Shown here one piece after another: positions 1 through 64,000 of a DNA stretch of 64,000 nt. Under the pieces are notes generated by a model, which was given only the letters and a program-made list of their open reading frames with translations, did no database searches and had not been told where the DNA came from. The stretch comes from Stegostoma tigrinum (lineage: Eukaryota). The stretch spans positions 2,418,001 through 2,482,000 of the forward strand of contig NC_081396.1 in the NCBI RefSeq assembly GCF_030684315.1. Reading direction: 5' to 3'. The translations under genes were made by a program, and so were the position numbers. The stretch's first letter is position 1, and every line of letters begins with the position of its first letter.

Positions 1-166
1 GAATCTGCACTCCAAGGTTTCTTTGTTCAGTAACACTCCCCAGGACCTTACTATTAACTGTGTCAGTCCTGTCTTGATTTGCCGTTCCAAAATGCAGCAC
101 CTTTATCTAAATTAAACTCCATCTGCCACCCCTCAGCCCACTTGATCAAGGTCCCATTGTACTCTG
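1..166 (-). mobile_element. CR1/HER1-type LINE fragment (RT C-terminal part)
   Basis: Minus strand reads KWAEGWQMEFNLDK...VNSKVLGSVTEQRNLGVQI, matching the CR1 ORF2 at 57561-58517 (WAERWQMEFNADK...SVDEQRDL). Confidence 0.8.
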
Positions 167-206
167 AAGTTGAGATGTTAATGTGATGACATCCCATCGA
201 TTTCTA

Positions 207-274
207 TACTTCTATAAATTAAAGTCTTCTATCCGCATTTGATTCCGATACAGAGACTTTAATTTATAGAAGTA
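207..274. repeat. Perfect 21-bp inverted repeat (hairpin)
   Basis: tacttctataaattaaagtct (207-227) is the exact reverse complement of agactttaatttatagaagta (254-274). Confidence 0.9.
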
Positions 275-352
275 AAGTCTTATCTACCTACACATCGGTA
301 TGCAGGCACTGCCCTGAAGCTTCCTGCCCAGCTAGGAATTCAGTGTAAAGCT

Positions 353-1480
353 GAGGTGGGATGAGGTTAGTAGGTAGATGGGGGTGCGGCTTGGGGTGGG
401 AGGAAGGGATGGGTGAGAGGAAGAACAGGTTAGGGAGGCGGAGACAGGTTGGACTGGTTTTGGGATGCAGTGGGTGGAGTGGAGGAGCTGGGCTGGTTGT
501 GTGGTGCAGTAGGGGGAGGGGACGAACTGGGCTGGTTTAGGGATGCATTTGGGGAAGGGGAGATTTTGAAGCTGGTGAAGTCCACATTGATACCATTAGG
601 CTGCAGGGTTCCCAGGCGGAATATGAGTTGCTGTTCCTGCAACCTTCGGGTGGCATCATTGTGGCACTGCAGAAGGCCCATGATGGACATGTCATCTAAA
701 GAATGGGAGGGGGAGTGGAAATGGTTTGCGACTGACTGAGAGGTGCAGTTGTTTGTTGCGAACTGAGCGGAGGTGTTCTGCAAAGCGGTCTCCAAGCCTC
801 CGCTTGGTTTCCCCAACGTAGAGGAAGCCACACCGGGTACAGTGGATGCAGTATACCACATTGGCAGATGTGCAGGTGAACCTCTGCTTAATGTGGAATG
901 TCATCTTGGGGCCTGGGATAGGGGTGAGGGGGGAGGTGTGGGGGCAAGTGTAGCATTTCCTGCGGTTGCAGGGGAAGGTGCTGGGTGTGGTGGGGTTGGA
1001 GGGCAGTGTGGAGCGAACAAGGGAGTCATGGAGAGAGTGGTCTCTCCGGAAAGCAGACAGGGGTGGGGATGGAAAAATGTCTTGGGTGGTGGGGTCGGAT
1101 TGTAGATGGCGGAAGTGTCGGAGGATGATGCGTTGTATCCGGAGGTTGGTGGGGTGGTGTGTGAGAACGAGGGGGATCCTCTTTGGGTGGTTGTGGCGGG
1201 GGCGGGGTGTGAGAGACGTGTTGCGGGAAATATGGGAGACGCGGTCGAGGGCGTTCTCGATCACTGTGGGGGGAAAGTTGCGGTCCTTGAAGAATTTGGA
1301 CATCTGGGATGTGTGGGAGTGGAATGTCTTGTCGTGGGAGCAGATGCGGCGGAGGCGGAGAAATTGGGAATAGGGGATGGAATTTTTGCAGAAGGGTGGG
1401 TGGGAGGAGGTGTATTCTAGGTAGCTGTGGGAGTCGGTGGGCTTGAAATGGACATCAGTTACAAGCTGGTTGCCTGAGAT
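353..1480 (-). mobile_element. Penelope-like retroelement (family 1), truncated at both ends, frameshifted
   Basis: RT thumb motif VHFKPTDSHSYLEYTSSHP, Cys linker CNRRKCYTC, and GIY-YIG endonuclease NVVYCIHCTRCGFLYVGETKRRLGDRFAEH (ORF 692-1303). A 4-bp duplication (actgactg, about 731) shifts the frame into ORF 430-861 (LGTLQPNGINVDF). Confidence 0.9.
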
Positions 1481-2069
1481 TTAGTTCAGGTTGAGCATGA
1501 CACTGTTATTGTGACTGGTGGACTTGAGCATCACACAGCTGTAGGAGGGAGGGCTGATGTTGGGCACTAGAGAACTGGAGTTTGTAACAAAAGACTGAAA
1601 AGCAGCTGCTTTCATCTTTCTAGCATTTCAATGGAGAATATTTCTGCTCATCCCATTCTGGATGTCAGACCAGTCAAGATAGTGTGAGATTTGAAAGGAA
1701 CGTAGAGGTGACGGTGTGCACATACACCTCCTCCCTTGTTGTTCTAGACAGTGAAAGTTGAGAGTTTGAGAAATTCTATCCAAGTTCTGGTCAAGCTGCA
1801 AGTACACACAATCACTCTCCATTGCATCTGTCTCAGTCACTTCTCTCTTTGTTACATCCCATGAGGCCAGAATCTCATCCATGTTCATCCTGGGGTGGCA
1901 GATTCCCTTGCCGATGGACATTAGTGAAAGAGTTTTGTTTTTACGACATTCTGGCAGGTTTCATGATGAATTTCTTTCAGTGCTGGGCCAACAAATTACC
2001 ATATTCGCTCAGCTCAACGTCACAGCCTTTGTGTTTCTGTCAGTGTTATCTCACTCTCTGTTTTACTGT

Positions 2070-3065
2070 TTTGAAACAGTTTCGGGGATGCCAGAGGAGG
2101 AGGAATTAGAGTCAGGGATCACAGATTCAGCAGCGCCTCATGATCCGAGGGAGACCTCCAATTTATCACAACTAGAATGTAATTACATTTTGAACATGAA
2201 AAGAACAAGGACAGTTCACAGTGAAGAGAAACCCAACATGTGTGGACACCTAACCCATGTTTAGACACCTTAACCGTGTTTGGACAAGGCTTCAGCCAAT
2301 CATCCAGCCCGTCGAGACACAAGTCCAGTCACACTGGGGAGAAACCATGGAAATGTTGGGGCTGTCATGAAGGATTCAAATATCTACCTCACTGGTTATC
2401 TGTTGACGCAGTCACACTGGGGACAGGCCATTCACTTGCTCCGAGGCGGAAAAGGATTCATTCAGTCATCCCGAATCACAACCCACCAGCAAGTTCACAA
2501 TGGGGAGAGACCTTTTAAATGCACATTCTGTGGAAATTGCTATAAAAATGTTCTGGGAACTGCTGCCTCATCAAGTTATTCACACTGAGGAGAGACCATT
2601 CAGATGCTCTCACTACAGGAAAGGGTTCAAGGCATCATCTGTGCACCACAGGCTGTTCACCTGCAAAGAGTGCGAGAAGGGAATCTTTCGATCATCCAAA
2701 CTCATGACACAACAGCAAGTGAACTTTGGGGAGAAACCTCTCAACTGTCCAGTCTGCAGGAAATACTGTTAAAGTTCTCAGGAGATTATGTCCCATCAAC
2801 ACTTTCACACTGGGGACCAATCTTTTAAATGCCCAGACTACGGCGAGTCCTATAAGAATTCTCACTGTATGATAATCCAATATGTCCACACTCTAGAAAG
2901 ACTGTTCAGATGCCCTCAGTGTGCAACAGCATTCAAGCGATCATCTTAACCTCGCTGAGCACCAGCTAATTCACACTGTGGATTGGTCGGTCACCTGCAC
3001 TGAGTGCAGGAAAGGATTCATTTGAAAAGCCCACTGCTGACTCACCAGTGAGTTCACACGAAACA
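2070..3065 (+). pseudogene. C2H2 zinc-finger pseudogene
   Basis: Cluster leader (...ILNMKRTRTVHSEEKP), then [18 protein letters not shown] and HTEERPFRC fragments in alternating frames with stops. Confidence 0.85.
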
Positions 3066-3844
3066 ACAGTAGTTAGAATTTGCTGTTTGTCAAATCCAGG
3101 ACTGGACCATGTTCATTGGTTAATAAATTGCAGCTCAGTTTTAGCTGTTAACATTCTGGATTAAAAAAAATAAACCAGCTTTATCATTAAACATGAATGG
3201 GATATTATTTTAATATCTCTCATACATTTGTTCTGAGCAACTTAGTTTGGAAGGGCTGTCTGTCTCTCTTGTATTGTCCATCGTCACCAACAATACGTGT
3301 GAGAAGATCACGGAGCTACTTTCTCATTGAAATTGAGACAATCTGATTGGCTGTTTCTGTTGCTTCCCTTCCACTACATCACTGGGAAAACTGCCTCTAT
3401 AGGTCCTTCTTGTATGAAACCTGAGCTCTCATTTTTCTCCAGCTTCTCTCTAATCTCCCTGACAAATCTCATTACATCCATGAGAGCCACCCTAAAGTCT
3501 TTAAACTCTTATCTCATGAAACTGCTGACCACACAAGTTCTCCACATTAGCTGCTAATGTTAATGATTCTCTCTTATTCTATCCGTCTCACCTTGAAATC
3601 CACATTATTACCCATGCTCAAAACAAAAAGGCTTCACCTACACTGTCTAACCAAATCACCACACAATCCTCTATCTCCCATTCCTCAAACCCAGTGTCCC
3701 CCCGAGGGTCACAGAATCTCAAAAGAGAAGAAAGAAGCATCTACACTGACAAAAACCAGCTCCACCCTCACTACCATCAATCTCCATTGAGCCAAACAAC
3801 ACCCCATCCAAACCCACCCCATCCTCATCAGCCCTCATGGGATT

Positions 3845-4006
3845 TTTAACCATGGCTAACCCACCTAATCTGCACACGACAGGGCAATTTTTAGCATGGC
3901 CAGTCCACCATCCTGGAGATAGAGCAAGACATACAAACTCCACACTGATGGAATCAAACCTAGATCCTTGGTGCTGTGAGATAACAATAGTAATGACTTA
4001 GCCACC
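3845..4006 (-). mobile_element. HE1-like (V-SINE) tRNA-derived SINE fragment
   Basis: Reverse complement gives a degenerate tRNA-like head (ctcacagcaccaaggatctaggtttgattcc), gtgtggagtttg, and ggccatgctaaaaattgccc...gtgcagattaggtgggttagccatgg. Family assignment is from recall. Confidence 0.6.
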
Positions 4007-4199
4007 CCACATGTATCCTTTGCTCCTCCTATTTCTGGTGTCAATGAGGTGACACCATCGAGAAGTACTACACGTTAGTTTTTACATCTACACTGACAAA
4101 AACTAGCTCCACCCTCACTACCAATCTGCATTGTTCCACTGTCACTGAGTGATCAGACCGATTATCCCACATCCAGTATTAGAGGAGAGGAAATACCCT

Positions 4200-4590
4200 T
4201 CAATTAAAAGCTGAGATGATCAAAGCCACTTTCTTGAGTCATCATTACAAAATTGTGATTCTGAATTGACTCTCCCTCTCCTTTCGGACTATGAGACTGA
4301 ACCACATGGTTCACAATCTTGGTCTCATATTTAACCACAAAATGAGCTTCTCACAGCACATAAAATTAACAGTAGTCCCAGATATTTCAATTTCCACAAT
4401 GTTATCCAATGCCAACTGAGCACAGCTGCTGGTGTAACCCTCATTCAAACCCATGTTACTTTTAGACGTGACCATTGCAATGCTTTCCTGAACAGCCTCT
4501 CACCTGGATGCATGAGATGATTCAAAACCCTGCTGCCAGGTGTTTTTCCACATGAAGCCCAACTCAACCATCACGCCTGTGCTTGCTGAC
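4200..4590 (+). mobile_element. Old L2-like LINE fragment
   Basis: Degenerate RT C-terminal motifs (HNLGLIF, TLIQTHVTFRRDHCNAFL, HHACA) typical of L2 3' regions. Confidence 0.5.
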
Positions 4591-4794
4591 AGACATTGGT
4601 GCCTGCTGGAGAAACTCAGCAAGTCTGACAGCATCTGTAGAGAGAGAAAAACAAAAGATAAAGTCTCCAGTCTAATCTGGCACTTCTTTGGAACCGAGTT
4701 TTCCATCTGGGTTGTTTTCCTAAAATCCCTCCTTTGATCACATTAATAGTGTTCATCCCCAGTCTGGTTACAGTAATTCATCTTTTTATTTCTT

Positions 4795-5144
4795 TATTCA
4801 TTAATGGGGTGTGGGCATCACTGGCCAGGCAGTATTTATTGTCCATACCTAGTTGCCCAGAGGGCAGTTCAGAGTCAACCACATTGCTGTGGGTTTGGAG
4901 TCATATGTAGGCCAGACCAGGTAAAGATAGCCGTTTCCTTCCCTAAAGGATGTCAGTGAACCAGATGGGCTTTTCCAACAATCAACAATGGATTCATGGT
5001 CATCACTAGATTCTTAATTCCAGATATTTATTGAATTCAAATTCCACAATCTGCCAAGGTGGCATTTGAACCCTGGTCCCCAGAACATTATCTGGGTCTC
5101 TGGATAAACAGTCCAGCCATAATACCAGTAGGCTATTGCCTCCC
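4795..5144 (-). mobile_element. tRNA-derived SINE (about 350 bp)
   Basis: Minus strand starts gggaggcaatagcctactggt (A box) and has ggttcaaatgc (B box). Closely similar copies at 35988-36324 and 45175-45408, and a partial inverted head at about 5230-5365. Confidence 0.8.
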
Positions 5145-5404
5145 CCCCACCTCCTTCATCTCTAGGTTGGCGATCAGATGGAAACAGACACTGCTATCTG
5201 AAACCTTTTTTTGTAACCAAAACAAGGTGGAGGCAATGGCGTTGTGATATTATCACTAGACTATGAAGCAGAGACCCTGGGAAAGCAGGTAAAAATCCTG
5301 TGACAGCAGACGGTAGCATTTTGATTCCATTTTTTACAAAAATCTGGAATTCAGAGACTAATGTTAATGTTGCCTGAAAAAACAGGACAACAGAGCAAAT
5401 TAAC

Positions 5405-6187
5405 TCATTTGTGCATCACCAGAAGAGATGAGTGAGTGAATCTCCTCCCACACACGAAGCAGATAAACGGTGAATCCCCAGTGTGAACTTGCTGGTAATT
5501 CAGCAGGTATTTTTCATTTTGAAAGCTCTTCAGAACATTTCAGAAGTCGCTGATCAGTGTGAATATGTTGATGTTCACTGAGCTGGAATCACTGAATGAA
5601 ACCCTTCCCACATGTGGAGCAAGTGAACAGTCTCTCCCCAGTGTGAACTCCCTGGTGAATCAGTAAATCCCTTCCCCAACACATTGCAGGTGACTGGCCC
5701 GTCCCCAGTGTGAACTCGCTGGTGTGTCACCACAGATCCTATTTACTTTTAAAGTCTTGCTCACAGACAGAGCATTAAGAAGATCTTGTCAGTGTGAACT
5801 TGCTTGTGTTAGAGATACTGAAAATCCTCAACACTGTTCAATGAAAATCTGATTTGTGACTTTTATTCAGAAAACTAACATCAAAAATTGAAGTGGAATT
5901 AATGACATCAGAAGAAAAAGACATCAATGAACACAGTTCAACCCTGGATGTGAAAAGCAGCAAAATCCAATCCCAAGGTCACCCCTGACCTCACTGGTGT
6001 CTCAGCAGGTGAAAAGTTTCAATGAATACCTTCCCACGCTCAGAGCAGACGAACAGGCTTCTCCACAGTGAACGTGCTGGGTACAATGAGTTGAAATGTT
6101 TGCCCAAACTCAGTCCCCACGTGAGAGCATTTGAATGGTCCCTCAGCAACGTGAACACATTGATGGGACATCAGAGCCCCAGACCCT
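5405..6187 (-). pseudogene. Decayed zinc-finger repeats downstream of the intact gene
   Basis: Repeated ccccagtgtgaact (HTG) and cccttcccaca (CGKG) units with stops and frameshifts at 5405-5820 and 5990-6187. Confidence 0.75.
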
Positions 6188-7606
6188 TTATTGCACTTCC
6201 TGCAGTGTCACATTTAAATGGTTTGCTTTCTTCCCAGTGTGAACTCGCTGGTGCCTCAGTAGGATGGATGACTGAGTGAATCTCTTCCCACACTTGGAGC
6301 AGCTGAATGGCCTTTCCCCAGTGTGAACCCGCTGGTGAGTCAGCAGATTGAATGACTGTGCGAATGTCCTCCCGCACTCTGTACAGGAGAATGGCCTCTC
6401 CCCAGTGTGTGTTCGCTGGTGGACAGTGAGCTCAGATGATGACCTGAATCTATTCTCGCACTGGAAGCATCTGAAAGGTTTCTCGTCAGTGTGAATGCGT
6501 TGATGGGAAATCAGCTTCCCTGAACTTTTAAAGCAGTTTCCACACACTGAGCATTTAAAAGGTCTCTTGTCAGTGTGAACTTGTTGATGGGACATCAGAT
6601 CCCCTGAACTTTTATAGCATTTCCCACAGTTTAAACATCCAAAAGGTCTCTCATCAGTGTGAACTCGTTGATGGGACATTAGTTCCCCTGAACTTTTATA
6701 GCACTTTCCACAGTCCGGGCACTTAAAAGGTTTCTCCTCAGTGTGAATACGTTGATGGCGTACCAGTTCCCCTGAGCGTTTAAAGCAATTCCCACATTCT
6801 GGGCATTTAAAAGGTCTCTTGTCAGTGTGAACACGTTGATGGTTCATCAATGCCCCAGAACTTTTAAAGCACTTCCCACAGTCTCTGCATTTAAAAGGTC
6901 TCTCGTCAGTGTGAACACGTCGATGGGATACCAGTTCACTGGAACCTTTATAGCCCTTCCCACAATCTGGACATCTAAATGGTCTCTCGTCAGTGTGAAC
7001 ACGCCGATGAGACATCAGATTGCTGGAACTTCTATAGCACTTCTCGCAGTCTGGGCATTTGAAGGGTCTCTCTCCTGTGTGAACACGTTGGTGGCGCATC
7101 TGTTCCCCAAAACTTTTATAGCCCTTCCCACAGTCTGGACATCTAAATGGTCTCTCCCCAGTGTGCGTATGTTGATGGGACAGCAGTTCCCTGGAACTTT
7201 TATAACACTTCTCACAGTCCAGGCATTTAAAAGGTCTCTCATCAGTGTGAACTCTTTGGTGGGACATCAGATTGCTCGAACTTTTAAAGCACTTGCCACA
7301 GTCTGGACATTTAAAAGGTCTCTCCTCAGTGTGAACACGATGGTGGGACATCAGGGTGGATGACTGAGTGAATCCCTTCCCACACTTGGAGCAGGTGAAT
7401 GGCCTCTCCCCCGTGTGACTGTGTTGGTGAATTTCCAGCTCCGATGGGGATCTGAATCCTTTCTCACAATCTCCACATTTCCATGGTTTCTTCCCAGTCT
7501 GATTGCGCTTGTGGCTTGTGAGGTCAGATAACTGACTGAAGCCTTGTCCATGCTCAGGACATGCGTATAGCTTCTCGCCAGGGAGAATAGTGTTTTCTCT
7601 TTCCAT
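6188..7606 (-). CDS. C2H2 zinc-finger protein, 15 intact fingers plus 1 degenerate, no KRAB
   Basis: Open 474-codon frame. First ATG at 7606 (MERENT; the track start is TTG). Tandem CxxC-x12-HxxxH with TGERPF/TDERPF linkers. Confidence 0.9.
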
Positions 7607-10600
7607 GCTCAAAATCCAGTCGTATTCAGGTTACACTAAATCAGATGATTCTGTGAGATTCTGAAATGATATTTGGCTTGAATTTCCGACTGTGAATCCT
7701 ACCTTTGATTACACTTGTAAAATTTAATGAGAACAGAAACAGAAAAAAATGATTCAAAACAGAAGGAACACAAAATCACAAAAACCAGCTTAGAAACAAA
7801 GCTGACTGAATCTAGTAGTTTATGGGGAGGTCACAAGGAAACCGTGACCATGAAATCTGCCAGATTTCCCTCAAAAAAACCAACAGGTCACCAATCTCCT
7901 CCAGGGAATGGAAACTGCCATGCAGTCTGGACGACAAATATCTGACATCCATGGGAGAACAGAGAGAGCTTGGGTGACAGCAGAGGCCACAAAGCAGAGG
8001 AGCACGAGCAAGTGGGGGGGGGGGTGGCTCGATTGGGAGGAAGCTTGGGAGCGAGGAAGGCAGCGTCAAGAGGTGAGGGAGAGAATGAGGGGCGACGGAG
8101 ACAGCGAGGGGCAAGAGTGGGAATTATAGCAATAAGAGAGCGTGGGGGCAATGACTCATCACTAAGGCTTTCCATTTCCGCCTCAATGACATCACCTAAC
8201 TCTGCCCTGGTCTCAACTCCTCTGGAACTGTCATCCAGTTCTTTGTTACTCGTGGACTTAAATGTTCTAGCACATTCTTGGCAAACTTCCCACATTGATC
8301 TTTCCTGTAATCTCAAGGTTATCCTCATTCTGTTGTTCAGACTTTATTCACACCAAACCTTGTTCACCCATTACCGCTATGCTATTTGTTTACAAAGCAC
8401 CAAAACTTAAAAAAAACTCAGCATTGTTTTTAAGTCCCTTCCTGGCTGAAATCATCTCTACCTCTCTAATCTCTCTGAGCTGCACAAAAGTCAGATATAT
8501 CTGTGTTCAGCCCATTCCAACTTTTGAACTTTCCAGATTTTAAATCATTCCTCCACCAATGGCCGTTTTTAAATAAATTTCGCTGCCGTTGGCGGAGGAT
8601 CTGGAAATTCCTCCTTAAATTTCTCCAGGTCACACTGTTCTTCAAGATAATGCCGAAAACACACCGCTTAATTGAAATGTTTTCTCATCACCACACAGAC
8701 TGCAGCATTCAAGCAGGGCCACAAGTTGTTACAGGATGACAATATAATCTGCTGATCTTGGTGGTGATTCTGAAAGCCCAAGATCAAATTTTTAAAATAT
8801 TTAAATTTTCATACAGGATCATACATATAAAAATGGATTAAAAGCATCTGCAGAAATGCTTGTTCCTAACAATATCATCTCATTATTTTGAATGCAGTGT
8901 CCATTTCACAACCTGATCTCCCCTAAAACGTGCCAATCTGCTGACAATTAGAGATCGGAAATTCCTGGAATTGACTGGTTCCAAAGGCCTCAGGATTAAA
9001 CCGAGCAGCTCCTCCTCCATATCCATTTCAGCTCAAGCTAATTCATCAAATGCTTTCACAAAAGAACTGGATAAGCACCTGAAGTGCATTACAGACCCTC
9101 GCCACCCTCTTGGTGAAATATTTTTCCCTCAAATCTAGTATCAGCCTTTCACATTAAAATTGCTCCCTGTTATTACTGACCCTTCAACTAAGAGGACAAA
9201 GTTGGCCTTCCTGAGTTAATTATTTGTACAATGGATTGTTTAGTATCATTTTCATAAACAACAGCTTAAACCTTTTGAAACAACGATTATCATCCTTTAA
9301 CATCTCAAATAATACTTCGCCCTGCTCATTGCCCAAGAACGAGGTTCAGTGGGGGGGAAACCTCCTTCGGTTACAATGTAAGGGAAGGGAGTGAAACTCA
9401 CTGGCTATTTTCTCTGACTATGTACGAAATGGCCTCCTTCTGTTCTGTGATCATTCCGTGAGTCTGTGAAAAAGGATGTGAACTGGAGACACAGAGTAAA
9501 TCTCTGGAACCAAAACTGCCATACTCTAAACCTTAATTAGCTCTTAATTAGTCTGTCTGTGTTTCTGGACTCAGTTTTCTGAACAAGTCCTGGAATAAAT
9601 CGAGGAAAATACTGTAGATACTGGACAACTAAAACAAAGATGAAAGGCTGGAAACCCAGCAGCTCAGACAGTATTTGTAGTGAAGGGAACACAGAATTAA
9701 CATTTCAGGATGTGCAGAATGAATACAGTGAATGAAAATAGTACAGAATATGATGGTTCACATTAGCTCAGAAGAGAATTGATCACTTATTCAGGAAATA
9801 AAATTGCTGACTGTGGGAAGACAAAACCAGTGAATCAGCCACATATAGTCAACAGATGAGTAACAATGAAAACCCCATTTGGAAACAATTAGTAAACACA
9901 CCAGCAAAATACTAAACAGGGTTAAGATAAACCAGTATTAATGGTAGATCAACTTGGACAATGACAAAGAAATGATCAGGGTGAGAGTGGTGAAACAAAG
10001 CAATGGACCTGGTTTCATAAACACTGTAATAGACTCACAACACATCCAGACAGATGGAGCAACAGCATAGCACAAAAAGCTGTAAACTGTAGGTGGATGC
10101 GCAACAATACTCACTTCTGAAACAATTTCATTGCTTTGAAATTAAATTCTCCTGTTGAATGTTGCAACTGGAAAAATAGCCCAAGAATTGTAAGAGATAA
10201 AAGCCCAGTTGTCAAAAATCTTCAGCTCCCTGTAAAATGAGATTCCAAAAATCATAAGTGTCAGTCAAAATTGAAATTCAGAGACAAAATTTTCTCTTGG
10301 TTGAAACTTGCGCTGTCAAAGAAGTTTCGAGATTGAAGCTAGAATGTAGAATCACAGAAAGACTTGAAGGAAGAGAAATTTTAATTGCAAGGTCAGGTTG
10401 AGGGAAAATTTGAAAGATGTGTCTAAGTTTAGACTTGATTACCTTAGGTAGATAAAGAAGCATTGCAGAGTGAAATTTTGTTCCTGCCATATGGTCCTTC
10501 TCCACACTGTCCAGTGAAGTGCAGGGTGACAACCTAAGATTGTGGCTGATATCATATAAATTATAATTTTGGGGTTTGTCTGAGGTTGATAGCAATCCTC

Positions 10601-11539
10601 ACTGTACCTGCTTTAGTGTTCTCTGGAAATTTTAATCTTCTGCTCAGTTCACCCAATTTAAGATCACTTTGCTCTATTGAGAAGAGAAATGGTCCCATGA
10701 CCGACCCTGAGGGTCACAACTATTTATATCACTTCCTCTGCGAAAACTCTATTTTGCCACTCTTTTCATATATTTATAAAGAAGATTGGTATTCCCTTGC
10801 AAATTAATTGTTAGTATCATTCCATACTCCCTTTCTGCCTCTCCACCATTCATTCCAATCTCTCTGAAACATCGATTTTCAATAAGGTTCTCAACCGTAT
10901 TTTCTCCTGTCTGTAACAAACACACTTCTTCTGGCTGTCTTAATTTTTATCTCTTGTCATTTATAAAGCTCTAACTTCCTTTGCCCTACTTTTTGATTGT
11001 GTCTGAAATACTTCTTTTTCAAAAGGTAGTCAATTATTCAATTACATTCTTTTCCTCGCAACATTTGACTCAATTATTTTTGGCACAGCGTTGTTCTTAC
11101 TAAATTAAAAATGAGATTCAGAGACCATACAGGATAGAAGAGACCCTTTGGTCATCAAGTCAGTAATATCAGATCTAACTAAATCAACACTTGTAACGCT
11201 GTCCAGTCCCAAGTCCAGAGCTTTGAACATCATGACATTTCACTCACTCATCAAAGTACTTTGTAAAAGTTGTGAGGTTACCCACATCAACTCATCTCCC
11301 AGGGAGTGCATTGCAGACACCCACCACCATCTGGGGGAAACATTTTCCCCTCAAATCCCTTTTAAGCCCTTCACTTAAAATTATGTCCCATTATTATCGA
11401 CTAAGAGGACTGAATTGGCTTTACACAGTTAATGATTTGTACACTGCATTGTTCAGCATCATTTTCATAATTAGCTGTCAAAAACTTTTGACACAATGAT
11501 TATCACTTCTTAAATGCCCAACTAACACTTCACCCTCTT

Positions 11540-11683
11540 CTCCGCCTCCCCCTCTCTCCTCATTTATTCCAGAACCCTCACCCCATCCCCCTCTCTGATG
11601 AATGGTCTAGGCGCGAAATGTCAGCTTTTGTACTCCTGAGATGCTGCTGGGCCTGTTGTATTCATCCAGCCTCACATTTTATT
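11540..11683 (+). mobile_element. PLE family 1 terminal-repeat fragment with degenerate hammerhead motif
   Basis: Matches 34402-34585. Core ctgatga...gaaatgtc at 11595-11622 has stem II and stem III substitutions. Confidence 0.8.
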
Positions 11684-12024
11684 ACCACGTCCAGTATTGC
11701 CTCCTTTCACATTGGACTAAAATCACAACCTGGGACAGAGTCGCCGACCCACACCAAATGGCCTGCAGTGATGCAAGAAAACATCGCTCCAACACCTCGT
11801 CGAAGTCTATTAGGAATGACTGATAGATATTGGCCAATTCAGCAAGGCCTGGTCCTCCGAAACAAACAAACGTAAGCTATGAATATGTTCCTGAAAACGT
11901 TTTAGGAAGTCTTGTCCTGTTGTGCAAGCACATTTCAGTGTAATTTTCTTCCTAATCTTATTGATTATCATCCTCAGCCTACATCAGAGCAAACAAAACT
12001 CACCAACACAAGAAACCCCCAACA

Positions 12025-12480
12025 TGCCCCGCGGTGGTGCCTGTTCCAGATCCAGGTCACGTGCGCAGGCGCGGTCCCACCCAGTGCTTGAAGCATGCGC
12101 AGTGACAGAGATGACAATGGGCAGAGACGCTGTTTTTTTTCTCATCGGCAAGCGGTGAGGTTGCGGGACTGCGGGGGAAACCCTGGAGCTGGGGGGAGGA
12201 CGGGCAGGCTTTATAAGCATTTATTAAATACATCAAACCGCGATTAACAACGTGCAAGTCCCGGATTCGTGGACCCGGGGCCTTTTCCTGGGCAACAGTT
12301 CAGGATAACAGCCGCCATCTTAGATCCACGGGGAGCGGCGCGCTGACGTCCTTGTGTAGTGACGTCGCATCGAGTGGGCGTGGTTTTGGTTGTCTGGGTT
12401 TTCAACTGGGTCCTTGCGCCAGAACACAGTCTCCCCCAGCTACTGAGTCGTCACGTGATAGCTTCCACGATTGCTGGGTC
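12025..12480. promoter_or_regulatory. CpG-rich promoter, probably bidirectional, between two head-to-head ZNF genes
   Basis: E-boxes gtcacgtg (12056, 12450), NRF1-like tgcgcaggcgc (12062) and gcatgcgca (12093), YY1 gccgccatctt (12311), CRE-like tgacgtc (12344, 12360), and donor-like cg/gtgagg (12155). Confidence 0.7.
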
Positions 12481-12534
12481 ACTTCGATTTGGAGTGTCTT
12501 ATAGTCATTGGGAATAATGGAGAAATGAAAAGTA

Positions 12535-13035
12535 CAGCATAGGAACAGGCCGTCCAAGCCTGTGCCAATCATCTTGCCCAAATTAATATAAAAACAAACC
12601 TGCCACTTTTCGATCTGTATCCCTCTATTCCCTCCCTACTTATCTACCCATCTAGATGCCTCTTAAATGTCACCATTGTGCCCATATGCACCACCTCTTT
12701 TGGTAGTGCATTCCAGGCTGCTACCACTTCTTGCGTGAAAAACTTACCTCGCAAAGCTCCCTTAAACTTACCCCCTCTGACTTTGAACCTCTGCCCCTTG
12801 TAATTGAAAGTTCAACCCCGTGAAGAAGCTGACTGTCCGTGCTCTCACAATTTTGTAGACCTCTATAAGGTCTCCTCTCAGCCACCGTCTTCCCGGTGAA
12901 AACAACCGTTGTCTTTTTAATCTCTCCTCATAGTCAATGCCCTGGAGACCAGGCAACCTCCTGGTGAACCTTCTCTCTACTGCCTCCAAAGCTTCCAAAT
13001 CTTTTTGGTAGTGTGGTGACCAAAACGGCACACAA
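12535..13035 (-). mobile_element. CR1 LINE 3' fragment
   Basis: ORF 12768-13031 FWSPHYQKDLEALEAVERRFTRRLPG...RWLRGDLIEVYKI. Confidence 0.85.
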
Positions 13036-13540
13036 TAAATATTCTGGTTTTGTTAGGAAGGTTCCTTTTGCACCTCTTAATGTTTTGTTACTCTTTTGAC
13101 TTATTTTGGTTTGTTTGGATCAGGTTTCTAGAAGAACAGGAATGTTCCAATGAAACTGCAATTGTCTGTTCTGATTTTCTGTTTTGTACCGATAGTGAGG
13201 GCTTTTGTTATCTTGTTTCACAAGGTACTGGAAGAAGATTGCAGACTGGATATTCAATCCAAGCGTCACACCTACACCTGTGAGAATCACTCGATTTATT
13301 CATTCTGAATGTTATCAGCCTCTGACTATAGAAGAAATGGTTTCTGTTCTCTTCAAAGGAGAAGATATCAAATGTCAATCTGACTAGAAAAGCAACAAAA
13401 CTGATAAACAGACCTGAGTGAGAGTGTTCTGTTAAACATCCTGAAAAAAAGTCACATATTTGCGGCAGAGAGAAACTGTACATGTGTGGGTGAGGTTTCA
13501 ACTGATCATCCAAACTGGAGAGAAAAAAGGACGTTGTGCA

Positions 13541-14689
13541 ATGGAGAAACCATGGAAATGTGGTGACTGTGGGAAGGGATTCAATTACCCATCTCAACTG
13601 GAAGTTCATCGCCGCAGTCACACTGGGGAGAGGCCATTCACCTGCTCTGTTTGTGGGAAGGGTTTCACCCATTCATACAACCTGCTGACACACCAACGAG
13701 TTCACACTGAGGAGAGGCCATTCGCCTGTCCTGTGTGTGGGAAGGGATTTGCTCGATCATCCCACATTGTGACTCACCAACTTGTCCACACTGATAAGAG
13801 ACCATTTCAATGCCCAAACTGTGAGAAGAGTTTTAAATGCAGAAAGGATCTGATGATACATCAACGTATCCACACTGGGGAGAGGCCATTCACCTGCTCA
13901 GTCTGTGGGATGGCATTCACTCAGTCATCCCACCTTCAGACGCATCAACTGGCTCATTCTGATAACAAACTTTTTAACTGTTCTAACTGCGAGAAGAGCT
14001 TTAAAAGCAAAAAGGACCTGCTGACACACCAGTATACTCATACAGGAGAGAGGCCATTCACCTGCTCTGTGTGTGGGAAGGGATTCACTCGTCCATCTGG
14101 CCTGCTGTATCACCAGCGGATTCACACAGGGGAGAGACCATTCACCTGCTCTGTATGTGGGAAGGGATTCATTAATTCATCCAACCTTTTGATACACCAG
14201 CAACTCCACACAGGAGATAGACCTTTCACCTGCCCTGATTGTGGGAAGGGATTCACCCGTTCATGTAACCTTCTGACACATCAGCAGGTTCACACAAAGG
14301 AGAAACCTTTCACCTGCCCTGTGTGTGGGAAGGGATTCACGCGATCCTCCAACCTAATGAATCACCAACGAGTTCACTCTGGAGAGAGGCCATTCACTTG
14401 TCCAACGTGTGGGAAGGGATTCAGTCAGTCATCCAACCTGCAGACACACCAGAAGATCCACACTGGGGAGAGGCCATTTACCTGCTCTGAGTGTGGGAAG
14501 GAATTTTCTCATTCATCCTACCTGGTGAAACACCAGCGAGTTCACACTGGCGAGAGGCCGTTCACCTGTAATGTCTGTGGCAAGGGATTCATTCAGTCGT
14601 CCCATCTACTAACACACCAGCGAGTTCATAAGCAACTGCAGTGTTTGGATTCTGCACTTGCTGATGCTGCTAAACATATCCAGGACTGA
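13541..14689 (+). CDS. C2H2 zinc-finger protein, 13 fingers, no KRAB
   Basis: Open frame from ATG 13541 ([10 protein letters not shown]; the track start 13460 is TTG). 13 canonical fingers and tail [19 protein letters not shown]. Confidence 0.9.
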
Positions 14690-15684
14690 ACCATGTTCAC
14701 TCCGATGATCCTGATTTGTTGATGAGTTTGTATATTCTGTATAAATGTAAAATTAATCACCTTTTCTCAAGACAGTTTTGGACCATTTTCTTTCCCACCT
14801 GAGTGTTTAACATCACCTGTCCGCAGTCAGAAAAGACATTCTGGGAGGAGCATGCTATGTCAGAAACAGACCTTTAACTTGGATACAGTCTAGAGGGACA
14901 AATGGGATTTTAGTCTCTCATTTCTCTTCACCCATAACGGGTTCTCATAATGTCAGTGCTGAGGTGCATAACAAATAGATTTGAGTCACTCGCTTCCTTG
15001 GTTCAGAGCCCCAGACACATGCAAAAGCAGCTCCCTTGCAAACGTGTTCAGAGTCAGGAAGAATAATGATGAATGCTGTAAACATGCCGAAAAATTAGTG
15101 TCAAAACTGTGATCTGTTCTGGAACTCAAAACAAAGAATTGCAGGTGCTGGAGATCAGAAACACATGGAAGTGTGTGTTTCTTATCTGTTTTGACTGAAA
15201 GTGAAACAGCACGTTTAATTTTCAAGTCTGAAAATGGCGCTTGATAATTCCACAATAGTTAAACTGGTTTGTGTTACAATCCTGATTTATTGACCAGAAG
15301 TACATTTAAAATGTATGAGTTAAAATCTGTAATAAAGTTGAAGATGGGGGTGTACAATTAGATCTGTAGGTGTCTTTATAGTATTTGATTCCAGATTTTT
15401 AGAAGGGGCCTGCATTGTACCCAGGAATTTCCTCTTTTATTAATATTGCTTCCCACACATTGTCTTTTAAATATACCACATCCCAGCAGGTGAGTTAATA
15501 TGATCTACAATGCATTCCCTGAAAGTCTGAAGGAAACAAATTCAACAGGAAATTTGTAAAGGAAATTGGAAGTATATTTGAATAGGAACGTTTCTCAGGG
15601 CTTTGGAGAAAGATTGGAGAAGTGGAACAGCTGGATAGTTGTTTAAAATAGCTGACCGGATTCACTTAAGGTGAATGGTCCTCT

Positions 15685-15985
15685 TGTGATGCAGTGGTAG
15701 TGTAATTCCCCCACACAGAGAGATCTGGGTTCAAGTCCCACCTGCTCCAGAGATGTGTAAAAACATCTCTGAGTATTTTGAATAGAGAAATAGGTTATAT
15801 TTCTTTCTTTTAAAGATTTGAAGTATTGCACATATGTAGTTCCTGACTCTACACTGTTTCTGTGTCAGTTGCTGCTTTTTATAATTACTTTTCATCAACA
15901 TTTTCAGACAGGCTATGACAAACTTCTGAGGCTGGTGAGACTTAAACCTGCACCTTCTGGCACAGGTAGGGACACTGCTATTGCT
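15685..15985. mobile_element. Two short tRNA-derived SINE copies in inverted orientation
   Basis: Plus copy about 15685-15790 (gcagtggtag...ggttcaagtcccacc...aacatctctga) and minus copy about 15890-15985. Same family as 51231-51340. Confidence 0.55.
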
Positions 15986-16439
15986 TCTCAAAAGCTCTTC
16001 AGTTTTATTTTTTAATGACAAGGAAGACAACAGTGATGTCAGTTGAGCTCAAGTATGGAGACTGCATGGTATGGGCTGAGAGGCATGGCAATGACATGAG
16101 TGAATCAAAGGTGGTATTGAATTAAAATGAATTAAAATCTGTGTGTTCATTCTTGATGCTGTCAGTGTGAAGTCACCCTCACAGCCAGGAAGTCTGTTTG
16201 TGCCGATAACATGAAATTGAACACTTTTTTCATTCTCAGACAGCACAACCTCCTGTTTCTTTGCTGCCGGTCTGAAACCGTGCATCTCACTTCTGGCAGA
16301 AAATATATCTCGGACCATTATCTAGTGGAAACATCTGGGCACAGGGTTAGTGCAGCATCCCACAGATCACATTGCAGTGATATTTTAAAATGTAGCAGCT
16401 ATTTATGTTTAAAGCTTCTGTTTCAGGACAAATTGGTGG

Positions 16440-19262
16440 GCTCGATGGTGTGGAAATGCCGCTGTTGAACTGGGATGGACAAGATCACAAATCACACAAC
16501 ACCAGGTTATAGTCCAACAGGTTTGTTTTATAGTAAATGCTGTTAAATCTTTAATCAGTTAGAACATTTTAATTGATTTATATGTGGAAGTAAATCCCCA
16601 AATTCCTTTGCAGTCACTGTGCTGAGAAAACTAAAGGTTTTATCAGTGTAAATTTTAGGTCAGACAATGCATGTCAGAGGTGAGGCCTGGTGAAAAATCT
16701 GTTTGTGTTTTGGTTTGGAGTCACACTGCTTTTATTTCTAGTGTAGAAATTTATAAAATGCCACATTAACTGACAGCATATTTTTCAACAAAATAGAATG
16801 TATCTATAAAGACAGATTCACTCCGTAGATTCACGTATGTGTGTGCATGAGAGAGTGTGTGTGTGTGTGTGTGTGTGAGTGAGAGAGAGAGAGAGAGAGT
16901 GTGAGAGTTTGTGTGTATGTGAGAGTGTGTGTGTGGGAGAGAAAAAATGTGTCTGAGAGAATGTGAGTGTGACTGTGTATGAATATCTGTGAGTGTGAGA
17001 GTGTATCCATGTGTGAGAGAGAGACACTGTGTATTTGAATGTGAGAGTGTGTCTGTGTGTGAGAGAGGGAGAGACTATGAGAGAGAGTGTGTGTGAGAGA
17101 GAGAGAATGTGTGTGAGATAGTGTGTGTGTNNNNNNNNNNNNNNNNNNNNNNNNNNNNNNNNNNNNNNNNNNNNNNNNNNNNNNNNNNNNNNNNNNNNNN
17201 NNNNNNNNNNNNNNNNNNNNNNNNNNNNNNNNNNNNNNNNNNNNNNNNNNNNNNNNNNNNNNNNNNNNNNNNNNNNNNNNNNNNCTGAGAGAGAGTGTGT
17301 GTGAGGGAGAGAGAATGTGTGTGTGTGAGAGAGAGAATGTATGTGTGTGAGAGAGGGAGAGANNNNNNNNNNNNNNNNNNNNNNNNNNNNNNNNNNNNNN
17401 NNNNNNNNNNNNNNNNNNNNNNNNNNNNNNNNNNNNNNNNNNNNNNNNNNNNNNNNNNNNNNNNNNNNNNNNNNNNNNNNNNNNNNNNNNNATAGAGAAT
17501 CTGTGTGAGGGAGAGAGAATATGTGTGTGAGAGAGACAGAATGTGTGCATGAGAGAGAGAGAATGTGTGCATGAGAGAGAGCGTGTGCATGTGAAAGAGT
17601 GTGTGTGAGAGTGTGTGAGAATGTGTGTGNNNNNNNNNNNNNNNNNNNNNNNNNNNNNNNNNNNNNNNNNNNNNNNNNNNNNNNNNNNNNNNNNNNNNNN
17701 NNNNNNNNNNNNNNNNNNNNNNNNNNNNNNNNNNNNNNNNNNNNNNNNNNNNNNNNNNNNNNNNNNNNNNNNNNNNNNNNNNNNNNNNNNNNNNNNNNNN
17801 NNNNNNNNNNNNNNNNNNNNNNNNNNNNNNNNNNNNNNNNNNNNNNNNNNNNNNNNNNNNNNNNNNNNNNNNNNNNNNNNNNNNNNNNNNNNNNNNNNNN
17901 NNNNNNNNNNNNNNNNNNNNNNNNNNNNNNNNNNNNNNNNNNNNNNNNNNNNNNNNNNNNNNNNNNNNNNNNNNNNNNNNNNNNNNNNNNNNNNNNNNNN
18001 NNNNNNNNNNNNNNNNNNNNNNNNNNNNNNNNNNNNNNNNNNNNNNNNNNNNNNNNNNNNNNNNNNNNNNNNNNNNNNNNNNNNNNNNNNNNNNNNNNNN
18101 NNNNNNNNNNNNNNNNNNNNNNNNNNNNNNNNNNNNNNNNNNNNNNNNNNNNNNNNNNNNNNNNNNNNNNNNNNNNNNNNNNNNNNNNNNNNNNNNNNNN
18201 NNNNNNNNNNNNNNNNNNNNNNNNNNNNNNNNNNNNNNNNNNNNNNNNNNNNNNNNNNNNNNNNNNNNNNNNNNNNNNNNNNNNNNNNNNNNNNNNNNNN
18301 NNNNNNNNNNNNNNNNNNNNNNNNNNNNNNNNNNNNNNNNNNNNNNNNNTGAGAGAGAGTGGAGGAGAATTGTGTGTGTGTGTGAGAGAGATTGTATCTG
18401 TGTGTGTGAGAGAGAGAGTGCAGGAGAATTGTGTGTGTGAGAGAGAGATGTGTGTTTGGGAGAGTATGTTTGTGTGTAGGAGTGTGAGTTTGTGGGCAAG
18501 TAACAGTGTATGTGTGAGACAGTGAAGGTGTATGTGTGCTTGAGAGACTACGTGTGTATGGGAGAGTATCTGTTGCAAGGTTTCCTTAATCACATACAGA
18601 GGCCTACTCTCCCCCCCACACACACACACACATTCTCACTCTCCCTCTATCTCACACATATTCTCTCTCTCGTGCACACAGAACACTCTCTCTCACACAC
18701 AGACATACTCTCACTCACAAAAACGTACTCTGACTCACGCATGGGCACTCACTTTCATACACACTCACATTCTCATTCTCCCTCACACACATACTGTCTC
18801 TCTCATACACATACAAACACACTCTCTCTCTCTTGCACACTCACGTGAATCTATGGAGTGAATTTGTATTATGCAGATACATTCTATTTTATTCAAAAAG
18901 CACACAATTCGTGGACAGTCACTCAATGTCAGTCATTCCTACATTAAAAACATACTCCAAACTAAAACTCAAACATTCTAAACAAGACTTCACACTGACA
19001 TGCATTGTCTGACCTAAAATGCCACATTTTTCCACTGATAAAACCTTTAGTTTTCTCAGGAAGTGACTTCAAAGGAATTTGGGGATTTACATATGCATAT
19101 TAATCAATTAAAATGTTCTGACTGATTAAAGATTTAATAACATTTTAGGTTTGTTGGGGGAATCCTCATGAGTGGTGTGACCCTTTGTCATCTTTTGCTT
19201 ATAAATTCAGTGTCTGATACTACCTCTCTCACTTACACCTGAAGAAGGAGTATGGTTCTGTG
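16440..19262. mobile_element. Large inverted-repeat structure with GT/GA-rich simple-repeat arms, probable PLE with inverted pLTR; contains N gaps
   Basis: 16535-16850 is the diverged reverse complement of about 18830-19145. (GT/GA)n switches to (CA/CT)n at about 18600. N runs at 17131-17284, 17363-17491 and 17630-18349. The tail at 16460-16525 resembles 63880-63955. Confidence 0.6.
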
Positions 19263-19699
19263 GGACACAACATTATGCTATGATTTGTTTATTATATCTT
19301 CCCTTATCTCAGTTATGATTCATTAGACAATAATACAACATCCTACCTTAATCCCCTCTCCTTCCTGCCTGACAGCTGTAAATCCAGGGATGTTCAGCTG
19401 CTATGCTCCCACTCTTTAAGCCATGTTTTCAGTATGTTCATGATATCGTCACTGTTGTAATTCATGTATCAGGGCATCCAGTTCTTTCAAAACTGCAACA
19501 TTGTGCATTCCCTTTCCACTGGAAGAATTATCCTCCTTGCCAAAGTGTATGATCTCTCATTTCACACATTTCATCCAGCTGCAATTTTTGCCCACGTATT
19601 TAATCTCTGCATCCATTCAGTCGCTACTCTCAGAAATTCCCTTTCAAGAGCTCTCTCTGTGGGAATGGATTCAGAAAATCATCAGAACTCTCTGTACAT

Positions 19700-20130
19700 T
19701 AGTGCACCCAAAACTGGGTTGCGGCCATACATCTGCGCTGCCTTTGGGGAGGGGTTCATTAATTCATCCAATCTGTTGAGATACCGATGAGTTCATACTG
19801 AGATGAGAATTTTTAAATGTTCCAACTGTGAGGAGAGTTTTAACAGCAGCAATAACCTGCTGAGACACCAATACACTCACACAAGAGAGAAGCCATTCAC
19901 CTGCTCTGTGTAGGAAGGGATTGAGTCAGTCATCTGCCCTGGTGACACACCAGTAAATTCATATTGAGGACAGACCATTCACCTACTCCATGCGTGTGAG
20001 GGAATTCACTTGTGCATCCCACCTTCTGAGACACCAATGGCTTCACATCGAGGAGAGGCTATTCACTGTTTGTGGGAAGGGATTCGCTCAGCCATCCAAC
20101 CTGCTGCAATATCAGTGAGTCCGCAGTTGA
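19700..20130 (+). pseudogene. C2H2 zinc-finger pseudogene fragment, paralog of 13541-14689
   Basis: [21 protein letters not shown] and HQYTH fingers with stops. Downstream sequence 20280-20380 resembles 15045-15210. Confidence 0.8.
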
Positions 20131-20622
20131 CGATAGGGGTTTGATTCTAGTGATCTTACTGCCCTCATCATAGCCAGGACTGAACTAGCAAGTTATACCT
20201 GAGCAGTGCAAGAAATGTCCCAGCCGCTTTCTTCCATGGTTTAGGGGTCCTAGACATTGGCCAGATGATCCTTTACAACTGTGTTTAGAGTCAGAAATAA
20301 CAACGCTGAAGGCTGAAAAAGTGCTATCAAATCGCAGATTAGCATTGAAATATGACCTTTTCTGACTGGAAGTGAATTAATAGGTTCATTGGTAAGTAGA
20401 AAACATGAACAAAAGCCTTCCATTGCTAATATGTAATCTTTCAGCCTTTTCTAAGGAAAAGAGCTTCAGACTTTCATGGTTATTACAAGATATCCCTTTA
20501 TGTGATATTCGTGGTTTAACATTTACTTTCCTTGTCCTTGTGAATTATGACAGCAGCAGAAATATTTCATATCTGAGGGATTTCAGTTTGGGCTATTTGC
20601 ATTTACAACATTTTCAGATTTT

Positions 20623-20751
20623 CTGAATAAGGGTCTAGGCCCGAAACGTCAGCTTTCCTGTTCCTCTGATGCGGCTTGGCCTGCTGTGTTCATCCAGCTC
20701 TACACCTTGTTATCTCAGATTTTCCAGCATCTGCAGTTCCTACTATCTCTG
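20623..20751 (+). mobile_element. Solo PLE terminal repeat with hammerhead-like motif (core mutated to ctgaata)
   Basis: ctgaataagggtctaggcccgaaacgtcagc...ttatctcagattttccagcatctgcagttcctactatctctg, colinear with 24453-24586. Confidence 0.8.
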
Positions 20752-20884
20752 GATCTTGTTGTTTGTGGTTTTAAACAGATGGAACTCTGTGAGGCTGGAG
20801 CAGACATTTTGCAGCATTGTTTAATTTTTAAGCTAAGCAAGTTCCCTGTGATTGGCACTGCCCTGAGAAATTAATAACTACATG

Positions 20885-21560
20885 GCTGACCTCCACTTTG
20901 TTGCTTTGAAAGAGATGCAATGTGTGTACATTTTCTTTCTGTTTGCTAATATCAGGGGCTTGTGTACGAACACACATAGCTTCCACATGCACCACATCAT
21001 GTGCTGGACTAACAACTCTAATTCCCAGCTATTAGTAATTGTAATCAGTAACAATGGAATACTTTGAAAGTGTTGACCAATTCAAAGTTGCATTTAATGC
21101 TGGACACAGTTTTCAGAATTTTGCGAGAATGGACTGATTGAGTATGGTCAATACCTTGCCATTGCAAAGAATCAAAGGGACATAATGTTTGATATGATCA
21201 GGCAACCTTCAGGATTATGGCCTACATGCCTGGTATCACACTGGGACAGAATATCATGTCCATCTATGTGATAGGTCGAACTCTTTCTTTGCTTGGTTGG
21301 CAGCATTCTGTTAGTATTGAACACCAATCCTGTTACTCCTAACTGTAGCAGCAGATTGGATCAGCTGGCTTCACTTGATGCTCAAATGTTTGAGATAACT
21401 TGATAATACAGGGTAATCTAAGGTACACAGGGCACTTTCTAGGGTGAAACATCATAGCCTTTGTCTTGTCATGAGCAGTTTGCACAATAATTGACAAGAG
21501 ATCAGATGATATTGTCATGGGATCCTTTATTGGGTTCCAGGAAAAACATGCCATCAATGG
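20885..21560 (-). mobile_element. Degenerate Penelope-like element of a different family (thumb/linker plus GIY-YIG)
   Basis: Minus-strand fragments KCPVYLRLP...SQTFEHQVK, VFNTNRMLP, QCDTRHVG (GIY-YIG YVG-like), IKHYVP and QKENVHTLHLFQ. Confidence 0.6.
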
Positions 21561-22044
21561 AACAATACGGGACCTATCTCTCTTTTACACAGATAATGGT
21601 TCACATGTGGAAATGAATTGCCAGAGGAAGTGGTGGATGCAGGTAGAGTTCCAATAAATAAAAAGACATTTGGATAATTTTAAAAAAAATTAGGTGTCAT
21701 TCCGTTGATAACACATTTCTCCTGCAACTCAGTAAGGATGTTTGCAGCGATCCCAAGACAATACAACTTTACCTCTTGCAATGTATTTTACAAACTCATG
21801 ACAAGCCAAAGGCTGTCACATTTCAGCCTGAGAGTGCAAACATCACTTCCTCTGGCAGTTCAAAGCACCAATGAACTACTATCTGTGTGAAAATGTCGCC
21901 CAGCATGTTCTCTTTTAAACCTTTCTCCTCTTAACTTCAAAAAAAAAGCTCCCTAGTTTTGAACTCCCCTCCCTAGGGAAAAGACTCTTGCTATTCAGGT
22001 TATCTTGTTGGAAATGAGAATGGAGGAAACTGGAACAGAATCCC

Positions 22045-23100
22045 GTCCCCAGTGAGAACTCACTGGTGTGTTAGGAGGTAACTGAGTGAATCCTTTCCCA
22101 CACTCAGAGCAGGTGAACAGCCTCTCCCCAATATGCTCACGCAGTGAGTTGAGATGATTGCCTGAACGCAGTCCTACAGTGAGAGCATCTGAACAGCCTC
22201 ATGTCAGAGTGAACATATTGATGACATGTCAATTCTCCAAACTTTTAGAGCACTTCCCACAGTCTGGGCATTCAAAAGATCTCCCTCGAGTGTGAATTAT
22301 CTGGTTTAGTGAGTTGGGATGATTATTTAAACCCAACCACACAGTGAGGGCACCTGAGCCGTCTTTTCACAGTGTGAACATGTTGGTGGGACTTCAGATT
22401 CTGGGAGCATTTCCAGCATTTCCCGCAGTCTAGGTATTTAAACGATCTTTTGTCAGTGTGAATCTGCTGGTGTCTCTGCAACTGGGCTGACTGAATGAAT
22501 CACTGCCCACTCTCAGAGCAGGTCATTGGCCTTTCCCCAGTGTGAACCCACTGGTGTACAGTGAGTTGAGATGATCACTTGAACCTTGTCCCACATTGAC
22601 ACCCCTGAATATCCCTCCTAGGTGTGAACACGTTGATGGGACATCAGCTCTCCAGAATTTTTATAATGCTTCCCCCAGTCTGTAAATTTAAAAGGTCTCA
22701 CTTCAGTGTGCGCATGCTGGTGTATCAGCATGTGGGGATGACTGAATCCTCTTCCACATTCAAAGCAAGAGAACAGCATCTCTTCAGTCTGTACTTGCCA
22801 GTGTGTCACCTGTCTGGATAACTGAGTGAATCTCTTCCCACACTCTGGGCAGATGAACGGTCTCTCCCCAGTGTGACTGCAGTCTTGAGTTACATGAGTT
22901 TAGAGTTCTGATGGGTAACTGAATTTCTGCCCACAATCTCCATATTTCCATGGTTTTTTTTCTCAGAACGATTGGTGCCTTTATCTGTTGTGGTCAAAGG
23001 CTGATGATATTCAGGGCCTGGTGAACTGATTAACTCAGATGGTGATGCAATATTTGGTTTGGGTTTTGCTGACTGCAAGTCATTTCCTTCTATATCCTGT
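22045..23100 (-). pseudogene. C2H2 zinc-finger pseudogene
   Basis: Acceptor ttcacag plus leader (QDIEGNDLQS...GPEYHQPL), followed by broken fingers such as HTEVRPFKF...[14 protein letters not shown]. Confidence 0.85.
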
Positions 23101-23789
23101 GAACTGTATTTGAAACCAAAGTGGGAAGTGAGAAACACAAGGCAGGCTGTGAAATCAAGCCAATAAACTGGTAATTTGGGGAGCACGCTTTGGAAAATGT
23201 GACAATGAAAGATGTTGGACTGTTGTAGAAACTCAACTTGTTCACAACTGCCTTCAGGAAAGAGAAGCTGCCACCTGTCTGAACTTATACCAGATTCTGG
23301 TCTCTGTAGGAGGAGAGAGAGCTGGGAATAGCAGGAGACAAACTAAAGGGACATTTTCCTCCATTTAATCAGGACGAAGACTGAAGCTATTGCTTTCAGT
23401 GTCCGCTGCTATCCCCACTTCCGATCTACCAATCGTGGCATCAGGGGTATAATAATACAAAAAAAAGTCTCCAGCCATCTGCAGGGCACTGCCATTCAAA
23501 TTTTCATGTTAAGTCCAATAATCTGCACTTTCCACTGTGAGTCGCGGGGCCCCATTCTCAATTAACAGGGAACTGGTAGTGTCTTTTCTGTGGAGAACCC
23601 CCATCTCTCTGCCGGATCAGTTGCTCCCTCTGACCGACCTCATTCTCTTCGACTGTGCATCTGTCCATCACCAGTGCGCTCTCCATGCACTGTTCCCACT
23701 GTGACTTCAAGAATCAATATCAATCCTGGAAACAGGTCAGTGAAGATTAACCACAAAGTGGGTTCTGGAATGTAGATGGGTATTCCACC

Positions 23790-24250
23790 TTCTGTGAAGC
23801 TGAGGTCCAAAGCTGCTGCCTATGCCTTACCTTGAAGCAAAACTCATTCCTCCATCGCTCCCACACTTGTTGATCTCCACTGACTCTTCGTTAAGCTGTG
23901 TCCTTGTTTTAAAATCCTTATTCATGAATTCAAATCTTTCCATTTCTCACCCTTTCCTACCTCAGTAACCCTGCTGACCCTCACGGATATCCAGATTGCA
24001 CTCCTCAAATACTGATCCCTTCTGCATTCCAATGAGATTGCTCCACTTTCACTTCCTGAGAGCCTAAGCTCTGGAATTCTCTCTCTATATCCTCCCTGTC
24101 ACTACCTCACATTCCTCCTTCAAGAATTTTCTGAAAAACACTTATTTGACTAAACATTTTATGGCTGATGTTGTACTTTCTTACTTAATGCTCCTGAGAA
24201 GCATCTTAAGACTTTACATGATATTAAAAGGGTGATCGAAGTTGTTATTG
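23790..24250 (+). mobile_element. Old L2-like LINE 3' fragment
   Basis: ctccactgactc...tttaaaatcctta...cctaagctctggaattctctc...tgagaagcatctt, typical of degenerate L2 3' ends. Confidence 0.5.
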
Positions 24251-24452
24251 TACAATATAAACAGGCAATCACCTCTTGCATACTCGAAATCTGCTACAGT
24301 TCTTTGCAGCCTTTCAGTGTGAAGTTGCACAACTAACGTGAATGAAAGTTGGAGTGGTAAACGATTGACCATCCGCTCAGAACTGAGCAATATTGCCAAA
24401 CTCAGAGAACCACACAGACAATCCAGGGAGTACACATTGAGGGATGATATGT

Positions 24453-24586
24453 GATCAGAGATAATGGGAACTGCAGACGCTGGAGAATCCAAGATAACAA
24501 AGTGTGAAGCTGGATGAACACAGCAGGCCAAGCCGCATCTTAGGGGCACAAAAGCTGACGTTTCGGGCCTAGACCCTTCATCAGAA
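24453..24586 (-). mobile_element. Stand-alone 134-bp PLE terminal-repeat insertion with intact hammerhead motif and 14-bp TSD
   Basis: TSD gagggatgatatgt at 24439-24452 and 24587-24600. Insert reads ttCTGATGAagggtctaggcccGAAAcGTCagc...cccattatctctgatc. Confidence 0.9.
24557..24584 (-). ncRNA. Minimal type I hammerhead ribozyme motif
   Basis: CUGAUGA, stem II GGG/CCC, GAAA, palindromic ACGU stem III, GUC triplet. Stem I is only 2 bp. Confidence 0.6.
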
Positions 24587-25229
24587 GAGGGATGATATGT
24601 CACCATCTCAGCAATCAGTACGCTCAGCAACTGAGGATTCACAGATTAGAGAATTCCAAAGATTCACAGCAATTTGAGTGAAAATTATGCCCCACTTTTA
24701 ATACTAAATGGCTTACACATGATGAAGAGAATGTAAGGCCATTTCTGGACAAACCATTCAGGGATAAACACCTTCTGTGCAACAACACTGTCAAACTATT
24801 TCTGAATTTTAGACAACTCAATAAGATGTTGTCCAAAACTCGAGAGAGAACAGGCACATCTTATCTCACCTCCATGTCAACCATTTCATCTCATGGGCCA
24901 GTTCAGTGGACGTGTTAGCAGAGGGGCAACTAACCAAGAGAAGAAACTCAGGAAAAAGATGGAGGTCATTGGACCTGGTAAGCTGCTTTGAAAGAGCAGT
25001 TGAGGTTCATTGATGAGGAGTGAGATTGTGCCAGCGAAAACAGCTGGAAGTAAAATCTATCCTATGACTATCCATATTTTCTCTCTCACCACTGTCTCTA
25101 CCATCAGTGCTTGTCAGTACAGTCACTCGTAGAGTTTTTTTTATAGTATGGCCTCAATGTCATCAAACATCCATTTGTTTAATACCATTTTTCAGCATTT
25201 GGCCTTGTAAATTTTCCAGTGTTCCTCTA

Positions 25230-25425
25230 AAGGAGGGCGGGAACAGTTCATTCACGTCACAGGGAGACAGCCAACCTCGAACCTAAACCTCAGGTTGTCC
25301 CTTTTGACAAAAGTCCCTCGGGTTTCCCAAGGAACTGGTCGAGCCTGTTTCGGTGTTGTGCGCCTGCGTTCCATACCCTTGCCGACGTAAACAAATGGGC
25401 GGGACCTGCATAATGCATGTGACCA
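25230..25425. promoter_or_regulatory. Promoter-like CpG patch between two divergent ZNF pseudogenes
   Basis: GC boxes gggcggg (about 25235 and 25397), cacgtca CRE-like site and tgcgcctgcg NRF1-like site. Confidence 0.45.
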
Positions 25426-25849
25426 AGGTTGATTCATTGATTGATTCATTGACATGATTCTTGGTCTTGTGCAGCTTTTGTGTCCCTGCTTTCAGTATTA
25501 CAGCATCGCTGGACAGGTTCATTGGTAGATATCTCGAAGCTCGAGTAGAAAATACAGAAATTGCTGGAGAAACCGGTCAGAGCTGGTAACGACGAGACAG
25601 GCGGAGGATTGAGAGTGAGACAACTGGGGTGGAGGAGGAATTTCTTCTCGCAAAGGGTGGTATTCTGTGGATTTCCTTACCATACAACCTATCGAGTTTT
25701 GGTTGTGAAGTGTGTTCAAGTTTGAGATATATTTTTTAATCAATGTGGGTATCAAACAGAAAACAACAGCCGGCACTTCACAGACGCATTTAAAACACTG
25801 ACATGTTCCATATGAGGACGAGACTTTAATTGATTGTTCGCCCCGAAGA

Positions 25850-26350
25850 GACACAACGAATCCTCCAACGTGCGGAAATTGTGGCTACGTGGGGATTGTG
25901 GTAACGGATTTAATTATCCAAAACTGTTAGAAATCCATCAGCACAGTCACACTGGAGCGGAATCAGGGAAATGTGAGGACTGTGATAAAGAATTCGATTG
26001 CCCATCTGAGCTGGAAATCATCGACACGGTTGCACTCGGGAGAAACCTGCTCTGTGTATGGGGGGCGATTCACAAAGCCAGCCACCCTCGTTATACATCA
26101 GTGAGTTCACACTGGGAAAACGTAGTTCATTTGTTCCAAGTATGGGAAGAGATTCAGCAATTCATCCATCCTGCTGAGACATCGGTGATGCCACGCTGGG
26201 GAAAGTCAATTTACCTGTACTTTGTTGGGAAAAAAATTCACTCAATCTTCCATCCTCACTGCACACCAAATTACTTATATTGGAGAGAAGCCATTCACCT
26301 GCCCTCTGTGTGGGAAGAGTTGAAAAGTTATCTAATCAGATAACATGTCA
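25850..26350 (+). pseudogene. C2H2 zinc-finger pseudogene
   Basis: [22 protein letters not shown] and CEDCDKEFDCPSELEI, then frameshifts. Confidence 0.8.
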
Positions 26351-27738
26351 GCAAGGCTTCAATTCTGCTGTTAATCACATCCAGAAATGACAGTCTGATA
26401 ATATTTGGATTATTTTTTGCTGATTTTAAAAACAGCTATGCCTAGCAAGAGTTTAATATTATGGAAATGATTCAGATTCAATTTTTAAGCAAACATTTTT
26501 ATCAGATGGAACCTGAATCAAAAACTGGTCTGAGATCTATTCAAGATGCACTTGATAAGGTTATATCAAGAAATCCAAACTGTCTGTGACAATGAAGATC
26601 TATATGCTATACTAATAGGATCAATATTGTCCTTGATCCAACCATCACCAAAGTTGCCCACCTGAAACCAGGAAATACCAGATCTCCCACTTGCAGGAGT
26701 AGACGGATGTCTCACTCAGTTACATGAGACTGGGAGCTGTAATCCTGTGGAACAGAGTTTTCCCAGTCCCCATTTATGTTCTCCCACAGGTTCCTGTCAT
26801 TTCTGAGTTGGACAAGTGAAAGCTGGGTGAAGGTTGAAAATGGTCTCTTTGCAAGCAGAGAGGCGCTTCAAAGGATAGAATTCCAATTGAACTAATCAAG
26901 CACACAAAGTCCCATCTACTATCACACCCTCATGGCCTCAGCTTCTGTCGGGAGGACAGAACTGTTTCACAGGAAACACATGATCCAATTTACATAAACA
27001 TGACAGAGAATTGTGAAATTTCAAATCATGCAGTACTAGAAGTGGGGTGAGCAGTCTGGTAATTTAGCAACGGTGGAGAAATGGTACTGAATTGAAGCTG
27101 GAAGTTGACAATGTGAAAATGATCGTGTTACTTCTGGATGACATTACCTGACAGCAGCATGCAGGTCAGCAATATCAGAGCTAAGACTTAGAGAGGAAAG
27201 GAATGTCTGAAGTGGAGGGTTAGCCTGCTCAGGAGAGTCAAGTTTTCTTCAAACAAGGTTGAGGGATTTAAAGGCATGAGGGACAAAATGACAAGACAGA
27301 AACTGTTCAGAATATTGGCGAACGTGTAGGTTGGACACTTTGCATGTTAGTGGGAATAGGTTCAGAGGAGTAGGAAGTACATCTTGTCAGCAAGACAAGC
27401 TCTGATAGGATGAAGGGACAAAATGTAATTGGAGGATAATGGGAATTCTGGGCCCAGTGAGCTATTGGAAGGGAGGGAAAGAGTAGGAGCAGAAGATTAG
27501 ATTGTCTAAATTCAGTGACAAAGAAGGTCCATGAACTCCTCCTACTTGTTGGAGGTGAGGATGGTGGTGAGAGGGAGCGCCCATCAAAATGAATTATGGT
27601 GAAAATTTAGCAGACTGACACAGAGCTGATTTATTTGACTTTTATTCAGTGTATTAACACATAATAATGGGAGTTATCAATATCAATGAGCATGGTTGTT
27701 TCCAGGAAGTAGTTAAGAGCAAAATTCAATACATGCAA

Positions 27739-28860
27739 TCATTTATGAACTCGCTGGTGTCTCAGCAGGTTGGATGAGTGAGTAAATCCCTTACCACAAT
27801 CCATGCAGGAGAATGGCCTCTCTCCAGTGTGACTGCGTTGGTGTACAATGAGGTCAGATGATCGCTTAAACCCAGCCCCGCAGTGAGAGCACCTGAAAGG
27901 TCTCTCCTCAGTATGAACACGCTGATGGCGTGTCAGCTCACCAGAACTTTTAAAACACTTTCCACAGTCTGGACATGCAAATGCTCTCACCTCTGTGTGA
28001 ACATGTTGGTGGAGAATCAGTACCCTGGAACTTTTAAAGGACTTCCCACAGTCTGAACATTCAAAAGGTCTCTTGTCAGTGTGAACCAGCCGATGTGTGA
28101 AAAGGTGGGATGACTGAGTGAACCCCTTCCCACAATCGCTGCAGGTGAATGGTCTCTCTCCAGTGTGAATTCGCTGGTGTTTAGTGAGTTGAGATGATTG
28201 CCTGAACCCAGTCCCACATTGAGAACACCTGAATGGTCTCTTGTCAGTGTGAACATGTTGATGGGATGTGAGATTGCTGGAACGTTTAAAGCACATCCCA
28301 CACTCTGGACATTTAAAAGGTCTCTCATCAGTGTGAACACGTAGATGGGACATCAATTCTCCTGAACTTTTATAGCATTTCTCACAGTCTGGGCATTTAA
28401 ACGGTCTCTCCTCTGTGTGAACACGTTGATGGGACATTAGTTCCCCTGAACTTTTAAAGCATTTGCCACAGTCCGGACACTGAAAAGGTCTCTCATCAGT
28501 GTGAACACGTAGATGAGACATCAGACTGCTGGCACTTTTATAACACTTCTCACATTCTGGACATTTAAAAGGTCTGTCTTCAGTGTGAACCCACTGGTGT
28601 CTCAGCAGGCTTGATGAATGAGTGAATCCCTTCCCACACTGAGAGCAGATTAACGGTCTCTCTTTGATGTGAACCCACTGGTGTCGCAGAAGATGGGCTG
28701 ACCGAGTGAATCCCATCCCACACTCTGAGCAGATGAACACTTTCACGCCAGTATAACTGCATTTGTGATTTGTGAGGCCAGCTGATTGACTGAAGGCTTG
28801 TCCACACACACAGCACATGTACGGCTTCTCCCCACTGTGAGCGGGACTTGTCCATTCCAT
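27739..28860 (-). CDS. C2H2 zinc-finger protein, 12 intact fingers plus 1 degenerate, no KRAB
   Basis: Open frame with first ATG at 28860 ([13 protein letters not shown]), ending HQRVHK*. Confidence 0.9.
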
Positions 28861-29919
28861 GTTCAAAATCTGATGAATTTCTGATTATGGCGAATGTGGT
28901 GCCTCTCTGAGATCCTGATGTGATGTTTGGTTTGAGGTTCCTGATGGCAAATCCTCCTTCTCTAATACCCTGTGAAGTTTATTTAGAACAGAATAGTGTG
29001 AAAGAGAAGAGAATTGACAAAAACACAAAGGGAAGTTATGAAATGGAGCTGAAAGAGTCTGGCAATTTCTGGGGCAGACACTAGAAAGAAGTGACCACAA
29101 AAGCTACCAGTTTGTTAAAGAAAACAAACATGCCACCCAGTCTGGACTACACAAGGCTTTGGCTTCAACGGTGGAAGGAGAGAAGGGAGAACAAGAAAGA
29201 GAGAGAGAGAGAACTGGGGAGAAAGAGTGTATGAGAGGGGTGAATCAAAGAGAAAGTACAGAGGGGAACAGAATGTGTGCAGCAGCGATGAGAGAAAGTG
29301 TAGCCGGGAAGCGGAGCCAGATTGTGAGAAGGGTGGCCACAATGTGAAGTGTGCGACAGCCAGAGAGGGGAATCGGTGTGAGAGCATGAGGAGGGAGCGA
29401 GGAAGAGGATAAAAGGGAATCTAAGAGAATGAGGCAGTAGTCAGTATATTATAGAGGGAGGGAATCAGGAGGATTGACCTTTCGCCCACTGTCCGTCTCC
29501 TGGTCACTGGGAACCTGACGCCCCACCCACTCATATGACACCATCAAGTGGATCGTGTGTCCACTGGTTTCCCCCTGAACCTGTTTACCAGAAAATGCCC
29601 TGCAGCTGCAAGCATGGCTCCTTCAGCATCTAATTCAGTATTTCAGGCCTCCCCAACTCACACCTCCATTCCTTTCCTCACCTGCCCTACCCCAACTTCC
29701 TCACCGTGGCTCCATTCCCTACCCCGCTATCCCCTGTCCACCACATCATTAATGATTACTCTGCCATGTATCTTCTTTTAAAGTGATTTTGACACTTCTC
29801 TTCCTTGTGGAAATACCCTGAGATTAGATTTCTGGATGGTTATAGGAATAGGAAGGGTTTAAAGGGAAAGGGACCAAAAGCTGCAAATGGGACTGGATTA
29901 ATTTAGGATTCTTTTTAGA

Positions 29920-31035
29920 ATGGAGTGTTGTAACTAGTGCTGTTCCACAGGGATCAGTGTGAGAACTTTGCTTTTTGTGGTTTAGAGAAATGATTTGGGA
30001 GAAAACTTAGCCGGTCTAATTAGTAAGTTTGCAGATGATACAAAGTCTGGTGGAGTTGCGGATAGTGAGGAGGATTGTCAGAGGATACAGCAAGGCATAG
30101 ATCAGTTGGAGGTGTGGGCAGAAAAAACGGCAGATGAAGCTCAATCCAGACAAATTGCATTTTGGAAGGTCAATTGTGGGTGAAATTTACACAGTGAATG
30201 GCAGAACCATTAGCAGAGGGATCTGAGTGTGCGGGTCCACAGATTATTGAAGGCACTGGCACAAGTAGATAAAGTAGTAAGAAAAACACCTATGTCATGC
30301 TTGCCTTCATTAGAAGGTGCATTGGGTACAAGGATAAGCAAGTTATGCTGCAGATTTATAGAATTTTAGTTAGGCCACACTTGGAATATAGTACAGTCTG
30401 GTCACCACCCTACCAGAAGAATGTGGATGCTTTGGAGAGGGTACAGAAAAGGTTTACCAGGATGTTGCCTGGTATGAGGGATTTTAGCCATTAAGAAAGG
30501 TTGGATAGACTGGGAGACAATAAGGACTGCAGATGCTGGAAGCCAGAGTCTATAGATGTGAGGCTGGAATAGCACAGCAGGTCAGACAGCATGAAAGGAG
30601 CAGGAAAGTCAGGTTTCGTGCCAAAACCCTTCGTCAGGACTCCGATTGGGTTTGTTTTCACTGGAATGTAGAAAGTTGAGGGGAAACCGGATAGAAGTTT
30701 GTAAGTTTGTGAATGGCATGGATACAGTGAAAAGTATGAGGAGTTTTCCCAGGGTGAAGGGGGACACAGGCTCAAGATGCGAAGGAGGGGGTTGGGTGGG
30801 GGCGGTGCATTTTTAAGGAAATGTGCAAGGCACATTTTCCACACACAGAGTGGTGAGTGCCTGGAACACATTGCCAGAGGACGTGGTGGAAGCAGATGCA
30901 AGAGCAGCATTGAAGGAGCACCTGGATGAATTCATGAAGAGGAAGGGAATAGAGGCATAGGAATCCGGTAAGTGAAGACAGTTTTTGCATAGAAGTGCAA
31001 AATGTGTCATTGCAGGCCTGAAGAGCCAGTTCTGT
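29920..31035 (+). mobile_element. CR1 LINE 3' fragment interrupted by a solo PLE repeat
   Basis: ISKFADDTK, LVRPHLEY and ALERVQKRFTRMLPG in shifted frames. Confidence 0.85.
30515..30643 (-). mobile_element. Solo hammerhead-bearing repeat (variant 2) inserted into CR1
   Basis: Minus strand AGTC-CTGACGA-agggttttggcac-GAAA-cct-GACT. Flanks gactggg (30508-30514) and gattggg (30644-30650). Confidence 0.75.
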
Positions 31036-31680
31036 GTTGTTCTTTGTTTTATTTCTGGTTGGCATGGACATGTTGGACCGAAGGGTCTTTATCCGTGCTG
31101 TACATCTCTCTGTCTCAACTCTCCCCACCGGTTCCCCACATATACCTTCCCTGAAGGTATTGACTCTAAGTGACTTAAATTCCAATTTTTCTATTTTCTT
31201 CTCTATCCCTGATAGTGAATATTCAATGTGTTGACTCTTTGAATGTTCTATCTAATTAATCCTACATCCTATTGTCAAAACAAGGCCTATCTACTGTCAT
31301 AAGGCAAGAATGGAAAGGTTTTCCCTTTGGTTACTTCTCAGACTTATTCAACACTGTGGATTGATCAATAACATAATGTACTCAGCATATATTAAGTGTT
31401 CACTGGTTAATTAAGCACAGTACTGCAGAGTTTAAATCAATAAATCTCCACATCCCATATCCTACCATGGCATTATTAACGTGGAGCTAAGTTAACACAG
31501 AAACAATGCAATAGCAGAAGTAATATCACATTTGCACATCTTCAAACACTGAAATGCCAGTCAAATTATTGACAGTTCTCAGCAGTCTGGAGAAACAGCA
31601 GTGAAGAAAGCCATCATGAAAGGAGCTGATCTTCTGTTCAAGTCCACTGCCTTGCCTGCTGACTACATAGTCAAACTAAG

Positions 31681-31817
31681 TAAAAACTAAAAGAACTGTG
31701 CGTGCTGGAAATCAGAAACAAAAAGAGAAGTTTCTGGATGAACTCAGCAGGTCTGGCAGCATCTGTGGAGAGAAATCAGAGTTAACGTTTTGTGTCAGGT
31801 GACCCTTCCTCAATACT
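31681..31817 (-). mobile_element. Solo hammerhead-bearing repeat (variant 3), degenerate
   Basis: Minus strand agta-ttgagga-agggtcacctgacac-aaaa-cgtt-aact-ctgatttctctccacagatgctgccagacctgctgag. Same family as 62065-62160. Confidence 0.65.
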
Positions 31818-32404
31818 GCAATTTTTGTTTGTGTTTCATCACCAAACTCTCCACTCCTGATCACTTTACTTCACAGCTCAAGACAATTCCACCACGTCAG
31901 AATGGTCCTCCCCCTGGGATCCCACTCCCTATTACTACTCAGGAGACTCATGACTCTGTGGTTTCTCCAAATCTCCAACAAACCTTAGCATCCTCCCTGC
32001 TACAGGCACACAAAGAACAACCACCCATTCCTTCTCCATCAACTGATCCATGGCGGGGCGGGGGGGGAGTGAAGTGACATCAAAACCACTGTTAAGAAGG
32101 AGCTAAGCTGTAGGATCAAACGGATAAATCCACATGATAAAATTGAAGATCAAATCTACAACAGCTCGAGGCCATTTGGGGACAGGCAATAAATGCTGGC
32201 ACAGTCAGAAAGGCCCAAATCCTCTACATCCAGAAAACAATGCTGTAATATATTTTCCTGCAAACATCTTGGGAATCTTTGTTCTTTAAGCTCGCATTAT
32301 TTCCGCAGTGATTAGTTCTTACTTTTATTGATTGCCATTCCCTCCTCGACTCTCACATCGTAGCGAACAAGCTCACCAATGGCAGTGTCTTTACCCATAA
32401 TCCA

Positions 32405-32800
32405 AAGCGATGACGCATGTCCTATATGTTTGTCACAGGGGCACATTGTGCAGACGCAGTAACGCCTAGAGTTCAGGACACACGGAGTGACTGTGGTAAC
32501 AATGAGCAGAGACCTGTTTTTCTTCTCGTCCGCGGACGGTTAGGCTGCGAGATCACGGAAGGAATACCGGAGCCATGGGAGGACAAGAAGTGTTAATATA
32601 CATTTATTAGGCACATCAAACGTCGATTAACCACCCTCAAGTTACGTGTTTACATCCATGAGGCCTTACGCGAGATCAAGTTCTGACGAACAGTCACCAT
32701 CTTGGCTCCGCCTTGTGTTCAGCGCATGCGTAATTGGCTCCGTGTCGCACAGTGGGTGGGACTTCAGGGCCTCCAATACCACAAGGTCCTTGCGCCCGGT
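32405..32800. promoter_or_regulatory. Paralogous ZNF promoter cassette
   Basis: Aligns with 12100-12330 (acaatg.gcagagac, catttatta...acatcaaac.cgattaac, aacag.c.ccatctt). NRF1 gcgcatgcg at about 32722. Confidence 0.65.
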
Positions 32801-32820
32801 GATACATGACAGATATAAGT

Positions 32821-33961
32821 GATAATGGGAACTGCAGATAATGGAGAATCTAAGATTCTTCAAAGACCGCAACTTTCCCCCCGCAGCGGTCGAGAATGCC
32901 CTTGACCGCGTCTCCCGCATTTTCCGCAACACATCCCTCACACCCCGCCCCCGCCAAAACGGCCCCAGGAGGATCCCCCTCGTTCTCACACACCACCCCC
33001 CGCCAACCTCCGGATACAACGTGTCATCCTCCGACACTTCCGCCATCTACAATCCGACCCCACCACCCAAGACATTTTTCCATCCCCACCCCTGTCTGCC
33101 TTCCGGAAAGACCACACTCTCCGTGACTCCCTTGTCTGCTCCATACTCCCCTCCATCCCCACCACACCCGGCACCTTCCGCTGCAACCGCAGGAAATGCT
33201 ACACTTGCCCCCACACTTCCTCCCTCACCCCCATCCCAGGCCTCAAGATGACTTTCCACATCAAGCAGATGTTCACCTGCACATCTGCCAATGTGGTATA
33301 TTGTATCCATTGCACCCGGTATGGCTACCTCTACATTGGGGAAACCAAGCGGAGGCTTGGGGACCGCTTTGTAGAACACCTCTGCTCGGTTCGCAATAAA
33401 CAACTGCACCTCCCAGTCGCAAACCATTTCAACTCCCCCTCCCATTCCTCAGACGACATGTCCATCATGGGCCTCCTGCACTGCCACAATGATACCATCC
33501 GAAGGTTGCAGGAACAACAACTCATATTCTGCTTGGGAACCCTGCAGCCCAATGGTATCAATGTGGACTTCAGAAGCTTCAAAATCTCTCCTTCCCCCAC
33601 TGCATCCCAAAACCAGCCCAGCCTGTCTCTGCTTCCCTAACCTGCTCTTCCTCTTACCCATCCCTTCCTCCCACCTCAAGCCGCACCTCCATTTCCTATC
33701 TACCACCTCATCCCGCCTCCTTGGCCTGTCCATCTTCCCTGGACTGACCTATCCCCTCCCTACCTCCTCACCTATACTGTCCTCTCCACCTATCTTCTTT
33801 TCTCTCCATCTTCAGTCTGCCTCCCCCTCTCTCCCTATTTATTCCAGTTCCTTCTCCCCATCCCCCTCTCTGTTGAAGTGTCTAGGCTCGACACGTCAGC
33901 TTTTGTGCTCCTGAGATGCTGCTTGGCCTGCTGTGTTCATCCAGCTCCACACCTTGTTATC
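32821..33961 (+). mobile_element. Penelope-like element (family 1), 5'-truncated with inverted tail; degenerate hammerhead at 33870-33897
   Basis: FFKDRNFPP... then a frameshift, then GIY-YIG ORF 33248-33640 (VYCIHCTRYGYLYIGETKRRL). 32821-32856 is an inverted copy of the repeat tail. Ends ttgttatc. Confidence 0.9.
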
Positions 33962-34401
33962 CCAGTGTTCATAAAGTCCTGTATTTATAAAGTTCCTTCC
34001 TAAACTTACAGGAGAATTGCATCCAATCCTAGGAGCCATTCTTTTGGACAGATGTCAGGGTCTTGGAGTGGGTGTGGAGGAGATTTACTGGAATGGGAGA
34101 AGGGATGAGGGACTTCAGTGAATATGGAGAGACTGGAGAAGCTGGGATTGTTCTGCTTTGAGCAGAAAAGGTTCAGAGAAATTTAATCAACGCGTTCAAG
34201 TAAATCAGGGAACGTGTTTCCAGGAGCAGGTGGGGTCAGTGACCGGGGGGAAACAGATTGAAGGAAATCAGGAAAAGCCCCAGAGGAGAAGATGAGGGGT
34301 ATTTCTGTTTGAATGCAGTGAGTTGTAGGGAATGCACTGCCTGAAAGGGAACGGTTTCAATGTCAGTTTAAAATGGAACTGGGAAAACAGGTCTGGGAAA
34401 T

Positions 34402-34585
34402 TCTCCTCTCCAGCTATCTTCTCCTCTATCCATCTTCGGTCCGCCTCCCCCTCTCTCCCTATTTATTCCAGAACCCTCTCCCCATCCCCCTCTCTGATGA
34501 AGGGCCTAGGCCCGAAACGTCAGCTTTTGTGCTCCTGAGATGCTGTTTGGCCTGCTGTGTTCATCCAGCTCCACACTTTGTTATC
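34402..34585 (+). mobile_element. PLE family 1 3' terminal fragment
   Basis: Near-identical to the reverse complement of 47613-47795. Ends ttgttatc. Confidence 0.85.
34494..34521 (+). ncRNA. Minimal type I hammerhead ribozyme motif (intact core)
   Basis: CTGATGA a GGGCCTAGGCCC GAAA c GTC. Confidence 0.6.
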
Positions 34586-35259
34586 CCTAACAGATAGTTG
34601 GCAGCTTCAGCCATCCCAGGCTATGGTTCTGATCAGTGAGAGGCTGGACCACTGCAGAGTTACCTGAAAGGGCTGCCCCTTAACGATGAGTGACACTGCA
34701 GCCTCCCAATCCTGGTCTTTCAATTGTGCAGTTTGGTCGGAGGAGAGAAGAGGTCATAAAAAGGAGGCTGGGTAAATCAGAGGATTTCTACCTAGATTTG
34801 CTTGTGCTAATACGGTGATTTGTAGGGTTTATTTGAGCAGGACCTCTTTGTGAATTGTGGGGTCGGGGGCTTGAATGGGGAGGGTTTCTATGGCTGAAGC
34901 TAAGAAATAGGTACAGGAATAGGCCATTGAGCCTGCTCTGTGACACATTAAGATTTGATCTGATTGTGGATTCTCCCATATGCCTGGACAATACTGGTGA
35001 GGGAGAACACAATATCACTGGGTACATTGGTGCTGACCACAACTGGTTGGTATCTTAGAATACAGAATATTCCATTAACACCTGGAGCTACATTCTGATT
35101 TACTTGAAACGTTTCCTTAGCTTACCTTGGGAATTTTGTTGATGAATTTAGCTTCTTTTAGTTTGCCTGGATCACATGTTTTGGGGAACAAGAGAGGAAT
35201 GAATATTCCATAGAAACTAAAAGTGTCTCAGTCCGAGTTGATCATGATCCTAACATTGT

Positions 35260-35980
35260 TATCTCCTTGCAAACAAGATTCTGAAGCCAAACTCACTTTG
35301 AGATTGATTAAATTGTGTTAATCATCAGATGAGGAAGATCATTGGCCTTTGAATGTAGAAGGAGAAATGGTTTGCAAAACAATTTCAAACAGTAGCATGA
35401 CTGGAGTAGCACCAAGACACAGATATGTTCACCCAAATGAGAGCATTCCACTGGACTGGCTGTGGAAGGACCAGTTAAACAGCCTGATAAACATTACATT
35501 GTGTATGTGATGACAACTGACCACCTAAGGTGGACAGACATAATGACACCCACACCACGGAGAAACCTTTGAAATATATGTTCTGTTTTAATGTACTCAA
35601 GTGTCTGCCTGTGTTGGGAATTCATCAGTGTATTCAAACTGGGAAGAGACTTTTCACCTGTACTGAACCTGTGACTGGATTTTCTCATTTATCCAGTTGC
35701 TGAGATATCACTTTATCTACTCTGATGCGACAATGTTTACATGTTCGGACTGCAATATGAGCTTTAAAAACAGCAGAAACACCAATACTTTCAGACTGGA
35801 GAGAAGCCATTTACCTGCTGGGTTTGCAGAAAGGAATTTACTTGTCCACCTAATTTTCTGAAACGCCAATCAACTCATGCTGGGGAGAGGCCATGTTTCT
35901 GCTGTGGCTGCGTGAAGGGATTCACTGGGTAATTCATCCTGCTGCTGCACCAGAAAATTCATACAGCAGAGAAGCCCCAT
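35260..35980 (+). pseudogene. C2H2 zinc-finger pseudogene
   Basis: Leader remnant (gatcattggcctttgaatgtagaaggagaaatg) and broken fingers ([21 protein letters not shown]). Confidence 0.75.
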
Positions 35981-35987
35981 TTCCTTT

Positions 35988-36324
35988 AAGGGATGAGGGC
36001 ATCGCTGGCTAGGCAGCATTTATTGCCCATCTCTCGTTGCCCAGAGGGCAGTTCAGAGTCAACCACATTGCTGTGGTTCTGGAGTCACATGTAGGCCAGA
36101 CCATGTAAGGATGGCAAATTTCCTTCCCTAAAGGACATTAGTGAACAGATAGCTTTTTTCAACAACTGGCAATGGATTCACAGTTATCATTAGACTCTTA
36201 ATTCCAGATATTTAATCAATTAAAATCCCACCATCTACCATGGCAGGATTTGAACTCAGGTCCCCAGAAAGCTGAGTGTCTGGAATAATAGTCCAGTGAT
36301 AATACCACTAGGCCATCGTCTCCC
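35988..36324 (-). mobile_element. tRNA-derived SINE, same family as 4795-5144
   Basis: A box tggcctagtgg and B box gagttcaaatcc on the minus strand. Confidence 0.8.
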
Positions 36325-36699
36325 TATGTGTGGGTTAATTGTGAGGAATATGTCCTAGCCTCTCTCCTGCATGGCTCTGAGGTAGGCTCAGAAAGAAGGC
36401 TCCTTTATGATTGTGTTCAGAGTCTGACAAGAGGACACATTAGATGGGCTCTGTCAAGACCCATCAGTCTCAATCAAGTTACCTCTGAATCTTATAAACT
36501 TAAGTGCAAATAAACCCAGTCTGTTCACCATTTCTTTGTAAAACTACCATCCAATTCCTGTTATTTGTTTGGTAAACGTTCTCTGGATTGCTCCATTCAG
36601 ATCTGAAAATAACTAGTAATTTTGGTGCAAAGATTTCAAATGTTTCTGTGACCTTCCTGAGGTGACCATTGTCATGTCAAAACAACAATGTGCATTTGT

Positions 36700-37565
36700 T
36701 TAGACCAGTGTCTCAATTTGACCTCATCCCATTTGCCAGCATTTGGCTCATATTGCTCTGATCTCTTTCTATTCATATACCCATCAAGGCATCTTTTAAA
36801 TATTTGTAATTGTACCAACCTACATCACATTCTCTAGCAGCTTGTTCTACACATTAACCACACCCTTTCAGAAAAAGGTGCCCCCAGGTTCCTTTTAAAT
36901 AATTCTCTTCTCTCCTTACACCTATGTTGTCTAGTTTTGAATCCCCTACCATAGGGAAAATGCTTTGATTATTCACCCTATTCATGTCCCTCATGATTTG
37001 GTAAACCACTATGAGGTCACCCCTCAGGGTCTGATTATCCGGGGGGAAATGCCCCAGTCTAATCAGCCTTTCCGTTTATCTCACACTCTCCAATCCTGGA
37101 AACATCATTGTAAATCTTTTCTGAACTCTTTCAGGTTTAACAGCATCATTCGTGTAACAGGGACACCAGAATTTAATGCAGTTTCCTAAGAGTGGGCTCA
37201 GCAATGTCCTGTACAGCCACAACATGACCTCCCAACTCCTGTATTCAATGCACTAGCTAATGAAGACAAGCATGTCAAACACATGCTTCCCCATACTTCT
37301 ATCTCTGACTCCACTTTCAATGAACAATGCACCTGCACCCCCAAGTGTCTTTGTTCAGCCAACATTCCCTCGGGCCCGACAGTTAGCTGTTTAAGTCATG
37401 CCTTGGATTGCCACATCAAAATGCAACACCTCCCATTTATCTAAATTAAACTCCGTCTGCCAGTCCTCAGCCTGTTGGCCCATCTGATCAAGGTCCTATT
37501 GTATTCTGAGATAACCTTCTTCACTCTGCGCTGCACCACCAATTTTGGTGTCATTTGCAAACTTC
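36700..37565 (-). mobile_element. CR1 LINE 3' fragment
   Basis: Reverse complement contains KFANDTKIGG and DWQTEFNLDK plus a CR1-type 3' UTR. Confidence 0.8.
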
Positions 37566-38084
37566 TGAACTATAGATAGTTCTGAGGATGGAGGAGATTA
37601 AATACCCTGGAAACAAATCTACACAGTTGTAAGGCTGGAGTAGTTTACAGAGATGAGGAGGGTCGGGAGACTGCAGGAGATTGTCATCCAAACAGCGCTC
37701 TGAAGTACTTACAACACATGCAATGCACAATTTAAAATGGCAGTTATCCACGGCTTTGTTCAAGTCAAATCAATTTGTGGAATAAATACTGGTCTGGGCA
37801 ACGATGCATAAATTAAAATTAAGATCCGTTTCTGTTTTATGGAGAGGTAGCAGAAGCTCAGATAATTCTCCTTGGAGCCGAGATCAGTGATTTTGGTGCA
37901 GGTGTAGATTTGTTTCCAGGGTATTTCATGTGCAGGAAGAGAGAGAGACATTATTAATATTGTCACAATGTTTGGTAACGACAGAATACAGCTTTCAGAT
38001 AATTGGCAAATAATACCAGGTGAAAATGTAAAGATTACGTGAACCTGTAAGAACCTAAACGTCTGCTAAACGCAGACTTAGCAG

Positions 38085-38207
38085 CAATGCAGTGTAGAGC
38101 TGGAGGAACACAGGCCAACCAGCATCAGAGGAGCAGGGAGGTGGACGTTTCGGGTTTACACCACACTGGATTGACTTTGACTCCAACATATGGAGTTCTT
38201 GCTGTCT
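38085..38207. mobile_element. Mini PLE-repeat insertion with internal inversion and degenerate 13-bp TSD
   Basis: Minus segment ...ggacgtttcggg (cccGAAAcGTC) followed by a plus-strand tail. Flanks gcagacttagcag (38072-38084) and gcagatttagaag (38208-38220). Confidence 0.6.
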
Positions 38208-38469
38208 GCAGATTTAGAAGTTGCTCAGAAGAGGTTTAAGATTTGCAGACTTATGGCAAAGCGGAGGGGAGTTGGGCTCGATTTGACCAGAAGATCATTT
38301 ATGGTGATTCTCGAGTGAGAGGGTACAGCCGTAATAGGCTGAATGGCCACAAACCCCTCCCTGTGCTCTGAAATACGGCTCCATTCACTGTGAAAGATGA
38401 AGCTGTCCCAGGGAAGCGCAGGGGAAAGCTGCATTTCACAGCACATCGGGGCCCACTTGATTGACGGAA

Positions 38470-38885
38470 GATATAGGCCAATAGGAGGACGGGGAAAGGG
38501 TGGAGGACCAAGCGGGCGCGGCTGGTCCTTCAACCAATCAGTGTGAATGGGGGCGGAGAAAACCGTGCGGCACGTGACCACATGCGCAGTTGGTGTAGTG
38601 TCGCTATGACTGGCGCCTGGGTGCGGGAGGTTAGTACCGTACTGGGGGAGAAACAGAGACCAGGAGAAAAATAGAGCCAGTCTGGACTGGGATGTTTTAT
38701 AAACATCCAGTATACGCCTCTAGATCAAAATTAGAAACTATAGGTCCTGCGTTTACGGCAACAGAAAAGCGATTACGGGCCTCAGGCTGGGACAGGCCCG
38801 TGAGGGCAGCCGCCATTTTTATTAGGGGCAAAGTGTAGCAGAACGCATGCGCATGTTTCTTCTTGGGTGGGGGTGGAGCGGAACG
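38470..38885 (+). promoter_or_regulatory. Paralogous ZNF promoter cassette
   Basis: Two CCAAT boxes, GC box ggggcgg, cacgtgac, catgcgca, donor-like ag/gttagt (38630), YY1 gccgccatttt (about 38809) and NRF1 cgcatgcgca (about 38844). Confidence 0.7.
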
Positions 38886-38982
38886 AAGAGGAGTGTTTCC
38901 TCAAATTGAAAACAAGAGAAATGTCTGCTTTTCTAATTTCTGTCATGGACTATCAGTGACTTTTCGTGAGCTCGTTTTACAG

Positions 38983-39150
38983 GATATGGATTGAGAATGA
39001 TTTGCAGACCAGGATCTTAAAACAAGTTCTGACAGTCAGCGGAAATGATCAGGGTCTGAATATCATTGGCATTTCACTGTGGAAGGAGAAAGGTTTGTCT
39101 GTTCTCTCTGCGGGAAAATAATTCTGATATGTGTGTAACTCGAAAATCAG
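38983..39150 (+). pseudogene. Truncated start of a ZNF exon
   Basis: Acceptor ttttacag, cluster leader (gatttgcagac...ctgaatatcat) and one degenerate finger start (FVCSLCGK). Confidence 0.6.
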
Positions 39151-39869
39151 CAGAATATTTCAATTCGTTCTTAGATCGCCCTGGAGTAAGTGTTCAGTTC
39201 TGGGCCCTGCAGCTGAAGATGGAGATATTGGCTTGAGGGGGTCGCAGATTTATCTGAATAACACCTCAACTCTTGGAAAGAATTATCATATTTCATCCCA
39301 ATCACCTACTTCATGATTTTAATCTATAATTTCCTCATTCTCACATTCCTGTAAACTTCCCTTTAAATTCCTGCGTACCCCTTCAGGTGGATCATTCTAG
39401 ATCCTTGAGCCTGAAGCATTGTAAAGTGCTAAATTGAAAGATGAGATGCTTTCCTCTGTGCTCCCATTGAGCTGCGTTTAACAGTAAACGATACTGAAGA
39501 CAGTGTAGGTATGAGCAGACAAATAAAATGACAAGGCTGTGCTGTGAGTCCTGCTTGGCACAATGAGAGCGCTTTGGAGTTGGGTGAAAGCAGACAGTGA
39601 GGCAAGACGGGGAGAAGATGAAGCTGGAAGTCTGAGTGTGGTGCTTTGTCTTTATTCGGGCAGTTCAGAAAGTGACATGGTCCCAATGGAAAGAGCCAAC
39701 TGGAAAGTGATACCCGCAGTGTATTTCCTTCCAATTTTTAAAATATAATGTTCAGCTGAAGTACAGAAAGGGAATTTCAATTATAATAGAATTGTTTGAA
39801 ATGAAGGAAGATCCTTAGCTCAATAAAATTTCTTAAAGCGAGTAACTAGCTTAATCTACAGAGAAGTCA

Positions 39870-40810
39870 TGATAGGAGATCTGTGACCTGTGGTGTGCTC
39901 CTCTTGTTCAATGTAGGGAATAAGGAACCTTCCAGTGTCCCTGCTGGCTACGTATGCAGGAAGTGTGCCCATCTGCAGCTACTGGCTAATGTTTTTGGAG
40001 CTAGAGGTGTGGATGGACTTACTGTACAGCATCTGTGACGCTTACAATGTTGTTGTCAGCACACTTAGCGAGGTGGTCATACTGCAGCTGCGAATTACAC
40101 AGGCCAAAAAGGAATTGGTGACCATCAGGTAACGTAAAAGGCCCTTGAGATAAGGGCTAGAATCCCCAGCGGTCATCCCCTCTCGAACAGATGTACTACT
40201 TTGGATACTGTTGGGCGTGGTCGGGATGACCTTTCAGGGGAAATCAGCAACAGCTAAGTTCATGGTGCCGCAGTTGGCTCTGCTGCTCAGAAGGAGAAGC
40301 AGAACGGCTGTAGTGACATGCGATTCAATAGTCCGAGGCACAGGCAGGTACTTCTGTGTCTACAGACATGAATCCGGGATGGAACGTCACCTGCCTGGTG
40401 CAAGGATCCGAGACAACATGTAGCAGCTACTTGACATTCTCGCACTGGAGACTGAACAGCCAGTGGTCATAGGTACATATGACATAGCTAGACAAAGATA
40501 TCAGTACCTGAAAGCTGAAGATAGGAAGATAGGAGATATGTTAAGATGAAGGACCTCAAAGGTAATAAAATCATCATTACTTCCAGTACCCTGTGCTAGT
40601 GAGAGCAGGAATAAGAGGATAGACCAGATGAATGTGGGGCTGGAGAAATGGTGTACCAGAGAAAGGTTCAGATTCCTGAGACATTGAGACCGTTTGTGCG
40701 TAAGGTTGGACCTTCACAAGCTTGACCCATTGTCCCTGGGCATAGCTGGGACAGATCTCCTCTGGGGCCTTTTGTTAGTTCCTTCGGTGAGGTTTTAAAC
40801 TAGTATGGCA
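39870..40810 (+). mobile_element. CR1 LINE ORF1 relic (zinc-binding motif plus GDSL/SGNH esterase)
   Basis: CSSCS...YVCRKCAHLQLL, VVTCDSIVRG (GDS-like) and HLPGARIRD in broken frames. Confidence 0.75.
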
Positions 40811-41469
40811 GGGGAATCAGAACCAAAGTGTAGGCTTATATGGGTCAGATCTAGATCAGGACATGAGATGCAGAATAATAGCTAGTGATCCAAACAGCAG
40901 CTCAAAGACAAAAAAATGGAGGATTAAATGAGGATAGATTCTGTCTTCATACATCACTCCTGACATTCGCAAGAATCAGCCTGATGAGCCTTGTTTACAC
41001 GCTCTCAATGGCCAGGGCATCCTTCCTTGGGAAACGGGAACAAATTTGCGCACAATACTTCAGGTGTGGTCTCACCAAAGCCCTGAGAGAAACATATCCC
41101 AGTTCCTGTACTCAAATCCTGTCACTATCGTTTGCATTCTTCACTGCTTCCTTCCTAAGAGAAGCAGTCACAGAGAAACATGGAACAAACTGAGGTCACA
41201 GTCTCAGATATAAAGTTGTTTCACACCATGTCCCCCGTCGTATCCATGTTAGTCATCAAGCACCTATTTACTCCCGTTCCATTTTCTGGCACTCAGTGTG
41301 TAACCTATATTGTAGTGCCTTTTATGATCATCTAAACACTTCTTCAAAGTTGGAAGAATTCCTGCATCTGTCGCCATTTCTGATGCTGTGAGACCTGGTG
41401 AATGTCTCCAGCATTTTCCTATTTTTATTTCAGATTTCCACCGTTTTGCTTTTGCACTTAAAGTAATAA

Positions 41470-42370
41470 GTTGTAGAGCACAGAAACAGACCCTTCGGTC
41501 CAACTCAACCATGTTGACCAGATATCCTGAACTGATATGGTCACCTTGAACAGCATTTGGCCCATATCACTCTAAAGCTTTCCTACTCAGGTGATGCCTA
41601 CTCATCCAGATGCCTTTTAAATGTTGTAACTGTACCAGCCTCCACCACGTCCTCTGGCAGCTCATTATATACACGCACCACCCTCTGCATGAATAGGTTG
41701 TCCCTAAGCTTCCTTTTGAATCTTGCCCCTTTCATCTCAAATCTAGGCCCTCCAGTTTTGGACTCCACTAGCCTGGGAAAAAGACCATGACTATTCACCC
41801 TATCCATGTGCCTCAAGTTTTTATAAACTTATAGAAGGTCACCCCTCAGCCTCCAGCGAAAATAGCCTCAACCCATTAAGTCTCTCCCTGTAGTTCAAAC
41901 CTCCAACCCTGACAACGTCCTTGTTTCTAACCCTTTCAAGTTTAACATTTTTCCTATAGCAGGGAGACCAGAACTGAATGCAGTTTTCCAAAAATGGCCT
42001 AACCCATGTCTTGTACAGCCACAACAACTCCTATAATTAATTCACCGAGAAATAAGGCCGCCTTCACTGTCCTATCTACCCGAGACTCCACTGTAAAGGA
42101 ACCATAAACCTGCACTCCAAAGTCTTTGTTTGGCAACACTCCCCAGAACCTTACCGTTAACTGTCTAAGTCCTGCCCTGATAACATCTTTCCTACAGCTG
42201 GGAGACAGAATTGAGTACAGTATTCTAAAATTGGCCTCACCAGTGTCCTATCGAGTCATGACATGAGCTCCCACCTCTGATACTCAGTGAACTGACAAGT
42301 AGAGGGAAATGTACCAAAGACCTTCTTCACCCTGTCTACCTGCAACTCCACTTTCAAAGAACTATGCACT
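41470..42370 (-). mobile_element. CR1 LINE 3' fragments
   Basis: LYKTWVRPFLENCIQFWSP and LFMQRVVRVYNELPEDVVEAGTVTTFKRHLD. Confidence 0.85.
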
Positions 42371-42847
42371 ACTTCTTCATCCTTGAGAGGGGTTGTAGTG
42401 TATGGGGAGAAAACAGGAACAGGGTTGAGTTGTAAATCTATAAAATTCAAGTCCTTCATGTGTACGTCTTCCACCTCTATCTCTTTCTGACGTTTTTTTT
42501 GTGCCAACACAGACTGGTTCTTTTCCCAGAAGGAGCTTTACGAACCAGTTCAGTTTTAATGATAATCCCAGTTTCCCTCGATGTCATTTCCACAACTGAA
42601 GAGATTAATTGCTGTCAGGTTCACAACCTGTGTGTTGTTCTGGTTTTCCTGATACAGTTATTTTCTGTTTGAAAGGTTGATTTGTAATTAGAGACTTCAG
42701 GTGAAACCATCTCCAGATCCAACAGTCACTCTGTTTATCAAATCTAATTTTCTCAGGATTTTGAACATTGAAGGAAATAGCTCCATTCACACCGGGGAGA
42801 AACACATATCGTCCGTGTGTAGAAGAGTCTATGAAGATTCATCTGAG

Positions 42848-44422
42848 ATGTCCAAACAACAGCACAATCACACTGGGGAGAGCCTTTTCAAATGTGGGAA
42901 TTGCGGGAAGGGATTTCTTTACCAATCCCAGCTGGAAAATCATCAACGCAGTCACACTGGGGAGAAGCCATTCACCTGCTCTGATTGTGGGATGGGATTC
43001 AGTCAGTCATCCAACCTGCGGATCCACCAGTGGGTTCACACAGGGGAGAGGCCATTGACCTGTACTGAATGTGGAAAAGGATTCACTCACTCATCCAAAC
43101 TGCTGGAACACCAGCGGGTTCACACTGGAGAGAGACCATTCACCTGCTCCATTTGTGGGAAAGCATTCGCGCAGTCATCCAACCTGCTGATACACCAGCG
43201 AATTCACAGGAGAGAGAAACCATTCACCTGTTCTGAATGTGGCAAAGGATTCACTCACTCATCTAAACTGTTGGAACACCAGGGAGCTCACACAGGGGAG
43301 AGACCATTCACCTGTTCTGAATGTGGGAAAGGATTCACTCACTCATCTAAACTACTGCAACACCAGCGTGTTCACAATGGAGAGAGGCCATTCACCTGCT
43401 CTGATTGTGGGAAAGGATTCACACACTCATCTAAACTGCTGGAACACCGGGGAGTTCACAGTGGGGAGAGACCATTCACCTGCTCTGCTTGTGGGAAAAA
43501 ATTCACTCGGTCATCCAGTCTGCAGATACACCAGCGAGTTCACACGGGGGAGAGGCCATTCACCTGCCCCAATTGTGGGAAGGCATTTGCTCAGTCATCC
43601 AACCTGCTGATACACCAACGAGTTCACACTGGGGAGAAACCGTTTACCTGCTCCCAGTGTGGGAAGGGATTCACTCAGTCATCCAGCCTTCGGATACACC
43701 AGCGAGTTCATACTGGGGAGAAACCATTCACTTGCTCTGACTGTGGGAAGGGTTTCACTTCGTCATCCAGCCTGTTGAAACACCAAGGAGTTCATACAGG
43801 AGAGAGAGCATTCACCTGTTCTGAATGTGGAAAAGCATTCATTCACTCATCTAAACTACTGGAACACCAGGGCGTTCATACTGGCGAGAGACCATTCACC
43901 TGTTCTGAATGTGGGAAAGGATTCACTCACTCATCTAAACTGCTGGAGCACCAGCGAGTTCACACAGGGGAGAGACCATTCACCTGTTCTGAATGTGGAA
44001 AAGGATTCATTCGCTCATCTAATCTCCTGGAACACCAGCGAGTTCACACCGGGGAGAGACCATTCACTTGTTCTGAATGTGGAAAAGGATTCATTCGCTC
44101 ATCTAAACTGCTGGAACATCAACAGGTTCATACCAGAGAGAAATCATTCACCTGCACCGCTTGTGGGAAGGGATTTACCCAATCATCCAACCTGCTGAGG
44201 CACCAGCGAGTACACACTGGGGAGAAACCATTCATCTGCTCTGATTGTGGGAAAGCATTCGCGCAGTCAACGATCCTGCTCATACACCAACGAATTCACA
44301 GGAGAGAGAGACCCTACACGTGCTCCGACTGTGGGAAGGGATTCACCCAATCATCCAACCTGCGGAGACATCAGAGAGTTCACGCTGGGGAGAAACATTC
44401 ATTCAGTCAACTCACCTGTTGA
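42848..44422 (+). CDS. C2H2 zinc-finger protein, 18 fingers, no KRAB
   Basis: Open frame from 42701 (GTG). First in-frame ATG at 42848. 18 canonical fingers. The true start may come from an upstream exon. Confidence 0.9.
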
Positions 44423-45174
44423 TACAGCAACCTGTTCACCCTAAAGAGAGACTGTTCACATGTTCTGTACATGGGAAGGGATTCACTCCATCATCCAAAC
44501 TGTTAGGACACCAGTAAGAAGACACCAGGTGGATTCTGTTCGCCTGCTGTGTTTGTGTGAAAGGCTTTGCTGTTTGCTAGCACCCCAGTAAATTCACACA
44601 GAGCCTAATGTGAAGGATTTTACTACTACCCACACCAAGGAATGAACCTTGATCATTGGACAGTTATTTTGATGTTATTAAACCCTGCTGTATTAAAGGT
44701 GTTGATATTGTAGATACACAACTGTATCAATGTTTTACCTCTAGGTTTTAGAAATAATCACAATGGTGCTGTACATAAACACTTTTACAATAGGTAAAGA
44801 TCTGCATACTGTTTATAAAGCGATTTTGTGGTTCCTCAGGAGGGGCTAAACAAAAATGAGTTTCTTAGTAACTGTCACCGTTGGATTTTGATTCTATAAC
44901 CAAACAGTTTTGTATTCTGGGCCTTTCTCTGATGTTTGTAAACAGCACAGGTTCAGTTACCTGTATGGGATAAAAATAATACAAATCAGTTTTTAAAAAA
45001 AGCAATGCTGCATCAAGTCTTTGTCTCATTCTGAGGGTCTTAAAAGATAAAATAATCAGTACCCTTCGCAGGAGCAGTTGCGTGACGGCACATCCAGAGT
45101 GAGATATAGTCTGTAATGCTGGAATCCAGGGACAATGTCCAAAATGGTAAGAAAAAAAATCAACAATTTTTTTT

Positions 45175-45408
45175 TGTTCATTCACCAGATGAAAGCGTTG
45201 TTAGGTAGTCCAGCATTTATTGCCCATCCCTCATTGCCCAGAGGGCAGTAAGAGTCAGGCTTATTGGTTTGGGTCTGGAGTCATATGTCGACCAGACCAG
45301 GTAAGGATGGCAGTTTTCTTCCCTGAAGACATTAGTGAACCAGATGGGTTTTGCCTGACCATCGACAATGGATTCATAGTCATCACTAGATTGTTAATCC
45401 CAGATATT
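45175..45408 (-). mobile_element. tRNA-derived SINE, headless copy
   Basis: Matches 4795-5030. Confidence 0.75.
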
Positions 45409-45469
45409 CATTGCTGTGGCATCGACATTACAGGCCAGTTCAGCTCCAAGAGAGTTTAAAAAGGTTGAA

Positions 45470-47135
45470 TGGCATTGATTTTTATTGCGACAATTTGACA
45501 AACAAGGCAGATGAGTTGAGGAAACAAATTAAAATGGGGTATGATGACATTGCTGTCAGTGAGACATGGTTGAGTGAGAGACAGGATTCGAAGCTGAATA
45601 CTCCAGGATGCACGATATTCACGTGAGACAGAAGGCAAAAGAAGGGTAAGTGTCACAATTATGGCCAGGAAATTTATTGCAGCAATAAGGAAAGATGGCA
45701 TCTTAGAAAACTCCATGAACAAACCTGTCTGTATAGAACTAAACGAGCAAGTATGGAGACAAATTTCAGAGCAGTGTAAAGTAGTAGGGGCATGATAGCA
45801 TAGAATTTCAAATTATCCAACATTAACTGTGGTCATCATGGTGTGCAATGTTCAGAGGAACTTTTAAAATAGGTCCAGTAGAGCATTTGAAGCCAGTATG
45901 TAGAAGTCCCAACAAGGAAGGGGGAGGTCTTGGGCTTAACTTTACGTGACAAAGGGGGACACGTGGTTGAAGTATCAACGGTGGAGCATTTTGCAGACAG
46001 TTATCATAAAAATGCAAGAGGGAATATAAATGAGGAGACATTGAGAGCTAAAAGGTGAACAAGAGTTGATACAGCCAGGCAAAATAAAGGAAAATTCTGA
46101 GTTGTTTTACCGGTATATTAATGGTTAAAATATAACAGGCAAAAAAAAGGACAATTAAGGACCACAGCAGTGATTTGTGTGTGGATTGATAGGATGTACG
46201 CTAAATTGTAAATTAAGACTTTATGTCAGTGTTCACTAGTGACAGAGGTGAATCAGGGAGGAGATCTGTGATGGAATTTAAAGAAATTAGTATAGAGAGA
46301 GAGGGGAGGTTTTGAGTAGTTTGGCAGGCTCAAATGTGGATTAAACTCCAGCAGCAGGTGAAATGTATCCTACATTGCTGGAACAATAAGTTCTAGGGAT
46401 GAATAGCATGTAATATCTTCAATTCCTCTCTGACCACAGGAAAGGTGCTGGAGGACAAAGAGCAGTCAAAGTGGAACTTTTATTCAAAAAGGGAACAAGA
46501 GATAAACCAAGAATCTGCAAGCCAGTCAGCCTCAGCTTGAGGCTGGGGAGACTATTGAAAGTAATTCTGAAGGTCAGAATTAATTTGTATTTGGAGAGTC
46601 AGGGATTAATCAAAAACAGTCATCATGCATTTTATTGAAGGGGATTTCATATCCGACCAACTAGATTCAATATTTTGAAGAGGTGTCCAGGTGCATCAAT
46701 GAGTGAAATACTTTTGATGTTGCCTCAATGGATGTCAACAAGGCTTTTGATAATGTCCCACATGGGGCACTGATGATAAAGCGAAGAATCAATTGAAATT
46801 TTGCAAACTGAATCCACAATCAGCTGACTGGCAGGAAGCAGAGAGTGATTGTCGAGTGATTCTTTTTCTGACTGGAAGCCTATGTCCAGTGGAGTCCCAC
46901 AGTGGTCAATGTTGGGCCCTTGCTGTTAATGGCTTATGTAAATGAATTAGACTTGAATGTAGAAGGGTTGTTCAATTCGTTTGCAGATGATGCAAAAGTG
47001 ATGGCTGGTAAATAGTGAAGAGGATAGCCTTAGCTTACAGGAGGATATAGACTGACTGGTCAGATGGGCTGATCAGTAATAAATGGAATTTAATCTGGAT
47101 CAGTGAGAAGTGACATATTTGGATAGGATAACTGA
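45470..47135 (+). mobile_element. Heavily decayed CR1 ORF2 (APE endonuclease plus RT)
   Basis: TNKADELR...YDDIAVSETWL (APE), KAFDNVPHG, SGVPQ and FADDAK. Confidence 0.8.
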
Positions 47136-47612
47136 TCATTCCATTCAGCTGTTAACCAAAAGGTTGGTAGTTTGTAGACCAGCCAGGAAAGGAAGCCTAT
47201 TTATTTTGCCCATCAACATACCCCATGACACCGTTCTGGATTGTCAACGGGAATTTTGGCAGAAAGACAATTTCGCCAAATGTTGATCGCGCCACGCAGT
47301 GAGGCCTCAAAAGACAGCTTCTAATGTGTGGGTGTTGCAAATTACGAAACAACATGGAATTTTGGAGGCCAATTGCGAAATAATTCATTGCCCCTTAAAT
47401 CCTGACCATCTCTGAAAAAAACACATGCAATCATGAAGATGAAGAAAGAGACTACCCTTTTCGCCAGGCGAATAAATATATGAAGCTGAGAGCAAACAAT
47501 GACAATATACTTGATAGACATACCTGAATCAAGATTTTCCAGTGTACGCTCCTTGTCTGGATTCACTTCCTCTCCCTTCCGTTGCTGCAAGTGAACAGTA
47601 TTCTCCCTCCTA

Positions 47613-48621
47613 GATAATAAAATGTGAGGCTGGATGAACACAGCAGGCCAAGCAGCATCTCAGGAGCACAAAAGCTGACGTTTCGGGCCTAGACCCTTCA
47701 TCAGAGAGGGGGATGGGGGGAGGGAACTGGAATAAATAGGGAGAGAGGGGGAGGCGGACCGAAGATGGAGAGTAAAGAAGATAGGTGGAGAGGGTGTAGG
47801 TGGGGAGGTAGGGAGGGGATAGGTCAGTCCAGGGAAGACGGACAGGTCAAGGAGGTGGGATGAGGTTAGTAGGTAGCTGGGGGTGCGGCTTGGGGTGGGA
47901 GGAAGGGATGGGTGAGAGGAAGAACCGGTTAGGGAGGCAGAGACAGGTTGGACTGGTTTTGGGATGCAGTGGGTGGGGGGGAAGAGCTGGGCTGGTTGTG
48001 TGGTGCAGTGGGGGGAGGGGATGAACTGGGCTGGTTGAGGGATGCAGTGGGGGAAGGGGAGATTTTGAAACTGGTGAAGTCCACATTGATACCATATGGC
48101 TGCAGGGTTCCCAGGCGGAATATGAGTTGCTGTTCCTGCAACCTTCGGGTGGCATCATGGTGGCAGTGCAGGAGGCCCATGATGGACATGTCATCAAGAG
48201 AATGGGAGGGGGAGTGGAAATGGTTTGCGACTGGGAGGTGCAGTTGTTTGTTGCGAACTGAGCGGAGGTGTTCTGCAAAGCGGTCCCCAAGCCTCCGCTT
48301 GGTTTCCCCAATGTAGAGAAAGCCGCACCGGGTACAGTGGATGCAGTATACCACATTGGCAGATGTGCAGGTGAACCTCTGCTTAATGTGGAATGTCATC
48401 TTGGGGCCTGGGATGGGGGTGAGGGAGGAGGTGTGGGGACAAGTGTAGCATTTCCTGCGGTTGCAGGGGAAGGTGCCGGGTGTGGTGGGGTTGGAGGGCA
48501 GTGTGGAGCGAACAAGGGAGTCACGGAGAGAGTGGTCTCTCCGGAAAGCAGACAGGGGTGGGGATGGAAAAATGTCTTGGGTGGTGGGGTCGGATTGTAA
48601 ATGGCGGAAGTGTCGGAGGAT
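47613..48621 (-). mobile_element. Penelope-like element (family 1), 5'-truncated, with open GIY-YIG region and complete 3' repeat
   Basis: ILRHFRHLQSDP...NVVYCIHCTRCGFLYIGETKRRL...GINVDF, stop at 47929. 3' repeat ends ttattatc at 47613. Confidence 0.92.
47677..47704 (-). ncRNA. Minimal type I hammerhead ribozyme motif (intact core) in the PLE 3' repeat
   Basis: CTGATGA a GGG tctagg CCC GAAA c GTC. Confidence 0.6.
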
Positions 48622-48739
48622 ATGAGGAAAAAAATGAAAAGGGGGAGACATTGCTTTGCTGCCTGATGTTGCAGAGGATCGAGTCTCTTTCGTATCGCTG
48701 GAAGACTTTGTCATTGTTACGTTGGGGATGGACCTTCCC

Positions 48740-48990
48740 TGAAGCAGCCAATAGGAACCGCTGGTCCAGGCTGCAGACCAGCCGCGCAGAAGCAGGAGCC
48801 CCGCCCCCACCCATTGTTACCCACTCCGTCGCCGGGAAACAACGTTTCCAGGGCAACCGGCTGCTGGCTCGGGCCGGAGCGAGAAGCCGCTCGGGGAGCT
48901 GCTCCGCCCCCTTTCCGCGCCGACTGCTGCTCCAGAAAGAGACAGGTCGAGCCCGAGCATTGGCAGCAGCCGCCCCGCCTGCTCTGCACA
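48740..48990. promoter_or_regulatory. CpG-island promoter-like segment
   Basis: High CpG density, GC boxes (ccccgcccc, ccgcccc), CCAAT on both strands and an X-box-like gtttccagggcaac (48844-48857). Confidence 0.55.
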
Positions 48991-49023
48991 GCACCCCTCC
49001 AAAACCCCATAGAGGAAAGGGAG

Positions 49024-49235
49024 TGAGGAACTGCAGATTTTGGAGAATCCAAGATAATAAAGTGTGAAGCTGGATGAACACAGCAGGCCAAGCAGCATCT
49101 CAGGAGCACAAAAGCTGACGTTTCGGGCCTAGACCCTTGCTCTCTGATGAAGGTCCTAGGCCCGAAACGTCAGCTTTTGTGCTCCTGAGATGCTGCTTGG
49201 CCTGCTGTGTTCATCCAGCTTCACACTTTATTATC
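49024..49235. mobile_element. Mini PLE insertion made of two inverted terminal repeats, 13-bp TSD, hammerhead motif at 49144-49171
   Basis: Perfect 80-bp inverted arms 49053-49132 and 49156-49235. TSD agaggaaagggag at 49011-49023 and 49236-49248. Confidence 0.92.
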
Positions 49236-50079
49236 AGAGGAAAGGGAGAACAGTTTCAAAAGCCTCATTTTCGTCTAGGTTATGTGAGAGCACAGGGTTT
49301 GTGAATTTTCTTGACAAAGAAGAACCGCAACAAGCGCTCAAGCACAATCAGAAGGTGTATGGGATCAGGCCCTGACTGTGGAAGGATTGAGTTTAATTCT
49401 GTCTGTGGGTCAGACGTGGAAAATGTGTAAATAGGGAGCAAAGACCATAGAGAAATTTGAAAACAAGAATGGAAATTTTAAAATTGAGGCTTTGCTGAGC
49501 AGAGGGCCTTAAATTTCTCGAAATATTTATTGATGGATCGTAGGCATTGCCACTTGGAACAGCATTGATTTATCATATCAGGTGTTCTAGAGGTGCTGGG
49601 GCCATGGACCACATCTGTGATGTTTGACTGCCCAATGGGGAGGGGGCTGGGTAAATAAGAGGAACTTCTCTTGGAGTTGCAATGTGTTAATTTAGAACAG
49701 ATGTGCAACAAGAAACTGGCATTCACTCTTGTAACTATCGTCTTTTCTGTGGTCTTGTCTGAGCCCAAGTAGCTTGGGAGAGGGAGCATGCCATGTCCAC
49801 GAGTATGATTAATTCCTTCATAACCATTGAGCACTGCTGAAGCATAGACTCTGGGGATAACTTTCTGGATTAGTTGGAAAGGCTCCTGTTACTTTCCTTG
49901 GGCATTTTGTGCAGATTTTGTTTTCTTCGAATTTGCTTGAACAATATTTGGAGAATTGAAATGGGGAAGAATTTTCCACGAAAACTAGAATGATGTCTTT
50001 TTAACATGTATCCTTGACTGATAGTGAGACTGATGTTGAGAAAGTCTTTTTCCAATGTATAAAATGAGATCTCATTTTG

Positions 50080-50915
50080 GAGGGCATTGAGGGGTAGATG
50101 GGAATCTCAAATGAAACATTAAGTCAGGATCTTACAGGGTCACAAGATTCAGCAGAACCTGAATACCTGAAGGAGACAGTGGATCCTTTCCCACATTGGT
50201 GAATGGTTTCTCCCCAATGTGAATGCACCAATGAATTTCCAACCTAGCTGGAACATTGAATCCCTTCCCACAGTCAACACATTTCCACATTGCCCAATCT
50301 TCTTCATCTTGAGACTGCATATATGCTCTGACAGGTTAGATGATCAGCTGAAGCTTTTCTAAATGCAGAACACGTTCCTCTCTGCTCTGCAGGGTGCTTT
50401 CTCCTTACATGTTCAAAATCTAAAGTTATTCTAGCTATAATAGATTGGGCGAATTCATTAGATCCTGATGTGATGTTTGGTTTGAGCTTCCCCAACTGCA
50501 AATGCTCCTTTTCTTTACACCTTGTGAAACTGATTTCAATTTCTTTGTATTTATTCATGGGCCACCACTAGATTCACACTAGGGAGATGGTACTCAGCTG
50601 CTCTGATTGGGGGAAGCAATTCAGTCACACATCCAACCTGTTGCCACACCAGTGAGTCCACACTGAGGAGAGGCTGTTCACTTGCTCCGAGTGTGGGAAG
50701 AGATTCGATCAGTGATACACCCTCCTTAGACACCAGCACACTCACACTGGGGAGAGACCAGCCACCTGCTCCCAATGTGGAAAGGGACTCATTTGTTCAT
50801 TCCACCTCCTGAGACACAGATGGTGTCACGCTGGTGAGAGGCCATTCTCCTGCTCTGAGTGTGGAAAGAAATTCAGAGGCATCCCACCGGTTGAGTCGCC
50901 AGCAAGTTCACCAGC
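50080..50915. pseudogene. Chimeric ZNF pseudogene: plus leader, inverted paralog fragment, plus fingers
   Basis: Plus leader about 50080-50170, minus leader and finger (MWKCVDCGKGFNVPARLEIH) about 50180-50555, plus fingers about 50560-50915. Confidence 0.75.
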
Positions 50916-51230
50916 AACCGCACTAATGGGAACTTGATTATCAGTGATTAGCTCTGTACGTTGTTGATGCTGATAAATTTCCACCCGGTCATAGGTGTAT
51001 AAAATTCAAATACACCAGCTTTGTATTAATTACCAGTGTTTTTACCAGGTGTCCTGTTCATGTCTCCAACATGAGAGGTCCTTTTGAAACGTTATTCCTA
51101 CCCATCCCCACCCCTTCTGTCCTGACTCCTCCATCCCCACGACAGACAACAAGTGTGAGGTGCTCATGGATTTTCCTTGTCACTGAAATTGAGAAAATGT
51201 TCTCACTCTCCACTAGCCCAACAGGGATCT

Positions 51231-51340
51231 TGTGGCACAGTTGTATTGTCCTCACCTCTGGACCGGGAGGCCCAGGTTCAAGTCCCATCTTCTACAGAGG
51301 TAGGTAGTAACATCTCTGAACAGGCTGATTAGAAAATATA
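51231..51340 (+). mobile_element. Short tRNA-derived SINE
   Basis: tggcacagttg (A-box-like), ggttcaagtcc (B box) and aacatctctgaacaggctgattagaaaat. Confidence 0.55.
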
Positions 51341-52189
51341 AACAGGACACCAAGCTAATGTTTCCAGCTGCTCCTGCAGGAAACTCGAAATGGAACCTTC
51401 CTCTTCTATCTCCCCTGTCATACTCCCATCGCTCAGTTTTTCAAAGAGGCCCTCCTGCTGTTCTATTGACCCTGTCCTTAATAAACCGTCCATGCCCCAA
51501 TTTCCCCATTTTCATACTTAGTTCACAATCACATTGTCCCGTTCCTCCAGCTCCGCCCCCTCCATTCAGTTAGCCAGCACCTGCCTTAATCGACCGGAAA
51601 GCTTTGAGACCTGAAAAATGCTTTGTCCAAGTTGATGCCAATGTCCAAATTTTATTTGAATGTTGGAGGATGCGCAGGAGGGATAAGTGCTAGAGAGAGA
51701 GGCTATGTCTAGAATTAATTTTCTGTCATTGGCAGCTCCCTCCCTCTGGGAGCAGGACCCAGCAGAATGGACCTCATTCTGGGACAGCGTCCGAAGGATG
51801 GTTCACATCAGAGGAAGATGCGGGGAAAATAAATAAGTGGTTCTCGACTGGGGGGCTGAAAATGAATAAGGCAATGATCAGGAAGGAAACCCTGGGAGGT
51901 GTTCAGGGAGGACTCACCAACAGCCACTGGAGATCCTAAACTCTGAATCAGAATCATTGATTTGATTATTGGTCTGTAGAAAGGAGCTGGAGAACTGAAT
52001 CCACACAGTGGAGGGGGAGGGAGCAAGCTGGGAGTGGAAGTGGGAAGATCAGTTTGGATTTCAGCTCAGGAAAGAGAGTGTGTGTGGCACGAGAGTTTAC
52101 AGATTTTAGGGAACAGAATGGAAAAAGCTATTCAATCTATAATTCTGAATTTCGATCCTGTTTTGATAGTGTTGACTTCTGTTTTGTCC

Positions 52190-53225
52190 GATGCATGGCT
52201 ACTGAAGGGGGAATTTGCAGTTGAGACATTCAAATTGAATTCCATCTCCAGATCTGAAAGTTGTTTGATCTATTCTAATCTGAATATCGTTGTTCCTTGG
52301 ATGTGGAAGGGAAGGCGTTCATTCTGTTTGTCGACAAACATTTCAAATGTTAGTGAGACTGAAAATGTATTGAGACACACGTACATCCAAATGTGTCTTA
52401 GTGTTGTGACTGCGGAAATAGATTGAGCTATTTTCACAGTCTGTTAAAATATTTCCAAAGAACAAATAAGCCACATATTTGTTTTGTGTAAAGACAAGGC
52501 TTACATTGATCATCCAATCCGGCAAGGCACAAAAACACCCACACCATGGAGAAACTGTGAAAATGTGGGTTATGTAGAAAACCATTTAATTATCAATCAT
52601 GGTTTGATATATATCAACGCACTCATATTGGGCACATCACCATGGAGACACCATGGAAATGTAACGACTGCAAGGTAGGATTCGATTTTCTGCCCCAACT
52701 GGAAACCCTTCAGCGCGGTCGAGTTCAGTCCAGCGCCGGGGAGAAATTATGGAACTGTGAGGATTGTGGGAAGTGATTCTATTTCCATCGCAGCTGGAAA
52801 TAGATCTACACAGTCACCCTTGGGAGAGGACATTCAGTGCTCCATGTGTGGGAAGGGATTTGCAAAGTCAACCTGCCTTGTGTCACGAATGACTTTACAC
52901 CGGGGAGAGGCCATTCGTTTGCTCTATTTGTGAAAAAGGATTCACTTGGCCATCCACCGTCGTGTCACACCAGCAAATCCACACCAAGGAGAAACGTTCA
53001 ACTCCCCTTCTTGTAGAAAGATGTTCAGGTTTCCTTCTGACCTCAATGCAGACAAACAGGATCACACAGGGGAGTGACCTGTGCGACGGGATTTAGTAAG
53101 TTCTCTTTCCTCACAGAACAACAATGCCCTCACACTGTATTTTCAGCGCTCACCTGCTTCCCTGTGTGGGAAGGAATTCATTCAGTTGTCTGAACTGATG
53201 AAACATAAGCAAGATCATGGAGGTC
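52190..53225 (+). pseudogene. C2H2 zinc-finger pseudogene
   Basis: Leader remnant, ccatggagaaac starts and broken fingers (TGERPFVCSICEKGF). Confidence 0.8.
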
Positions 53226-53699
53226 TGTAGACTTTGATTCTGATGCTGATCAGGTCCATGATGGCTAGTTTGATAACTTTTGGTTTGTCGCTGCTCGTAT
53301 GAAAATCCCTTCTGTTGGCTGGTGTTTATATTCTGGATTTTTCACAGATGTTCAGGGCTGAAATGACCATTTTTGGACGTACTTTCACCTTTATTTAAGT
53401 ACTGCCAACAGGAAATTGTTTACAATAAAACTATAAACCTTTTCTTCAATCTTAACTTTATCTTTATCTTTGAAACTTAACCTATAAGTCAGTTTTTAAA
53501 AGATTAACTGATTAAAATCTCCAGTGAAAAATTAATCAGAGCTGACAATTCTTATTTACTTGCATTATTCATCACAATCTCAACTTCATTCTGAAATTCA
53601 ATTCCCAAGGATCACAAACCGGAATAGTGAACTACTTTGCAGGCAGAAGATATAAAAGCTTCATCAATCAACATTGATGTTGACAGAGTTTAGAAGTCA

Positions 53700-54800
53700 C
53701 TGAGTCAAATCATGTGTGACACTGGAGCAGCAACATTTGGGAAAGGCAGAAGCCATTACAAAGTTTGGTTTGAGATCTGCTCATCTGTCACTGAAACAAA
53801 AGAAATCAAGCTGGCCTTATATATGAAATGAATGCAATAACACTTTGCACAACATGAAACTACCTAAGACAGTTATGCAAAAGAGAGGGAGATCCTAAGC
53901 AAACAAAGGTTGGATGGACCAAAACAAGATTCAGGACAAATTTTTAATTACTAATTCTCAAAGAGTCAAGCGGGCAGAAAATGGAGTTGAGGCCGAAATG
54001 AAATCAGCCATGATCATACCAAATAGCAGAGCAGGATCCAGTGGCTGAATTGAAACTCCTGCTCTTATTTCCTATGCACTTGTGTACACAAGAAATCCAA
54101 ACCACTTATAATAGTAAAAATCTTTGTGCTGTTTGTGATGGGGTGAAGAGAGCACTTGGCCCAACCATTAGGGGAGTTGTCATTAGGGAAATTGGCCAGT
54201 GACGTTCTCACTGGTAGAAACAAACAGATGTCCTACTGCAACGAGCACGATTGTGAGCTGTGTTCTCAGAAATTGGATATTTCCCATTATCTCTTATAGC
54301 GTCCAGTCATGGTTAAGTTGCGCGGGGGAAAACTGAAGTTTAGACGGGACTTTAGTTTCTTAACAATCAGAAAGGCCACCTGTGCGAAAGGACTTGCCCT
54401 GAATTTCAGAAGCACAGAAATTCAAAATTACTGCTGCAGCTTTGTGACCTCCTCCACCTCTGCTGGGGCTATTCCCGAGGACATGAGTGGTGCAAAAATT
54501 GTTCCAATGTACAAAATCCCAAACTGCCAGATTAGATTACAACATCCACAGCGATATCTCACTCAGTGTCACGAGGAAAGCCTTCCCTGTGGATCATGTT
54601 AAAAATAGCTTCAGCCACCTTGCAGACTGGCAATGTCCAGGAACACAGTGCAGTCCCTGTACTGGCGGATCAACATGGGACAGAAGAGTAGGGCCCGGGA
54701 TTTAGTTTCTTATCTTACTATTGTAGGTCTTACTAAAGCAGTCAACACCATCAGCAGGGCAGAACTCAACAAGATTTTGGGGGAAATTGGCTGTCCACTT
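53700..54800 (+). mobile_element. Decayed RTE-like LINE ORF
   Basis: IPEDMSGAKIVPMYK, DYNIHSDISLSV and GLTKAVNTISR...KILGEIGCP resemble RTE RT motifs. Confidence 0.5.
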
Positions 54801-55424
54801 GCGTTTGATCGTCGCTGCCTGTTCAGATGGCAGAGGCAGAAACCTTCATAACATTAAAGAAGTGTTTCGATGAATGTTTGCAATACCAGGGCACACAGGC
54901 TACGGGGCAAGTGTTGGAAAATGCGATTGGAATGGTAAGGTGGTTATTTTTGATTGGTGCAGGCTTGATGTACCTAAAGGTCTTTTTCTCTGTTGCAGGC
55001 CTCTGGAACTCTATAGCACGCTCCTTTCAAGACCACAACCACTGTACAGTCTGACAACACTAAGTCTGACAGTTTCAAGGTAAGGAAAACAGTGAAACAT
55101 GCACCAAAATCAACAACCTACTGTAGTACCTGAACGCCATAGATAATTACTTCTCTCACGGAGGTTAGACAGCGAATAGCGAGATGAAGAATTAAAGTCC
55201 CTGAGTGCTTGTACTAAATCATTGCTTCCCAAAACCTTTTCCTGATGTGACACTGTATCAATGTCCTAGACTTTGTATGTCCCCAGAATAAGCTTTTGAG
55301 GCAGATGGTATGAGAATGGGTGAGGGGAGGTAGAAGCAGGCGGCGGTTATTATCAGATTTTTCATGTATTTGGACATATTTTAAATCCAATAACATCCGA
55401 AATATTCATTTTATAAGCCAAGAA

Positions 55425-55925
55425 AGACTTTGATATGATACGATCCTGATTATTGATGGAGTAGAAATCTGATTATTAATTAGAAAAACTTTGAATTGAT
55501 TTCTGTTAGCATCCCGATTATTAGTTCAATAATTTATTGATCGAGTAAGCATGTCATTATGAATGCAACAGGAGCTGTGTAAATCATTGGGTCATGATTA
55601 ATATGACAGAATCCTGATTTTTAATGTAACGGGCCATTGATTATTGCTACAATAAGATCCTGATTGTTGCCACAAAAGGCACCAGGTTATTAATGTGATT
55701 GCGTCCCAATCGTTAATGCGGTCGTCTCTTGAATCTTAGACGAATGGGATTCTAATTATGAATGTAATAGGAAGCTGACTTTTCAAGTAGTTGGACTTTG
55801 AGCATTGATGTAACAGGATCCTCATTATTGATACAACAGGATTCTGATTATTAATGTAACTGAATCGTGACTACTAATGCACTACAATGCTGGTTATCGA
55901 GGCAAGATTAACCTGATTATTAAAA
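55425..55925. repeat. Degenerate 23-bp minisatellite (about 20 units), consensus AATGTAACAGGATCCTGATTATT
   Basis: Consecutive units gatgtaacaggatcctcattatt / gatacaacaggattctgattatt / aatgtaactgaatcgtgactact from about 55807. Confidence 0.8.
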
Positions 55926-56957
55926 TAAAGATTATGTACAATAAGAAACAGACACCTGCCCTTTCAAAGGCTTGTTTTGCAGCAGTGCTGGGGCCTCAGG
56001 GAGTCGTCCATTCCGGCACGTTCATCAGCAAGAAAGCATACGTTTTTAAAGGGACCTTGCAGCTGTCAGATATCAGGCCGAGCTCCACCGCAGCCATTGC
56101 TGACTGAGGACTCGCAAATCCAAGATGCAGATTCTTACAAGTAGATTTAATCAGGTGAAGTGGGTGCGGTTTGGGGGCCGGGTGTGCAGAGAAGCACTTA
56201 GACAGCAGGGTTTTTATTGATTTTGCAATTCTAGTTGAGGATGGACTGAACGTGAGGCACTGGTCAGGGCTGTTGAAATTGCACACATCTCCACGAGCAC
56301 CCATCTCCACCTGGCCGAGTTCGCCCTCACTTTGGATAACTTCTTTTAAGTCCTCTCACTCTGTTCAGAACAAAGCGGTGGCCATTGGTAGAAGCTGGGG
56401 TCATAGTTATGTCCGCTCTTTTTGGGGTTCAGTCAGTTCAAGGGCCATAGGTTCAAAAATGCGAGGAAGGCAGAGCAATTGAGGAGTTTGATGTCACATC
56501 GACAGTTTTCAATGAACAGCTCGGGTGCCGGTAAGAGGCCTGAGAGAGGAGACCAGGTGGAGGGAGAATATTGGAGGCAGTTAGTGAGGCCTTATGGACG
56601 GGAAGAAGACCTTTGTCCAAGTTAATCGGCACAGAGGTGAAGGTGTTGGAAGAAAAGTTCAACGTCATGTCATGGTCGAAATTCATCGAGGTGGAGATGC
56701 AGAGGGGATGCAATTATGTTAGAGGGAGGACTTCCACAAGATTTATTCCAAAAGGAAATAATCAAAAGATCTGATCTTTGCATTATCAGTGCATATTAGT
56801 GCAGCGGATGCTTTTCCGTTCTTTATGTTCTGAAGAAGTGCATTTTAATGCAAAGCACTAAAATGAGATATCCAGAGACTTCAGACTGAGACTTTTATTC
56901 CCAAGAAGATAACATTAGTAATTGGGCACTAAGTTCTTGCCAGAAACAATGATATTT

Positions 56958-58588
56958 ACATAGAACATAGAACATTACAGCACAGTACAGGCCCTTCGGT
57001 CCTCGATGCTGTGCCGACCTGTCATACGGATCTCAAGCCCATCTAACCTACACTATTCCATGTACATCCATATGCTTATCCAAAGACGACTTAAATGTAC
57101 CTAAAGTTGGAGAATCTACTAACGTTGCAGGCAAAGCGTTCTATTCCTTTACTACTCTCTGAGTAAAGAAACTACCTCTGACATCTGCCCTATATCTTTC
57201 ACCCCTCAATTTAAAGCTATGCCCCCTCGTGCTCGCCGTCACCATCCTAGGAAAAAGGCTTTCCCTATCCACCCTATCTAACCCTCTGATTATTTTATAT
57301 GTTTCAATTAAGTCACCTCTCAACCTTCTTCTCTCTAACGAAAACAGCCTCAAGCCCCTCAGCCTTTCCTCGTAAGACCTTCCGTCCATACCAGGCAACA
57401 TCCTAGTAAATCTCCTCTGCACCCTTTCCAAAGCTTCCACATCCTTCTTATAATGCTGACCAGAACTGTACACAATACTCCAAGTGCGGCCGCACAAGAG
57501 TTTTGTACAGCTTCACCATAACCTCTTGGTTTCGGATCTCGATCCCTCTATTAATAAAAGCTAAAACACTGTATGCCTTCTTAACAGCCTGTCAGCCTGG
57601 GTGGCAACTTTCAAGGATCTGTGTACACGGGCACTGAGATCTCTCTGCTCATCTACACTACTAAGAATCTTACCATTAGCCCTGTACTTTGCCTTCCGGT
57701 TACTCCTACCAAAGTGCATCACCTCACACTTGTCCGCATTAAACTCCATTTGCCACCTCTCAGCCCAGCTCTGCAGCTTATCTATGTCCCTCTGCAACCT
57801 ACAGCATCCTTCGTCACTATCCACAACTCCACCGACCTTAGTGTTGTCTGAAAATTTACTAACCCATCCTTCTACGCCCTCATCCAGGTCATTTATAAAA
57901 ATGACAAACAGCAGTGGACCCAACACTGACCCTTGCGGTACACCACTAGTAACTGGTCTCCAGGATGAACATTTCCCATCAACTACCAACCTCTGTCTTC
58001 TTTCAGCAAGCCAATTTTCGATCCAAACTGCTATATCTCCCACAATCCCATTCCTCTGCATTTTGTACAATAGCCTATTGTGGGGAACCTTATCGAACGC
58101 CTTGCTGAAATCCATATACACCACATCAACCGGTTTACTCTCATCTACCTGTTTGGTCACCTTCTCAAAGAACTCAATAAGGTTTGTGGGGCACGACCTT
58201 CCCTTCACAAAACCGTGCTGACTATCCCTAATCAATTTATTCTTTTCTAGATGATTATAAATCCTATCCCTTGTAACCTTTTCTAACACTTTACCAACAA
58301 CTGAGGTAAGGCTCACTGGTCTATAATTACCAGGGTTGTCTCTACGCCCCTTCTTGAACAGGGGAACCACATTTGCTGTCCTCCAGTCATCTGGCACTAT
58401 TCCTGCAGACAATGACGAGTTAAAGATCAATGCCAAAGGCTCGACAATCTCCTCCCTGGCTTCCCAGAGGATCCTAGGATAAATCCCATCTGGCCCAGGA
58501 AACTTATCTATCTTCACCCTCTGAAGGATTTCTAATACTTCTTCCTTGTGAACCTCAATCCCACCTACTCTAGTAGCCTGTATTTCAT
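56958..58588 (-). mobile_element. Young 5'-truncated CR1/HER1-type LINE
   Basis: ORFs 57561-58517 (NYRPVSLTS, DFSKAFD, GVPQGSVLGP, SKFSDNTK) and 57141-57497 separated by frameshifts. 3' tail (atagaac)n at 56958-56975. Confidence 0.95.
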
Positions 58589-59661
58589 CTCTTTACTCCT
58601 GCCACACTCAGAAGGTAAGTTTTCCTGAATAATTGCAGACAAGGTCTCACTCCTTACATTACTGCGTCGATGTGATCTTCAAAAGAAAAATAAGGTAAAC
58701 TCACATCTTCTCGAGACTGTGCAACTGTAGATTCTTTGTGAACGGGTCCAATTACTTCTGGTTATATTCTGCTCAAAGATGCCTCTGCCATATACAAATC
58801 TGTAAAGGTGATAGGATCATTTCGGCACTATTGTTTTCATTGTTCAACTTTCCATGTTGAAATAATATGATTTCCCACATCATTGAGGTTATATTTGTTC
58901 GAAAATAAATGAATCAAATGCTGTGCATTTACAGCAGTTACAGCAGCGTCCATTTCCACGGATGCTAGAGGCTCTATTAAACATTTTGATCGTATTCTGG
59001 TGACTTCGTCTTTTTAATTCTTTTGTTCTTGGATTTATTTTTCGCAGCTGAGTAATGTATTTTATGTCTGGTACATTAGAGATGAGATGAATAAGTCCAC
59101 ATTACAGAAGGCATAGATCACGCCAAAATTTTGAGAGAATGTGGAATTGTTCCTGACTGTTCCATTCTGTGTGGACTGGTCCAGTTCAGCGCGCCTGTGC
59201 GAATTTTGAACTAGTCCATTAATCTTCTAGCTATCTTCAAGATTTCGTTTTCAGATGCCGCATACGGCTGTGACATTTCCCCACCGTCAATGAAGGGACC
59301 AATCGTCGTGTCATCTACAAGTGTAATTTTCTCACCACTGTCCACCCCGCCCCCTAACACGCGCACATTTTCTTCTCTATTATTTATATATGTCACGAAA
59401 GGCTGCAATTTAATTGTTACACAGTCCCAACATTTTTAACAGATGAATTTGTACAAGGATATTGGGGAAAGAGTGACTGAGGAACAATAGGCTACTGAGC
59501 AAGGCAGAAACGAGCACTGCTACTTTAGTAGGAATATGGTGATGGGGTAGTGGAATTGTTAGCTTTCAAGTCTACTAAATTGAAGACAGAAGAGAGGACT
59601 GACCTATTTTGCCAAAGCGACCATGGGTGGATGATCTCAGAATGGCAGGGCTTTCTCTACT

Positions 59662-60335
59662 ATTCATTTGTGGGATGTTGGCGTCACTGGCAGGCCAGCA
59701 TTTCTTACCAACCTCCAGTTGTCCTTGAGAATGTAATGGTAATGTGCCTTCTCAAAGTGCTGAAGTCCTCCTGATGTGGGTTGATCCAAAATGCTACTAA
59801 GGAGCGAATTCCTTGACTTTGACCCAGCGACAGGTGAGGAGCAGTAATATACTTTCAAGTCAGGATGATGACTGACTTGGAGGGGAACTTGGAGGTGATG
59901 GTGTTCCTCTATGTCTCATTCCCTTGCCCTTCTGATGGAAGTGCTCATGGGTTGGAAGGTGCTGTCCAAGTATTTTTGTTGAATTTCCGCAGTGCATCGT
60001 GTCGATAGTATGCACTGCTGGTGCTCACCTTTGGTGATGGAGGGAGTAAATGCTTGTGGCTGTATTGCCAATCAAGCGGGCTGCTTTGCCCTGGATGATG
60101 TAAAGCTTCTTGAGTGTTGTTGGGGCTGCACTCCAGGCAAGTGGGGAGTATTCCATCACACTCCTGATTCGTGCCTCGTAGATGGCAGACAGGGTTTTAG
60201 GAGTCAGGAAGTGATTGTCTCGTACTGGTGTGGCGTGAATGTCACTTGCCACTTGTCAACCCAAGCCTGGGTATTGTCCAAATCTTATTACATTTGAATA
60301 TGGGCTGCTTCAACATCTGAGAAGTTACAAAATGG
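59662..60335 (-). mobile_element. CR1/L2-group LINE 3' fragment, probable partner of the 350-bp SINE
   Basis: IYEARIRSVMEYSPLAWSAAPTTLKKLYIIQGKAARLIG. Its 3' end resembles the SINE tail. Confidence 0.7.
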
Positions 60336-61104
60336 TGTTAGGTATGATTGGAACTTCCTGGAAATTTCAAGAGGAAGCATTTTAAAACACGTCTTTTTAG
60401 GGCCTCGACAGCATAACCGGAGAACATCTGTCACAGGAGCAGTGCCCCGAGATCGGGTTCACAGGAGAAAGATGGATAAAGCTGAGTGACTGAAGCCTGG
60501 GCAGCTATCATTCACAGGCGCAGGTCATACATAAGTCCTAGTACTGAGTCAGAGTCAGCTTTATTTGTAACCCGATGCAATTTTATGCGAGTGTGTTAAA
60601 CTAACTAACTATAATAAATAAGCAGATCACTTTAACAGAACTGGCTGTAATAATTGTATTCACCTTGGAATTGACGTGGCGGGGGTGGCGGGGAGGGGGA
60701 GTGCAACAGCCAATCAGTCGATCGATGGAACAGCCATAATGTGGTGTGCAAGCATTTGAATTTCATTACCAAATGAATGTTAAATAGGTTTACTTTGCGA
60801 AGTAACACCTGGGCATACAACTTGTGAATAATTCGTTGCATGCGATTGCTGTGACATGATTTGAACTCTTCAAGAGAGCTCTTCATTATTGAGGTTTTCT
60901 CGATCGATGTTTGGGTCTGCTGTAGAGTGCTGGAAGCGACTGATTGCTGTCATATCATTCCAGTAGATCCAGAGTGATGGAGAAGAATACAGTATGTACG
61001 AGTTCATTATTGGCAGTGAAAGCAATGTCCTCATTTAATTTTACATGTTTATATATACAACTTTGCTTTACACACCGTGTATTTATGGAATAGGAAGAAA
61101 CGTC

Positions 61105-61730
61105 ATAGGGTCATAGAGATGCACACTGCATGAACAGACCCTTCACTCCAACTCGTCCATTCCGACCAGATACCCGAGATAAATTTACTTCTATTTGACA
61201 GCATTTGGCCCATAAGCCTCTAAACCCTTTCTATTCAAATATCCATCCTAGTGTTTTTAAATGTTGTAATTGCACCAGACTCTACCACTTCCTCTGGCAG
61301 CTCATTCCATGCATGCACCACTCTCTGTCATCTCTAGTTTGGGACTCTTCCATCCCTCGGAAAATATCTTGTCTATTTAACCTTCCCATGCCTCTCATAA
61401 TGTTGTAAGTCCCTGTACTGTCACCGTTCAACCTCCGACATTGCAGGAAAAAATAACCCCAGCCTTTTCAGTCTTTCCATACAGCTCAAACCCTCCAAAC
61501 CTGGCAACATCCCTTGTATATCTTTTCCGAACCTTTTCAAGTTTTACAACACCCTTACTCCAGCAGGAAGAACAGAATTACACGCAATATTCCAAAAGTG
61601 GCCGAATCAGTGTCCTGTACAGTCAGAAGATGACCTCCCAACTCCTATATTCAATGCATTGACCAAAAGCGGCAAGCATATTAAAGGCCTTCTTCATGAT
61701 CTTATCTACCTGTGACTCCAATTACAAGGA
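61105..61730 (-). mobile_element. CR1 LINE 3' fragment
   Basis: Similar to 41470-42120 and 36700-37330. Confidence 0.8.
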
Positions 61731-62064
61731 TTATATCAGATGTCTACTTTCTATATATAAACCCTCCATGTATTGCAATTTTGCACTGAAAAGCTTAGAA
61801 GGTCAACTTAGAGTTGTTTTGTCATTTTTTTTCAATAATTCCCTTTGATTCGATATTTCTCGAACCAGAAATATGGATAGGTTCAGTTCTTTATTGACTA
61901 GAAGAAAGTTCAAAAGTTCAGAAGCTTCATTTCATGAGATAGGTTACCTGTAAAATTCCACACTTTCCCTACATGGGAATGAGAATGATATTCCATCATT
62001 GAATCATTAAACGTTGATATTCAATCACAGGCCAGACGTCAGACCCTTTGATCTAGTCTGAACT

Positions 62065-62160
62065 GAAAACAGAATTTGCTGGAACAACTCAGCCAGTCTG
62101 GCAGCATCTGTGAAGAGAAATCACATTTAACGGTTTGGGTCCATTGACCCTTCCTCAGAA
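62065..62160 (-). mobile_element. Solo hammerhead-bearing repeat (variant 3)
   Basis: CTGAGGA a GGGTC aatg GACCC aaac cgtt: 5-bp stem II intact, GAAA box mutated. Confidence 0.65.
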
Positions 62161-62379
62161 TGAATTATCCAGTCAGAATGTGGATTTCAGGGTGAAGGCA
62201 GGCAAATGGTCGCTATTGGAATCTGCTGCCTCAATCATTTATGAAGCATTACATTCACACGGTGGGTAAAGATTTCAACTCGTGTGACTATGCCTCTGGG
62301 AGCAGAGGCTGTGTGCAACATGGTCAAGAACGAGAAGAGATTGGATATAAAAGGTTGTAGCTATAATAGCTGTACTGCT

Positions 62380-63290
62380 TTATTGTTTAAATAACTTAAC
62401 TATGTGATTTAATGGATAGTTCATCACAGTCTTTAACTCTTCTCTGAATTTACTCTGGGTGCCTGCATAAATGCAAGGGTTGATACAGGAACTCAATAAC
62501 TGAAGCATGAATCCACTTTCATCTAGAATAAAATTAGAATTGGTAAAATCTGTACCTGAGAAATAAGTGACTCTCGCAATTCTGACATAGAGAAACGTTA
62601 CAAGAACCAACAAGTATAACAGGATGAAATTGCCTGAGACACAGAACAGTAAAATAATCGATTTCTTCCGGTTCTCTATTTCAGAGTCAATCTGATCTTT
62701 TCCTTTGGTCTGGATCCTCAGTCTCCTGCGGGCTCTGTTGGCCACTAGAATGTGCCTGATAGTCAAAGAATTTAGCAGTATGATTAAAGCGAATGGGAGA
62801 CAAGGAGTCAAAATGTGATGAATCCAATCATATGCAGTCCATGCTGGTGATGTATAAAATATAGATTTTATGTTGCAGAACCAGGGAACATTGTTAATTG
62901 TGTACAGAGGTTCATATATAAAATACAAGAATGTATTTTTTACACAGCTTAGTGTACAAGCTGCAGCTATGACACGAGCTGCCGTCTTTGTAGTGCAATA
63001 TTTAATTTGCAGCTGCTGGAAACAAATGGCTATAAATCGATCGAAGGTAAAAGCGACAGTTAACCACACAGAACTGTCTATGATAGCGTAGTTTAGCACT
63101 GAACGGAAACTACATACTGGTGTGATCATCAGGAAGCTGACTGGGAAATAAATACCAGAAATCCGATTGAATATCACTGCCGTGATCATCACCAGGAGAT
63201 CTGACACTGCCATGGATACCAGATAATACGTAATACATCTGGAAAGACCGCATCTTCCTCGTGCCAAGATCATAATCACTGCCAAGTTAG
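62380..63290 (-). CDS. Class A GPCR, GPR139/GPR142-like; main coding exon (end of TM1 to C-terminus)
   Basis: MAVSDLLV (TM2), SVWLTVAFTFDRFIAIC (DRF), PWFC, LPFALIILLN and SCINPCIY. Acceptor ctttcaattacag ends at 63291. First exon not identified. Confidence 0.85.
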
Positions 63291-64000
63291 CTGTAATTGA
63301 AAGGGAGAGATCGAGAGATTTTGATGAAAAATGAAGTTTTGTTTTTACATCTATGACAAGGAAGCTACAAATCATGACATTTACACGTGCCTTTTGACCA
63401 CTGGCACATGAAACTGAGCTGGAACACATCACTTGTGCTGTTGCCATCACCTATGTTTGTAATAAAAATTATGATCAAACCTAAGACCAACATTGGCACA
63501 CCGGTAGAATAGTGAAGCAAAAGGTAAAAGTGCTTATGATAGCAATAAAAACAGTTAAATCGACATAGGGGCAGGAAATCGAAAAGGAAAATAATATTTG
63601 TTGTAGAACTGGTCAAAGCTTGATGGAGAAAGTGCGAGTCACTCAGGTTAAAGAATTATCAAAAGGTGAAGGTGGTAACATTCACGCACACAAATGGCCG
63701 CTACCGGGATCAAATAAGGAGGAGGAATGCAGTCCTGATGCTTGATTGAAGACCCAGCACTTAGCAACATGACACAGACGTCTCTGATTGGAAGAAGGCG
63801 CTAAGAGGCTCGGCAATTAAACAGAGAGGATTGAAAATCTGCAACGCATCTCGAGAGAATGATGTGGCTTTTTCGGTTTTGGACTGGGATGGACAGGGAC
63901 AGAAATTACACGATAGAAGATTATAGTCTAACAGGTTTATTTGAAAACACAAGCTTTATTGACCTTCAGAAAATAATCGTGCTCGAGACAACAAAGAAAC

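Follow-up and report, generated by a model that had tools for sequence, protein, structure and literature searches.

A solo, ribozyme-bearing end-repeat of an abundant Penelope-like element in Stegostoma tigrinum, as read from its sequence

The 134-bp insert at 24453-24586 of the 64,000-nt stretch of Stegostoma tigrinum DNA analyzed here (the window) has the sequence of the ribozyme-bearing end-repeat (pLTR) of a very abundant Penelope-like element (PLE), inserted alone. By alignment, its unit is the ordinary pLTR plus tail of an autonomous PLE. Rather than a retrozyme, the insert is a solo pLTR from a retroelement of known kind. It was probably made in one target-primed insertion, in which reverse transcription began at an internal site in the tail and ran about 135 nt to the likely capped end of the RNA. 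Directly observed are the identity of the insert with the pLTRs of full copies that encode reverse transcriptase (RT) and GIY-YIG, its 14-bp duplication, and, in the family at large, two 3′ hot spots and a 5′ hot spot one base wide, preceded by an extra G.

The insert, its target site and its parent element

The features of the locus are as follows, unit positions 1-134 being those of the insert counted on the minus strand.

24439..24452, no strand: first copy of the target-site duplication; ACA, with which it begins on the minus strand, also fits the continuation of the element
24453..24586, minus: solo pLTR plus tail of a putative Neptune-type PLE; unit positions 1-134
24453..24492, minus: the "tail," about 40 nt between the family 3′-end hot spots at ~94 and ~130
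24557..24584, minus: predicted minimal type I hammerhead core; CUGAUGA, 4-bp stem II, GAAAC-GUC with ACGU palindrome
24587..24600, no strand: second copy of the target-site duplication; it ends in CCCTC, which has microhomology to sequence upstream in the element

The 14-mer GAGGGATGATATGT occurs twice, exactly, at 24439-24452 and 24587-24600, with 134 bp in between; the chance of such a 14-mer at both insert junctions is about 2e-6. A contig of the related organism B (public DNA run X5) joins 24438 straight to 24587 with a single target copy, and none of the differences listed (all but 12) falls in 24587-24600; the 14-bp repeat is therefore a true target duplication. A first-pass annotation of the window had described a stand-alone 134-bp unit within a perfect 14-bp duplication and had proposed a search for the empty site in related species; the description is borne out, and organism B supplies the empty site. 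Both insert junctions are spanned in sequencing run X1, which comes from the same organism and possibly from the source sample. A search of the same genome for a paralogous empty site, made with the right flank, brought up five short repeat matches besides the locus itself and nothing else.

On the minus strand, the insert begins 2 nt 5′ of CTGATGA and terminates in TCTCTGATC, as the annotation had read it. The TCTCTGAT "echo" that it had remarked on is present, but belongs to the sequence of the PLE family, a real copy having it at positions 0 and 126. The insert has no coding capacity, and its duplication, at 14 bp, is longer than 4 bp. At the 3′ junction the target begins ACA where the element would continue TGATCACA, and at the 5′ junction the target ends CATCCCTC, resembling the element's upstream CATCCCCCTC; the ends of the insert are therefore uncertain by about 3 nt. 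The 5′ end, which falls in this microhomology, has no extra G.

Over its entire length the insert can be aligned with both pLTRs, 5′ and 3′, of the full-length copies L226, L225 and L210, and it is 93% identical to the family majority across unit positions 4-92; of its 29 closest genomic copies, most either form the 3′ end of a longer copy or are paired with an inverted one. Among 20 loci fetched by following the sequence downstream of the tail, and chosen for holding the ORF start, there are complete pLTR-ORF-pLTR units with a period of about 3.5 kb (e.g., L210, L217, L226, L228). A natural stop-free frame of 1058 aa (L223:888-4064), 96% identical to the PLE fragment in the window, gives the order of the single ORF as RT followed by the GIY-YIG endonuclease at the C terminus; the domain matches (RVT_1 at 500-684, E 6e-6; GIY-YIG at 918-957, E 0.003) are both below Pfam cut-offs. 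In this copy the first in-frame ATG is at about unit position 169, and short upstream ATG frames lie within the pLTR. The translation also contains a CX4CxxC linker (CNRRKCYTC) and CCHH-type residues. The Neptune clade is defined by a CX2-5CxxC linker upstream of GIY-YIG plus CCHH, the linker being shared with Nematis (PMC8557442), and the motifs by themselves point to a parent of Neptune type. The annotation's attribution of the insert to PLE RT and GIY-YIG machinery agrees with these data, the unit being the pLTR plus tail of a PLE that encodes both. The family shows partial-tandem pLTRs, inverted arms and an optional tail, and the hammerhead is present in the parent pLTR at the level of the motif. 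In another set of loci (L185-L195), 70-300 nt from the ORF start follow the pLTR before the sequence switches to the 3′ UTR or to a second pLTR, structures that may be internal deletions or template jumps.

Eleven further unit matches lie in the window, several of them extending upstream into the pyrimidine-rich UTR and the GIY-YIG frame. They include the following:

11530..11684, plus: short 3′ UTR + pLTR copy; ends at unit 92
20621..20751, plus: older-subfamily solo copy; unit 1-131, 87% identity
30514..30637, minus: distant-family pLTR copy; 72% identity, inserted in another repeat
32815..33961, plus: parent PLE copy, 5′-truncated; ends at unit 94, with an inverted tail fragment at 32815-32856
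34402..34585, plus: short 3′ UTR + pLTR copy; ends at unit 94
47608..48621, minus: parent PLE copy, 5′-truncated; holds the GIY-YIG part at the end of the ORF, then the 3′ UTR and a pLTR reaching position ~99
49027..49235, no strand: head-to-head pLTR pair; arms 9-120 minus and 2-94 plus

Two of these had been offered as parallels to the insert. The copy given as a twin with almost the same boundaries (20623-20751) does cover unit 1-131, but its core is broken (CTGAATA), and repeats at its junctions reach no more than 4 nt, no duplication being found. The supposed variant of similar size (30515-30643) is a related pLTR copy, but at 72% identity, inside another repeat and with a junction repeat of only 6-of-7; the two flanks of the host repeat are adjacent in 2 sampled loci. 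Elsewhere in the window are another 5′-truncated copy of the same PLE that stops short of the pLTR (353-1480, minus), a cluster of long C2H2 zinc-finger exons (6188-7630, 13445-14689, 27739-28884, 42692-44422) with more decayed ones nearby, an RT fragment of another element (57561-58592, minus; RVT_1 E 7e-35), and a rhodopsin-family receptor of 356 aa in a single frame (62380-63450, minus).

Family ends and the proposed template

For an unbiased sample, 160 10-kb stretches were asked for at round positions on large contigs, of which 140 existed (1.4 Mb); 303 matches yielded 151 copies at 86% identity or higher, and 143 after 8 edge copies were dropped. Scaled from the 151, the family has about 345,000 copies per genome. 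The 136 ribozyme-anchored copies comprise 59 that extend into the UTR, 46 paired with an inverted arm and 31 that stand alone, a few of these being decayed or of the older subfamily; the upstream UTR is absent in 77 of the 136, i.e., about half of the family is short. A duplication of at least 7 nt is found in 9 of the 31 stand-alone copies and in 2 of 31 in a shifted control.

The 3′ ends of the 143 copies cluster at 91-101 and 127-135. These two hot spots (~94 and ~130) may be RT start sites, and they match the two internal RT starts reported to bound the tail of an anole PLE (PMC11167929). The 5′ ends form a sharp peak, with 49 of the 143 at positions 0-5, about 7 of the 49 being long second-subfamily copies mis-called by the reference. 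With patterns requiring three non-element bases ahead of a fixed word, we counted 5′ joints genome-wide: 9,608 at position -1, 84 at -7, 1,163 at 14, 4,179 at 31 and 1,282 at 57. Scaled by word frequency in the sample, this is about 10%, 0.13%, 0.9%, 1.8% and 0.4%, respectively, of the copies carrying each word, the controls at 14 and 57 being upper bounds (a variant with a 1-nt deletion adds to the count at 57, and inverted joints add to that at 14). The boundary is therefore non-random, and together with the 3′ clusters these counts sustain the annotation's view that recurring ends go beyond random truncation. It is likely that the shared ends mark the start of the PLE RNA and the start of the copying enzyme, rather than a small circular RNA. 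The main peak at -1 sits 2 nt upstream of the start of our insert.

A G stands ahead of the -1 start in 83 of the first 100 matches listed, of which 44 were possibly templated by an inverted arm. With a T fixed in front of that preceding base to exclude such templating, the G:A ratio, counted by eye as were all such ratios here, is 91:9 among the first 100 of 1,708 matches listed, against 54:46 at each of the neighboring starts 0 (511 matches) and -2 (373), again for the first 100 listed (p 4e-9); the second subfamily gives 87:13 among its first 100. An untemplated 5′ G in L1 insertions has been attributed to copying of the cap (PMC9341517), and we infer that the extra G here may likewise be a copied RNA cap; the same G would arise without a cap if the RT adds a C whenever it reaches the end of an RNA. 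In both subfamilies the 5′ start site matches the TCT initiation motif YC+1TYTYY (PMC5580651), a motif so short that pyrimidine tracts readily match it. The -1 hot spot is presumably the PLE transcription start, and transcription is reported to begin within the pLTR in Penelope (PMC2377424) and Chlamys-3 (PMC8557442). Our literature search, with most subscription papers, Repbase and supplements beyond its reach, found no description of a cap-G 5′ end or a strong-stop cDNA for PLEs, and no earlier description of a family whose pLTR-only half has a single-base 5′ end and an extra G.

Head-to-head pairs bear on how the two 3′ hot spots are used. In 34 of 36 pairs drawn from sample loci L045-L184, one arm ends at or before 110 and the other beyond (~94 / ~130), where about half would be expected (p 8e-9), and duplications of at least 7 nt (9-17 nt) flank 29 of the 36, against 2 controls. 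This suggests that each insertion uses both RT start sites, one per strand. A tail at one end only has already been described, and was ascribed to endonuclease resolution, with inverted joints ascribed to self-priming on an antisense template (PMC8557442, PMC3846280).

For the insert itself, the likely steps are these. Transcription would start at the C at -1 and give a capped PLE RNA, near whose ORF start the PLE protein would bind. GIY-YIG would make a 14-nt staggered cut in the target, and RT would prime at the tail site within the 5′ pLTR of the RNA, ACA helping, copy about 135 nt and run off the capped end. The cDNA would then anneal to the CCCTC of the target and be sealed without a second arm; sealing by the ACA and CCCTC microhomologies would account for the missing extra G. 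The template would be an ordinary PLE RNA. The RT of the anole PLE is reported to start internally at two sites and to need RNA downstream of them, ribozyme cleavage being unneeded (PMC11167929).

Only tentatively, and sooner betting against it than on it, do we extend this to the family as a retrovirus-like strong-stop cDNA: a protein dimer bound near the ORF start of a capped, TCT-initiated RNA would prime two target strands at ~94 and ~130 in the 5′ pLTR, and each cDNA, run to the cap, would either be integrated at once (giving solo pLTRs and head-to-head pairs, together half of the ~345,000 copies) or be transferred to the 3′ pLTR (giving long copies). If this is true, the genome records the PLE transcription start and a rule of one priming site per strand, and the main template is uncleaved RNA.

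The hammerhead and alternative origins

Cleavage by the hammerhead is predicted between 24557 and 24556, after unit position 30 and inside the insert. Only 2 pairs of helix I adjoin the core, which could form helix III only as a dimer. An Rfam scan of the window gave 0 matches at gathering score, and the whole unit folds no better than shuffles (z 0.74), with no stable structure. In this insert the predicted ribozyme would be a passenger, the maker of neither end. Two other sources of the 5′ end were ruled out: a type II or III hammerhead cutting near position 1 has no room for helix I, and RT stalling at the stem would place ends near 22-30. Position 31, at the predicted cut, is a modest second 5′ peak, 2-4 times the two internal controls, 60 of the first 100 matches listed there being palindromic head-to-head joints; given this peak, some ribozyme-cut templates may exist.

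Rare dimers and trimers with a period of 126-138 are present, two trimers among them. Units of ~133 nt form trimers or dimers with an inverted ~95-nt arm at L229:180-660, L230:191-675, L231 and L232, the two joints in L229 being identical. At L196:1088-2400, four near-identical 261-nt units (0-4 differences), a hammerhead in each, are joined where the ORF start and the 3′ UTR share pyrimidine microhomology; this array has the tandem form by which non-LTR retrozymes are defined. The trimers and the array make a rare circle or repeated-jump origin possible for those loci.

The annotation had proposed for the insert a discrete RNA of about 130 nt, possibly templated by a circle or a tandem array. 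The periodic multimers, the identical L229 joints and the L196 array, with one ribozyme motif per unit, speak for it, and a preprint (10.64898/2026.07.22.740005) has a usage under which such arrays are retrozymes and monomers "solo retrozymes." We nevertheless consider it highly improbable. Tail-to-head joints number 8 (4 of them true dimers) plus 9, or 17 genome-wide, against 44,956 tails (~0.04%); they vary between loci and several hold an extra G, as expected of RT jumps. The contigs of four sequencing runs of unknown or presumed RNA kind list no such joint, a result that weighs neither way. No same-strand neighbor at 120-140-nt spacing occurs among the 136 sampled copies. Cleavage would give monomers that begin at 31 instead of -1, and a circular template would leave permuted copies. 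The predicted cut inside the unit, the lack of a stable fold, the cap-like G and the single pool from which short and long copies appear to come also count against a tandem or circular template. The insert is a monomer, and its ends are not those that self-cleavage would set.

That same pool bears on whether solo pLTRs are SINE-like partners (of which MRC1 is an example), each transcribed from its internal promoter into a short capped RNA that the PLE protein copies again in trans. Such a partner would have an identical capped 5′ end and 3′ hot spots, its abundance would fit the short half of the family, and in a rotifer pLTRs alone are reported to have mobilized host DNA in trans (PMC3846280). 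We think it unlikely. Across 106 copies (89 nt, 11 variable columns), no column separates short from long (best p 0.03-0.05 of 11 tested), and nearest-neighbor agreement is 0.493 against a null of 0.494 (p 0.5), so that short copies seem to have no lineage of their own; moreover, the RNA that the anole PLE needs downstream of its RT starts (PMC11167929) is absent from solos ending at 94-134. Had the two pLTRs of a full-length insertion recombined in the manner of solo LTRs, one G-pLTR-tail would remain inside the original duplications, and recombination or deletion has been proposed for duplication-less rotifer solo pLTRs (PMC3846280), but this origin is very unlikely here since full-length precursors are too rare: among 48 long copies, 12 extend to 1 kb, only 3 to 2 kb and none to 2.7 kb, and 0 of 151 sampled copies run from the pLTR into the ORF start. 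Both arms are, besides, short in 22 of the 36 head-to-head pairs. Chance 5′ truncation may have acted at this single locus, halted where the target CATCCCTC resembled the element's upstream sequence, as the 5′-joint microhomology and the missing G would allow; we give it very little credence, joints at -1 exceeding those at -7 about 80-fold per copy, an excess by which the prior favors the hot-spot class for the insert.

Significance and comparison with known systems

The locus itself is ordinary, one among tens of thousands of similar inserts, and it is the family-wide end signatures that merit attention. They bear on an open question, the origin of PLE pLTRs, tails and inverted arms and the purpose of the hammerhead. 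The single-base 5′ end with its extra G puts the predicted start of transcription at one exact base, 31 nt upstream of the predicted ribozyme cut, and implies copying of uncleaved RNA; the pairing of one short arm with one tailed arm predicts that both RT start sites are used per insertion. There is also a warning here: what a homology-based count takes for "solo retrozymes" may be no more than by-products of PLEs.

The parent resembles the EN+ PLEs of Neptune type described by Craig et al. 2021 (PMC8557442) in its single ORF with RT and C-terminal GIY-YIG, CX4CxxC linker and CCHH-type residues, and in its hammerhead pLTR, partial tandems, inverted arms, 30-40-nt tail at one end and 9-17-nt duplications. 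It differs from those elements, as described there, in that about half of its copies are pLTR-only, with a single-base 5′ end and an extra G. Poseidon_Ac of the green anole (Frangieh et al. 2024, PMC11167929) is alike in its two internal 3′ ends flanking the tail, in a ribozyme placed away from the insertion ends, and in the extension of both DNA strands. In the published in vitro results Poseidon_Ac shows no strand difference in start site, whereas here there is one site per arm in 34 of 36 pairs; that account gives it no target homology, whereas the insert and several other loci (uncounted) have short 3′ microhomology.

The hammerhead core shares with the minimal PLE hammerheads of Cervera and de la Pena 2014 (PMC4209133) the CUGAUGA, the unpaired base before stem II, the palindromic ACGU, the lack of a monomeric helix III, and mostly single, dispersed motifs. 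Its stem II of 4 bp and helix I of 2 adjacent pairs compare with a reported usual 7-8 and 4-5, the 2-pair helix I being as in D. virilis Penelope (PMC4209133). Animal non-LTR retrozymes (PMC7229834; 10.64898/2026.07.22.740005) are likewise non-coding, with a type I hammerhead, kinship to PLE pLTRs and long duplications, and are described as tandem units of 150-450 bp that give self-cleaved linear and circular RNA; the insert, in contrast, is a monomer identical to an autonomous pLTR, in a family whose tandems amount to about 0.04% of tails. The solo pLTRs of Adineta vaga Penelope (PMC3846280) are also pLTRs without an ORF, but are reported as duplication-less and ascribed to recombination or deletion, whereas the insert described here has a true duplication and an empty site.

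Follow-up and report, generated by a model that had tools for sequence, protein, structure and literature searches.

The hammerhead-like motif that recurs across the 64-kb stretch of DNA analysed here (the window) is almost certainly a minimal type I hammerhead ribozyme carried in the terminal repeat (pLTR) of a young Neptune-type Penelope-like retrotransposon. The genome holds about 150,000 exact cores and the family is very young, with many open frames at 98-99% identity. The ends of its copies provide a sharp and testable map of the likely transcription start site, cut site and two priming sites.

A scan of both strands for CTGANGA, together with a BLAST search of the repeat against the window, recovered 11 of the 11 hammerhead copies listed in the initial annotation, and every coordinate checks out (Table 1). 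Three of the four cores it had called intact, 47677-47704(-), 24557-24584(-) and 34494-34521(+), are letter-perfect matches to CTGATGA-A-(helix II)-GAAA-CG-TC with a paired helix II. The word was slightly too strong for the fourth, 49144-49171(+), which keeps all core letters but has a T-C mismatch in helix II and fails the helix-pairing descriptor. The degenerate copies at 11595, 20623, 30637(-), 31813(-), 33870, about 38146(-) and 62158(-) carry a core or CpG change or have lost their 5' half. Two pieces had been missed, namely a twelfth partial arm lacking CTGATGA at 49027-49138(-) and a tail-only fragment at 4606-4645. Several sequence variants do exist, with four sub-families in the window rather than the three originally described: F1a (6 copies), F1b (20623 and 38146), F2 (30637) and F3 (31813 and 62158). 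The stems hold at the family level as first named, helix I being CT/AG in F1a (only 2 bp, as had been remarked), GTC/GAC in F2 and GTT/AAC in F3, and helix II being GGGT/GCCC around CTAG in F1 and GGGTC/GACCC in F3. The F1 helix II of 47677-47704(-) is almost self-complementary over 12 nt, and fully so in the 34494 copy, and could pair two molecules. All in all, the window copies are probably inert, truncated daughters that bear no sign of selection. An apparent fixed 5' end at window position 1480 reflects the truncation of that one copy.

Table 1. Hammerhead-bearing and related insertions of Penelope-like elements in the window (positions within the 64-kb stretch; pLTR, terminal repeat; F1a to F3, sub-families)
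Feature	Position	Strand	Remarks
Minimal hammerhead core, F1a	47677..47704	-	CUGAUGA, extra A, helix II, GAAA, palindromic ACGU, C17
Predicted cut	between 47677 and 47676	-	from standard hammerhead layout
Helix I 5' strand, 2 bp	47705..47706	-	partner AG = 47675-47676
Putative transcription start	47708..47709	-	5' ends of homologous copies pile up here
TATA-like box TATTTAT	47732..47738	-	29-30 nt before the putative start; putative promoter
Leader after cut site, to short-tail end (+63)	47613..47676	-	end = putative first reverse-transcription start, by analogy with the element of PMC11167929 (partial text)
Penelope-like ORF 3' remnant	47929..48621	-	CX4CxxC linker and GIY-YIG endonuclease; Pfam GIY-YIG E 5e-4, below cut-off
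Whole 5'-truncated insertion, 1009 nt	47613..48621	-	99.4% identical to near-complete copy, locus L033
Head-to-head palindromic mini-insertion	49024..49235	.	arms 49027-49138(-), long-tail, without CUGAUGA, and 49140-49235(+), short-tail, with core 49144-49171; 13-bp target duplication 49011-49023 / 49236-49248
Long-tail mini-insertion	24453..24586	-	starts 2 nt before intact core 24557-24584; 14-bp target duplication 24439-24452 / 24587-24600
F1a pLTR fragment	34405..34585	+	TATA-like box and intact core 34494-34521
Older 5'-truncated F1 copy	32855..33961	+	endonuclease remnant, 3' UTR, decayed core at 33870
F1a pLTR fragment	11530..11684	+	decayed hammerhead at 11595
F1b long-tail mini-copy	20622..20751	+	start = core; G8 mutated
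F2 copy, decayed	30514..30641	-	helix I AGTC/GACT
F3 copy	31721..31817	-	starts about 4 nt before decayed core
F3 copy	62066..62161	-	starts just before core at 62158; GAAA half decayed
F1b-type partial copy	38091..38162	-	without CUGANGA
F1 ORF fragment	353..1480	-	RT thumb, linker, endonuclease; no pLTR

The initial annotation had placed the hammerhead inside a Penelope-like terminal repeat, and this placement is borne out. A GIY-YIG remnant lies 225 nt upstream of the core at 47704(-), on the sense strand, and full-length elements carry two direct copies of the repeat. A target-site duplication was looked for at the insertion 47613-48621(-) and none was found. Its ORF remnant (47929-48621) matches an open 1092-aa frame from another part of the genome at 99.5% identity, and the copy that matches the whole insertion at 99.4% over 1009 nt holds reverse transcriptase and GIY-YIG endonuclease within one frame (Pfam RVT_1 E 4e-5, GIY-YIG E 0.03 to 5e-4, both below Pfam cut-offs). 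The parent ORF has an RYIDD motif and frames of about 1090 aa; a search of solved structures gave no match to it. Among 20 fetched loci with long frames, 10 have the order pLTR-ORF-pLTR, with direct cores about 3.6-3.7 kb apart on the ORF strand, frames of 1078-1114 aa and a core 130 nt before the frame; one locus has three tandem cores. A search with the N-terminal part of the ORF returned 17,329 candidates, and since the 150 that were scored are 97-100% identical and many of their frames are open, near 1,090 aa, the family must be young. The linker CNRRKCYTC (CX4CxxC) stands between reverse transcriptase and endonuclease in F1. The Neptune name is given provisionally by this linker and by the reported vertebrate distribution of the clade; Nematis shares the linker (PMC8557442, partial text). 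F3 belongs to a related family, with 42-63% protein identity to F1. F4, on the other hand, lacks the linker and its GIY-YIG domain is about 36-48% identical, and is therefore taken to be Penelope/Poseidon-type; it was found at loci L248-L277 and not in the window, and has a minimal hammerhead of its own with 8,195 pattern matches. A non-LTR retrozyme, built of short non-coding tandem repeats, was rejected as the source, as the copies in the window are scattered or inverted and come from a coding element.

It could be argued that the likeness to a hammerhead is a chance pattern within one abundant repeat. An Rfam scan, one of the checks that had been proposed, matched no hammerhead family in the window at E values up to 5 (its miRNA-like matches are the palindrome at 49 kb), and the bulk of the genome-wide count comes from one family, both of which would suit such an origin. 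The count itself speaks otherwise. The core pattern CTGANGANGN{6,24}CGAAACGTH, which specifies exact core letters and leaves helix pairing outside its criteria, matches 75,740 + 76,026 = 151,766 times against 89 for a reversed control, and a narrower Neptune-type pattern 123,520 times against 0. A relaxed descriptor gives 115 matches in 832 kb versus 3-6 in each of five shuffles, and tail-anchored BLAST finds 353 copies in 1,132 kb, which extrapolates to about 1 million pLTR remnants genome-wide. The full core is furthermore common to families with unrelated flanks and endonucleases only about 40% identical, at the same place behind the ORF, and its helices covary. Chance resemblance thus has a negligible probability and is rated as refuted.

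The covariation of the stems across families, which the initial annotation had proposed as a check, is indeed found, and the core persists while helices I and II change. The set comprises 21 hand-picked natural copies, which are related rows and for which helix II was a selection criterion and helix I was not. All 21 copies keep the first pair of helix I, which occurs as four pair types, and 20 keep the second, the outer two being lost in F1, and helix II is 95% paired. Paired cells amount to 87%, as against 59% in shuffles and 17-43% in slid controls, and the covariation score was reached by none of 500 shuffles. The G10.1-C11.1 pair is GC in 17 copies and GU in 4, a single unpaired base follows A9 in all families, and helix III is a palindromic ACGU with no loop. 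F3 has U at position 17, where F1 and F4 have C. In F2 and F3 (for example at L236:1545-1584 and L173:1228-1264) a 6-nt palindrome is centred on the cut site, as the 5' strand of helix I recurs in the cleavage triplet; the cut site of F4 is not palindromic.

Conservation within the main family can be followed by numbering the first base after the predicted cut as 0, so that the F1 core starts at -28. Among F1a copies spanning the core, 43/54 keep all 11 core letters, and 10 young full-length elements do not differ at any of 4185 compared bases between -33 and +59, versus 0.9% differences upstream, 28 of the 93 positions in that region having been preselected. In inserted copies the core is not clearly more conserved than the tail (non-CpG changes 15/540 versus 110/2862; CpG sites 24/216). 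Host-level selection on single copies was rejected on the ground that the core decays about as fast as the tail. As the fold is kept across families while inserted cores are not extra conserved, selection acts in the active lineages and not on the copies. In about 20 of 100 listed rows the core may have been lost by short-homology deletion.

The 5' ends of the copies point, with high probability, to transcription starting 4-5 nt before the hammerhead core. Among the first 100 listed intact-core copies, 29 have their 5' end between -28 and -34, and the interval from -35 to -77 contains none, as counted by eye. An unbiased sample was drawn from 108 unselected stretches (1,132 kb), in which the end histograms for F2, F4 and F5 are thin. 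Here, the 123 F1 copies of at least 88% identity include 25 with 5' ends at -34 to -28, 5 at -59 to -35, 6 at -289 to -60, 38 past -290 and 46 elsewhere between -27 and +40, and 32 of 65 F3 copies end at -36 to -28. The pile-up lies 0-6 nt before the core, and the ends mark this pre-core point and not the cut site. Target duplications were found to flank 7 copies, and 6 of these, among them the one at 24584 in the window, have their 5' end no more than 5 nt from the core; an extra 5' G, examined as a trace of cap copying, is present in 1 of the 7.

A TATA-like word stands 34 nt before the core in 39/81 F1a copies, 33 nt in 8/39 F3 and 47 nt in 19/34 F4 (totals that include truncated copies), that is, 29-30 nt upstream of the pile-up of each family. 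In F3, TATAAA lies 29 nt before the A of TCAGTT and is kept in 23/100 rows; in F4, GATAAATA lies 30 nt before a smaller pile-up (about 8/100 rows), itself 17 nt ahead of the core. TCAGTT, CCATTT (F1b) and CCAGTC (F2) presumably fit the initiator consensus. We infer from these ends and spacings a Pol II start, such that in Neptune-type families the first bases of the RNA would be the 5' strand of helix I. Two other causes of the pile-up were rejected: cleavage upstream of the core, for which no UH triplet fits all families while the TATA spacing does, and stalling at a C-rich tract, which F3 and F4 lack while still showing the pile-up. In the predicted F4 fold the 17-nt leader covers the CUGAUGA core, to which it is complementary, a possible off switch; a similar leader is seen in the older F5. 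Hundreds of thousands of TATA-bearing fragments may matter for host transcription.

Full-length copies behave differently from the short ones. The template sample consists of 72 distinct loci out of 150 listed matches. In 30 of these loci the copy extends through the upstream core, and in the other 42 it is truncated on the downstream side of the cut. None of the 30 stops at -28 to -34 or at 0, compared with 29 stops at -28 to -34 among the 100 listed intact-core copies (Fisher p 3e-4); their ends range from -40 to -2061, are nearly all different, and in two cases lie beyond the fetched stretch. End-to-end copying of a linear RNA that begins at the start site was rejected as their source, as such copies would stop at about -33 without a promoter and none does. 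The absence of stops at the start site therefore indicates that long copies likely come from a more-than-unit template, be it a circle, a repeat jump or a read-through RNA, and this pattern of ends suggests that the template was probably a cut-and-ligated circle.

In a rival account, the motif would be kept as a protein-binding or folding signal, or as a rare cutter, and long copies would arise without it. Reverse transcriptase could jump across the shared 95-135 nt, leaving the capped 5' end for the 3' repeat, or transcripts could read through parental tandems. We regard this as unlikely, even though an efficient jump would likewise predict 0/30 stops. Comparison of the two repeats of one element cuts both ways. 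Rare alleles are common to both in 3 of 8 elements, which speaks for one circle read twice, but the upstream partial copy has more private changes than its downstream counterpart (10 versus 2, p 0.04, leaving out a 4-nt block at one junction), a bias that a circle copied twice would explain less well than parental-tandem read-through. Descent from a small number of parental tandems is, however, hard to square with full-length 5' ends that are nearly all different.

In favour of cleavage, copies beginning exactly at the cut site (0) number 3,095, against 167 at -2 and 481 at +2. Among 100 listed rows at 0, however, 63 are AGCT-centred palindromes and 10 are microhomology inversions, leaving about 840 versus the 481 at +2; the peak is mostly explicable by microhomology and the excess there is weak. 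Only 3 of the 123 F1 ends in the random sample fall at -1 to +1, as would be expected of a motif that rarely or never cuts. Against such a motif, inversions in 54 listed loci are centred 9 times on the AGCT at the cut, whereas three other 4-nt palindromes serve as the centre 1, 3 and 2 times. Two non-inverted copies (L157 and L159) start at the predicted cut beside short target-like repeats and are candidate insertions from cut RNA.

Predicted folding also weighs on the side of a signal or rare cutter, as the inactive fold is strongly favoured in the youngest and most successful family. In F1a the core is predicted to pair with bases across the cut site at -11.4 kcal/mol, compared with -3.6 for helices I and II, and the first helix I pair has a predicted probability below 1e-4, the favoured fold being an inactive hairpin. 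For dimers, the predicted energies of the double hammerhead and of the best dimer fold are -5.5 and -38 in F1a, and less unfavourably -16.3 and -26.2 in F3 and -16.7 and -38.1 in F4. These values ignore tertiary contacts and protein, and fit both a low activity seen only in dimers (PMC4209133) and protein dependence (PMC11167929), as given in the available parts of these papers. The partial text of the latter also describes uncut RNA as the main substrate in vitro of the anole element, ribozyme mutants without effect on insertion in vitro and no RNA-seq reads ending at the cut, and Naiad elements are described as thriving without canonical hammerheads (PMC8557442, partial text). Nonetheless, Neptune-type and Penelope/Poseidon-type families have retained all catalytic letters and, through compensatory change, both helices, something that a mere binding site would not call for.

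Cleavage could alternatively serve as a brake, with the ribozyme clipping the capped first 32-34 nt from transcripts of full-length elements and of the many solo promoters, limiting translation or stability, and taking no part in making the template. The geometry is suggestive, with the core directly behind the putative start where a cut would take off the cap, and the upstream TATA-like box is kept in about 70 of the 100 listed intact-core copies. Moreover, in a plant retrozyme the LTR transcript has its 5' part cut off in vivo by the hammerhead (PMC12029980, partial text). A brake would, however, leave the 0/30 stops unexplained. In solo copies the hammerhead lacks a cis partner, and the core decays about as quickly as the tail; a brake is the more improbable of the two alternatives in which the motif is real.

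The preferred account, to which we give an even chance as a whole, has element RNA starting from the TATA-like promoter 4-5 nt before the core, at helix I. To cut, the two hammerhead copies of the element would have to act as a dimer with help from protein, and the unit RNA so released would be ligated into a circle and reverse-transcribed round from internal tail sites. Short copies with a 5' end directly ahead of the core would derive from capped RNA that stayed uncut and was primed within its leader. Taken singly, the cut-and-circle route to long copies falls just below an even chance. More tentative again is a complete reading of the fossil record, in which the two ribozymes would remove a capped head and a 3' trailer, the resulting 3.6-kb circle would be ligated, and a dimeric RT-endonuclease would prime both DNA ends from two tail sites, read round the circle and regenerate the promoter.

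The 3' ends point to two likely priming sites. In the 1,132-kb sample they fall mainly at +59 to +73 or at +96 to +106. Head-to-head pairs consist of one short-tail and one long-tail arm in 20 of 23 cases versus 49% expected (p 2e-4), the window palindrome at 49024-49235 being such a pair; the other three have one intermediate end, one over-long arm and two short arms, respectively. From this arrangement we infer that both broken DNA ends would act in priming. The same window palindrome and another at L006:4388-4620, about 110 kb apart on one contig, have the same central junction, probably by segmental duplication.

The remainder of the window contains a cluster of C2H2 zinc-finger genes with 84-bp repeats at 6188-7630(-), 13445-14689(+), 27739-28884(-) and 42692-44422(+), along with decayed copies near 2.3, 19.7, 22.5, 26.1, 35.8 and 50.6 kb, and the zinc-finger linker codons produce many false CTGANGA matches. 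An intronless 356-aa frame at 62380-63450(-) looks by eye like a G-protein-coupled receptor (DRF motif, several hydrophobic segments). LINE reverse-transcriptase remnants, which we take to be CR1-like, lie at 57561-58592(-) and about 38.9-40.7 kb, and a long CA/GA-rich simple repeat with three N stretches occupies 16.8-18.6 kb.

Much of the framework is already known. As far as the available text of Cervera and De la Pena 2014 (PMC4209133) goes, the kind of ribozyme, the dimer model, the proposal of a circular template and a 2-bp helix I, reported for Drosophila virilis, were all set out there, and tails, inverted copies and pLTR promoters have been described as well (partial texts of PMC8557442, PMC3846280, PMC2377424 and PMC6765202). 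What is new here is the start-site map, the 0/30 result and the short/long arm rule. A literature search of mainly open-access papers returned none tying the start site to helix I or testing the template by copy ends. Like the minimal hammerheads of metazoan Penelope-like elements (PMC4209133), those described here are type I, lack a helix III loop, have a palindromic 15.2-16.2, an extra base after A9 and G10.1-C11.1, and occur mostly as solo copies in several families. They differ in a helix II of 4-6 bp, self-complementary in F1, versus 7-8 in Schistosoma, and in number, with 151,766 exact cores versus about 4,000 in coelacanth and 9,000 in Xenopus. The text and one supplement file of that paper include no cartilaginous fish and do not describe start-site geometry; retrozymes in one cartilaginous fish appear in the available part of a 2026 preprint (10.64898/2026.07.22.740005).

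Closer parallels exist for the element itself. The Neptune clade (Craig et al. 2021, PMC8557442, partial text) shares the C-terminal GIY-YIG domain, a CX2-5CxxC linker, partial tandems, an inverted 5'-truncated copy and a tail, and partial pLTR tandems, an inverted 5' copy and a 30-40 nt tail were all found here. In the available account of Poseidon PAc of the green anole (Frangieh et al. 2024, PMC11167929), two internal reverse-transcription starts likewise define a 30-40 nt tail, both DNA strands are extended and the hammerhead lies upstream; the corresponding priming sites here would be +63 and about +100. The PAc ORF starts inside the ribozyme, whereas the first ATG here comes about 140 nt after the cut, and the short/long arm rule (20/23) is a genomic count from the present analysis. 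Penelope pLTR promoters similarly start transcription within the pLTR, and a TATA and initiator pair was noted in a rotifer pLTR (Arkhipova 2013, PMC3846280; Schostak 2008, PMC2377424); the D. virilis Penelope has a TATA-less internal promoter, unlike the TATA-like box here, and the available parts of these two papers do not tie the start to hammerhead helix I or to copy ends.

Retrozymes offer the last comparison, again from partial texts. The non-LTR retrozymes of axolotl (PMC7229834) share a very high hammerhead number (126,247 canonical) and show the dimer-dependent cleavage and circular RNA that are proposed here, and plant LTR retrozymes (PMC12029980) have an upstream Pol II promoter and lose their 5' part by cleavage. 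Both are non-coding with canonical hammerheads, whereas the present element is an autonomous RT-endonuclease element. The axolotl figure is the highest published count found; the 151,766 cores exceed it, at a density about tenfold higher (3.2 Gb here versus 28 Gb). The job of Penelope-like hammerheads has been described as still unclear (PMC8557442, partial text), and the complete reading of the fossil record, if true, would give them a defined one, in the genome with the highest hammerhead count found in print.

Follow-up and report, generated by a model that had tools for sequence, protein, structure and literature searches.

The window, a stretch of 64,000 nucleotides, contains at positions 49024-49235 an insertion of 212 bp that consists of two 3' ends of a Penelope-like element (PLE) placed head to head, with a 13-bp target site duplication (TSD) on both sides (Table 1). 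The duplicated 13-mer, AGAGGAAAGGGAG, occurs exactly twice within the window, at 49011-49023 and 49236-49248, in agreement with the perfect TSD reported in the first-pass annotation. The same annotation described an 80-bp inverted repeat around a 23-nt spacer holding CTGATGA; the segments 49053-49132 and 49156-49235 are reverse-complementary at 80 of 80 positions, and the spacer has the length and the motif given. The arms are perfect over these 80 bp, but not over their full homologous length of 86 nt (49053-49138 and 49150-49235), which includes two mismatches, so the term is valid only if the arms are ended before those mismatches. The tail, previously placed at 49027-49052, had to be corrected to 49024-49052 (29 nt). 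In the family as a whole the tail has a length of 33 nt and is bounded by two ATTATC end points.

The complete hammerhead core is present in the right arm only. Its stem II has at this locus a U-C mismatch (window positions 49154-49155) that is absent from the majority of the family, and the motif is a candidate ribozyme, judged by its sequence; an Rfam scan of the window returned nothing at gathering score. When folded as RNA, the palindrome gave z = -22, and none of 200 shuffles folded equally well. A transcript through the locus would, according to this prediction, pair into a stem of 80 bp and leave CUGAUGA in the region of the loop. The earlier proposal that such a transcript makes a hairpin which sequesters the ribozyme is therefore compatible with the predicted fold, but is not specific to this copy, as the same would apply to any such palindrome.

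Table 1. Features at and next to the palindromic insertion (window positions)
Feature	Position	Strand	Remark
Another copy of this family, truncated at its 5' end: GIY-YIG end and pLTR	47613..48622	-	99.9% identical to L105
CpG-rich host block resembling a promoter, with CCAAT at 48748, a GC box at 48800 and a possible donor at 48944	48623..49010	.	
Left TSD copy, 13 bp	49011..49023	+	Single copy at the empty site of organism C
PLE tail, 29 nt; 5-nt gap and 2-nt change relative to nearest copy L002	49024..49052	-	
Left arm: 3' pLTR end, begins at element position +10, without CTGATGA core	49053..49138	-	
Single G without a template in either arm; probable copy of the RNA cap	49139..49139	+	G-enriched at the same junction genome-wide
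Right arm: pLTR end, position 0 (start point) to first ATTATC, without tail	49140..49235	+	
Minimal hammerhead motif (CTGATGA ... GAAAC GTC), putative	49144..49171	+	From sequence
Right TSD copy	49236..49248	+	

The sequence of the arms corresponds to the 3' end of a retroelement, of which a near-full-length copy (L105) has an ORF of 1085 aa, flanked by a pLTR at both ends, as pLTRs in partial tandem arrangement would give. This ORF encodes an RT and a C-X4-C-X2-C motif in front of a C-terminal GIY-YIG domain; the corresponding profile matches (RVT_1, E 2.7e-5; GIY-YIG, E 0.004) are both below Pfam's curated cut-offs. A CX2-5CxxC motif upstream of GIY-YIG is described as common to Neptune, Nematis and Naiad (PMC8557442), and by that description the C-X4-C-X2-C motif points to a Neptune or Nematis PLE. 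The parent thus appears to be of the Neptune type, with Nematis also fitting the motif. Inverted pLTRs, a one-sided tail and a TSD are published PLE features (PMC3846280, PMC8557442), and the PLE origin first proposed for the insertion on these features is supported by the domains of the L105 ORF and by the survey of the family given below. In L105, a single open frame of about 58 codons (counted by eye) runs from the pLTR to the ORF start, through hammerhead, arm and tail, and precedes the frame of the main ORF.

In a contig from organism C, a related species that is about 10% diverged, window position 49010 joins directly to 49236 with one TSD copy (run X8, depth 8.4; letters 1-141 correspond to 48872-49010 and letters 142-393 to 49236-49483, the joint being taken from the coordinates of the contig record). 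As this contig skips the insert together with one copy of the TSD, it represents the empty site, and the insertion postdates the divergence from organism C. Contigs from two runs of organism A, possibly the source sample itself, span both junctions with 0 differences; an assembly artefact, which had been named as a possible objection, is contradicted as far as these contigs show. The label "very recent" is not supported: 11 of the 62 sister palindromes described below have arms that are identical across the same 80 columns, 0 differences in 80 bp bounds the divergence at <3.7%, and the insert differs by 2.4% from its nearest copy, a figure that includes the 5-nt gap in the tail, which could date from insertion itself. 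The insertion is probably among the younger copies of the family. The nearest copy, L002 (G000:C55:2354386-2354597), is located on the same contig at a distance of 113 kb and has the same junction, the same subfamily and the same stem II variant in the right arm only, together with a different TSD and unrelated flanks. The two may be insertions from one source, or a case of rare local re-mobilisation.

The exact head-to-head junction pattern was found in the genome with 8,302 forward and 8,435 reverse matches, and with 0 matches for the control. The total number of junctions is at least 8,435, a lower bound; extrapolation from the 66 places represented by the first 100 matches suggests about 11,000 in all. 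The first 62 of these 66 places, which are consecutive examples on C1, were used as the detailed sample, the composition of which is shaped by the search pattern since the latter restricts how far the arms extend. A TSD of 10-19 bp (mode 14) was present in 60 of the 62 palindromes, and a tail on exactly one arm also in 60. Their lengths are about 185-272 bp, and they include 47 distinct junctions. A non-autonomous family with one internal structure and shared descent was considered as a description of the palindromes and rejected, as the 62 loci show 47 distinct junctions and loci with one and the same junction span several subfamilies and both tail sides. The locus is real, but it is an ordinary example of a type of PLE insertion that is already known.

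The same layout exists at kb scale, with arms of one to several kb that are 98-100% identical (e.g. L103, L109, L110, L115). Palindromes of this layout that measure 3.5-6.4 kb and whose arms share 98-99.8% identity were encountered frequently (L103, L109, L110, L112, L115). A 200-kb census region on C10 (G000:C10:20000001-20200000; L047-L066) was not used for frequencies, because it falls in a tandem segmental duplication of about 96 kb that repeats the same element copies. In addition, satellite-like tandem arrays with units of 166-363 bp that include the element tail and ORF start were observed at G000:C1:104860933-104862784, 140329153-140330022, 165409521-165411438 and other places; their hammerhead content was examined for L179-L181 only.

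The inner end of the right arm falls at a point that recurs throughout the family. This point, position 0, is located 4 nt before the CTGATGA core, and copies were counted by an intact 30-mer from position 0 onwards. As many as 7,443 of 71,315 copies (10.4%) begin at position 0, i.e. without the genomic C in front, compared to 2,286 of at most 63,872 copies (3.6%) at control position -2. The base before position 0 is G in 71 of the first 100 matches, against 15 of 100 at the control (hand counts), much of this 71% being derived from the opposite arm in AG|CT centres. Among 34 copies with unique flanks, classed by hand with inverted, tandem and element-derived copies set aside, the preceding base is G in 20 (p = 1.6e-4 against 28%). 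Where neither arm supplies the preceding base, it is G in 16, T in 2 and A in 0 of 18 cases (p = 1.7e-6). Finally, TATTTAT is found at -30 of position 0 in 92 of 96 long copies, and also in the truncated copy adjoining the CpG-rich block.

An extra G at the 5' junctions of full-length L1 elements reflects the cap (PMC11702581). From the pile-up at position 0, the TATA-like box at -30 and the enrichment of an untemplated G, we infer that position 0 of the pLTR is a putative capped transcript start. The short palindromes would then be run-off products from the 5' pLTR of a capped transcript. Among single-arm copies with a TSD, the G is the last base of the TSD in 5 and an extra base in 3, and a search for a TSD in the 34 unique-flank copies found none in 22; the G is thus strictly untemplated only in a minority of single-arm copies. 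A cDNA-terminal C that pairs with a G in the target would give the same picture. The 5' pLTR of 30 copies that continue into the ORF start begins at scattered positions, in none of them at position 0. Penelope of D. virilis has a TATA-less internal promoter (PMC2377424), so that the TATA reading does not extend to PLEs in general. In an older subfamily (L073, L079, L081, L135) CTTTT replaces CTCT before CTGATGA, and at its junctions, too, a G adjoins the C-T run, as would be expected if transcription began at the same point.

The fixed 5' end could also be explained without a cap and with priming from both sides retained, if reverse transcription stops at an RNA structure or at the end of a processed (spliced or cut) RNA. 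RTs are able to add untemplated bases at any template end. The end in question immediately precedes a C-rich tract and is located at the 5' strand of hammerhead stem I, and for D. virilis an intron has been described that terminates where Helix I has its 5' end (PMC4209133). The explanation is opposed by the lack of an AG acceptor at position 0 and of a common upstream exon in the flanks, and by the hammerhead cut site being about 31 nt downstream of position 0. In addition, the TATA-like box is at the canonical distance and the added base is strongly biased to G. We consider this explanation rather unlikely.

The two arms of the insertion are not simply copies of each other. The tail is present in the left arm alone and positions 0-9 in the right arm alone; as each arm contains sequence that is missing from the other, reverse transcription of RNA is the likely origin of both, each arm having been primed on a different side of the cut. 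The two outer ends coincide with two ATTATC motifs, 33 nt apart. The Poseidon_Ac protein cleaves and extends both strands, and the tail is delimited there by two neighbouring RT start sites (PMC11167929); by analogy the ATTATC ends with their 33-nt spacing appear to match these two start sites. Of 60 loci in the sample, 20 have the longer 5' reach in the tail-less arm and 33 in the tail arm, and the remaining 7 have arms of equal reach. The arms agree in subfamily haplotype at 38 of the 62 loci, compared to a mean of 16 and a maximum of 25 under permutation, and differ at two or more diagnostic sites in 6 of 53 scorable loci; these discordant arms suggest that at times two RNA templates were used.

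We propose that the enzyme of the element reverse-transcribes RNA from both sides of a staggered cut simultaneously. One cDNA would start at the outer ATTATC and therefore include the tail, and the other would start at the inner ATTATC and lack it, both being templated on the 5' end of a capped transcript. The right-arm cDNA would run off the 5' end of the RNA and copy the cap, leaving the extra G, and the left-arm cDNA would stop, or be trimmed, 10 nt earlier. Host repair would then join the two inner cDNA ends. As the product has no TATA-like box, the model predicts a dead end that lacks a promoter. Taken as a whole, i.e. twin reverse transcription at a staggered cut, a capped start, cap-G run-off, joining by the host and an inert product, we regard this model as likely. 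In its widest form, the ~200-bp palindromes would be a fossil 5'-RACE library of a TATA-containing pLTR promoter, of which the capped RNA was copied, on its 5' pLTR, by priming of both target strands from the two tail sites, sometimes from two RNAs; the chances for and against this extension seem to us about equal. If true, a single step that uses uncut RNA as its template would account for three traits of PLEs, namely inverted pLTR, one-sided tail and TSD.

A palindrome would also result if a single cDNA reached the end of the RNA, snapped back and copied itself, with trimming at a later stage. Self-priming of this kind on an antisense template was proposed for the junction palindromes of PLEs (PMC3846280); it would agree with the many centres that are near-perfect AG|CT palindromes, with the predominance of arms concordant in haplotype, and with the 33 of 60 loci in which the tail arm is longer at its 5' side, since folding back would yield the same bias. 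However, it needs extra deletions to explain why the tail-less arm holds additional sequence, both here and in 20 of 60 loci, and among clean junctions this arm is longer by at least 3 nt in 10 of 38. Nor does copying of one arm from the other agree with arms of different subfamilies (6 of 53 loci), and the tail-less arm ends near a fixed ATTATC, as expected for a second RT start (PMC11167929). Overall, self-copying is improbable, and priming from both sides of the cut is preferred.

Alternatively, the mini-palindrome could be a mobile non-autonomous element, MITE- or retrozyme-like, that is copied as a unit. The exact junction of the locus has 16 occurrences, and L002 resembles the insertion in junction, subfamily and right-arm stem II variant while having a TSD of its own. 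These 16 occurrences, however, cover at least three subfamily backgrounds and have the tail on either side (12 and 4), which indicates that the junction was built anew rather than inherited from a mobile mini-element. The diversity of junctions (47 among 62 loci), the gradation in length into the kb-scale palindromes and the lack of a TATA-like box in the mini-palindrome also argue against mobility, which we consider very doubtful.

The host block to the left of the insertion has a CpG o/e of 0.72 and a GC content of 0.61. A CpG promoter had been noted beside the insertion; the CpG-rich block with its CCAAT and GC boxes is present, and its promoter role and direction are putative. Within the block, the sequence GTTTCCAGGGCAAC at 48846-48859 resembles an RFX X-box, although a pattern search for this motif did not match it. 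The window contains a C2H2 zinc-finger cluster (43061-44400, 50280-50920 and 52500-53200), in which one + strand frame at 43061-44380 encodes 16 fingers, whereas the finger exons that follow the insertion are degenerate. The CpG-rich block may drive a C2H2 gene on the + strand, and use of the donor at 48944 would place the insertion inside the first intron of this gene. Downstream, the C2H2 exon closest to the insertion (50560-50920) contains a stop.

A role of this copy as a functional source of hairpin RNA, with the CpG promoter driving it and endo-siRNAs against the family as its product, is hardly credible: its predicted 80-bp perfect stem, its position next to the CpG-rich block and possibly in a C2H2 first intron (given use of the donor) would suit such a role, but thousands of equivalent hairpins, besides many that are longer, leave little for one 80-bp copy to add and make a dedicated role unlikely, there is no sign of conservation or selection at a site that is empty in organism C, and the downstream C2H2 exon has a stop. 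Hairpin RNA from the locus would arise only by host read-through, and no dedicated function is predicted.

The single locus is ordinary, and the palindromes as a class are of modest importance. The contribution is at genome scale: the copies give evidence of a start, TATA-linked and probably capped, that is located 4 nt before the ribozyme, and of priming at both ends of the target. The extra G at the centre likely marks the capped RNA start and thereby hints at the copying mode of the element. The many near-perfect palindromes at kb scale are a far larger potential source of dsRNA, cruciforms and instability than an 80-bp stem.

A literature search, covering chiefly openly available papers, found neither this palindrome class in sharks nor a cap-derived G in PLEs. 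The closest relatives are insertions of EN+ PLEs (Pen2a_Av of Adineta vaga, PMC3846280; scheme in PMC8557442), which have the same inverted pLTR ends with a palindromic junction, and likewise a one-ended tail of 30-40 bp (33 nt here) and a TSD around the whole unit. In contrast to the Pen2a_Av insertions as described there, the palindromes reported here have no ORF between the arms, form a unit of only about 200 bp and are found in thousands of places; their TSD is about 14 bp, compared to 8-10 in A. vaga (PMC3846280). As far as consulted, these papers (PMC3846280, PMC8557442) do not link the junction to the capped start of a transcript.

Poseidon_Ac (PAc) of Anolis carolinensis, studied in vitro (PMC11167929), has the same two RT start sites that define the tail, with both strands cleaved and extended, and its template is uncut RNA with an intact hammerhead. 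It belongs to the Poseidon clade, whereas the present family appears to be Neptune-type, and, as far as consulted, PMC11167929 reports neither palindromic products nor run-off at the transcript start. The minimal type I hammerheads of PLEs (PMC4209133, PMC6765202) have the same CUGAUGA core, a short stem II and a palindromic minimal stem III, which is reported to need a dimer; at the present locus, in contrast, the whole core is in the right arm only and stem II is mismatched. Finally, in twin priming of L1 (PMC11702581) a second reverse transcription is likewise primed on the reciprocal DNA end with the TSD preserved, and full-length L1 5' ends have an extra G, as at the junction here. The two pieces of L1, according to that description, are adjacent and nearly non-overlapping parts of the RNA, whereas here both arms copy the same stretch, from fixed starts that are 33 nt apart.
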